Shown one piece after another: positions 1 to 64,000 of a DNA stretch of 64,000 nucleotides. Every line of letters begins with the position of its first letter. The stretch's first letter is position 1. This stretch comes from Squalus acanthias. Lineage: Eukaryota. The stretch is from NCBI GenBank assembly GCA_030390025.1, contig CM059431.1:112842001-112906000 (forward strand), read 5' to 3'. The translations under genes and the position numbers were made by a program. Under the pieces are notes generated by a model. It was not told where the DNA came from, searched no databases, and saw only the letters and a list, made by a program, of their open reading frames with translations.

Positions 1-1337
1 CACAGTATTCCAGCTGTGGCCTAACTAGTGTTTTGTACAGCTCCATCATAACCTCCCTGCTCTTATATTCTATGCCTCGGCTAATGAAGGAAAGTATCCC
101 ATATGCCTTTTTAACCACCTTATCTACCTGTCCTGCTGCCTTCAGGGATCTATGTACATGCACACCAAGGTCCCTCTGATCCTCTGTCTTTCCTAGGGTC
201 CTACCATTCATTGTGTATTCCTTTGCCTTGTAAGTCCTCCCAAAATGCATCACCTCACACTTTTCAGGGTTAAATTCCATTTGCCACTGTTCTGCCCATC
301 TAACCAACCCGTCTATATCATCCTGTAGCCTGAGGCTTCCCACCTCGCTATTTACCACTCCACCAATTTTCATGTCATCTGTGAACTTACTGATCATACC
401 TGACGTAAGAAACTACTAGGCACTTGGTCTAAGCGTTAAACAAAGCTTTAATCAACTGTTTTTCAACATGAAGATCTAGTTGTGTCCTTCTCAAGTTCCT
501 GTTGAGAAATGTCCGAAGCAAGCTGGGCCCATGCCAGAGTATTTATACGCTCCCTGGACAGCGCCACCAGCAGGCCGCCCAGTATTACTTCATACATGAA
601 TGTCAAGATTCATGTCAATACCTCCTACATTCATATCTAAATCATTAATGTACACTACAAACAACAAAGGACCCAGCACCGATCCCTGTGGTACACCACT
701 GGACACAGGCTTCCAGTCACAAAAAAAACCTTCGACCATCACCCTCTGCCTCCTGCCACTAAGCCAATTTTGGATCCAATGTGCCAAATTGCCCTGGATC
801 CCATGGGCTCTTACCTTCTTGACCAGTCTCCCATGCGGGACTTTGTCAAAAGCCTTACTGAAGTCCATGTAGACTACATCAACTGCACTACCCTCAGCCA
901 CGCACCTAGTCACCCCCTCGAAAAATTCAATCAAATTGGTTAGACATGATCTCCCCCTGACAAAGCCATGCTGACTATCCTTGATTAATCCTTGCCTCTC
1001 CAAGTGGAGACTAATTCTGTCCCTCAGAATTTTTTCCAATAATTTCCCTACCACTGATGTTAGGCTCACTGGCCTGTAATTCCTGGTTTATCCCTATTAC
1101 CCTTCTTGAATAATGGTACTACGTTAGCTGTCCACCAGTCCTCTGGCACCTCCCCTGTGGCCAGAGAGGTTCTGAAAGTTGTGTCAGAGCCCCTGCAATC
1201 TCCTCCCTTGCCTCACACAGCAGCCTGGGATACATCTCGTCTGGGCCTGGGGATTTATCCACTTTTAAGCCCGCTAAAGCCGCTAGTACCTCCTCCCTCT
1301 CAATACTAATTTGTTCAAGTATATCACAATCCCCCAT
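1..1337 (-). mobile_element. CR1 LINE ORF2 fragment (RT region), 5'-truncated, interrupted by a solo LTR, runs off the window start
   Basis: ORFs 590-1069 and 1119-1337 carry CR1 RT motifs KSPGPD, SQHGF..GRSCLTNLIEFFE, YMDFSKAFDKVPH, SGVPQGSVLGP; degenerate CR1 sequence continues in 1-400. Confidence 0.95.
401..617 (-). mobile_element. Solo LTR (217 bp) inserted in CR1
   Basis: TGAC...GTCA termini; perfect 5-bp TSD ATACC at 396-400 and 618-622; removing it restores the CR1 sequence; TATAAAT and ATTAAA occur in the expected order on the minus strand. Confidence 0.88.
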
Positions 1338-4300
1338 AACCGGTCTGGGACCAGGGTCCGAGCGGAAAGGATAAATAGGGTGTTCACAAGGACTTTAAAC
1401 TAGTAAATGGCGGGGAGGGCTCAGGTGGAAATTGTAGTACAAATAGAAGTTCAAAAACAAACAAAAAGGAAGAGAGTAGCGTACCAGTCAGAAATTGTGC
1501 TTTAGGCACTATAGGTAAAGGAAAAACTGAAAGATGTAAAACGATTAAACCAGGAGAGAGAAATAAGAAACATGTGAGTAAAACATTAGAGCTGAAGGAC
1601 AAGTTAGGGTTTGTGGCTCAAATAAACCTTCTTTATACAAACGCACGGAGTATAAGGAATAAATTGAATGAACTGCAGGCACAAATTCAAATTGGAGGGT
1701 ATGACATGGTAGTCATTACTGAGACATGGCTGCAAGACGGTCAGGACTGGAAACTAAATATACCAGGTTATAAGGTCTACAGGAAAAATAGGGAAAATGG
1801 CAGAATGGGAGGAGTAGCCTTAGTGATTAAGGATGCAATCACTTCAACGATAAGAGAGGATATAACAAAAGGGTAGCAGGCAGTGGAGACTTTATGGGTA
1901 GCATTAAGAAATAGGAACAAATTTAAGACTGTAGTGGGAGTTGTGTATAGGCCCCCCGGTAGCAGCTATGAAGTGCTAGATTATATAAATGCAGAGCTTA
2001 GACAAGCGTGTTGCAAAGGCAGAGTGGTTTTAATGGGGGATTTTGACCATCATATAGATTGGGATAAGCAGACTAGCACCTGTCAGAAAGGTAGTGAATT
2101 TCTTGAGTGTGTCCAGGATAGTTTTCTGCAACAATATGTCCTAGAGGCAACAAAAGGGCATGCCATATTAGATTTAGTAATGAGTAATGAGCCAGATTTA
2201 GTTAACAGCTTAACTGTGCGTGAACATTTATCCAATAGCGATCATAACATGAGCGAGTTCAAGGTAGCGTTTGAAAGGGAGAAATGCGAAACAGTTACTA
2301 AGATTCTAGATTTAGGTAAGGCCGACTTCAAAGAGATGAGACAGAGACTGTCCACAGTAAACTGAGCAAATCTGTTAATGGGTAAAACGACAGAAGATCA
2401 GTGGGAGATGTTCAAAAAAGAATTTAATGTGATACAGAACCAGTTTATACCCCTGAGGGGCAAGAGCTCTACTTCCAAAAAAAACAGCCATGGACAACTA
2501 AAGCAGTAAGGGACAGCATAAAACTAAAAGAAAAAGCATACAAAAATACAAAAAATAGCACAGATCCTGGCAAATGGGAAAGATACAAAGAACAGCAAAG
2601 GGTCACAAAACAGATAGTAAGAGCTACAAAAAGGGAGTATGAAAAGAAACTTGCAAGGGATATCAAAATCAACACTTTTTTTTTACAATTATATTAGGAA
2701 AAAGAGGGTAATCAGGAGCAATGTTGACCCCTTAAAAACTGAAAGCGGTGATATTATCAATGATAATAAGGAAATGACGGACATGTTGAATAATTACTTT
2801 GTGTCAGTATTTATAGTAGAAGAAGAGTATAGCATGCCAGAATTTCCAAGGAAACTAATACTGAATCAGGGACAGGGACTCAATAAAATTAATGTAAGTA
2901 AAAAAACAGTAATGAAGAAAATAATGACACTAAAGAGTGACAAATCCCCAGGACCAGAGGGTTTCCATCCCAGGGTTTTAAAGGAAGTAGGTGAGCACAT
3001 TGCAGATGCCCTAACTATAATCTTCCAAAGTTCTCTCGATTCTGGAACCGTTCCTTTAGATTGGAAAATTGTGCATGTCACTCCGCAATTTAAAAATGGT
3101 GAGAGAGGGAAACCAGGGAATTATAGACCAGTTAGCCTCTGTTGTCGGGAAATTGCTAGAGTCTATAATTAAGGATAGGGTGTCTGAACACCTCAAAAAT
3201 TTTCAGTTGATCAGAGAGAGCCAGCATGGATTTGTGAAAAGTAGGTCATGCCTGATGAACCTGATTGAATTTTTTGAGGAGGTGACTAAAGTAGTGGACA
3301 GGGGAATGTTTATGAATGTTATTTATATGGACTTCCAGAAGGCATTTGATAAAGTCCCACATAAGAGACTGTTAACTAAGGTAGAAGCCCACGGAATTGA
3401 GGGCAAATTATTGACCTGGTTAGGAAATTGGCTGAGCGGCAGGACACAGGCAGTAGGGATATAGGCTAGGTGATCAAGTTGGCAGGAGGTGACTAGTGGT
3501 GTCCCGCAGGGATCTGTGTTGGGGCCTCAACTATTCACAGTATTTATTAACGACTTAGATGATGGCATAGAAAGTCATATATCCAAATTTGCTGATGACA
3601 CAAAGATAGGCGGCATTGTAGGCAGAGTAGATGGAAGCATAAAATTACAAAGGGATATCGACAGATTAAGTGAATGGGCAAAACTGTGGCAAATGGATTT
3701 CAATGTAGGCAAATGTGAGGTCATCCACTTTGGACCTAAAAAGGATAGAACAGGGTACTTTCTAAATGGTAAAAGACTAAAAACAGTGGAGGTCCAAAGA
3801 GACTTGGGGGTCCAGGTACATAGATCATTAAAATGTCATGAACAGGTGGGGCAAATAATCAAAAAGGCTAATGGGATGCTGGCCTTTATATCTAGAGGAC
3901 TAGAATACAAGGAGGTAGAAGTTATGCTGCAGCTGTACAAAACCTTGGTTAGACAACACCTGGAGTACTGTGAGCAGTTCTGGGCACCTCGCCGTAGGAA
4001 GGATATATTGGCCTTGGAGGGAGTGCAGCGTAGGTTTACCAGAATGATAACTGGACTTCAAGGATTAAGTTATGAGGAGAGATTACACAAATTAGGGTTG
4101 TAGTCACTAGAATTTAGAAGGTTAAGGGGTGATCTGATCGAAGTTTTCAGGATATTAAGGGGAACAGATAGGGTGGATGGAGAGAAATTATTTCCGCTGG
4201 TTGGGGAGTCTAGGACTAGGGGGCATAGTCTAAAAAATTAGAGCCAGACCGTTCAGGAGTGAAATTAGGAAACACTTCTACACACAAAGGGTGGTAGAAG

Positions 4301-4510
4301 TTTGGAACCCTCTTCCGCAAACGGCAGTTGATGCTAGATCAATTGTTAATCTTAAATCTGAGATTGATAGCTTTCTGTTAACCAAAGGTATTAAGGGATA
4401 TGGGCCAAAGGCGGGTATATGGAGTTAGGTCGCAGATCAGGTATGATCTCATTGAATGGCGGAACAGGCTCAAGGGGCTGAATGGCCTCCTCCTGTTCCT
4501 ATGTTCCTAC
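1338..4510 (+). mobile_element. CR1 LINE, near-complete degenerate ORF2 (APE endonuclease + RT) and 3' UTR
   Basis: APE motifs YTNARSIRNK, ITETWL, VYRPP, GDFD, LDLV..SDHN; RT motifs GVPQGSVLGP, KFADDTK; split by stops and frameshifts; CR1 3' tail ...GGCCTCCTCCTGTTCCTATGTTCCT. Confidence 0.96.
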
Positions 4511-6187
4511 ATGAAGCAGGGGAAGGTTTATAGATGCTTCTGCAGCTGCCACTTTCTTCAGACTGTCCTGCAACGAATTGAACCCCTCAGATGTTGGCGC
4601 ACCGCAGGGCAATGGGCCTCAGCCATTTGCTGCATATCTTGGGAGAGGCCACTCAGAACCTCCATTTATGTTGAATGCTCTGCAGCCTCTGCTCAACTAC
4701 TTCAGGCTCCACTACCAAATCTACGCTCTCTGGCTTCCTTGTGCTCTGTCTCACTATGTGTCAATTCCTTACCTACACTATCATACCCCTCGATTGGGAT
4801 CTCTGGACTACTGTGTGCAAGGGAGAGGATAGGTGGGTGAGTGCTCACCAATGTTCCCAGAGGCAGATGTTCCCAGACTGCAAGGCTTTACTCTTTCGAA
4901 AACTTCTCCACTGTCCTGGCTTGCAACGTCTGGAGTTAAAAAAAACCCAATACTGTTATCTTTAGTGTGGTTGAGCAACAATCTATCTTAATCAGCTAAC
5001 GTGTAAATTTCTTATGAGGAAAGCAGTGAAGAGATTGAAGAATACATCGAAACATTTATTATAAGTTTACGTTCTCATGAACCCACTGAATGCACACACA
5101 GTTCCTTATCCAACCCCAAAATCCAGGCCAGAGTCTAATTATGGTCATTGCTTCCTCTTCAGGTGGCGTCAAATGCTGGATAGTGGCACATGCTCCTCCA
5201 ATATCCCGCCGCTCCCTGTCATTGTTTTCTGTCTTTCTCCTGGAGGAGGAATCCATAGTGTAAATTGGCTGCTGCAGTCTCCAGATCCTCCAGTCACAAT
5301 CAGTCAGGATTTATGACAGGGAACAAGGACCTAGGTTGTGAGACTTCAGTGTGCTAGTATGCATTACAGGATATGAAACATTTAGCATGAATTCTGCCAA
5401 GTGATTTTGCTTCTGGGACAAGGGACACCCCATGTGATACCCTAAAGGGCAATGCTTGACTACTGTGCTTAGGGGATATCCATGTGTTTTTCCGTGATTC
5501 AGTTATCTGCCCTGTTATTCATCTGAAAACACTCTTAGCTTTGCTGATCTAGCGAGGTCATTAAACCTCTTCCAACATTACAAGGGGGCCCTTGAGGTTA
5601 TGGAGGTCTCACTTACAGCAACAGCCACCTCCTTCCAAATGGCCCAATGCTGCTGCATGTGATGGCATCTTCCCTGGTTTTCCAACAATGGTGTTGCCCA
5701 GTTCTTGTATTTGTGTCATCAGAAAAATTAGAAGCTCGCCTTTTTCTTTCATCAGCTCCAGCTATTTCAGTCCCTCTTCCAAAAGCCTATTCAACATTTT
5801 AACTGCATGGACTTCTTTAAATCGTGAAGTTACACCCTAGTTCCATTCCTTTACTGAATTTTCTGGCATATCCGGCCCCTTGCTGATGGCCTCCTGCCCT
5901 TATTCCATAAGCATTATTTAGACGAGCCGACCCTGGAATTTCTGACGGGGTCAGTCTCCTCTCAATCATCCGGCAAAAATCCAGCTCTGCTGCACTTTCA
6001 TCGGCGGAGTGGTCCCCCAGGAATTTCCAAGCCACAATTTCCAAGCCACTCCCCGCAAAAAAATGAACCCCCTTTTAAGAAAAACTGTCCTCAAAGGCCA
6101 GGAAGTGAGGGTCAGCAAGCAGCAGGCTGGGACCACGACACCGACTCCGGCTGCCCGGGACCCGCCTTAGTCGGCGAAATCGCAGCC
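4511..6187 (-). mobile_element. PIF/Harbinger derivative with Myb/SANT-like gene remnant; one terminus retained
   Basis: Minus-strand KRFNDLARSAK (~5540-5572) and ERRDIGG..LTPPEEEAMTII; terminus CGGCGAAATCGCAGCC|TTA at 6187 is homologous to the terminus at 6617; left boundary uncertain. Confidence 0.7.
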
Positions 6188-6459
6188 TTAGATTCAGAGT
6201 AAAGCCTCTGCCCCAACAATATGTACCAGTAAAATTGCTAAGAGGGTAAATTTTGCAACACAATTTGCTGGATCACAGAGACCAGCTTCTAATGAGCAGG
6301 CAGCACTGTAGTACTAGAGGCTTTTGACCACAGACACTCCAAAATGATGTACATGAGGGTGGGACTTCCTTACTCCTCAGGTTGCACGGTTTGCCCAGGA
6401 GAAGAGACGTCATCGCTCCAGAAAAGTAAAAACCTGCTGCTTGCTGAACCTCACTTCCT

Positions 6460-6616
6460 GGCCAACAAGGGGGCATGTCATATTAGATGTAGTAATGAGT
6501 AATGAGCCAGATTTAGTTAACAGCCTAACGGTGCGGAAACATTTATCTAATAGCAATCATAACATGATTGAGTTCAACATTGTGTTTTTAAGGGAGAAAT
6601 GCAGAACAGCTACTAA
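6460..6616 (+). mobile_element. CR1 endonuclease fragment
   Basis: GHVILDVVMSNEPDLVNSLTVRKHLSNSNHN closely matches the CR1 at ~2150-2300. Confidence 0.85.
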
Positions 6617-8387
6617 GGCTGCGATTTTGCCGACCGAGGTGGGTCCGGGGCAGCCGGGGTCGGTGCTGCAGTCCCAGCCCGCTGCCTACTGCAGCCCGCA
6701 TTCACCAAGCGACTTTTCGTTGATTGGGCTTGGTAAGCCCGCCCTGCGAGGTTCCCGGCCAATTAATAGGAAGCGGGTCTGATGACGTCATTTGATGACA
6801 TATCATCAGCCAGTTTCCTTAAAGGGGCCATGTCCAAATTGATCTTGACATTTGTGCTGTCAGTGTTCTACAGCATTGAGGTGCTTCAAACACTGACAAG
6901 CACTGCATAAAGGTGCAGGGCTGCACCCAGGCTCTCCCATGGCTCCCTCCATATGCTTATGGAGGGAGTCACAGCACGCAGGGAGGTCCTCTTCCCTTCC
7001 AATGGGCGGAAGAGACCGCCCCAGGAGATCAACGCAGCCTGGTTGCACATTGTACAGGAGGGCACAAGCAGGGATGTTATCAGGAGGACCAGGCTGCTGT
7101 GGCGCAAACCTTTCAATGATCTGAGCAGATCACGAAATGTTACTGCAAATCCACACCCAACCTCATCCTGTTGTGCCACACATCACATCCCCATCACTCT
7201 GCCTTCCCTACCCTACTCCTGCACATCCTTACTCACACCAACTTACCTTGCACCTCTACCCATCCCTCTCTATCTACATTATCACTTCCCCATCTCACTA
7301 GCCACCCCTCACACTCACCCTCATCCTACTGCAAGCATACAAACTAGCAACACACAAGGGTAGGCACCTGGGTGGTTTAGCCAATGTTCATGTGAAGTTT
7401 CTGTTAATGTGTTGTCAAACATTGAAATCTATATTTTCAACACTTTACCTTATTGGACAGATCTGTGCTCAACTTTGGAAGTGTCTTATTGAGTTCCAGT
7501 GAATGTTGAGACATAACTTCCCCCCCCCCTCCCAATTGTGATGAGTGTTAAAGGAATGGCTTGGACATTGTAGGGATGCTTCAAGGTGCTGGTGTGGGAT
7601 GGTGTCAACCTGGCGCATCATGTGGCAGCCAGGGTGTACAATGTCAAGTGAAGTAAATCTGGCCATGGTGATGCCTCCCGGAAGCAATGTTGTCGGGTGC
7701 TGATGCCCTGTGTCCTGTGCAGCATCAGGTGATTGCGGAGAAGGTTGGTATTATTGTTGGTAATGTTGGTGTGCCTGGTAATGTTGGTGCTGGGGCTGAT
7801 CGTGGAGGGATTCAGAGGACCAAGATGGGGCACCGATGTTGCTGGAATAGATGGCAGCTGAAGTTGAGATGACAGAAGCGATCTGTCAATGGTGAGAGAG
7901 CTTGCTCCAAGGAGGTGACAGTGGATAGAGAGTTTACGACAAACACTTCCAAACTGCATACAGCTCAAAAGTGTCTTCCAAGTCCTGAAGGCTCAAGCTT
8001 TTGACATTGGAAAGTGAACAGCTGTGAAATGGTATCTTTCATACCACTTTTGCAGCTGTCACCTATTCACAGCAATGGGGAGACATAGAGAACCCGACCT
8101 ACTTACCTGACGTGATCTCCGAACAGCGTGAAGCTCGTTAAAAAAGTGGGAAAATAGAAATAGGCTGGCAAAATAGTAGTTAACAAGCGTTTAACAAGCA
8201 TTTAACTATCTTAAATGCCTCCCCCACCACTTGGTGTCGGGTTTGTTCTGAAATCGCAGACCCGACACTTTGGAAACTTACATGGAGGCAGGGTCGGAGT
8301 GGGTTCCCAACCCACTGTCAATCATTTTGATTTTGACAGCGGACCCACCTCTGAACCCACACTGTGAGCGCCGGCAAAATCGTGGCC
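6617..8387 (+). mobile_element. Non-autonomous PIF/Harbinger element with Myb/SANT remnant
   Basis: TIRs GGCTGCGATTTTGCCG / CGGCAAAATCGTGGCC; TAA TSD at 6614-6616 and 8388-8390; ORF 6953 has REVLFP..AW..RKPFNDL (Myb/SANT-like). Confidence 0.9.
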
Positions 8388-8404
8388 TAACAGTCTTATA
8401 CCTG

Positions 8405-8823
8405 AACGCTTGATCGACAACCCATCCATCACCACAAACATCCACTCCCTCCACCACCGTGGCTGCAGTGTGTACTATCTACAGGATGCAGTGCAGCAAC
8501 TTGCCAAGGCTTCTTCGACAGCGCCTCCCAAACCCATGACCCCCACCACCTAGAAGGACAAGGGCAACAGGTGCATGGGAACACCACCACCTTCAGATTC
8601 AAGTCACACAGCTTCCAGACTTGGACATATATCGCTGTTCCTTCATCGTCGCTGGGTCAAAATCCTGGAACCCTGTACCTAATTGCACTATGGGGGCACC
8701 TTCACCACACGGATTGCAGTAGTTCGAGAAGGCCCATCACCACCTTCTCAAGGGCAGCTACTGGTGGGCAATAAATGCTGGCCTTGCCAGACACACGCAC
8801 ATCCTAAGAATGAATAATAAAAA
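8405..8823 (+). mobile_element. 3' fragment of the single-ORF LINE family seen at 32435-35701
   Basis: Collinear with the 3' end of that element; ends GGCAATAAATGCTGGCCTTGCCAG..CACATCC..GAAT + A-rich tail. Confidence 0.9.
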
Positions 8824-8984
8824 GAACTGACAGTACTTGAAGCTGATGTTGGGTGCTCAAAATGGAAATTGTTGCATTCTGCATTACTAGCATCCCTCAC
8901 TCTAATGAGTACAAACATGCTTTGCAAAGAACATTATGTGTCAAAATGTATAAAATAGTATTGTAAAAAGCAAAAACAAAACTG

Positions 8985-9250
8985 CCAAATACTTCAGATG
9001 CTAGAAATCTACAAGAAAAACAGAAAATACTGGAAACACGCAGGAGGTCAATTATCATCTGTGGACTGAGCAGGCAAGTTTGGATTTCGGGTGTAACCCT
9101 TTGTCAGAATTTTTTGGTTTTTTGCATTGTTTAATTCACTGCTACTTCTCTTTCAGCTGTTGTAATGAAGACTTATATCCGAAACATTAACCTACCTGTT
9201 TTCTGCACAGATGCTAATTGACCTGCTGCGTGTTTCCAGCATGCTCTGTA
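8985..9250. mobile_element. Degenerate Penelope-like inverted terminal repeat pair
   Basis: Imperfect palindrome homologous to 25770-25990 and 52380-53075. Confidence 0.65.
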
Positions 9251-10162
9251 ATTGTATTGTGTCACGACAGTCTCTCACGTATTGTCTGCCTTCACAATTC
9301 TCTGTTAGTTTATTGTTTTAAAGTCATTCGAACATGTTGCATTCTCTCTGTCCACACTGGCTTGTTTGCAGTTCTATATTTCAACCCTCACTGGTGAGGC
9401 AGCACTTTCATACGATGACTCAATCAGCGCAGATTTCAAATGAACACCACTATGAAGAATGTGGTTGTGCAAAATCCTCAGAAACCATTGCCACTCAAAG
9501 ACACAGCTTCTGCAAAGCATAAGAAAGAATGAATGGCTGCCCGGAACATCGATAGCATTGTATTTCCTTAAAGAACTCTTGAAGCTGCAGAAGTCAGAGA
9601 AGAGAAACAATGTAAATTAGTATGACAGCAATAGACAGCCGAAATTCAAATATGTGGACTACGATAGACTTACAAGAGACTGTGTTACTACCATGTTCAA
9701 GCTCTGGGATATTATTCAGACTGGCATTATTGATATTCAGGATGCTATCAGATAAAAGCCTGCACACAGCTACATAAGCATGGATGTGCAAGCTGGCTTA
9801 TGACAAATGCCAAATTGGCCCATGCACAGAACCTGTCACAAATTTGAAACGCTTTCTCACCCAGGTTAGGGATTATCCTTGCCGGACTACCTCTGAGGCA
9901 GCAGCCTAATTGAAGAGAATGTCAAGTCTTTCTCCATTATCACCCTGATTGATGTGCCACATAAATCATCAGCTGACTGGAGTTTGTTCATCCAGGTCTC
10001 ATCCTCCCATCTGCACTTCACCAAAAAAGAGGTGACTTGAAGCACTGAGCCACTATTTATGAATTATCTATAACAGATTGAAAGTTTTATATAGTGCATG
10101 CAATTCCTGTGCTGCCGGGAAGATTCACCCCATGCTGTTTCTCTCATGTCTTCTGAATATTA

Positions 10163-10964
10163 GGGGGGAATTTTGCCAGCCCTGGAGAGGCGGGTATGGA
10201 GGCGGGACTGCCGGGAAAATGGCAGAAACTGGGAGCGGGTACCAAACAGGGTACTCGCGCAGGGACCCGTCTCCTCGAGGCGGGAAGGGGATTAGAGCCA
10301 ATTAACTGCCTGTTAACAGGTAGTTAACAGGTAGTTTTGAGGCTTATCTCCATTTTGCCTCTGCACATGCGGGCTTCCCGACAGCTGCGAACCTCGCCAG
10401 GGTCAGCGAGGCGAGCAGTGGGTCTGCGGGGGTGAGAGGGATCGAAAAATCCGCTGTAGAGGTGAGTGATGGGTGCAAGTGTGGCGAGGTAAGTATGAGA
10501 GGTGAGTGTAAAGTATTAGAAAAAGTTTACTTAACTTTGCTTCTTCCTGCAGGCTTCAACCCTTGGGGATCCGGAGGTGCCTCTTCTCAACGGCAGAGAT
10601 GACAGAATGGCTGCTGCATTCTCAGATGCAGCAACCATCTGATTTCTGCTGAGGAAAGAGGTTTTGGTGAGTCTTTGTGCAAGGGCTCACCATAGAACAG
10701 AGATTGTCAGTGTTTGACAGCTTCTCAAAGCTGTCAAACGCTGACAATTCATCTGTCAAAATTTTTCGACAGATGAAACGTCATACACTGATGTCCTCTG
10801 TCACCAGCTTTCCCTTAATTGGCTGGCTAAACCCGCAGGGCGGGCTTAACAAGCTCAATCAAGGGAAAATAGCATGGGTTGGCTGGACGTTGTTGGGGGC
10901 AGGACTGAAACCCGACAACCAGCAGTCCCACCCCCAACGCGTCCCCATTGACAAAATCTAGCCC
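10163..10964. mobile_element. Harbinger-type MITE
   Basis: Imperfect TIRs GGGGGGAATTTTGCC / GACAAAATCTAGCCC, TTA TSD on both sides. Confidence 0.7.
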
Positions 10965-11411
10965 TTAGTTTTAAACTGGTAAGGTTTCAATTTCTCATAT
11001 ACAGGTAGTTACATTGTACCCAATGTTCAGTTGTCCCAGTTTCTGAGATTTCCATCTCCAAGGTAAGTGGCACGTTGGTGCTATGTTCTACAATACTAAC
11101 CATTTCACACTAATTTTCTCCTCTTTTGATTGGACCAATGAGTAGAAACTTGTTAAAATAAATGAGAATGTTTCCACCCATGTCTACTATGCACTCCAGT
11201 CCCTGCAGTTCCCACCTGTCGCAGAAGGCACACTGAATTTCTTCCCCTTGCACGATCACCTCCGATGTCCACCACTTGGAAGTTTGACCTCCAGGCTTAA
11301 TCCTTCACCCCACCCTCTAGCCACCACCTGTATCCCAAAAATAATGCACCCTCCCAATCAACCGCCATCCAAAATACAGCCTCTGAGCTGGATCCACTTC
11401 TCCCCAACCCT

Positions 11412-11720
11412 CAAAAATAACAAAACAGACAAACAGAGAAGTAGAGGGCAAAAGAAACAGACACAAAAGAAAGAGAAAGTAAAAGAAGAGACACACAGAA
11501 GGCTACATGAGAAAACACATAGAGCAAAGAGGACACAGAAAGAACCAGAAACAAATAACAATAAAAGGAAACAAGGAGAAGACCAAGAAACAAGAAAGAG
11601 AAAAAAGCGAAAGAGGACAGAGGCAGAAGCAGAAAAGAAGACAAAGAGAGTCAGAAATCCAAAAGATAGATAGATAGATAGATAGATCGATCGATCGATC
11701 AAACAAAGGAACAAACAAAT
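11412..11720. repeat. A/G-rich low-complexity tract ending in (GATA)n(GATC)n microsatellite
   Basis: Direct inspection; GATA/GATC array at ~11663-11700. Confidence 0.9.
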
Positions 11721-11959
11721 GAAATATAGTTTGCCTTACCATGGTAATGCCACAGGAAATCCACTAACGATATTATTAAAATGATCGCTCAGAGCATGCT
11801 ACCCGAAGATAAGCTACTGAGCTGGAACATAGGCCTGCCGATCCTGTCCAGCATTGACCTCACTGTAATTTCTGGGGTCAGGCCATTTGCTTACTCACTG
11901 GCATTGGTGTAGCACATCTCCCATGTAACACAGGAGTACTACTTGGGAGAAGGAGAGGA

Positions 11960-14500
11960 CACTTCAGATGGAGCCTAAAAAATCAGCACTTACTTTAAAC
12001 TAGGTGGAAGCAATTCGAAGGGGACAGAAAAGAGCTCAAAATTTCAATTAATCTGAACTCGTGACTGAAATGCATCAGAGGAGAGAAAGATTGTTGGTTA
12101 TTGATGGGATGAAACCTTAGAAAACTGTGTTGAGAGTCATGTGGAAGTTACATGGAGTACCGTTTCTCTCATCTCCAGAACTGCAGATCAGTGCAGGAAA
12201 ACTTTAATGACTAGACAAGAGCAGGCACGGTAAAGACAGGCCAATATCCTTTCTCTTTCTTGGGCAACATGGGCAACACTGTTAACCTTCTCATATGATA
12301 TCCTGCACAAATTCTCCTTCTCATTCTGCAATGGATTCAGAGGTTCAATGACTCTGTATCATGCATTATACATTGGCAACTACCTTTACAAGAATGAATT
12401 GCATGCAGAGTCTTAAAACCTTTCTTCACTTTAACAGGGTGCAGACTGATACCAACTGGAGGGGGGCATTTTTTCTGTTTTTGTCTCAAATACTAGCCTT
12501 CATCTAATGCAGCCCGCAGCAGGTCCAAGCTGCCACGAGAAAAGAGTCACCTCCATTTCAGGACCCTTTTGAACCATAAGAGCAGCCAACCATGAACGCG
12601 ATACTTGTCCTCAGGCTGCACCTAGCAGGAGCACTAGAATAGGAGAAAGAAAGGTACATTTAGACCTCCAGGGAAAGCATGGTGTGAAGAAGGAATAGGA
12701 TGGCTATGTTGATATTTATTTTAGTGATAATGAAAGGGCAGGTGCATTTATTTCATGCTCATTCATTCATGAAGCATATTAGGAATTTCCCAGCCTAGTA
12801 TCGACAAAAAGATCTGAGGCGATGTTACGTTCCAAGATGTGTTTTGAATTGAAAGATTTGGATATGATCTGTAAGTATGGGATAATGAAGTAGTGGCATT
12901 GGTGACAAAGGAAGACACTTAAACACAGGAGAATATGCCATTAGTTAGTTGAATTCTGGTTACACTTGCAGCCATTACTGAAGAATCCTCCAAATGCCAG
13001 CCCTCGTAATGCTCCCCTCCATGCTCCTTTGTCTCCAAAGCAGCTGGGGCTATTTCCTCGAGATTTTCCATGCCCAAAACTTCTTGGACTCCAAAGTTGT
13101 GCAGACCACAGCAAGTTGCCACTGTGCAGGATATACACTTGCCAACATGTTACAGAGTCCCTTCAGATCTATTGAGGCAGTGAAAGTGCCTCTTGAAGAC
13201 CACTATAGTTCTATCAGTTAAAAATCTTTTAGAAGCATGTGCCTTGTTGTAGATTTCCTCAGCTGCTGTTCTTGCAACTCACAGAGGGGTCGTGATCCAT
13301 GACAGCAGGGTTTATGCTTTGTTGCCCACAATCCTTCTGGTAACTTCAGATTCTTCTTTGAAGAGATCAGGCAGGGCACAGAATTCTTAAAGACAATTGC
13401 ATCATGGCAAATCCCAGCAAATCTGGCATTGACATACTCAATTCTTTGAAAAACTCGAAAAGAAAGACTTGCATTTATATAGCACTTTTCGTGACCTCAG
13501 GATGTCCCAAAGCGCTTTACAGCCAATGAAGTGTAGTTACTGTTGTATTGTAGGAAATGCAGCAGCCAATTTGTGCACAGCAAGCTCCCACCAACAGCAA
13601 TGTGATAATGACCAGATATTCTGATTTTTAAGTGATGTTGGATGAGGGATAAATATTAGCCAGGACACTAGGGAAAGCTCCCCAGCTCTTCTTCGAACAG
13701 TGCCGTGGTATCTTTTATGTCCACCTGGGAGGGCAGATGGGGCCTCGGTTTAACGTCTCATCTGAAATACGGCACCTCCAGCGGCACTCCCTCAGCACTG
13801 CGTTGAAGTATCAGCCTAGATTATGCGCTCAAGTCTCTGGAGTGGGACTTGAACCCACAACCTTCTGATCTTTGCAATGATTTGTACAGTCAGTGAATGG
13901 AAGCCCTTATTATTTAGAAAGATGGGCGTTTATTGTCGAAGCTTGCAATGCTATGTGGGTTCCATCTATTGTACCTTGCACTTTGAGGAACCAGCAGCTT
14001 GTTAAAATTATATGGCTGTATTATGCTCTTGCCTGGCAGTCATGCCAAATGAAATCAACTCCCCTGTTGTCCTAAAACCTGTGTCAGTGACGGCACCATG
14101 AATGATGTTATACAGGTCCCCTGTGACTGCTTGAAATGAGGCAGTTGCATGAAAGTTGAATGCCATATTATCATTTACTGCCATAGGCAGAGCTGTCTCG
14201 GCAGATGATCTTGGATGCGGGTCTTCATGCAGAAGCTGCCAAAGCTCCCCATAAGCTATTAGGTGAAGCGTACTTTTCTCACACAGCGCTCCTCACTGAG
14301 ATCTTCATAAGATCTGATTTGCTTGGAAATTCTGTGGGAGCGGGGATCTTGTTGGGCGCATCCTCCTCACATGCTGACTCACCCTCCTTTCCAACACCTT
14401 GAATTGCTCCTCCTCAAAAATAGCAAACAAGCTAATTGTGAATCTTATAACTTTAGCTCAGAACCTCTTGTAGGGCTGGGAAAATTCCCAGTAGTCTCAC
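11960..14500. mobile_element. Highly degenerate Harbinger element: Myb remnant (+) and DDE transposase remnant (-), interrupted by a SINE
   Basis: RKTFND-like motif at ~12195 (+); CCGLHNF (HARBI1-type C-terminal CCxLHN) in minus ORF 12919-13122; convergent two-gene layout; boundaries approximate. Confidence 0.65.
13462..13868 (-). mobile_element. Deu-domain tRNA-derived SINE (SacSINE1/AmnSINE1-like) with L2-type tail
   Basis: B box GGTTCAAGTCC; recognisable Deu core (GATGAGACGTTAAACCGAGGCC...); tail GCTATATAAATGCAAGTC; second copy at 23928-24290. Confidence 0.88.
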
Positions 14501-14827
14501 AAGCCCTCATGCTGTCAAGGTCAGCTATGATTGGGTGCGTAGCAAAAAAATCCACTCCAAAAGCTCTCTTGTAAGTCCAGCATTCACTTTTAAAGCTTCT
14601 CCAGGCTGCAGGCTCCAAAGTAAAGTATTTCCGCCATTATCGGCTGATGCCTGCAACAGATAAACCTCTTTTATCTCATCATGAATCATACTTGACTCTT
14701 TGGGGGTGCAACTCATGGAATTTGAGCACAATTATATCATTACATCACTATATCAGAGGGCCCCAGACCTGACCCGAAATGGCAGGGCAGGATTACAGGG
14801 TAGAAATCTGGCAGAAATAGGATCCAC

Positions 14828-15056
14828 TGTTGAGGCTGCCGTGAAACACGAATTAAGGCCGAGTCCATGTGTGGGACATAAAGCTTTTTATTCTTCTGCC
14901 TGGTCAAAATGGCTGAAACACACTGCTCACAGAATTATCTGGAAAAATCCTGAGGCCCCGCCCACTCCTTTTCTCCTGCCTTAAAGGCAAGGTGCCCGAT
15001 ATATTGTCCACGGACGGAAAAGTGGATTTCGCCCATTTAGGTGGCGATCCGCCACA
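14828..15056 (-). repeat. 3' LTR (229 bp)
   Basis: Direct repeat of 18911-19155; adjacent purine tract GGGGGGAG on the minus strand (~15059-15067). Confidence 0.96.
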
Positions 15057-15076
15057 CAGCTCCCCCCAGAATCCGC

Positions 15077-16006
15077 TTAGGAGGTGTGGATGAGACGGTG
15101 CGGCGGTCTGATGGGCCGGCCGGAGCGGCTCTTGTAGGACTCCGGTGGACGTGGAATGGCCGGGCGTTGAGCAGCCGGGTGAACCGGCTTGAGGGCAGGT
15201 CGGCCGCGTGGCGGTGGACGAGCTACAGGGACCTGCTCACCGGGCTCCGAGTGTGCTGGCTTGAGTCGGTCAACCGACACTTTTTCGGTCCTGTCTCCCA
15301 CTTGCAGGGTGAAAAATTTGTCCCCAGCCTGTAGCACCTTGTAGGGCCCGTCGTACGGGGGTTGAAGGGGTCCGCGGTGGGCGTCGTGCTGGACGAAAAT
15401 GAACCGTGCCTGGTGCAGGCTCAGTGGGACGTGTGAGGTGGATTCGCCGTGTCGGGCAATGGGCACCGGGGCGAACTGCAGCGCCGGTGAGGCGAAGTCG
15501 TGGCGTTGCTGGTCGGCTGACCAGGGTGTCGTGGCGGTGGGCAGGAACTCGCCGGGTACGCGCAGCGGCTGACCGTACACGAGCTCTGCTGCTGATGCGT
15601 GGAGGTCTTCTTTAACCACGGTGCGCAGGCCGAGGAGGACCCACGGAAGTCGGTCGGTCCAGGCGCCGTCCTGGAGGCTGGCTCGAAGAGATGCCTTCAA
15701 GGATCTGTGGAACCGCTCACACAGTCCGTTGGCTGGGGGGTGGTACGCTGTGGTGCGGTGAATGGTCACCCCGAGATTGCGTGCGACGGCGGTCCAGAGT
15801 TCAGAGGTAAATTGCGGACCTCTGTCCGACGTCATGTCGGAGGGGATGCCGAACCGTGCGACCCAGGTGCTGACGAAGGCTCTGGCGATGTCGGCGGTGG
15901 TGGTAGAGGTCAGTGGAATTGCCTCAGGCCAGCGCGTGGTGCGGTCAACGATCGTCAGCAAGTGCGTGTGGCCTTGCGACGGCGGCAGGGGCCCAACGAT
16001 GTCCAC
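15077..16006 (-). CDS. pol: Gypsy integrase (core + GPY/F module), frameshifted relative to RT-RH
   Basis: DIVGPLP, VDRTTRWPEAIP, SDRGPQFTS, YHPPANGLCERFHR, PPYDGPYKV. Confidence 0.93.
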   Translation of the reverse strand: MDIVGPLPPSQGHTHLLTIVDRTTRWPEAIPLTSTTTADIARAFVSTWVARFGIPSDMTSDRGPQFTSELWTAVARNLGVTIHRTTAYHPPANGLCERFHRSLKASLRASLQDGAWTDRLPWVLLGLRTVVKEDLHASAAELVYGQPLRVPGEFLPTATTPWSADQQRHDFASPALQFAPVPIARHGESTSHVPLSLHQARFIFVQHDAHRGPLQPPYDGPYKVLQAGDKFFTLQVGDRTEKVSVDRLKPAHSEPGEQVPVARPPPRGRPALKPVHPAAQRPAIPRPPESYKSRSGRPIRPPHRLIHTS

Positions 16007-17795
16007 GTGGAGGGACAGTAAACTCCTCGAGGGGTGCTTTCGTGTGTTGCTGTACCTTGGCCCGTTGGCAGGCTAGGCAGGAGTTGGCCCAAGTACGCAC
16101 ATCCTTGCGAAGGCCGCGCCAGACAAAGCGGTTGGCTACCAATTTGCTAGATGCGCGGGCACCGGGGTAGGAGAGGTTGTGGAGAATCTCGAATACCCGG
16201 CGGCGCCAGGACGCTGGGACGACGGGCCGAGGTTGACATAGGGATATGTCGCACTTGACCGTGACTGCGGTCGGGCCACAGGCGACGTCGGCCAGGCGTA
16301 GCCCTGGTAGGTTGGTAGGTGCGGAGAGCAGATCAGGGTCGGTGATCTGGTCTGCTGCGAGTTGAGCGTAGTCGACTGCCAGGTGTGCGGCGTGGATGGC
16401 GGGGCGGGAGAGGCTGTCGGCTACCACATTGTCTCGGCCGGAGACGTGTTGGATGTCCGTGGTGAACTCGGACACTGCCGCGAGCTGGCGCTGCTGCCTG
16501 GCGGACCAGGGGTCGGTTGTCTTTGCCATTGCGAATGTCAGGGGCTTGTGGTCGACAAACGCAGTGAAGGGGTGGCCCTCCAGCAAAAAACAAAAATGGC
16601 GGACCGCCAGGAACAGCGCGAGGAGCTCGCGGTCGAAGGTGCTGTACTTGACCTCCGGGGGGCGTAGTTGGCGGCTGAAGAAGGCAAGTGGTTGCCAGGC
16701 GCCGTCGATCCACTGCTCATACACGGCGCCGACCGCGTGGTTGGAGGCGTCCGTGGTGAGCGCTACCCTGGCATTGGGCCGTGGGTGCGCGAGCAGGGTG
16801 GCGTTGGCGAGCGCGGTCTTGGTGGAGTCGAAGGCGGCGGACGCGTCTGCCGTCCATTCGACCGCCATCTTGCCGCTCCTGCCCCGGAGGGCTTCATACA
16901 GGGGCCTCATGAGGGACGCCGCTTTGGGGATGAAGCGGTTGTAGAAATTCACCATCCCGAGGAACTCCTGGAGGCCTTTGATGGTGGTGGGGCGGGGAAA
17001 TTGTTGGACGGCCTGCACCTTGGTGGGCAGGGGAATGGCCCCAGCATGGGTGATGTGGTGGCCGAGGAAGTCGATCTTGTCCAGGCCGAACTGGCATTTG
17101 GCTGGGCTGAGGATGAGCCCATGGTCGCTGAGGCGCCCGAACAGGATGCGAAGGTGTTCAAGGTGTTCCTGCTTGGAGGAACTGGCTATCAGGATGTCGT
17201 CCAGGTAGACGAACAGGAACTTCAGGTCCCAAAGGACCGAGTCCATGAGCCGTTGGAATGCCTGGGCCGCGTTTTTGCGGCCGAAGGGCATCCGCAGGAA
17301 CTCGAACAGGCCGAAGGGGGTGATTACGGCTGTCTTGGGGACGTCCGCGGGGTGGACGGGGACTTGGTGGTAGCCGCGCACCAGGTCGACCTTGGAAAAG
17401 ACTGAGCGGCCGGCCAGTCTAGCCGAGAAGTCCTGAATGTGCGGCACGGGGTACCGATCAGGGGTGGTGGTGTCGTTGAGGCGGCGGTAATCCCCGCAGG
17501 GGCGCCAACCCCCGCCTGGTTTGGGGGCGATGTGGAGTGGGGAGGCCCAGGGACTGTTGGAGCGGCGGATGATGCCGAGCTGTTCCATGGTGGGAAACTC
17601 GGTCCGCGCGATCTCCAGTTTGGCCGGGTCCAGCCTGCGGGCGTGGGCGTACACTGGGGGGCCTGTGGTGGGGATGAAGTGTTCCACCCCGTGTTTGGCG
17701 GCCTCCGCGGAGAAGGTCGGATTGGTAAGGGCCAGGAATTCGGCCAGGAGTGCCGAGTAGTCATCCGTGGCCCGGGCGTGGCACTGTGACGCCAT
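15945..17795 (-). CDS. pol: Gypsy reverse transcriptase, RNase H and integrase zinc finger
   Basis: SPWASPL, DYRRLN, DLVRGYHQ, YLDDIL, TDAS, YSTFDRELLA, DHKPL, NVVADSLSR, CLACQ. Confidence 0.95.
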   Translation of the reverse strand: MASQCHARATDDYSALLAEFLALTNPTFSAEAAKHGVEHFIPTTGPPVYAHARRLDPAKLEIARTEFPTMEQLGIIRRSNSPWASPLHIAPKPGGGWRPCGDYRRLNDTTTPDRYPVPHIQDFSARLAGRSVFSKVDLVRGYHQVPVHPADVPKTAVITPFGLFEFLRMPFGRKNAAQAFQRLMDSVLWDLKFLFVYLDDILIASSSKQEHLEHLRILFGRLSDHGLILSPAKCQFGLDKIDFLGHHITHAGAIPLPTKVQAVQQFPRPTTIKGLQEFLGMVNFYNRFIPKAASLMRPLYEALRGRSGKMAVEWTADASAAFDSTKTALANATLLAHPRPNARVALTTDASNHAVGAVYEQWIDGAWQPLAFFSRQLRPPEVKYSTFDRELLALFLAVRHFCFLLEGHPFTAFVDHKPLTFAMAKTTDPWSARQQRQLAAVSEFTTDIQHVSGRDNVVADSLSRPAIHAAHLAVDYAQLAADQITDPDLLSAPTNLPGLRLADVACGPTAVTVKCDISLCQPRPVVPASWRRRVFEILHNLSYPGARASSKLVANRFVWRGLRKDVRTWANSCLACQRAKVQQHTKAPLEEFTVPPRGHRWAPAAVARPHALADDR

Positions 17796-18870
17796 GTCGG
17801 TGGGTTGACGGGGGGGCCATGGCGCCCAGGATGGGGGACATGGTGTTCATGTCCACGAGGCGGTGTCGAGGGATGTCTACCAGTAGGCCGTGGGCGCACA
17901 GGAAATCTGCGCCGATGAGAGGGGAGAGCACCTTGGCAGTGATGAACTCCCATCGGTAGCGGCGACCAGCGAGGTCGAGGGTGACTGTGCGGGTGCCGTA
18001 CGTTCGGATTTCCGAGCCGTTAGCAGCAGCCAGCGCCGGTCCTCGTTCGCCCTTTTGGATGTCGAGGGAGGAGGCCAGGATGATGCTGTGCTGAGCTCCA
18101 GTGTCGCACAGGAACCGGCGGCCGGTTTTGTCATCCGTGACGTACAGCAGGGAGCCCGCATGGCCCACGGCCATCGCGGGGGCTGGTACGGGGGCGGACT
18201 TGAAAGAGCAGGGAGGTGTGCACCGTTGTGCCCTGGCGCCGAACCGTGCGTGGTAGTAACAGTGGCCCGGGTTAGTGGGGCGCGAAGGCCTCATGGGCCT
18301 GGTGGTTGGGCCTTGTGGCCGCGTGGTGGCCGGTGAGGGGCGCGCCCAGGCGTTGGCTGCCAGGTCCGGAGTGATGTCGCGGCTGGAGTGAGCGGACAGC
18401 AGCTTGTCGGCCTCATCGGCCAGGGCTTCCAGGTTCGTGAGGCCGGACGCCACGATCGCCGGGCAGATGCTGAGAGGTAGCTGGCGGATGAACAGCGTGC
18501 GGAAGAGGGATCCGGGTGGGCTCTCGTCGGTGAGGGAGAGCATGTGGGAGAGGAGGTCTGACGGTGAGGCATCACCGAGGCCTGGAAGGTCGAGGAGGTG
18601 GCAGTTTCGCTGGTATGCCGAGGCCGTAAATTTTTTAAGGAGCGCTGCCTTAAGATGTGCATACTTGCCTTCCTCTGGTGGGTTCTGCAGCGCTGTCCAG
18701 ACCTTTGTAACTGTGAAGCTACCGAGTGATGTGACGAGGTAGTCGTACTGCGTCCCATCTGTGGTGATGTGTTGCAGCCGGAAGCGGGATTCGGCTTGGA
18801 GAAACCAGGCTTCGGGCTGGTTTTCCCAAAACTCCGGCAGTTTCACGGAAACTGCGTTTGTGTCCGCCAT
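17761..18870 (-). CDS. gag: Gypsy Gag and aspartic protease
   Basis: VKLPEFW..PEAWFLQAE N-terminus, CYYHARFG..A.RC..PC zinc knuckle, FLCDTGA protease site, LIGADFL. Confidence 0.92.
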   Translation of the reverse strand: MADTNAVSVKLPEFWENQPEAWFLQAESRFRLQHITTDGTQYDYLVTSLGSFTVTKVWTALQNPPEEGKYAHLKAALLKKFTASAYQRNCHLLDLPGLGDASPSDLLSHMLSLTDESPPGSLFRTLFIRQLPLSICPAIVASGLTNLEALADEADKLLSAHSSRDITPDLAANAWARPSPATTRPQGPTTRPMRPSRPTNPGHCYYHARFGARAQRCTPPCSFKSAPVPAPAMAVGHAGSLLYVTDDKTGRRFLCDTGAQHSIILASSLDIQKGERGPALAAANGSEIRTYGTRTVTLDLAGRRYRWEFITAKVLSPLIGADFLCAHGLLVDIPRHRLVDMNTMSPILGAMAPPSTHRHGVTVPRPGHG

Positions 18871-18895
18871 TGCAGTGGTCGGAATACGTTCTGAG

Positions 18896-18909
18896 CGTCG
18901 GGGTCACCA
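18896..18909 (-). promoter_or_regulatory. Primer-binding site complementary to tRNA-Trp 3' end
   Basis: TGGTGACCCCGACG, 1 nt inside the 5' LTR; vertebrate tRNA-Trp ends CGTCGGGGTCA-CCA. Confidence 0.88.
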
Positions 18910-18910
18910 A

Positions 18911-19155
18911 TGTTGAGGCTGCCGCGAAACACGAATTAAGGCCGAGTCCATGTGTGGGACATAAAGCTTTTTATTCTTCTGCCTGGTCAAAATGGCTGAA
19001 ACACACTGCTCACAGAATTATCTGGAAAAATCCTGAGGCCCCGCCCACTCCTTTTCTCCTGCCTTAAAGGCAAGGTGCCTTAAAGGCAAGGTGCCCGATA
19101 TATTGTCCACGGACGGAAAAGTGGATTTTGCCCGTTTAGGTGGCGATCCGCCACA
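18911..19155 (-). repeat. 5' LTR (245 bp, with 16-bp tandem duplication)
   Basis: Direct repeat of 14828-15056 with 3 substitutions and a duplicated TTAAAGGCAAGGTGCC. Confidence 0.96.
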
Positions 19156-19424
19156 CCACTGCACTTTACAGGCCTCAATGAGTAAAAACGCCATTCTAGT
19201 GCCAAAGAAATGCTGAATGAGTTGAGCAAGCTGGCCAGTATGTCTAGCATGTGGTTTCATGTATCACACCTTAGCATCAGAGCTTATAATATTGAACAAG
19301 TTTCAGTTTTATTTCAGGCAAGTTCGCCACGAAACTATCATCAAACGCTTCGAAGTGTTATAAATGGTTTCATTCTCACTTCAGATACAGAGCCCGTTGA
19401 AAGAGATGGAAAAAAAGAAACAAT

Positions 19425-20680
19425 AGCCTCGATTTAACTTGGGGCACGAATTGGGTGGGTGGGGGTTGTGGGATGGGTGGGAATCCCCCATGATGTCGCC
19501 GGTGTGAGGCCCAGGCAATTTGTTACATATAATCCAAGGCTCCACACGAGCCTCCTCCCACCCCGCTTCATCTAACCGTATCAGCATATCCTTCTATTCC
19601 TTTCTCCCTCATGTGTTTATCTAGCATCCCCTTAAATACTTCTATGATTTTAACTCCCGGGCTCCATTTCCATTTGACTGACGGGCTATCCTCCGGATCA
19701 CATTGAGGAGTGGGCAGTCCGCCCACCTGCGCGACTTTCTGGCATGACTCCGGATGCCTAGTTAAAGCGGGAATGTACCTCTTAAAGCGAGGTTGCATCC
19801 CCTGCTTGGATTTTTCACTGTTCTACTTTTCAAGACATCTTGGCTACTAAATTGAATAGAAGATCTGTCCCCCCACTTTTCTGATGCCTCCCTGGAGGTC
19901 CTAGTGGACGATGTGAGAGCAAGGAGGAATGCACTCTTCCCCAGCATGAGCATCTCCAAGATCATAATCAAACAGGCCTGGACAGAGGTGGCTGACAGGG
20001 TCAATTCCACCAGCGTCACCCCCAGGACTTAGGTTCGATGTGGAAAGAGGTTCACAAGAGCAGCAAGGGTGAGTACACCTCTCCACCTCTCTCAACAACA
20101 CATGACAACACTCCCTTCAGTCCCTCCACCACCACTCTCAACAATCCCCTCCCCTCCATCACATCCTTCAGCATATAATCCCAAGAACACACTTCAACAC
20201 CTCTCTTTCCGGTTCCAAACACACCCCTTTGCTTTCTTCACACCACACACGTAACACCATTCTGATAAGGACTGTTAAGCAGAGGGGCTCTGTATAAGTT
20301 TTCAGGGCAGGGGAATGAGCAGGTCAGTGGAATTGCTGAGTACTTAGCTGGTCTCTCACATCTCTTGCTGCAATGCATTGAGGTGGACCTCCTGCGACTG
20401 CTGCTTCCTCGCCTTCCTCTGGTCTTCCTCGCCCGATGAGGGCTCCCGCTGTGCCTCTCTGTATGGCGAGGTTGCACAGTAGGCAGCAGATGATGCGGGA
20501 GACTTTTTGTGGGGCACATTCTAGGGAGCCCCCAGACCGGTCGAGACACCTGAACCTCTGCTCCAGCATCCCCCTGGCTTCGATTATATCTGTGTTCCTC
20601 AGCCACTGTGGAAGGGCGTCATAAGCCACATCTGTGGGGAAGTAGCTCTCGTCCCCCAAAAGAGTCATGGGGCTGAGGCG
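19425..20680. mobile_element. Harbinger relic: Myb remnant (+) and transposase C-terminus (-); CR1-type 3' tail inserted at ~19520-19645
   Basis: FSDASLEVLV..ALFP..AWTEVA..VNS (19860-20070); LLGD..RFRCLDRSGGSL...IICCLLCNLA (20324-20668). Confidence 0.8.
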
Positions 20681-20999
20681 ACCCTCAACTCATAGCAACT
20701 GGCTGCATCTCTGGAGGGTGTTTCTGGTCTTGCCCAGCACCATATGCTGACATGGCACTCTGAGGGGGACAGCTGGAGTTTAGGCACGTGCTGTAGTTAG
20801 GAGAGATGGTAGTATGAGGCAGACAAACTCTATCCCTCTCTAATTTCCCATCTGATCTGCTGCTGGTGAGAGAGGGTGTAAGTGACACAAGTGGCAAAGT
20901 GTTGGGGGTGGGGTGGGGGGGAAGGGGATAGGGGCATTGATAGACAGAGCAGCTACTATCTGTTGATTTTATGGCCTGGGTTCTTCCTTGTCCTCTTCC

Positions 21000-22000
21000 T
21001 CCTTGTCTTCCTCTGGCAGTCTTGTGAAGAATGCCCCAGGTCCTCTTTCTCTTCTTCCTCAACATGGTGTTGCCCCATTGTAGGTTTCCGTGGTGGTGAT
21101 GGATCAGCCGGAGCAGATGGCCAAAGGTAGGAAGGAGTGAAGCTAAAGAGGGTGGAAGGTTGTGTGTGTGTGTCAGGATAAGGCTGTCAGTTAAGGAATT
21201 GTGCTGATGGAAGTGAAGTGAGAGATGTGGGGGAATGAGGATGTTTGAGATGGTGTCTTGGGGTGGTGCAAGGCAGTTGCTGTGTATTAGCGGAGTTGTA
21301 GGTACCCTCTACCAGAGTGTAGTGTGATGGGTTAGTCATGTGAGTGTTGCGTTAAGAGGGTGAAGACTGGGTGGTGGTGCCCAGAGTGAACAGAGAGGAA
21401 AGGGGACAGTGTGGTGACCTGCTACCCTTGACTGCCCTCATGAAGTGTTTTAACTTCTTTCTGTACTGTTGAGCAGTTCTAAGCATGAGCGAGTTGGGAG
21501 TCAGTGCAAGTGTTAGCACCTTGCAGGCAACACAAATGAAGTTGATGTCCAGCTTGGTGAAAGAGAACCCAGGAATGTTTGGCTCCTGTCTTGTACCTCT
21601 TAGAGGAAGCTTGGAGGTCTTCATCAGAGAAGCCACTGTTGCTCCTCTTGGCTGCTGCCATGGTGTGGTGCCCAGTGGGCACAGCTGGTACCTAAGTGGA
21701 CATGATAGTTCCAATCTGGACTGATGCTGTGGTTGAGAGATGCTGTCAGGTGATTTGTCGGCTGCCTACCTTGCTGTCAGACAGTGTTCTGCTGCTGCTA
21801 GGCATCTATCGAGTGCTTTTAAAGAGTTAAATCATTGTTGCATGCAAATTTCCTGGGGTGGGGGCTGCAGCAACTTGCACAGTTTCTACACTCAGGTTAC
21901 ACCAAAGCTGCACCAAAAGTATTTAAATGAATCTACCCCAGGAAACTTGTGTCTCCGGCAAGCGGATATGAGAATTCCGGCCTCTGAACATTAGGTTGAC
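21000..22000 (-). mobile_element. Harbinger Myb/SANT gene remnant
   Basis: MAAAKRSNSGFSDEDLQA and RTAQQYRKKLKHFMRAVK fragments; boundaries approximate. Confidence 0.55.
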
Positions 22001-23927
22001 ATTCAGTGGTAACTTGCGTCCAATGGGAGTGGAGTGGTGACACCCCATTCCCATCTAATTGGTCCTCCTGATTCAGGCTAATGACCCGTCCATGTGAAAA
22101 AAAAAAGGGGGTCTTTGTTATGGAAAAACCCAAGAGCACCAGCTGCTGGATGGAAAGCAGTGGAAGAAACGGGTCACCATTGGGGGCACCTGATTAGTAT
22201 GGGTCAGGCGAGCACAAGTGCCACTTTCAGCACATCTCTGGCATTCACCTGTCACATGCCCACAGAAACTCTGGCGTCGCTCTGCCCGTGCCGGGGGGAT
22301 TGCCGACTCCGGCCATTATTTCTTCAGCCCCAGGAGCAAACCTCTACGCAAACACCATGTCACAGCTGTGGATTAGGAGCAGGAACCCCCTGCTTAGGGA
22401 ATCCCCAGCTCCCCTCTCCTGTGGCCCTGCTCCCTGCCCATCATTTGCTTTGTAAGGGATGGACAGAAATTCTGCTCATTTGAAGCCACGGGGGAAACTT
22501 CCTGAAACGGCCAGAGACCAGACATAAACAGGTCTCCACTGATTGCTTGGGGGTTCTATCGGTCTCCTGCCAGAGTTACAGCAGGAAATGGGTGAATTCA
22601 TTGAGGAATTTTAGGGCCATAGCGTGTATGTTTTGTTTTGCTGGTTTTGGAGCAGGTTGGGTGTAATCTAGGTCGCCTGACCATTGGAGATGCACTGGGG
22701 ATTCGCTTGCAAAAAATTTAAACAATATGTGATGTGGGCCTAAGCAGTAAGAAATTTGAGGTATCCTACCATCAAATTAAAGTCCCAAAGCCCACAGAAA
22801 TACAATGTTTATGTCATTAAATTGTATTTTTTGCTTTAAAGCAATTGAATGGTAAATCTTAAAATTGCTGCTACACACAAGGCACTGAATAAATAACTCT
22901 TTTTTGTGATGCTGCAGTAATGCATTTGCACAGTGAGAAGCCCTGCCTGTTATAACTAATGATTTTTGTTTGACTGAAGTGATTGGTAAATAATGCTGTT
23001 CTGTAGATAACAGAAAATTATTAAAACCGTGTACTTTATTCACAGCTTTCCTGCTTTATGCCTATGATATTAAGTTAATTCCTATAGTCATCTTATACTG
23101 CATATATACCATATGAAATAAGCCAAAGCCAATCAGAAGTGTCAAATGTGGTCTACTGACTTACTCCAAATGGCAGATGTATAATAATAATTTCCCGCAG
23201 TAGAAAATTGAGCACTCTAAGCTCAAAACCATTGACCTGACAACTGTCAGTCAGTAGAATATAAAGTGCACTCTCCATTTGAAAGCATCATAAATCATTT
23301 CCTCATTCGCTGTTAACCAGCAATCATGATCTTAATCAGACTGACTATTGTTTGGAATTATAAACATTCATTTTTATCTTTGTTTATATCTAGGACTGAG
23401 AAAACTTACAGTTAGAAATTTTTTCTACCAACTGTTTAATTAAATTATAAGTGCTTTATTGAACAATGGTGCATCACACCATATGTGATATTCGCAAACA
23501 AGTATATTGAGGATATTACACGGTTCTGTACAGGGTAAATTCATTGATCCCGTGCTCCTAGTGGGGAACTGCTCTCAAAGGGAATGCAAGTGTCCAAACA
23601 ACACTGCCTTTGATCATGACTTTTCACTGGGACATGGGATTAGTAGATTACCTTTACATTTGGGTAACATTATGCACTGAGCATTGACAAGGCTGTCATT
23701 TATTTGCAGGAGACTGAACTAAAGCTGGGAGATTGGGACGCATTTATTAGGAACTCTTATTTACAAGTTTTGGGTAGCAGATGAACTCTAGAAGTCTCTT
23801 GATGTATGGTGGAGTGCTGAGCCTCATTGTTGATCAGTTGCTCCCAGCTATCTTCAGTTCTGATAAGGGATGATAAAAGAAGGGCAAGGGAAGCCTATGG
23901 GAATTTGAGTGGAGTAGGTCTGAAGAA

Positions 23928-24290
23928 AGGCTGACACTTCAGTGCAGTACTGAGGGAGTTCTGCACTGTCAGAGGTGCCGTCTTTTAGATGAGACATTAA
24001 ACCGAGGCTCTGTCTGCCCTCTCAGGTGGACGTAAAAGATCCCATGGCACTATTTTGAAGAGCAGAGGAATTCTCCCCGATGTTCTGGCCAATATTTATC
24101 CCTCAACCAACATTACTAAAAACAGATTATCTGGTCATTATCTCATTCTTGTTTGCTCTGCGCAAATTGGCTGCCGTATTTCCTACATTACAACAGTGAC
24201 TACACTTCAAAAGTACTTAATTGGCTGTAAAGTGCTTTGGGACGTCATGAGGTCAGAAAGGCGCTATAGAAATGCAAGTTCTTTCTTTCT
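23928..24290 (+). mobile_element. Deu-domain SINE, 5'-truncated
   Basis: Reverse-complement homologue of 13462-13868; tail AAGGCGCTATAGAAATGCAAGTTC(TTTC)n. Confidence 0.9.
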
Positions 24291-25152
24291 GGTGCTTTTC
24301 CTTCTCCAGGTGCAGCCTATGTATTACTTGCTTGAATTGGCAAATACCCCACAGGTACACATTTGTTAATAAGGATGTTGGGTTGCACCATACCTGCTAA
24401 AAGTGACAACTATGCAAATCTGTGAGTTGCATGCGGTCCATTGCCCACTTATTAGCAAATAGGAATGAGCTTGGGGCAAGTCGATGATAAAACCAGTCAT
24501 AGCTCCGGGAGCCTGCACTACATCTATCCATGGACTGCAGGTGGGGACATGACGAGAGTGTTTGTGGTTGTGTGCCCTATTGTCTGCAGTTGCACCAGTT
24601 CTCATCTAGGGAATTTGTGTGGCATGAAGTATGTTAGGTGAAGGACGCTTAACTGGCCCTTTTCATTCTGCTGCAAGTAAAAATTGCATGGGTCACCCTC
24701 CATTCCTCGCTTCAGTCCCAAGAGTTATATAAGCTTTTGGTGTTTTCTGCTGTCATGGAGGACACTATGCAATATATATGCAGTTCTAATTGGATCAGAT
24801 AAGGCTGAAGTTTGGAGATTGTGACAGGATTCTAGAGAGAGCATATTAAATCTTGTTGCTCAGTGGAACACAACAATCTACTGGAAGGTCATGAGATGGT
24901 CCTTGCAGACCAGCTTGCCTACTTCAGTGCTACCATTTTCATGCCATCACCTGAAGCTGCTTGCAGCAAATTCTCTGAGTAGATTGCTCTGCACCACAGT
25001 GGGAAGGCGGCCTCAAGTGCACCGCCACTATAATGTTTCAGTAAGGTGTTTTTGCTTGTCTTGTCTAAGCACCCATGAAGGAGAGGCTGTGTAGGGGCAC
25101 TTCTGAGCAGTACTTGCCTCAATGCTCAGCCACAGCTTATGTAGAGAAGACT

Positions 25153-25445
25153 CAAGAACATAAGAAATAGGAGCAAGAGTAGGCCATTCGGCCCTTCGAG
25201 CCTGCTCTGCCATTCAATAAGATCATGGCTGATAATCGACCTCAACTCCACCTTCCTGCACTATCCCCATATCCCTTGATTCACTTAGTATCCAAAAATC
25301 TATCGATCTCAGTCTTGAATATACTCAACAACTGAGCATCTACAGCACTCTGGGGTAGAGAATTCCAAAGATTCACAACCCTTTGAGTGAAGAAATTCCT
25401 CCTCATCTCTGTCCTAAATGGTCGACGCCTTATTCTGAGACTTGT
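25153..25445 (-). mobile_element. CR1 3' end
   Basis: Reverse complement of the CR1 tail seen at 41095-41190. Confidence 0.9.
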
Positions 25446-25769
25446 TCCAGACAGTCATTGCCTGGATTTGAATTGAACAGTGGTAGGGTTTGAAATGAGG
25501 GAGCCTTTCTGTTTTAGTCGTTGAAACCGCTGCAAGTCTATGCTTGGTCACACATACATTTTCTGGCGGGGCAGGAACCCTGACTGATTTTTATTTTCTC
25601 CCTCCAAATCCCAGGAATGCTGAGGTTAATTGTCGCACTCCAACTTCTGCCCCAGCTATGATCAACTAAATCAGCACGGGCCAGGGATTGTATTTATAGC
25701 CGTCCAGGTCCGTATGGCTGACTGTCATATCCATGTACAGCAGTGCATTTACCAATATATAAAATATAT

Positions 25770-25990
25770 AAAAACAGAAAATGCTGGAAATACTCAGCAG
25801 ATCAGGCAGCATCTGTGGCGAGAGAAACAGAGTTAACGTTTCAGGTTGATGACCCAGTTCTGATGAACGGCCATCGACCTGAAACGTTAACTCTGTTTCT
25901 CTCTCCACAGATGCTGCCTGACCTGCTGAGTGTTTCCAGCATTTTCTGTTTTCATTTCAGATTTCCAGCGTCGGCAGTATTTTGCTCTTG
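25770..25990. mobile_element. Penelope-like terminal repeats in inverted (hairpin) arrangement
   Basis: About 84-bp inverted arms (25770-25854 and ~25869-25952) with a hammerhead core at the centre. Confidence 0.8.
25856..25892 (+). ncRNA. Minimal type I hammerhead ribozyme motif
   Basis: AGTT-CTGATGA-(stem II)-GAAA-CG-TT-AACT; stem I AGTT/AACT; palindromic stem III. Confidence 0.7.
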
Positions 25991-27873
25991 TTGAGCTGAT
26001 TGGGAGCTAGAATAAACCGTTGATGAATCAAACAATGCCTCTTGTTGACATATCATTATACTTCAGATAGTTGATCATTAACATGCTTTGTTATTGTCGG
26101 TAGAACCTATTCAACAATAGTCTCAGATATTTGCATTGTTTAGTAACATTTCAATATATGACGAGTTACTCTACAACAATTAAACCAATAATTATAATTT
26201 AGGTAGTGAATCAACAACTGTTTGTAAATTTGCTGAACAAGAATGAGTAATGTTTATACATCTGCACAAAATGTAAATGAACATTACTCACTTGATTTCA
26301 TCCAAACTGTTGCTTCCTAGCTCTTGTCCTTTGCACTGCAATAGTTAAAGCGCAGAAAGGTTTAATGTGATCTAAAAGAGACTTTTTTTGTTTATTTCAA
26401 TGTATCATGAATGCGATCTTAATATAGTCGGTGGAAAGATGGGAGATGCCAGCTCCCTGAGACAAGAAACTGAATTAAATGTGACTTGGCCCAGGGGGAG
26501 TTGATGTCTGCCTCTAAAAGCATCGGTGACAAGCTTCTTTACCAAGCCCGTTAAAAAATGATTTTAAAAACAACTCATTATTTTGCAGATAAATAATTAT
26601 GCTAAAATATATTTATACCATTCTTCGGGAAGAAGGGAAAAAATGTATTCACTGCCAAGGTAAAATGGATGACATTCCAACATTATTATTAACAGAATGA
26701 CAACCCGAGCAGCATTTCATCATTGAGTGCATGGGGGATGGGAATCACCCTGGCTTTCTGTGAATGATTGAAAAAATAATCATCTTTCAGCTGTACAGAG
26801 ACTGTCACTTTAGCAGAAGATAACTGTTGGTCACAGCAAGAACAGTAGATTTTATAACGCAAAGCACACCATGAATTGGTAGCAGTTTGGCAGCAGTAGA
26901 AGAATCCCATGTGATATATGCTGCAACGGCTTTTATTTCTGTCTCTGTTATTTCCATAAGAGCCACCGTGGCTTGTCTGAAGCGGCTCTGAAGTTGGAAT
27001 TCAGCTGCATGTTGTATCTGCTGGCTCAGTCCCACTACGACAAAGGAAACTGCACCATACACAATAATCGCGGGTTTTAGTGTTTTTCTTCCAGTGGCAC
27101 TAACTGATTTTCTGAGCCTATTACCAGTCGTTGTGATTCGCAATGTGTACATTGTGTGAAATTTAATGCTGTATTTTTATTTTGCAGGACTGTAAGTAAA
27201 ATTATTATTTTATTGCTTTCTTATGGATTTCTCCTTACCTTAGTGTCCAGAAATGCCACTTAATATTTTTAGAAATTTGGCGTGAGAAGCTATTTTGGCC
27301 CCATTTCACTTTGAGACAAAATCAAAACAAAAAGATTAAGAACTGGAATTACTGCTTGTGACATTAGTGTACAGATGCTTAACATCTGTATGACACGCCT
27401 CTGTCCACTATTTTAATGGAAGCATTAACCTGTTTATTTTAATTAGGTTAGACCTTTGGTTAAATTAATGAGCAATATTTATACACCAATATTGCAAACA
27501 AGGTCTAGGCTATAGCCCCCCAGCTAGCCTCCAACTTTAATTTTCTTCAACAGTGAAATAACTGCAGTGTATAAAGAAATAACTCCTAAAATGAATTGAA
27601 CAGTTCCCCCTAACCTTTTAGTTTAACATTTTCTTTTCTCCTTGTATCATGGGAATGGGAAAGTACACATTGTCCTTTCATTATGTGCACAAGGGTTTGA
27701 ATCCACTCAAATTTTTGGGATGAACATTATTTCCCATTGTAAGCTGTAAAGGACATATGTGAAATGGGGTTGGCCAGTATGAATCCAATTCCTTGTAGAA
27801 GTAGGCCTACAACACAGATCGATGGTCAATGGATAATATCATTAAAGCTTTGGCAATTCTGTATCTCTTTACT

Positions 27874-27915
27874 TCACCTGAGGAAGGGGCGATCGATAGC
27901 TCCGAAAGCTTGTGA
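27874..27915 (+). ncRNA. Minimal hammerhead ribozyme motif in a second Penelope-like terminus (to ~27961)
   Basis: TCAC-CTGAGGA-A-GGGGC(loop)GCTCC-GAAA-GC-TT-GTGA followed by AATAAA. Confidence 0.75.
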
Positions 27916-27964
27916 TTTCAAATAAAACTGTTGGACTATAACCTGGTGTTGTGCGACTTCTCAT

Positions 27965-28320
27965 CATTAAAGAAAGCAGGGGTTTTGATAGAGTACATAG
28001 GGAGAAACTGTTTCCACTGGCAGGAAGGTCGGTAACCAGAGGACACAGATTTAAGAAAAAAAAGAACCAGAGGGGAGATGACTTGAGGAGAATTTTTTCA
28101 GCGAGTTGTTATGATCCGAAATGCACTCTGAAAGGGCGGTGGAAGCAGATTCCATAGTAATTTTCAAAAGGGAATTGGATAATTACTTGAAAAGGAAAAC
28201 ATTGCAGGGCTATGGGGAAAGAGCAGGGGAGTGGGACTAATTGGAGAGCTCTTTCAAAGAGCCGGTACAGGCACGATGGGCCGAATGGCCCCTTTCTGTA
28301 CTGTACGATTCTATGATTCT
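27965..28320 (+). mobile_element. CR1 3' end
   Basis: GFDRV..EKLFPL..TRGHRFK; (GATTCTAT)n tail. Confidence 0.9.
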
Positions 28321-29049
28321 AAAGCCTCTGATTAAAGACCCAGGAAATATCATGGACTTGCCATGAGAGGAATTATGGCTGCAAACCTACATCTTGCACC
28401 CAAAAATAATAATAAAATGACACCAGCAGTGCCACAACGCTGGAGAGCATGCTGTCAGCCATGACCATGCTCGTATCCACACTCATACCCATGTGACCAT
28501 TGTGGGGGGAAAAAAAAATAACCCTGGGGCCAAGCAATGGCCTCAGGCGCCCAGGTATTGATTATGATGATGTGAAGTGCTTGAAGTAGCTAACTGAGAA
28601 AATAACTTGCTCCCCCTCCACAAACATCATGGTCTAGTCTGCGTGAAGCATTATGTCAGTAGCAATTGTGTCATACAGGACAGCAATTGCAGGGCTCTGC
28701 GAGTTCACGTGATTCGCACTCACTGAATGTTGTCATTAAGTTGCTGTTGGGCTTCTGAGCTGGCATTGTGCTGTAGCGCATAAAACAGTGTGTTAGGCTT
28801 ATTCTGCATGTCAATTCTGGGATGATTACTAGTTAAGGGGAAGCCTGCAACATTTTGTCCATCACACCTGCCATGCATTAATCTCACCCGTAAAGAATGA
28901 CTTTTAGTGCTCAGGCAGGTTCTCACATGTCGGAAATCAGAAGCTTTTTTTGACGGTTTTACGCAGTGAGAATGTTCACAGCAGTGGGAGTTGTTTTCAG
29001 TGCTCTCTGTCATTTGATTTAGTGGAGGAAGAAAGAAGGGCTGCGAAAG

Positions 29050-29700
29050 ATGTCAGGTCATAACAGAGACATATTTTTCACTGTGGCTGCGATGCTACCC
29101 CTTGCATCTACAGGTCCAGGCACAACTACATGATGATAACTGGAGAGCACTGCCTCTGGAAGCTCTATTTTACCAGGGAGGCATTAACTGAACACTATCA
29201 TCTGCTTCAAGAAGACCTGCTGATAACCTCAAACATGAGCATGGTACTCTCAGTGGCCATCAAGGTGACCATGACCCTTAATTATTATGCTTCTGGTTCC
29301 TACCAAACTTGTGCAGGGCACATCAGCAGTATCCGGCAATTTGCTGTCCATAGATACATCAAGCAGTTTACGAATACTTTGTTCAGCCTTCATCTCCTTT
29401 CTCATTGTTCAGCAACAGCAACATGACAGGGCAGATGAATTTCAGCAGGACCAAAAGTACCGGGGAGATTCAGTGACATTCATGTGGTCATTTCGACATT
29501 GTCTGATAATCTATATGAACAGAAAGGAGCTCTATTTCATCATTGTGTACCTGGCCACTGATCACCACGAAGCAATCGTGCAGGCCAATGCCTGCTTCTC
29601 ATGTAACAGCTCCAATACTTCCATTTTTCAGCAAGAAACTGTGCCAAGTTTATTTGAAAGTGAAGGGACACTGGAAAGATGCCATTTCCTGGGGCCACCA
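29050..29700 (+). pseudogene. Harbinger DDE transposase (HARBI1-like) remnant
   Basis: LSVAIKVTMTLNYYASGSYQ...ISSIRQFAVHRYIKQFTNTLF; YMNRK..YF motif downstream; multiple lesions. Confidence 0.82.
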
Positions 29701-30799
29701 TGTGGAAGGTGGCAGTAGGCCCTGAGAAGTGGTGGTAAAGGCTGAGTTTCCCCAAAGGAGAAAGAGGCCTCCACTCCCTCCAGTCAGCCCCATAGACTTA
29801 CCTGCTGAAGCGTTGAGGCTCTCAGTGAGTCTTTATTTTGGATCTTTGGAGCGCTTCTTTCCCCTTAAGGTCCTTCACTGGATCTACTGATGCTGCAGCA
29901 ACGAGGAAAATATTCCCAAAAGTCTCTAGACAATGTTCAAATACAAATTAATCAATTTATCGCCTTACTTTGTGTCATGTGTGAAAGATGTAAGTGAGCT
30001 TTTCCACAGTTCTTCTCCTTAATGCTGATCTGTTGATTACTCCACCTAACCCCTAACCTAGGATTTCTTCTAAGTGATTCCTCTGCGGAAAGAGTAAATG
30101 TGCTGGCTGGCTGTCGGCTTTCAGTGGCCACTGGTTGGGAATCAGGTGGTCATGAACCTCCTTGTGCTGGTTCATCAGGTGGCCTTGCAATTGTTTCAGC
30201 CACATCTGCTGCTTTGATTGACTGACTCTGCCTGCTTTCTACCATATTTACTGTTAGATGCACGAGGATGCTGGATGGGCCAGATATGGCGTTGGATAAG
30301 AAATAGCAACCTCATCCTAGCTTACCTCAGGCATACCCCTGCACTTGCTGGCAATTTTGGATAATCTGTATGGGAGCAGAACCTCTGGGTAGCAATGAAG
30401 TCTGAATCCATTATGGCAGCAATATGAGCATTCATGAGAAATGCTACAACTGAGCTGAGAACCTGTGCCACTGAGGGCTCTGTTGCAGATGCACCTGGAT
30501 TCCCATGAGCTCCAGGGTAAACTGCACTGCAGACAACCCACTGCACTGTTGTGACTGTGTTTTCCACACTCTTAGTCAGACCTTGGAAGATATTTTGCAC
30601 TGACTGACATGATTGCTGTGGATGTTCCTGCTCTGATACCAGTCTCCTATAAGCAGGTTTTCTTGCTTAGGAATAGTTTTCAAGTCAATAAATCAGTAAA
30701 TGGGCTATAATAGCTGTCGCTGAAGAAATCATAATTTCCATTTAAGTTGTTTTGATGCTGTGCTCACTTATAACACCAAACAGTATTTCAAATCCAAAC

Positions 30800-31354
30800 T
30801 ATTGAAAGGGTGGTGAAAGCAGATTCAATAGTAACTTTCCAAAGAGAATTAGATATATACAGGAAACTCTCTTTTAACCGGCACCCAAATAACCGGAAAT
30901 CTCTCTTAACCGGCAAAATTCTTGAGTAGGTAACCGGGGTTTTCCTTCAACTCTCCTTTAAAAATAACTTTGAAAAAAACCCCGAGGCGTTTGCCTTGTA
31001 TCGGAGCGTGTAGATTGGGAGGGGAATGTGCAGCCCGGGTAGGCAGCGGACACGACAGATGGTCAGCTGGCGGTCCCCGGGGAGACGGAGCTCCGAATGC
31101 AGGCGCATGTCAGTGTGTACGGGGCTCTCATACGTTGGGAGATATAACTCTCCGTTATCCGGACTTTTTGATTAACCGGCACCACGCCGGTCCCGTCGGT
31201 GCCGGTTAATAAAGAGTTTCCTGTATTTGAAAAGGAAACATTTTCAGGGCTATGGGGTAACGAGCAGGGGAGTGGGGCAAATTGGATAGCTCTTTCAAAG
31301 AGCCGATGCAGGCATGATGGGCTGAATAGCCTTTTTCTTGCTGTAAGATTCTAT
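30800..31354 (+). mobile_element. CR1 3' tail interrupted by two MITEs (tail repeat resumes at 32112)
   Basis: Homologous to 28130-28320 once the inserts are removed. Confidence 0.85.
30860..31223. mobile_element. Tc1/mariner (pogo/Tigger-like) MITE, 364 bp
   Basis: About 26-bp TIR CAGGAAACTCT..TTAACCGGCACC, TA TSD on both sides. Confidence 0.9.
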
Positions 31355-32111
31355 GGGGGTGAAATTGGGTGCCTTTGCACCTCCCGTTAGCACCCCCGGG
31401 GGGCGCTAATGGGGCGCAAATGGCTTTGCGACCAGGCACGGCGCTGACATCGAGTCCCGCCATATTCGGCGGGAGTTTTGCGGTGGCGCTACGGCGTTGT
31501 GTCCCGATTTCGTTCACCTGGATATCGTGACGTCATCGCCGTGCGCATCGCCCTGGTAGCACCCCGGACCCAAAATTGACTTCCACCCCCTGCATCAGCA
31601 CCGGTCGAAAACACCGACAGCTACAGGAGGCGTGCATCGGGCAGCCGGCTGCTTCGGGGGCGATGATTAAAGGCGAGGTGGCCGAGGTAAGTAAAAAAAA
31701 TCTTACCTTTCCTGTTCTAGTTTTTTTCGTGGGTTCCTGCCCGCGATCGATCAGCGATCAGACCCACTCTGCTTGAGTGCCGGGCTGATCGCGCGGGATC
31801 GCGGCTGCTTTGGTGGTCCAGGTAGGTACTTTTTAAATTGCAGAGCCTGCAGCGATGGCCCTTCCCTTTAAGGGAGGGAAGGAGCCTTTGAACGCGGCAG
31901 CGCTGCACGGCCCAGTGAGCAGCGCTGCTGAAGTCTCCGCCCCGCTCTCCGACGTTAGCACCCTAATAAGGAAGATTGATTTAGCGCTCCACTTCCCTCT
32001 GGGGCGCTAAAACTCAATTTTGCGGTCACCGGCGCTAATTAGCGCTGGGCGTTAAAGTTAGCGCCCTGGTGATGTTAGCACCCCAAAATGGTCGATACCG
32101 AATTTTTCCCC
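31355..32111. mobile_element. Harbinger MITE (AGCGC/GCGCT-rich family)
   Basis: TIRs GGGGGTGAAATTGGG / CCGAATTTTTCCCC, TAT TSD; related copies at 44939 and 46421. Confidence 0.85.
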
Positions 32112-32434
32112 TATGATTCTATTCTCAGTGAAAAATTACAGAATGCAGAAAAAGGGGCAGAATCCAAAATTAAGGAAATATAGAATTCCATGCTGGCAAA
32201 GAGCTTGCTTACCGGCTGTGTTAAATAACTATAACATTTGTTCAGAGTTTTCCATTCGATGTCTCCCAACAAAAAAACTTAAGGAGAAAAGTTATTAATG
32301 GCATTTCTGTAATGACTAACAATTGATGTGGAATTGAACCAGGACTATATGTTGGTTGTGACGTAATGGGAAAATATGAGCAAACTAGTCTACATTTATA
32401 AACGATAGTGTACGATCTATTTAAAAAAAAAATG

Positions 32435-35400
32435 TTTTATTCGTTTATGGGATGTGGGCGTCGCTGGCAAGTCCTGCATTTATTGGCCATCCCTAATTGC
32501 TCTTGAGAAGGTGGTGGTGAGCTGCCTTCTTGAACCGCTGCAGTCCGTGCGGTGAAGTTACTCCCACAGTACTGTTACGGAGTGAGTTCCAGGATTTTGA
32601 CCCAGCGACGATGAAGGATCGGCGATATACCTCCAAGTCAGGATGGTGTGTGACTTGGAGCGGAACTTGGAGATGGTGGTGTTCCCATGCGCCTGCTGCC
32701 CTTGTCCTTCTAGGTGGTAGAGGTCACGGGTTTGGAGATGCTTCCGAAGAAGCCTTGGAGAGTTGCTGCAGTGCATCTTGTAGATGGTACACACTGCAGC
32801 CACAGTACGCCGGTGGTGGAGGGAGTGAATGTTTAAGGTGGTGGATGGGGTGCCAATCAAGTGGGCTGCTTTGTCTTGGATGGTGTCGAGCTTCTTGAGT
32901 GTTGTTGGAGCTGCACTCATCCAGGCAAGTGGAGAGTATTCCATCACACTCCTTACTTGTGCCTTGTAGATGGTGGAAAGGCTTTGGGGAGTCAGAAGGT
33001 GTGACACTCGCCACAGAATACCCAGCCTCTGACCTGCTCTTGTTGCCACAGTATTTATGTGGCTGGTCCAGTTAAGTTTCTGGTCAATGGTGACCCCTCA
33101 GGATGTTGATGATGGTGGATTCGGCTATTGTAATGCCATTGAATGTCAAGGGGCATTGGCTAGACTCTCGCTTGTTGGAGACACTCATTGCCTGGCACTT
33201 CTGTGGCACGAATGTTACTTGCAACTTATCAGCCCAAGCCTGAATGTCATCCAGGTCTTGCTGCATGCGGGCATGGACTGCTTCATTATCTGAGCAGTTG
33301 CGAATGGTGCTGAACACTGTGCAGTCATCAGCAAACATCCCCACTTCTGACCTTATAATGGAGGGAAGGTCATTGATGAAGCAGCTGAAGATGGTTGGGC
33401 CTAGGGCACTGCCCTGAGGAACTCCTGCAGCGATGTCCTGGGGCTATGATGATTGACCTCCAACAACCACAACCATCTTCCTTTGTGCTAGGTATGACTC
33501 CAGCCAGTGGAGAGTTTTTCCCCTGATTCCCATTGACTTCAGTTTTACTTGGGCTCCTTGGTGCCACACTTGGTCAAATGTTGCCTTGATGTCAAGGGCA
33601 GTCACTCTCACCTCACCTCTGGAATTCAGCTCTTTTGTCCATGTTTGGACCAAGGCTGTAATGAGGTCTGGAGCCGAGTGGTCCTGCCGGAACCCAAACT
33701 GAGCAGCGGTGAGCAGGCTATTGGTGAGTAAGTGCCGCTTGATAGCACTGTTGACAACACCTTCTATCACATTGCTGATGATTGAGAGTAGACTGATGGG
33801 GTGGTAATTGCCGGATTGGATTTGTCCTGCTTTTTGTGGACAGGACATACATGGGCAGTTTTCCACATTGTCGGATAGATGCCAGTATTGTAGCTGTACT
33901 GGAACAGCTTGGCTAGAGGCGCGGCTAGTTCTGGAGCACAAGTCTTCAGCACAACAGCTGGGATGTTGTCGGGGCCAATAGCCTTTGCTGTATCCACAGC
34001 GCTCAGCCATTTCTTGACATCACGTGGAGTGAATCGAATTGGCTGAAGACTGGCTTCTGTGATGGTGGGGACCTCAGGAGGAGGCCGATATGGATCATCC
34101 ACTCGGCACTTCAGCCTTGTCTTTTGCGCTCACGTGTTGGGCTCCGCCATCATTGAGGATGGGAATATTCATGGAGCCTCTTCCTCCCGTTAGTTGTTTA
34201 ATGGTCCACCACCATTCACGACTGGATGTGGCACGACTGCAGTGCTTTGATCTGATCCGTTGATTGTGCGATCGCTTAGCTCTGTCTATAGCATGCTGCT
34301 TCTGCTGTTTAGCATGCATGTGGTCCTGTGTTGCAGCTTCCCCAGGTTGGTACCTCATTTTTATGTACACCTGATGCTGCTCCTGGTATGCTCTTCTACA
34401 CTCCTCATTGAACCGGGGTTGGTCCCCTGGCTTGATGATAATGATAGAGTGAGGGATATGCCAAGACATGAGGTTACAGATTGTGGTGGAATACAATTTT
34501 GCTGCTGCTGATGGCCCACAGCGCCTCATGGATGCCCAGTTTTGAGCTGCTAGATCTGTTCTGAATCTATCCCATTTAGCACGGTGGTAGTGCCACACAA
34601 CACGATGGCGAGTATCCTCAGTGTGAAGATGGGACTTCGTCTCCACAATGGCTGTGCGGTGGTCACTGCTACCAATGCTGTCATGGACAGATGCATCTGC
34701 GATAGGTAGATTGGTGAGGACGAGGTCAAGTAGGTTTTTCCCTCGTGTTGGTTCTCTCACCACCTGCCGCAGGCCCAATCTGACAGCTGTGTTCTTCAGG
34801 ACTCGGCCAGTAGTGGTACTACCGAGCCACTCTTGGTGATGGACATTGAAGTCCCCCATCCAGAGTACATTCTGTGCCCTTGCTACTCTCACTGCTTCTT
34901 CCAAGTGGTGGTCAACATGGAGGAGTACTGATTCATCAGCTGAAGGAGGGCGGTAGGTGGTAATCAGCAGGAGGTTTCCTTGCCCATGCTTGACCTGAAG
35001 CCATCAGACTTCTGGGGTCCAGAGTCAATGTTGAGGACTCCCAGGGCCACTCCGTCCCAACTGTGTACTACTGTGCCACCACCTCTGGTTCATGTATCCT
35101 GTCGGTGGGTCAGGACATACCCAGGGATGGTAATGGAGGAGTCTGGGACATTGGCTGAAAGGTATGATTCTGTGAGTATGACTATGTCAGGTTGTTGCTT
35201 GACTAGTCTGTGGGACAGCTCTCCCAATTTTGGCACAAGTCCCCAGATATTCGTGAAGAGGACTTTGCAGGGTCGACTGGGCTGGGTGTGCCGTTGTCAT
35301 GTCCGTAGCCAGTGCCGAGGTCGATGCCGGGTGGTCCGTCCAGTTTTATTCTTATTATTGTTTTTCATAGTGGTTTGTACAACTGAGTGGCTTGCTAGGC

Positions 35401-35701
35401 CATTTCAGAGGGCAGTTAAGAGTCAACCACATTGCTGAGGGTCTGGAGTCACATAGGCCAGACCAGGTAAGGACAGCAGATTTCCTTCCCTAAAGGACAT
35501 TAGTGATCCAGATGGAGTTTTACGACAATCTGATAGTTTCATGGTCAGCGTTACTAATACTAGCTTTTTATTCCAGATTTATTGAATTAACTGAATTTAA
35601 ATTCCCCAGCTGCCGTGGTGGGATTTGAATTCACATCTCGGGATCATTAGTCCAGGCCTCTGGATTACTAGTCCAGTAACATAACCACTATGCTACTGTT
35701 C
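32435..35701 (-). mobile_element. Full-length single-ORF non-LTR retrotransposon (CR1/L2-group APE-RT) with tRNA-derived 5' end
   Basis: Degenerate ORF from ATG 35368 to TAG 32493: NIWGL..PDIVILTES, YRPP, GDFNVH, LDLVLTN..SDH, GPDNIP, QFGFR, DIKATFD.VWH, GVPQGS.LGP, FADD; ~330-nt 5' UTR starting with a tRNA-like head; ~55-nt 3' UTR and A-rich end. Confidence 0.93.
35612..35701 (-). promoter_or_regulatory. tRNA-derived head with Pol III type 2 promoter boxes
   Basis: A box TAGCATAGTGG (35695-35685); anticodon arm CTGGA-CTAGTAA-TCCAG (35676-35660, AGT/Thr-like); B-box-like GAATTCAAATCC (35632-35621, one mismatch to GTTCRANNC). Confidence 0.8.
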
Positions 35702-35746
35702 ACATGCAAGTAAAAATACCTGCTTAACACACCCAATCGTAATGTA

Positions 35747-37808
35747 GGCCATGAAATTCGGCACCTTAGCGACGGCTGATAAGGCGGGTTTCGAAGAAAA
35801 AGTAGTAGCCGCCTTGCTTCTACCCACTTCCGGCAGCTGCCATTTTGGGCAGGTTGGCAGCACGGCCATTGCCTGCGCTCGCTGGAGAAATGGTAATGAG
35901 TCAGATTGTACACGCTGATTTGATGTACGACTTGCTATTTTGGATGTTGCCGCTCGAATGTACGTCCTCTCCAAAGCATGCACAGCTGAACGTGTGTTCA
36001 GCTGCATGACGGACCCCCCACCAGCGCTACTTAAAGGGACACACGCAACTTTCAGGTACATTTTGACTCTTGTTTTTGTGTTGGTTCCTGTACAGTTTAT
36101 TTGAGTAGTGGCTTGGTGTAAGACATTTAAAAAGTTGTTAAATTGTGCAGGGAGTGTTGCTGAATGTTTGCACGGCTTTGGCTCTTAAAGGAAGGCCTCT
36201 GAGGTCACCACTTACTTCCAGTCCTGGGGGCTCTAGTTGCAGTCGCCCTGGGGCTGCAGCATGACATGAAGATGAAGCAGAGGCTACAAAGGGAACAAGT
36301 TGCTTGCAGAGGGTAGAGCAGGAGGAAGTGGAAGTGAAATAAGCAGAAGAGGAGGAAGCAGAAGGAAGGAGGCAACCCAGACAGCCCCTTTCTGGCCTGT
36401 ATATCTGGGATGGAATCATCTGCCTGCAGTACCAGTGAACACAACCCCAACTCCCCTTTCAACATTTGTCCCACACCTTACCTTCCCTCTGTTACTGACC
36501 ATCACAGCGTCCTCTTGGCCACAATGCTGAAATAAAAGCCACCTCAAAGTAAACTTTCCAATCCAACTTTATCCAGAAATGCATCCAATATTACATCAAA
36601 AAATCAACTCAGCACCCTTGTGCACACCCTTAGTGACTATCTTGCATCTGCCTTTGCCTATCCTAGTGCTCCTACACAGTGCTACCCCAATGGCTGCAGC
36701 ACGGCTGGTGGAAGGCTGCTGACTTTCAGTGTGGGACACTGCAGAAGACCTTGGAGGACAACCTCGAGGAACTGGTGGTTGGGAGTGTGAAATCGAGTGA
36801 CGGTGTTTCTTCTTCTTCTTCTCTCTCCTCTCCCTCTTTTTGTTCAACCACTGGCTGAGCAGGCTGGATTTCTTGGGTGTCTGAAAGGCACAAGGGTAGG
36901 GTTGTGGTGAGGGGAGGGGGGAAAACAAGAGGTGCATGCTTACACCATGTGCAGCTTGTAAAGCAGAAGAGTTTGTAGGATGAAGAGAAAGTCGGATGTG
37001 AGAAGATGGATAGCGTATAAGGATACCGGCATCTTGTACTCTTTCGGCCCGCCACTGGCCTCGGGCTCAGCCATGCCCCTGCCATGAATGGTCAGCACTG
37101 TCTCCAAGGGGGTGAGGTGAAGCTAGAAATGTGAGGTGTGCCTCGTGTTTGGTAGAGATTGTTGGTAGGTGAGTGATGGAGGGGTGTGGTGCATTGAGCA
37201 GTGTGTAAGGCTAGTGGTGCAGTTGGTAGGAGGGCTTTTGAAGATGCATTCACTGACCTTGACCACTCGTCTGAGGTCATGAAACTTCTTTGAGCACTAG
37301 AGCCAGGTCCTGGAGGGCGACACTGCTGGCAGTGACCGCCTCGCCGATCTGGTCCCACATCCTTCTTTCTGTAGGGCCTCCTGGCCCCCTGTGGGTAGAG
37401 GACCTCTCTTCCAGTGTTCACCCCCTGCACAAAGGCCTCGAGTGCTGCGTCCGAGACCTTGGGTGCCATTTTCCCATGCCTGTTGAGCCATTTGGGTTAG
37501 TGCTGAAGCATGCTTAACATTTTTTGATCGCCAGAAGGCAGCTCACCTTTAAAAGGTGCCGACGGCCTTTAAGAGGTGCAGGCTAGCCTTAAGTCAAGCT
37601 AGCCTCACGTGAACATCGCGAACTTCGGCCCCCTGCTGAGCACACAGCCTGTCAGCAGCGCATTCAGTGCTGGGCTGTGCGCTCCTATCATGTAAAGTAG
37701 CAAGCAGCACGAATTTTATGTGCTGCCTGAACGCCTTTCAACAGGCGTGGGCAGATACCGCATCGCGGTGCTCGCGCCCATTTTTAAGCTTTATCCAATT
37801 TCACCCCC
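35747..37808 (-). mobile_element. Non-autonomous Harbinger element with intron-containing Myb/SANT gene remnant
   Basis: TIRs GGCCATGAAATTCGG / CCAATTTCACCCCC, GTA TSD; APKVSDAALEAFVQGV..REVLYP; homologous to 48468-50030. Confidence 0.88.
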
Positions 37809-38164
37809 GTAACGTGTCCTACAACAAACACAAGTAGTACATTTAATGGTAATACCCATTTACTTTTTACATTATATTGGCTTCACTTAATAAACAAAGT
37901 GACAGCTCATTTCACCTATCTGCCTTGCTTCATTTGCTAATGTAACCTCAGGTTACATTTTAAAAGGTAATGCATGGCTGTTGTACTGAGTATTGTTGTA
38001 CAGAATGTTAAATCAGCAGATTAAAATTCCCCGTGCTGTAGGGAACTGCCCCGCCAGGAACTCTAATTTCCCAGAGTGCAAGAAATTTGAATCTGTAAAT
38101 GTGTGTGCACTATCACTGATAGAAGTCCCATACTGCTAGTTAGTGGTAAGTGAAATCTGGTGAC

Positions 38165-39499
38165 AATCCTCCTCGGATTTGGAGGTGGTTCCAGAGGACT
38201 GGAGGATTGCAAGTGTTACAACCCTTATTAAAAACGGGAGGGGGATAAACTCAGCAACTACAGGCCAGTCAGCCTCACGTCAGTGGTGGGGAAACTTTTA
38301 GAGACAATAATCCGGGACAAAATGAATTGTCATTTGGAAATGTATGGACTAATAAATGAAAGTCAGCGTGGATTTGTTAAAGGCAAATCGTCTTTGACTA
38401 ACTTGATCGAGTTCTTTGATGAAGTAACGGAGAGGGTTGGTGAGGGTAATGCGGTTGACATTGTGTATATGCACTTTCAAAAGGCATTTGACAAAGTACC
38501 ACATAATAGACATTTTAGCAAAATTAAAGCCCATGGGATTAAAGGGATAGTGGCAGCATGGATACAAAATTGACTAAGGGACAGAAAGCAGAGAATTGTG
38601 GTGTACGGTTGTTTTTCAGACTGGAGGGAAGTGTGCAGTGGAATTCCACAGGGGTTGGTATTAGGACCACTGCTCTTTTTGATATATATTAATGACCTGG
38701 ACTTGGGTATACAGGGCATAATTTCAAAGTTTGCAGATGATACGAAACTTGGAAATGTAGTAAACAATGAAAAGGATAGTAACAGACTTTAGGAGGACAT
38801 AGACAGGCTAATAAAATGGGCAGACATGTGGCAGATGAAATTTAACGCAGAGAAGTGCGAGGTGATACATTTTGGTAGGAAAAATGAAGAGAGGTAATAT
38901 AAACTAAATAGTACAATTTTAAAGGGGTTCCAGGAACAGAGAAACCTGAGGGTGTATGCACGCAAATCTTTGAAGATGGCAGGACAAGTTGAGACGGCTG
39001 TTAATAAAGCATATGGGATCCTTGGCTTTATTAATCGAGGAATAGAGTACAAAAGCAAGAAAGTTAGCTAAACCTTTATAAAACACAGTTTAGGCCTCAG
39101 CTAGTGTATTGTGTTCAATTCTGGGCACCACACTTTAGGGAGGATGTCAAGGCCTTAAAGGGGGTGCAGAAGAGATTTACGAGAATGGTACCAGTTATGT
39201 GGAGCGACTGGAGAAGCTGGGTTGTTCTCCTTGGAGCGGGGAAGGTTAAGAGGAGATTTGATGGAGGTGTTCAAAATCATGAATGGTTTTCATAGAGTAA
39301 CTAAGGAGAAACTGTTTCCAGTGGCAGAAGGGTGGGTAACCAGAGGACACAGATTTAAGGTGATTGGCAAATGAACCAGAGGCGACATGAGGAAACAATT
39401 TTTTACACACCGGGTTGTTGTGATCTGGAATGCACTGCCTGAAAGGGTTGGGGAAGCAGATTCAATCGTAACATTCAAAAGAGAATTGGATGAATACTC
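38165..39499 (+). mobile_element. Older degenerate CR1 (RT to 3' end); its tail resumes at ~41191-41325
   Basis: RT motifs with many stops; 3' end split by the younger CR1; (GATTCTAT)n tail at ~41310-41325. Confidence 0.92.
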
Positions 39500-41190
39500 T
39501 TGAAGGAAGTGGCGGTAGGGATTGTAGATGCATTGGTAATAATTTTTCAAAACTCCCTGGATTCCGCTAAGGTCCCGGCAGACTGGAAAACTGCTAATGT
39601 AACACCCTTATTTAAAAAGGGCAGTAGACAGAAGGCTGGTAACTATAGACCGGTTAGCCTAACATCTGTGGTAGGTAAAATTTTGGAGTCCATTATTAAG
39701 GAAACAGTAACAGGACATTTGGATAATCATAATTTAATAGGACAAAGTCAGCATGGTTTTACGAAGGGGAAGTCATGTTTGACAAATTTGCTGGAGTTCT
39801 TTGAGGAAGTAACATATAGAGTGGATAAAGGGGAACCAGTGGACGTAGTGTATTTAGACTTCCAAAAGGCATTTGACAAGGTGCCACACAAAAGATTATT
39901 GCTTAAGGTAAAAAATCACGGGATTGGGGGTAATATTCTGGCATGGATAGAGGATTGGCTATCTAACAGAAAGCAAAGAGTTGGGATAAATGGTTCATTC
40001 TCAGACTGGCAATCAGTAACTAGTGGTGTTCCACAGGGGTCAGTGCTGGGTCCCCAACTCTTCACAATCTATATTAACGATTTGGAGGAAGGGACCAAGT
40101 GTAACATATCAAAATTTGCAGATGATACAAAGATGGGAGGGAAAGTAGTGAGTGAGGAGGACATAAAAAACCTGCAAGGGGACATAGACAGGCTAAGTAA
40201 GTGGGCAGAGATTTGGCAGATGGAGTACAACACTGGAAAGTGTGAGGTGATGCACTTTGGCAGGAAAAATCCTAGAGCAATTTATTATCTTAATGGCAAG
40301 AAACTGGAGAGTACTGAAGTGCAAAGGGATCTGGGGGTCCTGGTGCACGAAACTCAAAAGGTTAGTAAGCAGGTGCAGCAAGTGATTAAGAAGGCAAATG
40401 GAATGTTGGCTTTCATTGCTAGGGGGATAGAATATAAAAATAGGGAGGTATTGCTTCAGTTGTACAAGGTATTGGTGAGACCGCACCTGGAATACTGCAT
40501 ACAGTTTTGGTGTCCTTACTTAAGGAAAGACATCCTTGCTCTCGAGGCAGTGCAAAAAAGGTTCACTCGGTTAATCCCGGGGATGAGGGGGTGGTCATAT
40601 GAGGAGAGGTTGGGTAGATTGGGACTCTACTCATTGGAGTTCAGAAGAATGAGAGGCGATCTTATTGAAACATATAAGATTGTGAAGGGGTTGGATCGGG
40701 TGGATGCGGGGAGGATGTTCCCGATGACGGGTGAGACGAGAACTAGGGGACATAGTCTTAGAATAAGGGGCTGCTCTTTCAAAACTGAGATGAGGAGGAA
40801 CTACTTCACTCAGAGGGTGGTAGGTCCATGGAATATGCTGCCACAAAAAGCTGTAGAAGCTACAACATTAATTAAATTTAAAACAGAAATAGACAGTTTC
40901 CTAGAAGTAAAGGGCATTAAGGGTTACGGGGAGCGGGCAGGAATTTGGACATGAGTCTAGGTTCGGTTCGGTCATGGCCCTGTGGGTAGTGGAGCGGGCC
41001 CAGGGACTGTGTAGCCTGATTCTGCTCCTATTTCGTGTGTGCAATTCTGTTAGATGCAGGAGATGGTTCTGTGATAGATAGTAGATTGGCGGTTAGGATC
41101 AGATCAGCCATGATCTTATTGAATGGCGGAGCAGGCTCGAGGGGCCGATTGGCCTACTCCTGCTCCTATTTCTTATGTTCTTATGTTCTT
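39500..41190 (+). mobile_element. Young 5'-truncated CR1 with uninterrupted 484-codon RT frame (39500-40954)
   Basis: Open ORF with all RT motifs (NYRPVSL, QHGF, YLDFQKAFD, GVPQGSVLGP, FADD); (TTCTTATG)n tail. Confidence 0.96.
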
Positions 41191-41814
41191 AAAGGGGAAA
41201 AAAACTACAGGGCTATGGGGAAAGAGCACAGGAGTGGGATTAATTGGATAGCTCTACCAAAGAGCCGGCACAGGCACAATGGGCCAAATGGCCTCCTTCT
41301 ATGCTGTATCATTCTATGATTCTATGAAGTGAGATTTCTTTATTTGCAGACTGATGCACATGGATTGCCATTTTTGGCCAGCTGTGCACTGTGAATTGGC
41401 GGTGAATAAACTTGCTCCAGACTATTGGAATGATCAGACAGAAGAGTGAGAGTGTAATTAGGAACTCAGGTCTACCACACACTTCAGTCTTGCGCTCCCA
41501 ATGGTTTGCGCAAGTCAGTGCTTATGATTTATGGTTGACAAAAGTCTTCTCCAAGACTGCCTAGGCCTAACTACAATTTTTCTCAGATAGTTGACCTTAT
41601 GTCAGACATAGCAGCATTCAGGACACTGTGTAGTAATGGCTCCATATTGTTTAGACCCAAGGTCAGTGAGGACTCCACTTCAGCAACCTTTATTCCAGCA
41701 CACTCTGGTTGTCAGAGAGACCCATCACTGAGAAGTGGTATTAAACTCAGACATAAAGGTCCTTGAGATGAATGTCTCCATCCTGCCCAACCTCTCTGCT
41801 AGCATAATAAAAAG

Positions 41815-41935
41815 GAAAAGCTGAAAATGCCAGAAATCTGAAATAAAAACAGAAAATGGTGGAAATGCACAACTGGTCAGTAAACAGAACAGACAGGTGA
41901 TTGATATTTTGAGTTTGTAACCCTTCATCAGAATA
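41815..41935 (-). mobile_element. Degenerate Penelope-like terminus
   Basis: AAATCTGAAATAAAAACAGAAAATG..CCCTTCATCAGAA homologous to the 25770 and 52380 family. Confidence 0.6.
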
Positions 41936-44134
41936 GACCCAGAATAGTACCCATGGTGGCCAATATATTGTGCACACGGCACTGGTATTACACTAACTCA
42001 GTGTGATGGTAGGATCTCTGCATCAACCACTCCCTGTGTTTGGGTCTTGGATGAAGGGCATCTGCAAGCTCTCACTGGACTCTCTAAGCTACCTGTAGCT
42101 AGAGGAATCACTGTCAGATTCCGTCACCTGCTCCAGGCTCTCCAGGCAAAGCAAGTCCACATATCTTCTTTGGGTAGTATCAGTGCTTTGGTTGCTTCAG
42201 GCCTAATCCTTGTGTGCCAATCAAAGGCTAGTATTTGCTTATTCTCCTTCATGCCATGGAATAATATTCCATGACCTCCTACCACCTTCAACAGGTAGTG
42301 AACCTGGTGCTAATCCAGATGATGATTTCCTCCAGGGTTGGTTTTCTTGCATATGGATAGAGAATAATTTTTAGTGCTGAATATTATTATCCTTTGTCCA
42401 GTACATCTTGCACAATTAAAGTCACCACCGTTAGTATACCATAATGTTTGGATTGTTTCTTGCATTTGGCTTTAAAGTTTCTGCTAAGCATATTTGCATT
42501 GATGAAATTATTATTTTTTTAACAGGGACCAAATGCCTTAATGCTCACTTATTAAGGTTCTAAATCGTGAACATTCCTGCTCTGCTATAATTGGTTCAAA
42601 TCCATTTGCTGAACTTGATAAATACTGGGTAGTAGAGGAATGCTGTGAGGAAACTTCAGCAGTCTCACTCGATCATATATTTATCACGTCTGATGGCAAA
42701 TAAGTCAAATTTCCGACTTAGAGATTCGCCCCCACTGTGACCAGTATTAATCCAGAGGATGCTCAATTCACTTTGACCAATTATCTCCTATGTGGTGCGG
42801 TGTCAAATTTTTGTTTGATAATCATTTCTGTGAAGCGCCTTGGGATGTTTTACGACGTTAAAGGCGCTGTATAAATGCAAGTTGTTGTCGTTAAATCTAA
42901 GATGTTATTTGGTTTGCATTTTGCATTGCATTTCACAGTGCAAATGTATTTTGCTGGAACACAAAGGCGTCAATCTATTGTGCTGGGGCTGCCCTCCCCA
43001 TTCAGTGAGGCACATTTCTTTGTGGTGCAATGTGAAGAAGCAGCCAAAGCCAGTATTAATGAAATGCCCAGATGCTGCACCTGGTATGATTAATGCATAG
43101 TGGTCTGGAGAGGAGCTGCACTTACTGGCGCTGTTCGTTTTGCCATTAAATTGGATCAATTTTAAAAACAAATTGACCGCATTTTCATTGTCTGGAGGCA
43201 ATTGCCACAGTCTGAAGGTATTTCCTCTGATACTGACATGAAATTTCAGTGCGCTGACAAGAAGCTAGAACTGGATGGAAATATGCTACTGAATATTTAT
43301 TCAGTGGTGTCAAACACTGCTTTGCACTGTCCGATGAATCGTTCCTCATGTTTAAAACTGATTAAGGTTTTACTCGGTGGACTGTCTTCCCTGTGAAGTG
43401 ACAATTCACACAAATGGAAAATAAAAATCATAATCTGCATGTGTCAATTATCTTGAATGGCAGGAGATAGATCTAAAATCCAAAGAGGTGTGAGTAAAAC
43501 TTATTTTTTCCACAATCACACACATATTCTCCTCCTTTAGAAATAAGCATTAAAATTCACAATTTCTGTTTGTACCTTGCACCTGTCCATCAAACCGAAT
43601 TAGCATCTGGAATTTTTTTTACTGTCAGACTGGTGCCTCACAAATGAAATAATATCACCTGAAAAAATACTGCAGGCTATTCCCCACTCTCTCTGAGAGA
43701 CTCAGAGACACCAGCCAATCAATGTGTACCTGCACAGATGCTCGGTGTCACACTTCTCAAGCTGTTAATGAGGGCCTCAGTCACCATTACTTCTGAGCAG
43801 GGCTTAATTATAGCTATGCAGTAAAGAAATCAGATTGCACAGACAACGGTCACGTGCAACGTGCAACATCTCTAGTTTTCTGCGAAGGATCTCACCGTTA
43901 TTCTTGACAGTATGCATGTGAAACAAAGTTACCCTTTTGGGCCCAGAGGACAGCCCATGAGCCAAGCAGCCTGGACTTGGATTACAGGGCATATTAACTT
44001 TGGCTCAGAACCCAAAATACATGGAGGGATGTGTGCAAAAGTACCATGGTTTGAGGTTATTCCCCCCAAGGTAATACAGAAATAGGATCACAAATGTTGC
44101 AACGTTTCGTATACTCTGCATTTCATCCTGTATC

Positions 44135-44515
44135 TCATTCTCATGTTTAAATCCCTTCATGGCCTTGCCCTTCCCTATCTCTGTCAGCCCCTCCAGATCT
44201 ACAGTAATCCCAGGATACTCCGTTCCTCCAACACTGGTCTCCTTGTACTCAATCACCCCCTCTCTTTACCCCCACCATTGGTGACTGTGCCCACACTCTG
44301 GAATTCCCTCCCTAAACCTCTCCGTCTCTTCAACTCCCTCTCCTCCTTTAAGATGTTCCTTAAAACTCACCTCTTTGACCAAGCATTTGATCACCCCATC
44401 GAATACCTTCTTCTTCAGTTCAGCGTCCATTTTTTTTCCGATTGTGCCTCGGTGAAACCACTTTCTATGATTTTCTGTGTTAAAGGTGCCAAATAAATGC
44501 AAGCTGTTGTTGTAG
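44135..44515 (+). mobile_element. L2 LINE 3' end
   Basis: FKSLHGLALPYL..LRSSNTGLL..LWNSLP..FK..LKTHLFDQAF; tail TAAATGCAAG(TTG)n. Confidence 0.88.
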
Positions 44516-44938
44516 TATTTACAAGACAAATGTCGTTGGGGGCTGAGCTAGGGGCAGGAACTTCCTGCACCAGGGGTTCCTGCTTCCCTGGCTCAGTAGG
44601 GACTTGTTGTAGTACTGGAGCATGCTACGCCCAAGTGAATTGAAGCAAATCAGTCTCATCTTACTGGGCATAAGTAGGCAAGTGTCCTGGGCCCCCAAAG
44701 ACTACACAACCACCCCACCTCCAATAGCAGGGAGGCACCAGATTTTTTGACTGCATGGGGCAGGTGGATGCCGGAGGTATGGCCCGCAGTGCTTCTTGTG
44801 CTAATTCAAATTAGACACCCTTCAACTGATCCTACAAACTCAGGTGAAGTTAGTGCTGGAGGCTTGATCCTGGCATAACCACTGGGATTGTGTCCCGCAG
44901 ATTTTCGGGACCTCAATTTCTGGCAAATTATACATCTG

Positions 44939-45758
44939 GGGGGAAAAATTTGGTTGGTTAGTGCCTCCCGTTAGCGCCTCCGGGGGACACTAACAGGGCA
45001 CTAGAAACTTAGCGCCTGAGTGCGGTGATTTTAGCGCCACTCGCGAAATTGACCAGTCGTTTTGCAGCGGCGCTAAACACTACCGCCACGATCTCCTGCG
45101 CCCGCAGATCGTGACGTCAGTCAAGTGTGCAACGCCCAGGTAATGCCCCGGACCAGATATTGACTCGCACCCCGTCTTAGCGCCTGCCGCTAGGAATGAC
45201 AGGTAGAGGGGAACGTTTTCAAGTCGGGAAGGGGCTTGATGAGCGCTATTTAAAGGCGGGCGCTTCTTGCCTTTCCTTGTCGGCAACATTTTTGGTACAC
45301 ACAGGTTGAGAGGGAAAGAGACGTCTGGAGAGATTTAACGGCCTCAGCATCACTTTTGAGGTTCCTAAGCGCCGAGCTCTTTCCCTGGGCCTATCCATTA
45401 GTGCTTCCAACACAATTGCTTTAGAGGTCTCTCCAGGCCGAGATTCAAGGCTGCAATGAGCAGGGAGTGGCTGGCCAGCAAGATGGCCACTCCCCTTTAA
45501 GAACTGGACGGCGCCAGTCTGTCTGGCTTCCATGGTAACTGACATCGCCTGAGCTTCGGTGGCATTCTGAGGTAGCGCCTCGCTCCCCAATATTTGCGCC
45601 TTAAGAGCGGTGTGTAGCGCCTGATTTAGCGCTCAAATCACCTACAGCGGCGATAGAGGCGAATTTTGCAGTCGGAGGTGATAATTAGCGCCGGGCGCTA
45701 AACTTTGTGCCTGGCCGATATTAGCGCCCCAAAATGGGCAATACCCAATTTTTCCCCC
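44939..45758. mobile_element. Harbinger MITE (AGCGC-rich family)
   Basis: TIRs GGGGGAAAAATTTGG / CCCAATTTTTCCCCC, probable CTG TSD. Confidence 0.82.
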
Positions 45759-45949
45759 CTGATCTCGAGTAGCCTAGGACTAGGTATGCTGCCTCATGGT
45801 AGTCATATGTCTGTCCAATACCTGGTAGTCTGTCAGAGATAGATGTAGATGTTCTGATGGTGCATTGTGTTGATACATGAATATGGTCGTTGCCACCAGG
45901 CAACGTTGCTATCATTTTAATAAAGGGGTCGGTCAATCTGAATCCATTT

Positions 45950-46185
45950 CTTTTTTAAAATTCATTCACGGGATGTGGGCGTCGTTGGCAAGGCCAGCAT
46001 TTATTGCCCACCCCTAAATGCCCTTGAGAAGGTGGTGGTGAGCCGCCTTCTTGAACCGCTGCAGTCCGTGTGCTGAAGGTACTCCCACAGTGCTGTTAGG
46101 GAGGGAGTTCCAGGATTTTGACCCAGCGACGATGAAGGAATGGCGATATATTTCCAAGTCAGGATGGTGTGTGAGTTGGAGGGGA
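45950..46185 (-). mobile_element. 3' fragment of the tRNA-headed LINE family
   Basis: Collinear with 32435-32660. Confidence 0.9.
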
Positions 46186-46420
46186 TCCAAATTGATCTTT
46201 GGCTGAATATCCAAATTTTGTGTCCAATTAATAGCTTTGAAGCAGTGCACAGCATTGCAGAATTTCACAGCAAGCTTTTTCCCCCGTCATTGTGTTCTTT
46301 GATTTCTAAGTGCTGCTCTCAGCTAAGGCACCATATGAGAACGTGGCCCGTCTGTGAAATGCTGGATAATTTCCCTACTCCGCACAGTAAACATAATCTC
46401 TCCGGTGTGACAGTTTAAAA

Positions 46421-47114
46421 GGGCTAGAAATTCGGTGCATTTGCACCTCTCGTTAGCGCAAACGACTTTTCACCCGAGCGCGGCATCGCTAACAATTCCC
46501 GTTAATTTCAGGAGGAGTTTAGCGGCGGCGGTAACCAGTAGTGCCGTGCGCAGTGCCCCGTTTTCGCCCCGCCTGCAAAATTGGCCCACGCACCCTGAAT
46601 CAGTGCCAGGCGATGACAGCGACCGATTCAGGGGGCGGGAACGGAACGGCAGGAGGCTCACAGGGCGATAAGTAAAGGGGAGGAGGCGGGCGGGGGGGAA
46701 AAAATCGTCCGACTTACGTGTGGTGGCCCGTTGCCTCTTTGAATGCGGGTTCCGTGCCGCGATCTGCCAGCCCGGCACTCCTCTTGAGTGCCGGGCTGCT
46801 GCCACGGCACCCCAGTCCCCAGTGGTCCAGGTAGGGCCCAGCAGAGTTGTGGGCTTGGGCCCTCCCCTTTAATGAGGGGAAGATCCCCTTTAATGAGGGG
46901 AAGAGCCCTTCCATGCGGCAGCACTACGTGGCCTAGTGCGTAGCGCTGCAGAACGCACCGCCCCGATATTCGGGGTTAGTGCTCTAAGAAGGAAGTGGAA
47001 CGTAGCACTCCACCTCCCTCTTGAGGCGCTAAAACTGAAGTTACTGATTAAGCTAAATTAAGTGCCCAGGCGATGTTAGCGACCCAAAATGGCCGCTAAC
47101 AAATTTTTTCCCCC
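46421..47114. mobile_element. Harbinger MITE (AGCGC-rich family)
   Basis: TIRs GGGCTAGAAATT / AATTTTTTCCCCC; homologous to 31355-32111. Confidence 0.8.
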
Positions 47115-47494
47115 TAAAGCTGTTCTTCTTTGGGTTATAGTTGGGTGTTAGCACCGCTGGCTCACAAAGAGCAGGTCTCATAGAACGGGCAGCAACTCTG
47201 GAGTAACCTTGCTGGATTTGATAAGGCCAGGCACCGGGCACACCCAGTAAATCCCAGGGAGACTAATACCCCATTAAAATCAATATAAAAGCAGCTTACG
47301 TTCCAGTTATTCTTCTGATTTGTCTGAAAGGTTGCCTTAATTCACTCATGCCAGCAGTGCTCTTGTGTTACAGCTCAACTCAATGTCAATGGCAACATAC
47401 CCTTCATGCATTGTTACATCAATAAATGTATTTAAGGTCAGTTAAATCCTCTATTAAAATAGCAAACAGCGGAATCCGATATGAATATGTTTTC

Positions 47495-47606
47495 TAATGT
47501 GGAGTAGAGTTGAGGTCGAAGATCAGCCATGATCTTATTGAATGGAGGAGCAGGCTCGAGGGACCGTATGGCCTACTCCTGCTTCTAGTTCTTATTTTCT
47601 TATGTT
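47495..47606 (+). mobile_element. CR1 3' tail
   Basis: GATCAGCCATGATCTTATTGAATGG..GGCCTACTCCTGCT..TTCTTATG. Confidence 0.85.
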
Positions 47607-48467
47607 GCACAATGTAATTTTTAGGCTAATTTATTTTAATTAGGGCTTTTCAAAAAAAAAATGAGGCGGATGGTCTAAAGTGGGACAATGTTTCTTTAAA
47701 AATCCTTTTGGTTGCAATTTTTCTCCCTTTCCCTAAAGGCATTGACAGCTTTCTGGTTTTTGGTTCCATGGGCACTGGTCACCCTTCAGCATTTCCCCCA
47801 GGTGACCATTATTCAAGTTTGAGCCTTTAGAGTTAATGCCAGCAAGTTATTCAACTGTAGGGAGAGAGCAGAGACACCTAACCCTGTCCTCAACTGACAT
47901 CCACACACCTGCACTTCCAGCACAAGTGATTGGGAGTGGAAACCCTAATCAAATTTCACGGCCTAGAAATTGGTCCATGCAGCGCCCATTTTTCGGGCAC
48001 TGCTGGGACTACTAAGGCCCCAATATAGCAGGCAAAAAATATGAGCACATTTTAGCCGGAAGTGCGTCACCCACCATATTGGGTAAGGACAAACAAGAGG
48101 GGTCCATTACCTACACCAAAAGCAGGTAGTCAACTCTTTGCATATGCAAATAAGGGGCGTAACACCTTTTTGAGGCCCCATTCTGTAAGAATGGCTTGCT
48201 CTGAGCCTCGGGCTTCACCATTCCGAGGCGGGGGGACCGAATTAGGCCTGCCCCCGCATGCTCAAAAATTGTCGCGGCCCAATATCTTGTACCTCATTCC
48301 TAACCCAGGGACAATGAACCCAATTGTAGCTTCCTGAGTGACTCAGCACAGATTAGGGTTGCCAATCCTCCAGGATTGTCCTGGAGTCTCCAGGAACAGA
48401 AGATTAATCTCCAGGACACTGCTGCGAGCAACCCTGGAGAAAGGTCATAGGAGCATAAAAAAAATTG

Positions 48468-50030
48468 TGATGCTGAAATTCGATAGCGCAAAAAAAAGGG
48501 CGCGGGCACCGCGATGGGAGATATGTCTGCGCCCGTTCAGAAGGCGCAGGCAGCACGTCAATTTGGCGCTGCCGGCTAATTACCATGATAGGAGCGCACA
48601 GCCTAGCGAGGAATGCGCTGCTGACATGCTGTGCGCTCAGCAGGGGGCCGAAGTTCACGTCGATGGGGCTTTACTTAAAGCTAGCCTGTTCCTCTTCAAG
48701 GGAGTCTGCAGATTTTAAAGCTGAACTGCCTGCTGCATATAAAAAAATTAAACATCCTTCAGCACTAAGCAGTCTGCAGCTCTGAAAGCTGCACTGCCTT
48801 CTGTACATAAAAAAATTAAAAATTGTTCAGAATTAGGTAGTCTGCAGCTCTTAAAGCTGCACTGCCTTCTGCACATAACAAATGCTAAAAGTGCTTCAGC
48901 ACTAACACAAATGGGTCAACAGGCTAGGTAAAGGGCACCTAGGGTCTCTGACCCAGCAATCCAGCTTTGTACAGGGCGGTCAACACAAGAAGAGAGGTCC
49001 CCTACCCACAGGGGGCCAGGAGGCCCTACAGAGAGAAGAATGTGGGACCAGATCACCGAGGCAGTCACTGCCAATAGTGTCACCCCTAGGACATGGCTCC
49101 AGTGCCCAAAGAAGTTTCATGACCTCAGACCAGTGGTCAAGGTCAGTGAATGCATCTTCAAAAGCCCTCTCCTACCAACTGCACCACGAGCCTTACACAC
49201 TGCTCAATGCACCCCCGCCCCCAAATCACTCACCTACCAACAATCTCTACCAAACACGAGGCACACCTCACATTCCTAGCTTCATTTCACCTCCTTGGAG
49301 GAGATGGTGCTGGCCTTTCTGGTCAGGGCCATGGGTGAGCCCTTGGCCAGCGGTGGGGCTGAAAGAATACAAGATGCAGGTATCCTCATACATTATCCTC
49401 CTTCTCACAACCCACTTCCCCCTCATCTCACAATCTCTTCTGATTTACAAGCTGCACATGGTGTAAGCATGCACCTCTTGCTTTACCACCTCCCCTCACC
49501 ACAACACTACCCTTGTGCCTTCCTCATTTGAGACACCCAAGAAATCCAGCCTGCCCAGCCAATGGTTGATCAAGAAGAGGGAGGGGAGAAAGAAGAAGAA
49601 GAAGAAACACTGTCACCCGATTTCACACTCCCAGCCACCAGCTCCTCCAAGTTGTCCTGCAAGGCCATCTGCAGTGTCCCCCATTGAAAATCAGCAGTCT
49701 TCCACCAGCATGTTGCAGCCACTGGGGTAGCACTGCATAACATCACTAGGATAGGCAAAGGCACACGCAAGACAGTCACTAAGGGAATGCACAAAAGTGA
49801 TTAGTTGATTTTTTGATGTAATATTGGGTGCATATATGAGTACAGTTGGATTGGAAAGTTTGCTTTGTGGTGGCTTTTATTTCAGCATTGTGGCCAAGAG
49901 GACGCTGAGATGGTCAGTAACAGAGGGAAGGTAAGGTATGGGACAAATGTTGAAAGAGGAATTGGGGTTGTGTTCGCTGGTATCTCAGGCAGATGATTCG
50001 ATCCCGGATATATGGGGAATGAAGGCTGTT
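48468..50030 (+). mobile_element. Harbinger derivative with Myb/SANT remnant, right end missing
   Basis: MWDQITEAVTANSVTPRTWLQCPKKFHDL; inverted homologue of ~36400-37808; ~70-bp tandem duplication at ~48715-48905. Confidence 0.88.
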
Positions 50031-50074
50031 TGACTGACAGTCAAGGATCATCCATTTGGGTAACAAAGTAAGTA

Positions 50075-50950
50075 ATTTTAAGCCACAAAAACGGGTGGGT
50101 TTGGTTCGGATGGGAGGTTAAAAATTTAAAAATCTGAAACAGGAACCCAACCCGCCTCAAACCCTCCCATTTCCGGTTTTAACGGAGGCGGGACGAGTGG
50201 CGGGCAACCAATCTGCTTGCAGGAGGTGAGTCGGTCATCAAAGCCTCTTAAGGAGGCTGCATGCCTCCATTTTAACATTGATTCTATTTCTAACCACAGT
50301 CGGCCAGGTTTCCCAGGCCACGGGAAGCCCGGCAAGTAAAAGAAGGCGAGAAAGGCTGCATCAATAAGGTAAGTGTCTTTACAGCACTGCTTGTGGGCCA
50401 GGAGGAGCAGACGTCTTTCCTCCAGGCCCAACAAGCTTACCTGAAACCCCTCCCCGAGTGATCTGTCTGCTCCCCCACCCCCCACCGTGATCGGGCTCCC
50501 CCACCACCATCTGCTCCCCCCCAACCATGTTCTACCCCAAGACCACCATCTCCTCCCACACCACCCCTCGACCACCATCTGCTCCCCCCGCCCCATGATC
50601 GGGACCCCCCCGGCCACTTTCTGCACCACCCACCCCCGTGATCGGATCCCCCCCCCGACCATCATCTGCTCCCCTCGCCCCGTGATTGGGATTCCCCCGA
50701 CCACTTTCTGCACCTCCCACCCCCCCCGACCATCATCTGCTCCCCCCGCCCTGTGATTGGGATTCTCCCGACCACTTTCTGCACCTCCCACCCCCCTGGG
50801 ATCGGATCCCCCCCCCCCGACCATCATCTGCTCCCCACCCACTGTGATCAGACCCTCACGGCCACCATCCCCCCCTCCTCTGTGATCTCCCCACCCCCCA
50901 CACAGCACTGGACCCCCAACAGCGATCTCTGTGAACGTGTTGGGCGACCA
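50075..50950. mobile_element. Harbinger-type MITE fragment with C-rich GATC-containing internal repeats
   Basis: ATTTTAA-type terminus; AACCCGCC subterminal motifs; repeated CCCC..GATC/GACCA units at ~50440-50930. Confidence 0.6.
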
Positions 50951-52379
50951 ATGGCGGGAGTGTGGGGGCGGGGCAGTTGAAGGCAGGAGGTAGTATGATG
51001 AAACCTGCAGGAATATATTCACCAGAGTGGGCAACCCTAGCACAGACCAGGGCATCAAATCTTCACTGAGCCTAAACATTACTTTTCAACAGTATCATTG
51101 TAGAAAAACAATATACTGCGCAGTACGTTTTTTTTTGCACCTAACAAACATCCTTTTGGTCTGCAAAAGGTTAATTTAGTGAAACAAGTGGTTGATGAAA
51201 TATGATGGTATGCTGCCAAGACAACTTGGCTTGTACACATCATCTGCAGATGAAACAAGTCTTGACACACAGCCAACTGTTTTGCACTATCAGAAGTGAG
51301 TCAGTTATGGCAGCCTATCAGACAATAGGATTAAACAACGCTTCTTGTCAAACACAGTTAGCCTAAAGAGCAAGTGGGGATATTTTTAAAGCAGAAATCG
51401 TCTTTTTGAGGTCACCTGGTCAATGGAATAAAATGAATGCCACATGTTCCATTTTTCCCTTGCAGTACAAAGTCATATCCTATTGTTAAGCACAAGATGC
51501 TCATGGTTACAATGAGTAAGCACAAATGTGATGACTCACTGTAAGTGAAACCTTATAACTGTGACATTTAGGGATTTTCAAAGTCCTCAATGACTGCCTC
51601 CCACATCTTTTGATGGTTCTTTGCTACTGAAATTGAACATATGTCGATAGCAATGTTTTGATATACCTTTTATTTTCTCAATTGGTTGCGAGAGTTGTTT
51701 CTGAGTCTAACACTAGAATAAACTTAAGACGTGGTTTAAAGCTTGGAATATACCCACTTTGCCACACTGTTTGGGACCCAGATGGAATTGTTATTTCCAA
51801 TGGAAGATCGAACACTGAAAGCTTTCTCTGCTGTGGTCAGTAAGATTACAGGCACCCACCTGATGCGGTGCTGAGTCGGAAGGTTGTAAAATCCCTTTTT
51901 AAACCTCTGGTTTGTGGTGAGTCAACTGATCGCAGCTTGGAGAACTCTCTAACAGACAGTGGTGTTCTGGGCCTAGAGAGAGTCTGGCGGGGGGCCGAGG
52001 CAGACTGGGAATCCCCCACCACCACCACTCCGCCCTTGCAATGTGAGTCTCGGGAGATTTCAATCTACCGCTCGAGCCCCAACGGGAAGCTAGCTGGCCG
52101 GTGAGCGGGAATAGAATTTCGGACGGCAGTTGGCCAGTGATTTGAAAAGACGGCCCCCTACAGCCAGATAATTCAGGGGCAGGGGTGGGGGGCGGTCAGG
52201 TGAAGTCCAAAAATTCCCTTGTGCGGCCCCCAGGGGAGCACAGTCCTCTTCTGGCCACGGATCCATTTACCGGCAGGTTTTTACTGGCGGGTCCGGCAGC
52301 GAACAGGACTACCTGGATTTTTATTTTTAAAATTGGGCATCGGGAATCCTAACTGCCATCAAAAGACCCCGAATTTAAT

Positions 52380-53075
52380 ATAAAAACAGAAAATGCTGGA
52401 GATACTCAGCAGGTCAGGCAGCATCTGTGAAGAGAGAGAACCAGCGTTAAACGTTTCAGGTCCATGACCTTTCGTCAGAACTGCTGGCCTGCTGAGTTTT
52501 TCCAGCGTTTTCTGTTGTTGTTTCCATTTTCCAGCATCCGCAGTATTTTGCTATCATATTAGTGTTTGGTTCACTGCCACCTCTCTTCTAGGAATGCCCA
52601 CCTTGAAGAAGTTCTGCTCTTCTCTTCGAATCTGTTTCATTTCCTGCTCTTTTCTCAGTTCTGACGAAGGGTTTCGACCTGAAACGTTAACTCTGTTTCT
52701 CTCTCCACGGATGTTGCCTGGCCTGCTGAGTTTTTCCAGCGTTTTCTGTTGTTTCCATTTTCCAGCCTCCGCAGTATTTTGCTATCGTGGAGTTTAATAT
52801 GTTCAGGAGGCCCATGGCTGCCTGGGGCTGGGGTGCCTCAGAGTAAGTGGGTGCTTAAAATGGCGGCTGAGGCAGGAGCATGTCGGCAACGCAGCCGTTC
52901 CCAGCATTATACTTGCTTTAAATCTATTTCATTTCCTGCTTTTTTTCCAGTTCTGACGAAGGGTCTTCGACCTGCAACGTTAACTCTGTTTCTCTCTCCA
53001 CGGATGCTGCCTGGCCTGCTGAGTTTTTCCAGCGTTTTCTGTTGTTAGTTCAGATTTCCAGCATCCTGCTATCGT
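52380..53075. mobile_element. Cluster of Penelope-like terminal repeats (one inverted, several direct copies)
   Basis: Hammerhead cores at 52446-52482 (-), 52657-52692 (+) and 52949-52985 (+, GAAA mutated to GCAA); repeated GGCCTGCTGAGTTTTTCCAGCGTTTTCTGTTG. Confidence 0.8.
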
Positions 53076-53162
53076 ATCAGTAAGTATTCTACCGTTATCT
53101 TCACCACTCACCCGCCTCGTTCCCATCAGGCGGACAGGGTTAAAATTGTTATGTATAGATAA

Positions 53163-53354
53163 GGGAACAGTTTTAACCTAAGCCGCTCATCGGGAAACTC
53201 GTGGGATCGGGTGCTAAGCTGGTTTATCCCCCCCCCCCCCCAATCTTACTCTCCATTGAAGTCAGCAGAGAGAAATATTGGGCGGTATGTGAAATTGGCG
53301 TTCCGCCCGATCCTGTGGGATTCCTGCCCGGCGAATTAGGTTAAAATTATCCCC
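53163..53354. mobile_element. Short (~190 bp) palindromic MITE
   Basis: GGG..TTTTAACCTAA / TTAGGTTAAAA..CCCC; related copies at 56041 and 57756. Confidence 0.75.
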
Positions 53355-53607
53355 GAGTAAGGAGAATAGAGTCAGCTCTGATGTCCCTGACTCCTTCCCC
53401 TACACATAATTGAATAGGCTGTGGACCATCAAATTTTAGGCTCACAAATGAAGCATGATTGGTTGGGAGAAGTTGCAGAGGGATTCGAGTGTCCAAGGAA
53501 TCATAATCTAGTGTGAGTCCCTGCTTCCTGAAGTGGAGGGAAGAAAATGGGCGGGAAATAAAAAGCTGAAGGTACGATTTTCCAAAATCTCAGAGGGATG
53601 AGCGGTT

Positions 53608-54244
53608 TGATCACCATTGACCAGAAACTTAACTGTGGCAACAAGAGCAGGTCAGAGGCTAGGTATTCTGTGGCAAGTGTCTCACCTCCTGACTCCCCAA
53701 AGCCTTTCTACCATCTACAAGGTACAAGTAAGGAGTGTGATGGAATATTCTCCACTTGCCTGGATGAGTGCAGCTCCAACAACACTCAAGAAGCTCGACA
53801 CCATCCAGGACAAAGCAGCCCACTTGATTGGCACCCCATCCACCACCTTAAACATTCACTCCCTCCACCACCGGCGTACCATGGCTGCAGTGTGTACCAT
53901 CTACAAGATGCACTGCAGCAACTTGTCAAGGCTTCTTCGGCAGCACCTCCCAAACCCGCGACCTAGAGGACAAGGGCAGCAGGCGCATGGGAACACCACC
54001 ACCTCCAAGTTCCCCCCCAAGTCACACACCATCCTGACTTAGAAGTATATCGCCGATCCTTCATCGTCGCTGGGTCAAAATCCTGGAACCCCCTCCCTAA
54101 CAGCACTGTGGGAGTACCATCACCACACGGACTGCAGCGGTTCAAGAAGGCAGCTCACCACCACCTTCTCAAGGGCAACTAGGGATGGGCAATAAATGCT
54201 GGCCTTGCCAGCGACGCCCACATCCCATAAACGAATAAAAAAAA
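53608..54244 (+). mobile_element. 3' fragment of the tRNA-headed LINE family
   Basis: RAGQRLGIL..VRSVMEYSPLAWMSAAP; highly similar to 32435-33095; A tail. Confidence 0.95.
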
Positions 54245-55094
54245 GATCATTCATTCAAAAGTCCACCTGTGAATGACCAGTAAGAGTTGGTCCTGAGATT
54301 TGAGACTCAGCCACTCTACACTTACTTCCCTATTTTCTCTAAAAATGGATGTGTTGCTACGCACTGCCTGGCAACAGTAAACATTTTGAAAGTATTATTA
54401 GTTGTCTGACCTCCTCAGACTCAGTACCAGAAATGACCCAAGCTGCTCGTAAACGTATTTCAGAGAAGAGATCTGCATCTTTACAAAGTTTTCTTGTGGT
54501 TTTGATGACTAAGACTAGAGCTAATACCGGTAACTGTGGCGATTAGAAGTCACTTGAACTTTCTGCGGTCTAACATGTCAGTTTCAGGCTATTTTCGTAA
54601 CTGATTTAACTGTGATTAAACTGTCAGCAATAAAAAGCAATAAAATTAGAATTTGAAAGAAAACTGGTCAAAAGAAAGCAATTGCAATGACCTACTAGTT
54701 CAAATGGTTGAACACTTGAATTTCAACCAGGTGGCCTTGACTCTGAATACAACGGGTGCTTCTAGCGCAGGTTCAGATACTTTATTCATTTAAAATAGGC
54801 TGCTTGATGGTGCTTGATATGGAAATGAGATGATCTATCTTGGGAAAGGCAAACTGGCAAAACGTGACTCTTCTACTGATTAGTTATGGAGTGCCGTTGA
54901 TGGCACAATAGTACCTGAAAGTGTTTACCCTGCTAACTGATTGTGTTCTATGGGAAACGTATGACACCCCGTGAGGAAAACATTCAAGAAAAATCGAAGA
55001 CATTTAATTAAAAAAAAAGAAAATAATTATAAAAATTCAGAGGTGGAAGTGTACTTTTCGTTTGTGTAAATTGCGACTGTTTATAAAAGGTTGA

Positions 55095-55436
55095 GAAAAC
55101 TTGTATTTATATAGCGCCTTTATCGTAGTAAAATGTCCCAAGGCGCTTCACAAGAACGCTATAAAACAAAATTTGACACTGAGCCTTATAAGGAGATATT
55201 AGGCCAGGTGACCAAAAGCTTGGTCAAAGATATGGGTTTTAACGAGTGTCTTAAAGGAGGAGAGAAAGGTAGCGAGGCAGAGAGGTTTAGGGAGGGAATT
55301 CCAGAGCTTCGGGCCGAGGCAGCTGGAGGCACGGCCACCAATGGTGGAGTGATTAAAATTGGGGCTGCTCAAGAGGCCAGAATTGGAAGAGCGCAGAGAT
55401 CTCGGAGGGTTGTGGGGCTGAAGGAGATTACAGAGA
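55095..55436 (-). mobile_element. L2 LINE 3' end
   Basis: LRSSNSGLL..IGGRASSCLGPKLWNSLP..KTHIFDQAF; tail AAGGCGCTATATAAATACAAG. Confidence 0.88.
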
Positions 55437-56040
55437 AAAAAGAATAATCTAAAGAAAGGAACCCAGCTCAAGGAACCAAGCAGAAATATTATGTGAAGAG
55501 TCCGTCACAGGCCATTGCTTCTGTTTTGTTTGATCCCTTCTCTACATCTAATTCTTTTTTCCCCCCTCTTAAAATCCCTTAATCCCACACGATATTCCTT
55601 GACTGAACCAGAAGACTCTTATGCTTCTCTTAATTCTACTCTTTGAAAAAAGGAAACTCCAGGAAGCACAAATAAGCTGTATGGCATAGTTTAACGTCAC
55701 CTAAGATTTTCCTTTTCCACATAGGGAATCATCTCACCTCTGCTCAGTCAGTTCTGAAGCACTCGCTTGGTGAAGTTGCAGACACAAGCCCACATCCAGC
55801 ACGTTGGTACATTAAAATGTCTTACAATCAGGCTGTCCCCATTTTGTATGGTGCCTTTCTGACATGCGGTGCTGTGCCCTGGCAATACACAAGTAAGAAT
55901 TATTCATTTGTAAAAAAAAAAGGAGTTCATTTTCGGCAACATTCCAATCTGATAGAATTTAGAAGGGGAAAAATCACCTTATAAACCCTTACTTGCAACT
56001 CTTGTCAGGTTGTTGATTGTGATGCTGATAGAATTAAAGT

Positions 56041-56211
56041 GGGTCATTTTAACCTTACTCGCTGGGCGGGAAGCCCACGGGATTGGGAGGATCGTCGGTT
56101 TTACACCCCGCCCAATATTACTCTTTGTTGACTAAAATCGGGTGTGGTGTAAAACCTTCGTAGCACCTGATCTTGTCAGTTTGTCGATGATCGGGTTAGG
56201 TTAAAACGCCC
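56041..56211. mobile_element. Short palindromic MITE (same family as 53163)
   Basis: GGGTCATTTTAACCT / AGGTTAAAACGCCC. Confidence 0.7.
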
Positions 56212-56467
56212 ACAAAGATTGAAGTGAAGTTTCAGATACTCCCATCGATTCCTCCCACTGCTATACTCCTGATTGATCCAAACCTGTCATTATTACTGTT
56301 CACTCAGTCTGTTCCTTCTACTGCCACTGTTCTTTTGCATAGGCTGTCCTTTTTGCCGCCATTCTTCCTCTTCTATTGCCCCATTTTTCTGCTACTGATG
56401 AATCTCTCTCTCAACCTGAGCGCCTCTCAGCCATTGATTCCAGAGCCCTACTGCCTGTGGTTACAGT

Positions 56468-57115
56468 GGCCCCGATATTTATGGGGAGGGAGTGGGGGGA
56501 GCATGTTTGCCGGGGGCAGGAAATCCAGAAATGCCGGGAACAGAGAGGTCCTGGTGAATTTAACGGCGGGACCTCATTATCATTTTTCTACTCTGTTTCC
56601 CGCCCGGCACCCGGCCAGATCGACAGGCTGGCCGGCTAACAGCAGGAAAGCCAGCGGTGGGAGGCCGCAGCCAGAGAACATCGTGGGCTGGTGGTGGGGG
56701 TGGGAGGGCGTCAGCCTATCACGGCAGCAGATTTGCTTGAGGTGCCGTGGGGGGAGGTGGGGGCACTCCTGCTCCCCCTGATCCACAAGCAACGCTGTAA
56801 AAAAAAACTTATCTGCTGGATCCGGCTGCCCCCGCCTCCCTTTAGCTGCCGGGAAACCCGTGCCGGAGGAGTTGAATTCAAATCGCTGCCAAAATATCAG
56901 GAACGGAGCCTCATTTGAATATTAGAATAACGGACCTGCCTCTCCAGAGCGGGTTACTCCGATGCCCTGATATCTGCCGTGGTTAAAACAGTAGCAGGCA
57001 CGTTCGCGGCGGGTTGGGGTCGGGTTTTGCAAATTTGCTGATTTAACCCCCCGCCCCTTGACCCTCCCGCCCGTCGTGTGGGGTGGGGGTGGTTGGTGGG
57101 TTAAAATTACTCCCA
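56468..57115. mobile_element. Harbinger-type MITE
   Basis: GC-rich, CCCGCC subterminal motifs, GGGTTAAAATTACTCCC end; related to 57935-58465. Confidence 0.55.
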
Positions 57116-57755
57116 GTGTGCCAGAGCCTTCTCACTGGGCTGACTACACAGAATGCTGTCCAAAATTTGTTCTGTTAAAGGATACAAACTAGACATATAT
57201 AGAATTGTTGATATTAAATGTGGATAACCATTATCTGTTGAAAATGGACAGCACTTACGGTTTTCCACTTACTTATAGAGCACACAGCTTGGTACTTTTA
57301 TTGCAGTTTAATTCCATTTCATAATACAAAAACATTATTAGTCCCTTGTGACACTGCTCAAGTAATAAACATTCATGCAGGCAACAGCTGTAAGCAATTC
57401 TCAAAAATAGAAATCCGTCTGCAATGATCTCAGCAATAACACTGTAGATGCAAGCTGAACAGCGATAGAGGTAAAGGTGAGTTGGGCGTGTATTTGGATG
57501 GCTCGGACTCAGTTTTACTCACGCTATTTTATAATCTAATTTTCTCTATCTTGTGTAACATCCAAACCGACTGAAACATTTCCTAAAAAGAGCAACAGAC
57601 ATGAGCTCACTGTTAATACAAAGGCAATATGATTTTTGAATTGCAAATTCGATTCGATATTATCCACTGGGTAAAATATTCAACTTGCTTCAACGCAATT
57701 CTTAGTTACAAAAATATGCAGAATTTTCACTCCCTGTCTTTGCTCTGAAACTTGA

Positions 57756-58465
57756 GGGGCAATTTCAACCCAACCCGCCCATCGGGAAACTGGTGAGATC
57801 GGGTGCAACACCGGTTTTATGCCCCACCTGATTTTACTCTCTACTGAAGTTAGTATTTGGCGGAGTTTAAAACCGGTGTCCCACCTGATCCCGTGGGTCT
57901 CCCGCCTGCCGAGTTAGGTTAAATTGATCTCCTTGGAGTCGAGTTTAACTCCTCCCGCCTGGCGGAAACTGGGCAGGAGGCATTTAAAAGGGAGCGGGAG
58001 ATTTCCCCACTCCGTTCCTGCCCCAATCTGGCCGACAATTTTAAATTGCAAACAACGACGACACTAGCTGGGTGCGGTCCTTCTTTAAATATGCAGATGA
58101 CTTCATTGAAGCCCAACTGCTATTTTTCCTGGAGGACTGAGCTGGGGAGCAATGGAGGTTTCCCCGAGTGAGGTCAATTTTTAAAATGTATTTGATGTTT
58201 CCTTGCGGGGCCAGGAGGAGCTGGAGCGCTCCGCCAAGCCCCACAAGGAAACCGCAAGCCTTCCCTACCCCAGGCTGCCCTCCTCTCCCCAAGCGGCCTG
58301 ATTTTAACTGCCCAACAGCTGCTTCCTACCAACTTCCCGGCCGGTTTGGTCGGGAAGTCGAGAAGTGACATGCTAATGAAGCCCAGCCTATCCCCGTTAC
58401 CGCTCCCGGCCAGGCCAGCCGCTCGCTAGGCCTTGTTCCCTCCCAGGTGTAAAAATGGAACCCGT
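57756..58465. mobile_element. Two adjacent MITEs (short palindromic family ~57756-57931; longer Harbinger-type ~57935-58465)
   Basis: GGGGCAATTTCAACC / GGTTAAATTGATCTCC; second element TTTAACTCC... / GGTGTAAAAT. Confidence 0.6.
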
Positions 58466-58999
58466 TGGACTTTGAATTAACTGGTGTTTTCTTTTCAGAA
58501 CTTTAGTAAGTGGATATTGGTTGTGCAAAAGTGCTCTACCATAGCTAGATTTCAGTAGCTTACCAGGTTATGTGAATTATTACTATCAGGCAGCATTTTC
58601 CTTGTAAATGGACTTGGTGCTCTACACAGTGCAAATGAAATGCAAATTGTGCATGGCTGGGAAACATAAGTGCCTTTTTTCCTCTCCAACATTTTCATTA
58701 GATGCAAATAAGCTGGTGTGAACAAGCATCCTCATCAGTTGAAATTTTGTGTGGAGCTCCAGCAGCAGAAAACGACCTGACATAAAAGCACGAACAAGGT
58801 GTTAGATAAAATCATCATTTTATTTTCTATATCTTGAAGGGGGGGGAGTGAAGCAATGGGCTGGAATGGAACACCATAATGTCAACAAGGAGATGTTCCA
58901 TGCAACATGGTTGCTTCCAAAGGACATAACACTGGATTAAGGGGCTATCGTTGGCACATTTATATTGTGGAAGAGTTTCCATTGGAGGACTGACTGCTG

Positions 59000-59680
59000 G
59001 TGCTCTGCACGCTTACATTGCGGGGCAAATTTAGAGCACCATGGCAACGCTGAAACAACAGACTGCGCAAAGAATTTGCATAGGCACAGTTCACCAGTGG
59101 CATTTGCAAATTTCTGTTCCTGGCTTCGGATCTTCTCCAAAAACTTAACCCATAGGTGGCCAGTAATAATTGTAGATGGCAGGTCGCTGCTGCTGGAGCC
59201 AGTTATGTTTGCCTCTGGTGGCCTGGTTCAGTAATTCTGCCAACGCCTGTTGTTTTAATAATTATTCCTGCTGGTGCTGAATCTGTCCTGTTTTGCTAAT
59301 ATTGGAAAACTGCATATGAGCATTTACTCAAAAGTCTCATACATGACTTTGCCAGTCTGATTATGGCGACCATTCTTGATGTTGGGGGAAGGTCTGTATA
59401 GTCCAATAATATGGAGGTCAGATTGCTGGCTTGTACAGGTGGGCTTGAGTAGCCAAACTCAGAATGGCGGATCTCCCCTTGAGTGCTATCGGCGCGACCC
59501 ATTCAGCTCTGCTGCCAATGACCTCTTTTGGCCAGAGGCGTGGAGTGTGGGACCCCCATTCCAGAAAGGTTTCACTCCCTCTATGATAGCAAGAACATCA
59601 GGCTGTTTATACTACAGCATGGCCTCTGTAGGTGCTTCTGCTGAACAAAGCAAACCTGTTATTATAAAAATGCATTCATG
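59000..59680 (-). pseudogene. Possible ancient non-LTR APE endonuclease remnant
   Basis: Collinear motif traces KQPDVLAIIE, RADSTQG, IIGLYRPSP across frames. Confidence 0.4.
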
Positions 59681-59844
59681 ATGTGGATCTTGGTGCCTCC
59701 TTGGCTACAAAGTACACTGTTATTCATGTTACAGGGATGCTTCTGAAGATAAGGTGGCCTCTGTCTGTGATGTATTATTCATGGCAGATAAAGCAATACT
59801 AGCATCAGTACAGGTGGATGTGAAAGATCAATAAGCTTGTCTTG

Positions 59845-60010
59845 TCCATGAAACCTACCTCTTGCTCCCTTGACTTCATTCCCACTAAACAGCTGACCAC
59901 CCAACTTCCCTTCCTTACCCCCATGTTAGCTAACATTGTAAATGCTTCACTATCCTTGGGTAATGACCTTTATCTTTCAAAACCACTATCACCTCCATCC
60001 TCATAAAATG
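59845..60010 (+). mobile_element. L2 ORF2 fragment
   Basis: MKPTSCSLDFIPTK.LTTQLPFL.PMLANIVNASLS. Confidence 0.8.
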
Positions 60011-60067
60011 CCTCTGCTAACCACCTCCAGGAGCTGCACTGCAATTCCAAAGACTATTGCCGGCTTC

Positions 60068-61345
60068 CGATCGCTGCCCCCCTCCCTCTCCCGATCGCTG
60101 CCCCCCTCCCTCTCCCGATCGCTGCCCCCCTCCCTCTCCCGATCGCTGCCCCCCTCCCTCTCCCGATCGCTGCCCCCCTCCCTCTCCCGATCGCTGCCCC
60201 CCTCCCTCTCCCGATCGCTGCCCCCCTCCCCCCCCTCCCTCTCCCGATCGCTGCCCCCCTCCCTCTCCCGATCGCTGCCCCCCCCCCCCCCTCTCCCGAT
60301 CGCTGCCCCCCCCTCCCTCTCCCGATCGCTGCCCCCTCCCTCTCCCGATCGCTGCCCCCTCCCTCTCCCGATCGCTGCCCCCTCCCTCTCCCGATCGCTG
60401 CCCCCCTCCCTCTCCCGATCGCTGCCCCCCTCCCTCTCCCGATCGCTGCCCCCTCCCTCTCCCGATCGCTGCCCCCCTCCCTCTCCCGATCGCTGCCCCC
60501 CTCCCTCTCCCGATCGCTGCCCCCCTCCCTCTCCCGATCGCTGCCCCCTCCCTCTCCCGATCGCTGCCCCCTCCCTCTCCCGATCGCTGCCCCCTCCCTC
60601 TCCCGATCGCTGCCCCCCTCCCTCTCCCGATCGCTGCCCCCCTCCCTCTCCCGATCGCTGCCCCCCTCCCTCTCCCGATCGCTGCCCCCCTCCCTCTCCC
60701 GATCGCTGCCCCTCTCCCGATCGCTGCCCCCCTCCCTCTCCCGATCGCTGCCCCCCTCCCTCTCCCGATCGCTGCCCCCTCCCTCTCCCGATCGCTGCCC
60801 CCTCCCTCTCCCGATCGCTTCCCTCTCCCGATCGCTGCCCCCCTCCCTCTCCCGATCGCTGCCCCCCTCCCTCTCCCGATCGCTGCCCCCCTCCCCCACC
60901 CGATCGCTGCCCCCTCCCTCTCCCGATCGCTGCCCCCTCCCTCTCCCGATCGCTGCCCCCTCCCCCCACCCGATCGCTGCCCCCTCCCTCTCCCGATCGC
61001 TCTCCCTCTCCCGATCGCTGCCCCCATTCCCCCTCCCGATCGCTGCCCCCTCCCCCTCCCGATCGCTGCCCCCTCCCCCTCCCGATCGCTGCCCCCCTCC
61101 CCCTCCCCGATCGCTGCCCCCTCCCTCTCCCGATCGCTGCCCCCTCCCTCTCCCGAATGCTGCCCCCTCCCCCACCCGATCGCTGCCCCCTCCCTGTCCC
61201 GATCGCTTCCCCCTCCCGATCGCTGCCCCCTCCCGATCGCTGCCCCCTCCCCCCTCCCGATCGCTGCCCCCACCCCCCACCCGATCGCTGCCCCCTCCCC
61301 CCTCCCGATCGCTGCCCCCTCCCCCCACCCAATCGCTGCCCCCTT
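60068..61345. repeat. GC-rich minisatellite, 23-24-bp unit CCGATCGCTGCCCCC(C)TCCCTCTC, roughly 50-55 copies
   Basis: Direct inspection; homogeneous on the left, more degenerate on the right. Confidence 0.98.
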
Positions 61346-61557
61346 TCCTGTACCAATCACTTTCCCCCTACCAGTCATGCTCACCTCTCTCGGTCAGCCC
61401 CCCCTCACCTGTTGCTTCTCCCCCCACCCCCTCCCAGGACCTACCTGAAGGCCATTGCCCAATTTCTAGGCCATCATATTAATTTGTGAACTGAAATCAT
61501 TAACAACACTCACCTACAATAATCCCATGCAGCGGTGCATTCTACACTCTGGCTAAC

Positions 61558-61630
61558 GATCACACAACATCTGTCCATGATCACACAGCATCTGTCCATG
61601 ATCACACAGCATCTGTCCATGATCACACAA
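61558..61630. repeat. 21-bp tandem repeat GATCACACARCATCTGTCCAT, ~3.5 copies
   Basis: Direct inspection. Confidence 0.9.
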
Positions 61631-62529
61631 CAGCCCAAAGGATTACGTGAATGAAGATATGTCGATATAACTATTTAAACGTTTATTTTTAAGTAGCTGC
61701 GGGAGGGACCAGGGTGGGTCAATATTATTGAAACAAAACCATAAAAACAAATTTTGATGAAGGTCACACCCAAATATTCACCTGTATTTTTCACCCTCTT
61801 TTAGATGTTGCTTAACCTGCGGTGCATTTCAAAGATTTGTTTTAATACAAGAAACTAGATATTGCTGTTGGTGACAATAGCAGAGGAATGCTTGACATGC
61901 ACTTATGACATTTCTCTGTCCGCCATTTTAACAGAGAGGCCAGAATAAAAGGGTTAATTCCCGCTGTTAAAACTGAAGACAGTGGAAATCCATTCAAACA
62001 TGATCAGCATTTCTCTCTTATTATGACCAACCGTAAGTTCTGGCCTAATGTGCTGTTTCGACACCGTCAAAAATGTTTATTTTCTCGTACTGAAATAAAA
62101 ACCATTGCACAAGAACCTGCTTTTGGAGGGTTGAGGGTCTGAATGTTGCGCTGTCAGCAAACTGACAGCGCAAGATGGAGGCAGTCAATCTGTTATACTC
62201 TTATTGATTATGGTCACTCCTCACATTTTCCTTTGGGTGTTGATGGATGGTGCGAGCTCTCTTCCTGCTTACTGCGTGATAACAAAGGGATCTCCATTAC
62301 GAGTGTGTGAGCAAACTGAAAACCACTTTCAAGACAGAACATGAATGGATACTGCAACACACCACAAACAGGCTACCCGTTCACAGCATACCTCAGAAAT
62401 CTTAAATGTGGAGATCTGCATGTAATTCTTTCAATTAAGTAAAATCTGGCACAATTCCAACCCTGCACCCTATTTTGTTTCCAAACCCTAGCAATTTTGC
62501 AAGGACAGTGACAGGAATGCTCAAATAAA

Positions 62530-64000
62530 GGCAGTTCTTGGCCGAAAAAACGGGCGATGTCACAGGCCAGCACTACTTCCTTGTGCCCGTTCAAAGTGGT
62601 CCAGGCAGCAGGCAAAATTCGTGCTGCCTGCTCATTATAATTATTGGAGCGCTGATCTCCGCGCTAAATGTGCTGCTGAATGAGGTCGCCAATATCCGGT
62701 GCAGTCTAATGGTCAGTCATGTTTGGCCTAAGCTCTCTGTAGAACTTAAAGGGGAGGTGCTTTGTTGCAGAAGCACCTCATTATCATCCTAAATGAAGAC
62801 ATGGCTCAGCAACCAAGGGAGCGAGCATGAAGATTTTCGGATGCTGCACTGAACGCCTTGGTCGTGGCCATGCAACGAAGGTGGGCTGTCCTGTTCCCGC
62901 AGGGTGGCAGGAGGCCATCTGAGGCCACTTGCAGAAGGCTCTGGGAGAGATAGCTGACTCCGTCACGGCCACCAGTGTGGTTCCAAGGACATGGATCCAG
63001 TGCCGAAAAATGTTTAATGACCTCACACGGCATGTCAAGGTGAGTGAAGGCTTCAGCAAATGCCATATCCCACCATCTGCACCACAAGCCTCACACACTG
63101 CTCAGTGCACCACACCCCCATCATTCGCCTACCAGCAATCTCTAGCTATCACCACTCATACCTCACAATTATGGCTTCACTTAACAGGAGGGAGCAGCAG
63201 CAGACGGGAGGTGGCCAAGCCGCAATACAAAACCTCACCAACCTGGAGGAATCTGTCCTTGACATTATTGGAGGGGCAGTGACAGAGTTCGTGGCCACCA
63301 GAAAAGTTGAAGCCATTGCTGATAATGACGGTATGGTCATAACTAATCCTTCTTCTCGCATCCCACTTCCCCCTCATCCCACAATCTCTTCTCACTAGCA
63401 AGCTGTTGATGGTGTATGCATGGAAATCTTGCTTCCTGATCCTTGTGCCTTTCTGCCTTCAGATACCCAATAACTGCCAGCAGCCCAGCCTGCCCCTGAA
63501 CTTGTGGAGGAGAATGATGGAGGAGGAGAAGAAGAAGACACATCGGCACTGCATCTGACACTTGCAGACACCAGCTCAGAAAATGGCATATGCTGAGGCA
63601 CCGGGCTTGAGTGGGCTACAGCCAGGCCAGGGGGAAAGGGTAGCTTGGGTGCCAGCTCTCCGGAGGGCGAGTTCGCGCACGGGTTCTGCTGCACAGGACT
63701 CGGGTGATGACCTCGATGGGACAGCCTTCAGAAGAAGGGTGATGGGCAGGCACACGGAAATGCTAGGTGCAAAGGCAAGCCTGCCAGAGAATGTCTTGTC
63801 AGTGTCAAGGAGCATGGAGGAGTCTAGCTCCAACATTGAAGGGGGTTTTGAGCAGAGCTTGGAGTACGTGATTTCCAGGATGGAAATGATGGGCAACTCC
63901 AGGAGGGACCTTGTGGAACCAGCCATGATGCTGCGTGTGATGGGCGATGTAGCGGTTTCCATTGCAGCACAGGTGGAAGCAACCCAACGTCTCACTGCTG
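62530..64000 (+). mobile_element. Harbinger element with spliced Myb/SANT gene (degenerate), runs off the window end
   Basis: ATG 62801 MAQQPRERA*RFSDAALNALV..PRTWIQCRKMFNDLTRHVK|GTGAGT (donor 63040); REQQQTGGGQA..LTNLEESVLDII; acidic third exon after TTCAG. Confidence 0.88.

What the first reader, a model, noticed from the sequence alone, without database searches (positions are those of the whole stretch)
32435..35701. Candidate Pol III-transcribed autonomous LINE: tRNA head, single ORF and no TTTT in 3.26 kb
Seen: the element begins with a tRNA-like head (A box, 5-bp anticodon arm with 7-nt loop, B-box-like motif). It runs without an A-tail or TSD junction into one APE-RT ORF (ATG 35368, stop 32493), with no ORF1. 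Scanning by eye I found zero TTTT runs and only about 7 TTT on the sense strand, against about 16 AAAA runs; at roughly 22% T, several TTTT and some 30 TTT would be expected. The three partial copies (8405, 45950, 53608) also lack internal sense TTTT, while the CR1s in this window have many. Known: vertebrate Pol III terminates at four or more Ts, and LINEs are normally regarded as Pol II transcripts. Inference: the whole protein-coding element has been selected to be readable by Pol III from an internal tRNA-type promoter. I do not know of a description of this, but could not search the literature.
Basis: partly seen in the sequence, partly recalled or inferred. Interest (0 to 1): 0.88.

Follow-up and report, generated by a model that had tools for sequence, protein, structure and literature searches.

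The report
LINE retrotransposon with SINE-type tRNA head
This is a decayed copy of an abundant shark-type LINE whose every full-length copy starts with a SINE-style tRNA-like promoter head and has no internal T-runs, so it may be the first protein-coding retrotransposon transcribed by RNA polymerase III and the parent of a known kind of SINE.

Summary
Window 35701-32435 (minus strand) is a full-length but dead copy of a very abundant non-LTR retrotransposon family. Its sense strand has 0 TTTT, 7 TTT and 17 AAAA runs.

The tRNA-like head is not a chance neighbour. All 40 scored genomic matches and 17 fetched full-length copies begin at the same base, with unrelated upstream DNA, and run straight into the APE-RT frame.

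The family's column majority holds one open 971-codon frame and no T4. T3 runs are about 2.5-fold rarer than synonymous shuffles predict, whereas 15 other retroelement ORF pieces show no depletion. T4 absence alone is only marginal under the element's own codon usage.

- The genome holds SINEs made of head plus body joined directly to the LINE tail, with many different deletion junctions.
- Many copies, including this one, carry a T4-T10 run at the exact 3' end.

Pol III transcription is plausible, at about 0.5, but untested. No description was found in print.

The parts
35604..35701 (-). tRNA-like head, the 5' terminus of the element. It is shared base for base with the SINE form.
   Evidence: Copies start here with unrelated upstream flanks. 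ARAGORN calls tRNA-Ile(aat) in the same region of 1 of 30 other loci.
35685..35695 (-). A-box match TAGCATAGTGG (the TRGCNNAGTGG consensus is recalled)
   Evidence: Kept as TAGC[A/G]TAGTGG in most aligned copies.
35660..35676 (-). Anticodon-arm-like hairpin 1, CTGGA-CTAGTAA-TCCAG
35637..35656 (-). Second, duplicated anticodon-arm-like segment (family: CCTGGACTAATGATCCAG). ARAGORN used this arm for its one call.
35621..35632 (-). B-box-like motif GAATTCAAATCC (family: GAGTTCAAATCC), about 52 nt after the A box
35378..35603 (-). Non-coding body or 5' UTR, also shared with the SINE form up to ...AGCAAGCCACTCAGTT(GT). From recall it resembles the Deu domain; this was not tested. It holds 8 ATGs and 2 AATAAA.
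32493..35377 (-). Decayed APE-RT reading frame. The family majority is one open 971-codon frame. In this copy it is broken by stops and frameshifts. The TAG stop is at 32495-32493.
35366..35368 (-). It is in the APE frame but private to this copy (the family has ACG), and a stop follows after about 20 codons.
34653..34859 (-). C-terminal part of the apurinic-type endonuclease domain (Pfam Exo_endo_phos_2)
33084..33825 (-). Reverse-transcriptase domain (Pfam RVT_1), split over two frame pieces in this copy
32433..32492 (-). 3' UTR or tail shared with the SINE form. AATAAA lies at 32484-32479 and 32441-32436.
32423..32432 (-). T10 run on the sense strand, directly after ...GAATAAAACA.
   Evidence: 17 of 17 further fetched 3'-end loci (two of them a duplicate pair) end GAATAAAAC[A/T] plus T8-T14 before unrelated flanks. 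L065 and L031 have T9.
8409..8817 (+). 5'-truncated copy, 80% identical, matching element positions 2900-3324 of the probe
45960..46185 (-). 5'-truncated copy, 90% identical
53632..54240 (+). 5'-truncated copy, 93% identical

Best explanation
The region is a dead, full-length copy of a highly repeated non-LTR retrotransposon, about 3.3 kb long. It has one frame of about 971 codons encoding an apurinic-type endonuclease and a reverse transcriptase, and no ORF1.

The family's true 5' end is a SINE-type unit: a tRNA-derived head with A and B boxes, followed by a non-coding body of about 230 nt. Its 3' tail is the tail of SINEs in the same genome. Those SINEs are head plus body joined directly to the tail, so they are internal-deletion derivatives of this LINE.

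Proposed mechanism (inferred, not shown):
1. TFIIIC and Pol III start at the first base of the head, as in the SINE.
2. Pol III reads through the whole T4-free 3.2 kb.
3. It stops at the T4-T10 run that many copies carry at their 3' end, or at the first T-run in the flank.
4. The uncapped RNA is translated by non-AUG or unconventional initiation.
5. The RNA is copied into DNA by its own protein through the shared tail.

The structural part (headed LINE, SINE derivatives) I hold at about 0.95. The confidence given here is for the whole statement including Pol III transcription.
For: Shown:
1. The head is the family's 5' end.
- 40 of 40 scored matches start at query base 1-39 (1 is the window's own copy; the 39 others start at 6-39) and 38 of 40 run on to query base 466-471, the other two to 462-463.
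- 29 of 29 loci start at probe position 46-79, and most continue colinearly into the LINE.
- 17 full-length copies have unrelated upstream flanks and the same first bases.
- Of 20 copies chosen by an APE-region protein match, 1 is full length and 19 are truncated at scattered points. None extends upstream of the head.
2. SINE forms exist.
- 272 exact hits link the body to the tail within 1-30 nt, against 0 in the reversed control. There are at least eight junction classes.
- 6 of 8 fetched SINE copies show the same head and the same 5' start.
- The same kind of joints appears in contigs of other public runs.
3. T-runs are depleted.
- 18 copies hold 0-2 T4 each, nearly all at different places (one place recurs in two copies), and never a T5.
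- The column majority of 14 copies has T>=3 seven times and T>=4 zero times. The other bases show runs of >=3 and >=4 as A 44/17, C 51/11, G 37/9.
- T3 observed/expected under synonymous shuffles is 0.42 in this family and 0.97 in 15 control retroelement ORF pieces. Control T4 is 2.17 per kb; in this family it is 0.
- With the codon usage of the window's other LINEs, 5.6 T4 are expected in the ORF (P<0.002).
4. A terminator-like run sits at the exact 3' end.
- This copy has T10, and 17 of 17 further fetched loci have T8-T14.
- About 10 of 100 unselected tails have T4-T6 just before the A-run.
- 5 of 17 copies selected for long ORFs do, including the two longest frames.
- 2 of 8 SINE copies end in T8-T9.
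5. There is no ORF1, and no in-frame AUG before the endonuclease domain.

From papers:
- Pol III-made transcripts retrotranspose without ORF1p in a human cell assay (PMC2666806, abstract).
- R2 LINEs are made from rRNA transcription and self-cleaved at the 5' end (PMC5786205, Discussion).
Against: - No transcript data exist. No RNA run is on record for this sequence, so the polymerase is untested.
- T4 absence is only marginal once the element's own codon usage is granted. P is 0.11-0.25 in the ORF and about 0.04 for the whole element.
- The strongly significant signal is T3 depletion, and a T3 run is not a canonical vertebrate Pol III terminator (recalled knowledge).
- Most tails (about 90 of 100) have no T4. 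In those copies Pol III would have to end in the flank.
- The long-T subfamily of this window copy is rare, 0-1 of 100.
- A specialist paper states that Pol III processivity is weak and that autonomous elements must use Pol II (PMC10886601, section 4.2 passage). Natural Pol III transcripts of 3 kb are not known to me.
- An uncapped RNA with 8 upstream AUGs would need unusual translation.
- The head is not a convincing tRNA by ARAGORN, Rfam or folding.
- No intact full-length copy was found among the 57 copies I fetched. The longest natural frame, 874 aa, lies in a 5'-truncated copy.
Confidence: 0.5

Rival explanations
1. This is an ordinary Pol II LINE with a SINE-derived leader. The head and body are simply its 5' UTR, perhaps carrying an internal Pol II promoter. 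Only the short deletion derivatives are made by Pol III. T-run avoidance would then reflect another pressure on a long unspliced A-rich RNA, such as avoiding U-rich elements that favour premature polyadenylation or cryptic splicing.
For: - The standard view is that LINEs use Pol II (PMC5786205 Discussion; PMC10886601 passage).
- The A-run tail, with AATAAA about 45 nt upstream, fits ordinary cleavage and polyadenylation.
- T4 absence is compatible with the element's own codon usage at P about 0.11-0.14.
- The significant depletion is of T3, which Pol III does not require.
Against: - LINE and SINE copies begin at the same base. A Pol II start site would have to coincide with the Pol III one.
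- The 5' UTR holds two AATAAA and eight AUGs, and the frame has no AUG. These are poor features for a capped scanning mRNA.
- Two related LINEs (about 30% amino-acid identity) and an LTR element in the same genome show no T-run depletion.
- T4-T10 runs at the exact 3' end have no role in this model.
Confidence: 0.33
2. The tRNA-like head is an RNA-processing signal. The LINE would be co-transcribed with host genes, and RNase P or RNase Z would cut at the tRNA-like structure to define the 5' end, as HDV-like ribozymes do for R2 and some RTE elements.
For: - 5' self-processing is known for six LINE clades (PMC5786205 Discussion).
- The 5' end is sharply defined in all copies.
Against: - The head has no acceptor stem and does not fold as a cloverleaf. 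The minimum-energy fold is not tRNA-like and z is -1.37.
- ARAGORN finds a tRNA in 1 of 31 sources, and Rfam finds none.
- RNase Z would sever the head from the body, yet the head is retained in every full-length copy.
- This model does not explain the T-run depletion or the 3' T-run.
Confidence: 0.05
3. A SINE happened to insert just upstream of a LINE in this locus, and the lack of TTTT is sampling noise.
For: This copy alone cannot exclude it. The codon-aware P for T4 absence alone is weak.
Against: - The same junction is found in every full-length copy examined, at unrelated loci.
- There is no SINE tail between body and ORF.
- T4 is absent from the family majority and from all nine natural long ORFs examined.
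Confidence: 0.01

Closest known systems
DeuSINE family SacSINE1 / LmeSINE1 of sharks, chimaeras and the coelacanth (tRNA head, Deu domain, tail homologous to the L2-2_CM LINE; PMC5499810 sections 7 and 12; PMC4824008 passages)
   Same: - A tRNA-type head with A and B boxes, a conserved non-coding body, and a tail shared with a LINE.
- The SINE form found here is about 415 nt, within the copy lengths reported for sharks.
- From recall, the body and tail resemble this family.
   Different: - Here the same head and body are followed by a 971-codon APE-RT frame before the tail.
- The papers note only tail homology between SINE and LINE.
- I had no Repbase or Dfam sequence, so the identity with SacSINE1 or the Deu domain is untested.
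L2/CR1-group LINEs with partner SINEs that share the 3' tail
   Same: - APE plus RT (Pfam Exo_endo_phos_2, RVT_1).
- Heavy 5' truncation, a fixed 3' end and no target-site duplications.
- About 30% amino-acid identity to other LINEs of this group in the window.
   Different: - The 5' end is a Pol III-type head.
- There is no ORF1 and no AUG.
- T-runs are depleted on the sense strand.
- The 3' end is a short A-run, often preceded by T4-T10.
Bipartite non-autonomous LINEs as the source of SINE bodies (Kojima 2018, PMC5786205)
   Same: SINE bodies that are the 5' part of a LINE joined to its 3' part by internal deletion. This is what searches show.
   Different: - That survey found such 5' contributions only for the RTE and Vingi clades, and pictured the small-RNA head being added later to a Pol II-made deletion derivative.
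- Here the autonomous parent already carries the head.
R2 elements (made from Pol I rRNA transcripts, 5' end cut by an HDV-like ribozyme)
   Same: A single-ORF LINE that does not rely on its own Pol II promoter. From recall, R2 also produces an uncapped RNA and uses unconventional initiation.
   Different: R2 is site-specific and uses a ribozyme. This family is dispersed and would use an internal Pol III promoter.
Mammalian T+ SINEs such as B2 (AATAAA, Pol III terminator, A-tail; PMC12101331 abstract)
   Same: The order AATAAA, then a T-run, then an A-run at the 3' end, seen in a fraction of copies.
   Different: Those are short non-coding SINEs mobilised by L1. Here most copies lack a T4 in the tail.
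TRIMp3 elements (Cassandra, Helenus, Ajax; PMC10886601)
   Same: A retrotransposon that carries a small-RNA-derived Pol III promoter.
   Different: Those are non-coding LTR elements, and their autonomous partners are assumed to use Pol II.

Membership tests
Non-LTR retrotransposon (APE-type LINE) | Apurinic-type endonuclease followed by reverse transcriptase in one frame | tested here: met
   Pfam Exo_endo_phos_2 (6.5e-09) and RVT_1 (1.8e-13). The column majority has one 971-codon frame.
Non-LTR retrotransposon (APE-type LINE) | Many copies share the 3' end and are truncated at variable 5' points | tested here: met
   19 of 20 copies are truncated at probe positions 126-866, and 16 of 20 end at 3317-3326.
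Non-LTR retrotransposon (APE-type LINE) | Target-site duplications flank full-length copies | tested here: not met
   The mean best flank match is 4.61 nt, against 4.84 for mismatched loci. From recall, absence of duplications is common in CR1/L2-type LINEs.
Autonomous (currently coding) element | At least one full-length copy with an intact frame | tested here: inconclusive
   No intact full-length copy among 57 fetched copies. The best natural frames are 874 and 815 aa, both in 5'-truncated copies. Only a tiny part of the family was examined.
L2 clade | RT phylogeny with reference L2 elements | not testable with these tools
   No reference LINE library is on hand. The best database relatives are unnamed at 43% identity, and the atlas gives only generic names.
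L2 clade | 3' tail shared with the L2-partner SINE (SacSINE1 / L2-2_CM) | tested here: inconclusive
   The tail is shared with the SINE of this genome. That this SINE is SacSINE1 rests on recall and on the description in PMC5499810.
tRNA-derived SINE head (type 2 Pol III promoter) | A box near the 5' end and B box 30-60 nt downstream | tested here: met
   TAGCATAGTGG starts 7 nt from the start. GAGTTCAAATCC lies about 52 nt after it and differs at one position from the recalled consensus.
tRNA-derived SINE head (type 2 Pol III promoter) | Recognisable tRNA cloverleaf or tRNA model match | tested here: not met
   ARAGORN calls a tRNA in 1 of 31 sources, Rfam in 0, and the fold is not a cloverleaf. 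This is common for old SINE heads.
Pol III transcription unit | No T>=4 between start and end on the sense strand | tested here: met
   0 in this copy, 0 in the family majority, and 0-2 (nearly all at different places) per copy in 18 copies.
Pol III transcription unit | T-run terminator at the 3' end | tested here: inconclusive
   T10 here and T8-T14 in 17 further fetched loci of the same subfamily. T4-T6 in about 10 of 100 unselected tails and 5 of 17 long-ORF copies. Most tails have none.
Pol III transcription unit | Transcription by Pol III (inhibitor profile, ChIP, 5'-triphosphate) | not testable with these tools
   No RNA run is on record. The contigs laid cannot show starts, ends or strand.
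DeuSINE superfamily | Sequence similarity of the body to the Deu domain | not testable with these tools
   No Deu reference sequence could be obtained. The supplements of PMC5499810 are not held, Nishihara 2006 is not held, and a motif search in papers found 0.

The most novel reading that the evidence does not exclude
[quoted passage not shown] It would have been kept free of terminators over 3.2 kb, ended by its own T-run, and translated without a cap or an AUG.

It would also be the parent from which Deu-type SINEs repeatedly arise by internal deletion. In that case the long-unexplained conserved SINE 'body' would simply be the LINE's 5' UTR.
Probability: 0.45. Interest if true: 0.92.

Novelty: new variant of a known kind. 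Interest (0 to 1): 0.8.

Why it matters
- **The polymerase rule.** Textbook and specialist accounts hold that LINEs are Pol II transcripts, that SINEs cannot encode a protein, and that Pol III is too poorly processive for autonomous elements (PMC5786205 Discussion; PMC10886601 passage). A LINE whose own 5' end is a SINE head contradicts at least the structural half of that picture.
- **SINE origins.** The architecture gives a simple, testable route for how SINEs are born: by deletion inside a Pol III-headed LINE, rather than by adding a head to a LINE fragment.
- **The conserved SINE body.** If the body is the Deu domain, as I recall but could not test, that would explain the origin of a conserved element. 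Copies of it have become enhancers and exons in vertebrates (PMC4824008 passages), and its function has been called unknown.
- **A natural test case.** If Pol III does make the full-length RNA, this would be a natural case of a long, translated Pol III transcript. It would also fit the reported rule that Pol III transcripts need no ORF1 protein (PMC2666806 abstract).

Tried and rejected
- **Target-site duplications.** I looked for them to prove that head and LINE move as one unit. None was detectable, so the argument rests on shared boundaries instead.
- **RNA evidence.** No RNA holder is listed for this stretch. I laid four runs kept as contigs. They are short contigs of uncertain kind. They show only that depth falls to background outside about 32421-35700, that depth is higher over the head/body and tail than over the ORF, and that deletion joints link about 35377-35416 to 32500-32726. 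They say nothing about expression, starts or strand.
- **tRNA detectors and folding.** ARAGORN, Rfam and folding of the head are largely negative.
- **Clade assignment.** The homologue search gave unnamed relatives at 43% identity or less, plus one shark gene model that contains the element. The atlas gave generic names.
- **Deu-domain identity.** Supplements and the key paper are not held, and a motif search in papers found 0.
- **Earlier notes of this scan.** There is nothing on this genome or sequence, and two unrelated SINE notes elsewhere.
- **Literature.** Searches for a tRNA-headed or Pol III-transcribed LINE found no such description. Subscription journals, Repbase and Dfam were not searchable.
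- **Programmed frameshift.** I considered a -1 frameshift from the overlapping upstream ORF, but saw no slippery site by eye and did not pursue it.
- **Genome allowance.** After that only short stretches were fetched, so older subfamilies and more control LINE families could not be sampled.
Full report
**1. What is at the coordinates**

On the minus strand, window 35701-32435 is 3267 nt (A 28.8, C 27.6, G 22.8, T 20.8%). It has no run of four or more T, seven runs of three T, and 17 runs of four or more A.

The first 98 nt form the head:
- An A-box match, TAGCATAGTGG (35695-35685).
- A 5-bp/7-nt hairpin, CTGGA-CTAGTAA-TCCAG (35676-35660).
- A second, duplicated copy of that arm (35656-35637).
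- A B-box-like GAATTCAAATCC (35632-35621).

Pfam finds the end of an apurinic-type endonuclease domain and a reverse transcriptase downstream.

The frame is not intact in this copy. The longest ATG-ORF is 254 aa, and the stop-to-stop pieces are 302, 191 and 179 aa.

**2. The head belongs to the LINE**

The window lies in a 3.71-Gb assembly.
- A 471-nt probe spanning head, leader and the first 118 nt of the frame gave 9697 first-look candidates. All 40 scored matches begin at probe base 1-39 (1 is the window's own copy; the 39 others begin at 6-39). Thirty-eight of the 40 run on to probe base 466-471, the other two to 462-463, at 90-93% identity apart from the window's own copy.
- In 29 of 29 fetched loci the match starts within about 15 nt of the head start. 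In most it continues colinearly for as far as the locus reaches.
- I then fetched 20 loci whole. Counting L038 as well, 17 copies span from head to tail, 13 of them as one uninterrupted alignment.
- Their upstream flanks are unrelated. They start (G)GGAACGGTAGC..., and there is no SINE tail, A-run or break between the body and the coding frame.
- As a sample not chosen on the head, I took the 20 copies with the longest open frames from a protein search with an APE-region piece (115,943 first-look candidates). One is full length and starts at the head. The other 19 are truncated at scattered points (probe positions 126-866). None extends upstream of the head or carries another 5' end.

No target-site duplications are detectable, so the unit is defined by shared boundaries only. 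Chance juxtaposition is excluded.

**3. The family frame**

- Fourteen full-length copies differ by 3.3-6.3% (mean 4.3%) from their column majority.
- That majority, which I did not print, has one open frame of 971 codons from position 328 to 3240 of about 3300.
- The endonuclease motif ...LLTNIWGLVPKLGEL lies 48 codons into the frame. The first in-frame Met is at codon 284, so there is no usable AUG.
- The nearby ATG in AAGAATGAAAC is present in 9 of 21 copies and is out of frame. The spacing is 116 nt in 17 of 21.
- The ATG at 35368 is in frame but private to this copy. The family has ACG there, so it looks like CpG decay.
- The leader holds eight ATGs and two AATAAA.
- There is no room for an ORF1. 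An upstream ORF of about 82 codons overlaps the start of the main frame in another frame (read by eye, not followed up).
- No intact full-length copy was seen among the 57 copies fetched. The best natural frames are 874 and 815 aa, both in 5'-truncated copies.

**4. T-runs**

- In 18 copies, T>=4 occurs 0-2 times per copy, nearly always at different places (one place recurs in two copies), and never as T5. A>=4 occurs 6-18 times (13-18 in the 16 copies without a large internal deletion).
- The family majority has T>=3 seven times and T>=4 zero times. Runs of >=3 and >=4 for the other bases are A 44/17, C 51/11 and G 37/9. Only T is depleted.
- On two natural long frames (874 and 815 codons), T3 is observed 4 times. 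Shuffles predict 15.7 (mononucleotide), 9.3 (dinucleotide, P=0.016), 11.3 (synonymous-codon, P<=0.002) and 11.2 (codon-order).
- T4 is observed 0 times, against 3.1, 1.3, 1.7 and 1.9 for the same shuffles (P 0.02-0.25).
- So T4 absence alone is not significant once the element's own codon usage is granted. That usage is itself T-run-averse: Phe TTT/TTC is 3/16 and Phe is 2.2% of residues.
- If the same protein is written with the codon usage of the window's other LINEs, 5.6 T4 are expected (P<0.002). With the usage of the gypsy element, 1.6 are expected (P=0.15).
- Adding the 327-nt leader (T 26%, about 1.15 expected, 0 seen) gives roughly 3.2 expected for the whole element under the most conservative model.
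- Controls were 15 ORF pieces (12.9 kb) of other retroelements in the window and in the flanks of fetched loci. They include two LINEs about 30% identical in RT. They have T3 at 10.6 per kb (observed/synonymous 0.97) and T4 at 2.17 per kb (0.77).
- Nine natural frames of this family have T3 at 1.9 per kb (0.42) and no T4.

The depletion is thus real, strand- and base-specific, and peculiar to this family. Its strongest component is T3, not T4.

**5. The 3' end**

- The shared sequence ends ...CCCAT[G/A]AACGAAT, followed in most copies by an A-run of about 6-10.
- That is not random flank. In a tail search, 17 of 40 scored hits (the window's own copy among them) included the extension. The 17 fetched loci (two of them a duplicate pair) all read GAATAAAAC[A/T] plus T8-T14, often followed by AA(A/T), and then unrelated DNA. 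The ranking favoured the query, so this is not a frequency.
- In an unselected listing of 100 of 8624 exact tail matches (control 0), that long-T form is 0-1 of 100. About 10 of 100 have T4-T6 directly before the A-run (GAATTTTAAAAAA), by my count from the listing.
- Among the 17 long-ORF copies with a recognisable tail, 5 have T4-T9 there, including the two longest frames.

**6. SINE derivatives**

- A pattern linking the end of the body to the start of the tail within 1-30 nt has 272 exact hits, against 0 in the reversed control.
- By my reading of the 100 listed, there are at least eight junction classes. Some retain extra LINE 5' sequence (…GTTGTATCAAACCGCTAC…) and others extra LINE 3' sequence (…CACCACCACCTTCTCAAGGGC…).
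- Of eight fetched copies, six show the whole head and the same 5' start as the LINE, and are about 415 nt long. Two end in T8-T9.
- Contigs of four public runs show the same kind of joints, and higher depth over the head/body and tail than over the frame. This is presence only.
- These SINEs are therefore internal-deletion derivatives of the headed LINE, formed many times.

**7. Comparison with what is known**

- Sharks, chimaeras and the coelacanth have DeuSINEs (SacSINE1, LmeSINE1) built of a tRNA head, a Deu domain and a tail homologous to the L2-2_CM LINE. Only the tail homology to the LINE is noted (PMC5499810, sections 7 and 12 read).
- The vertebrate Deu domain is given as about 330 bp, with function unknown (PMC4824008, passages).
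- From memory, the body and tail here look like that family. I could not obtain a reference sequence to test this.
- Kojima's survey of Repbase found LINE 5' parts in SINE bodies only for the RTE and Vingi clades. It states that LINEs are made by Pol II and that SINEs cannot encode a protein (PMC5786205, abstract and Discussion).
- A later paper says autonomous partners must use Pol II because Pol III is poorly processive (PMC10886601, passage).
- Pol III-made transcripts retrotranspose without ORF1p in human cells (PMC2666806, abstract).
- Six full-text searches found no description of an autonomous LINE with a tRNA-type head. Repbase, Dfam and subscription journals could not be searched.

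**8. Verdict**

The structure is secure: a LINE whose native 5' end is a SINE head and body, which spawns SINEs by deletion. As far as I could search, it is undescribed.

That Pol III makes the full-length RNA is the best-fitting mechanism. It explains several features together:
- The shared first base of LINE and SINE copies.
- The T-run avoidance peculiar to this family.
- The T-runs at the exact 3' end.
- The lack of ORF1 and of an AUG.

It remains untested and faces real objections: processivity, translation of an uncapped RNA, tails that mostly lack a T4, and a T4 statistic that is weak under the element's own codon usage. I put it at about one half, with an ordinary Pol II LINE carrying a SINE-derived leader at about one third.

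Noticed in passing
window 15080-18903 (-): An LTR retrotransposon of the Ty3/gypsy type with long open pieces. Pfam finds RVT_1, RNase H, integrase zinc-binding and core domains, and DUF7041 in the gag-like part. I used it only as a composition control.
   Followed up: partly
window 1379-4840 (+) and 39494-40951 (+): Two other LINEs, with APE and RT pieces, about 30% identical in RT to the studied family. Their T-run content is normal. Their clade was not determined.
   Followed up: partly
window 59942-61489: All six reading frames are open for 437-515 codons. This suggests a long low-complexity or tandem-repeat stretch.
   Followed up: no
window 35366-35368 and the matching place in other copies: The family has an in-frame ACG, with G at -3, where this copy has ATG. 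It is the only near-cognate start candidate I noticed between the upstream stop and the endonuclease domain.
   Followed up: partly
Element positions about 272-510 (window about 35430-35190, -): An upstream ORF of about 82 codons starts at ATGTGGTTGACTC and overlaps the beginning of the main frame. The main frame lies at -1 relative to it. In one copy (L062) an indel fuses the two.
   Followed up: partly
Run X19 laid at window 35378 (table 7): 439 contigs continue from ...TCAAACCGCTAC on the sense strand into a long A-run instead of the coding frame. This hints at a head-plus-body form with a poly(A) tail in another data set.
   Followed up: no
L071 and L072 (G000 C432:55991-56091 and 21942-22042): Two tail loci on one small contig are identical over all 101 nt, flank included. 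This indicates a segmental duplication or an assembly duplicate.
   Followed up: no
Protein P0033: A database gene model named as an aldo-keto reductase of another shark matches this LINE at 71% identity over 30% of the query. That model probably includes a LINE fragment, and the family evidently occurs in a distant shark lineage.
   Followed up: no
L011, L018, L021/L070, L027, L019/L060: Five of 29 head-bearing loci carry large internal deletions at different places. Deletion derivatives of many sizes therefore exist besides the SINE-sized ones.
   Followed up: partly
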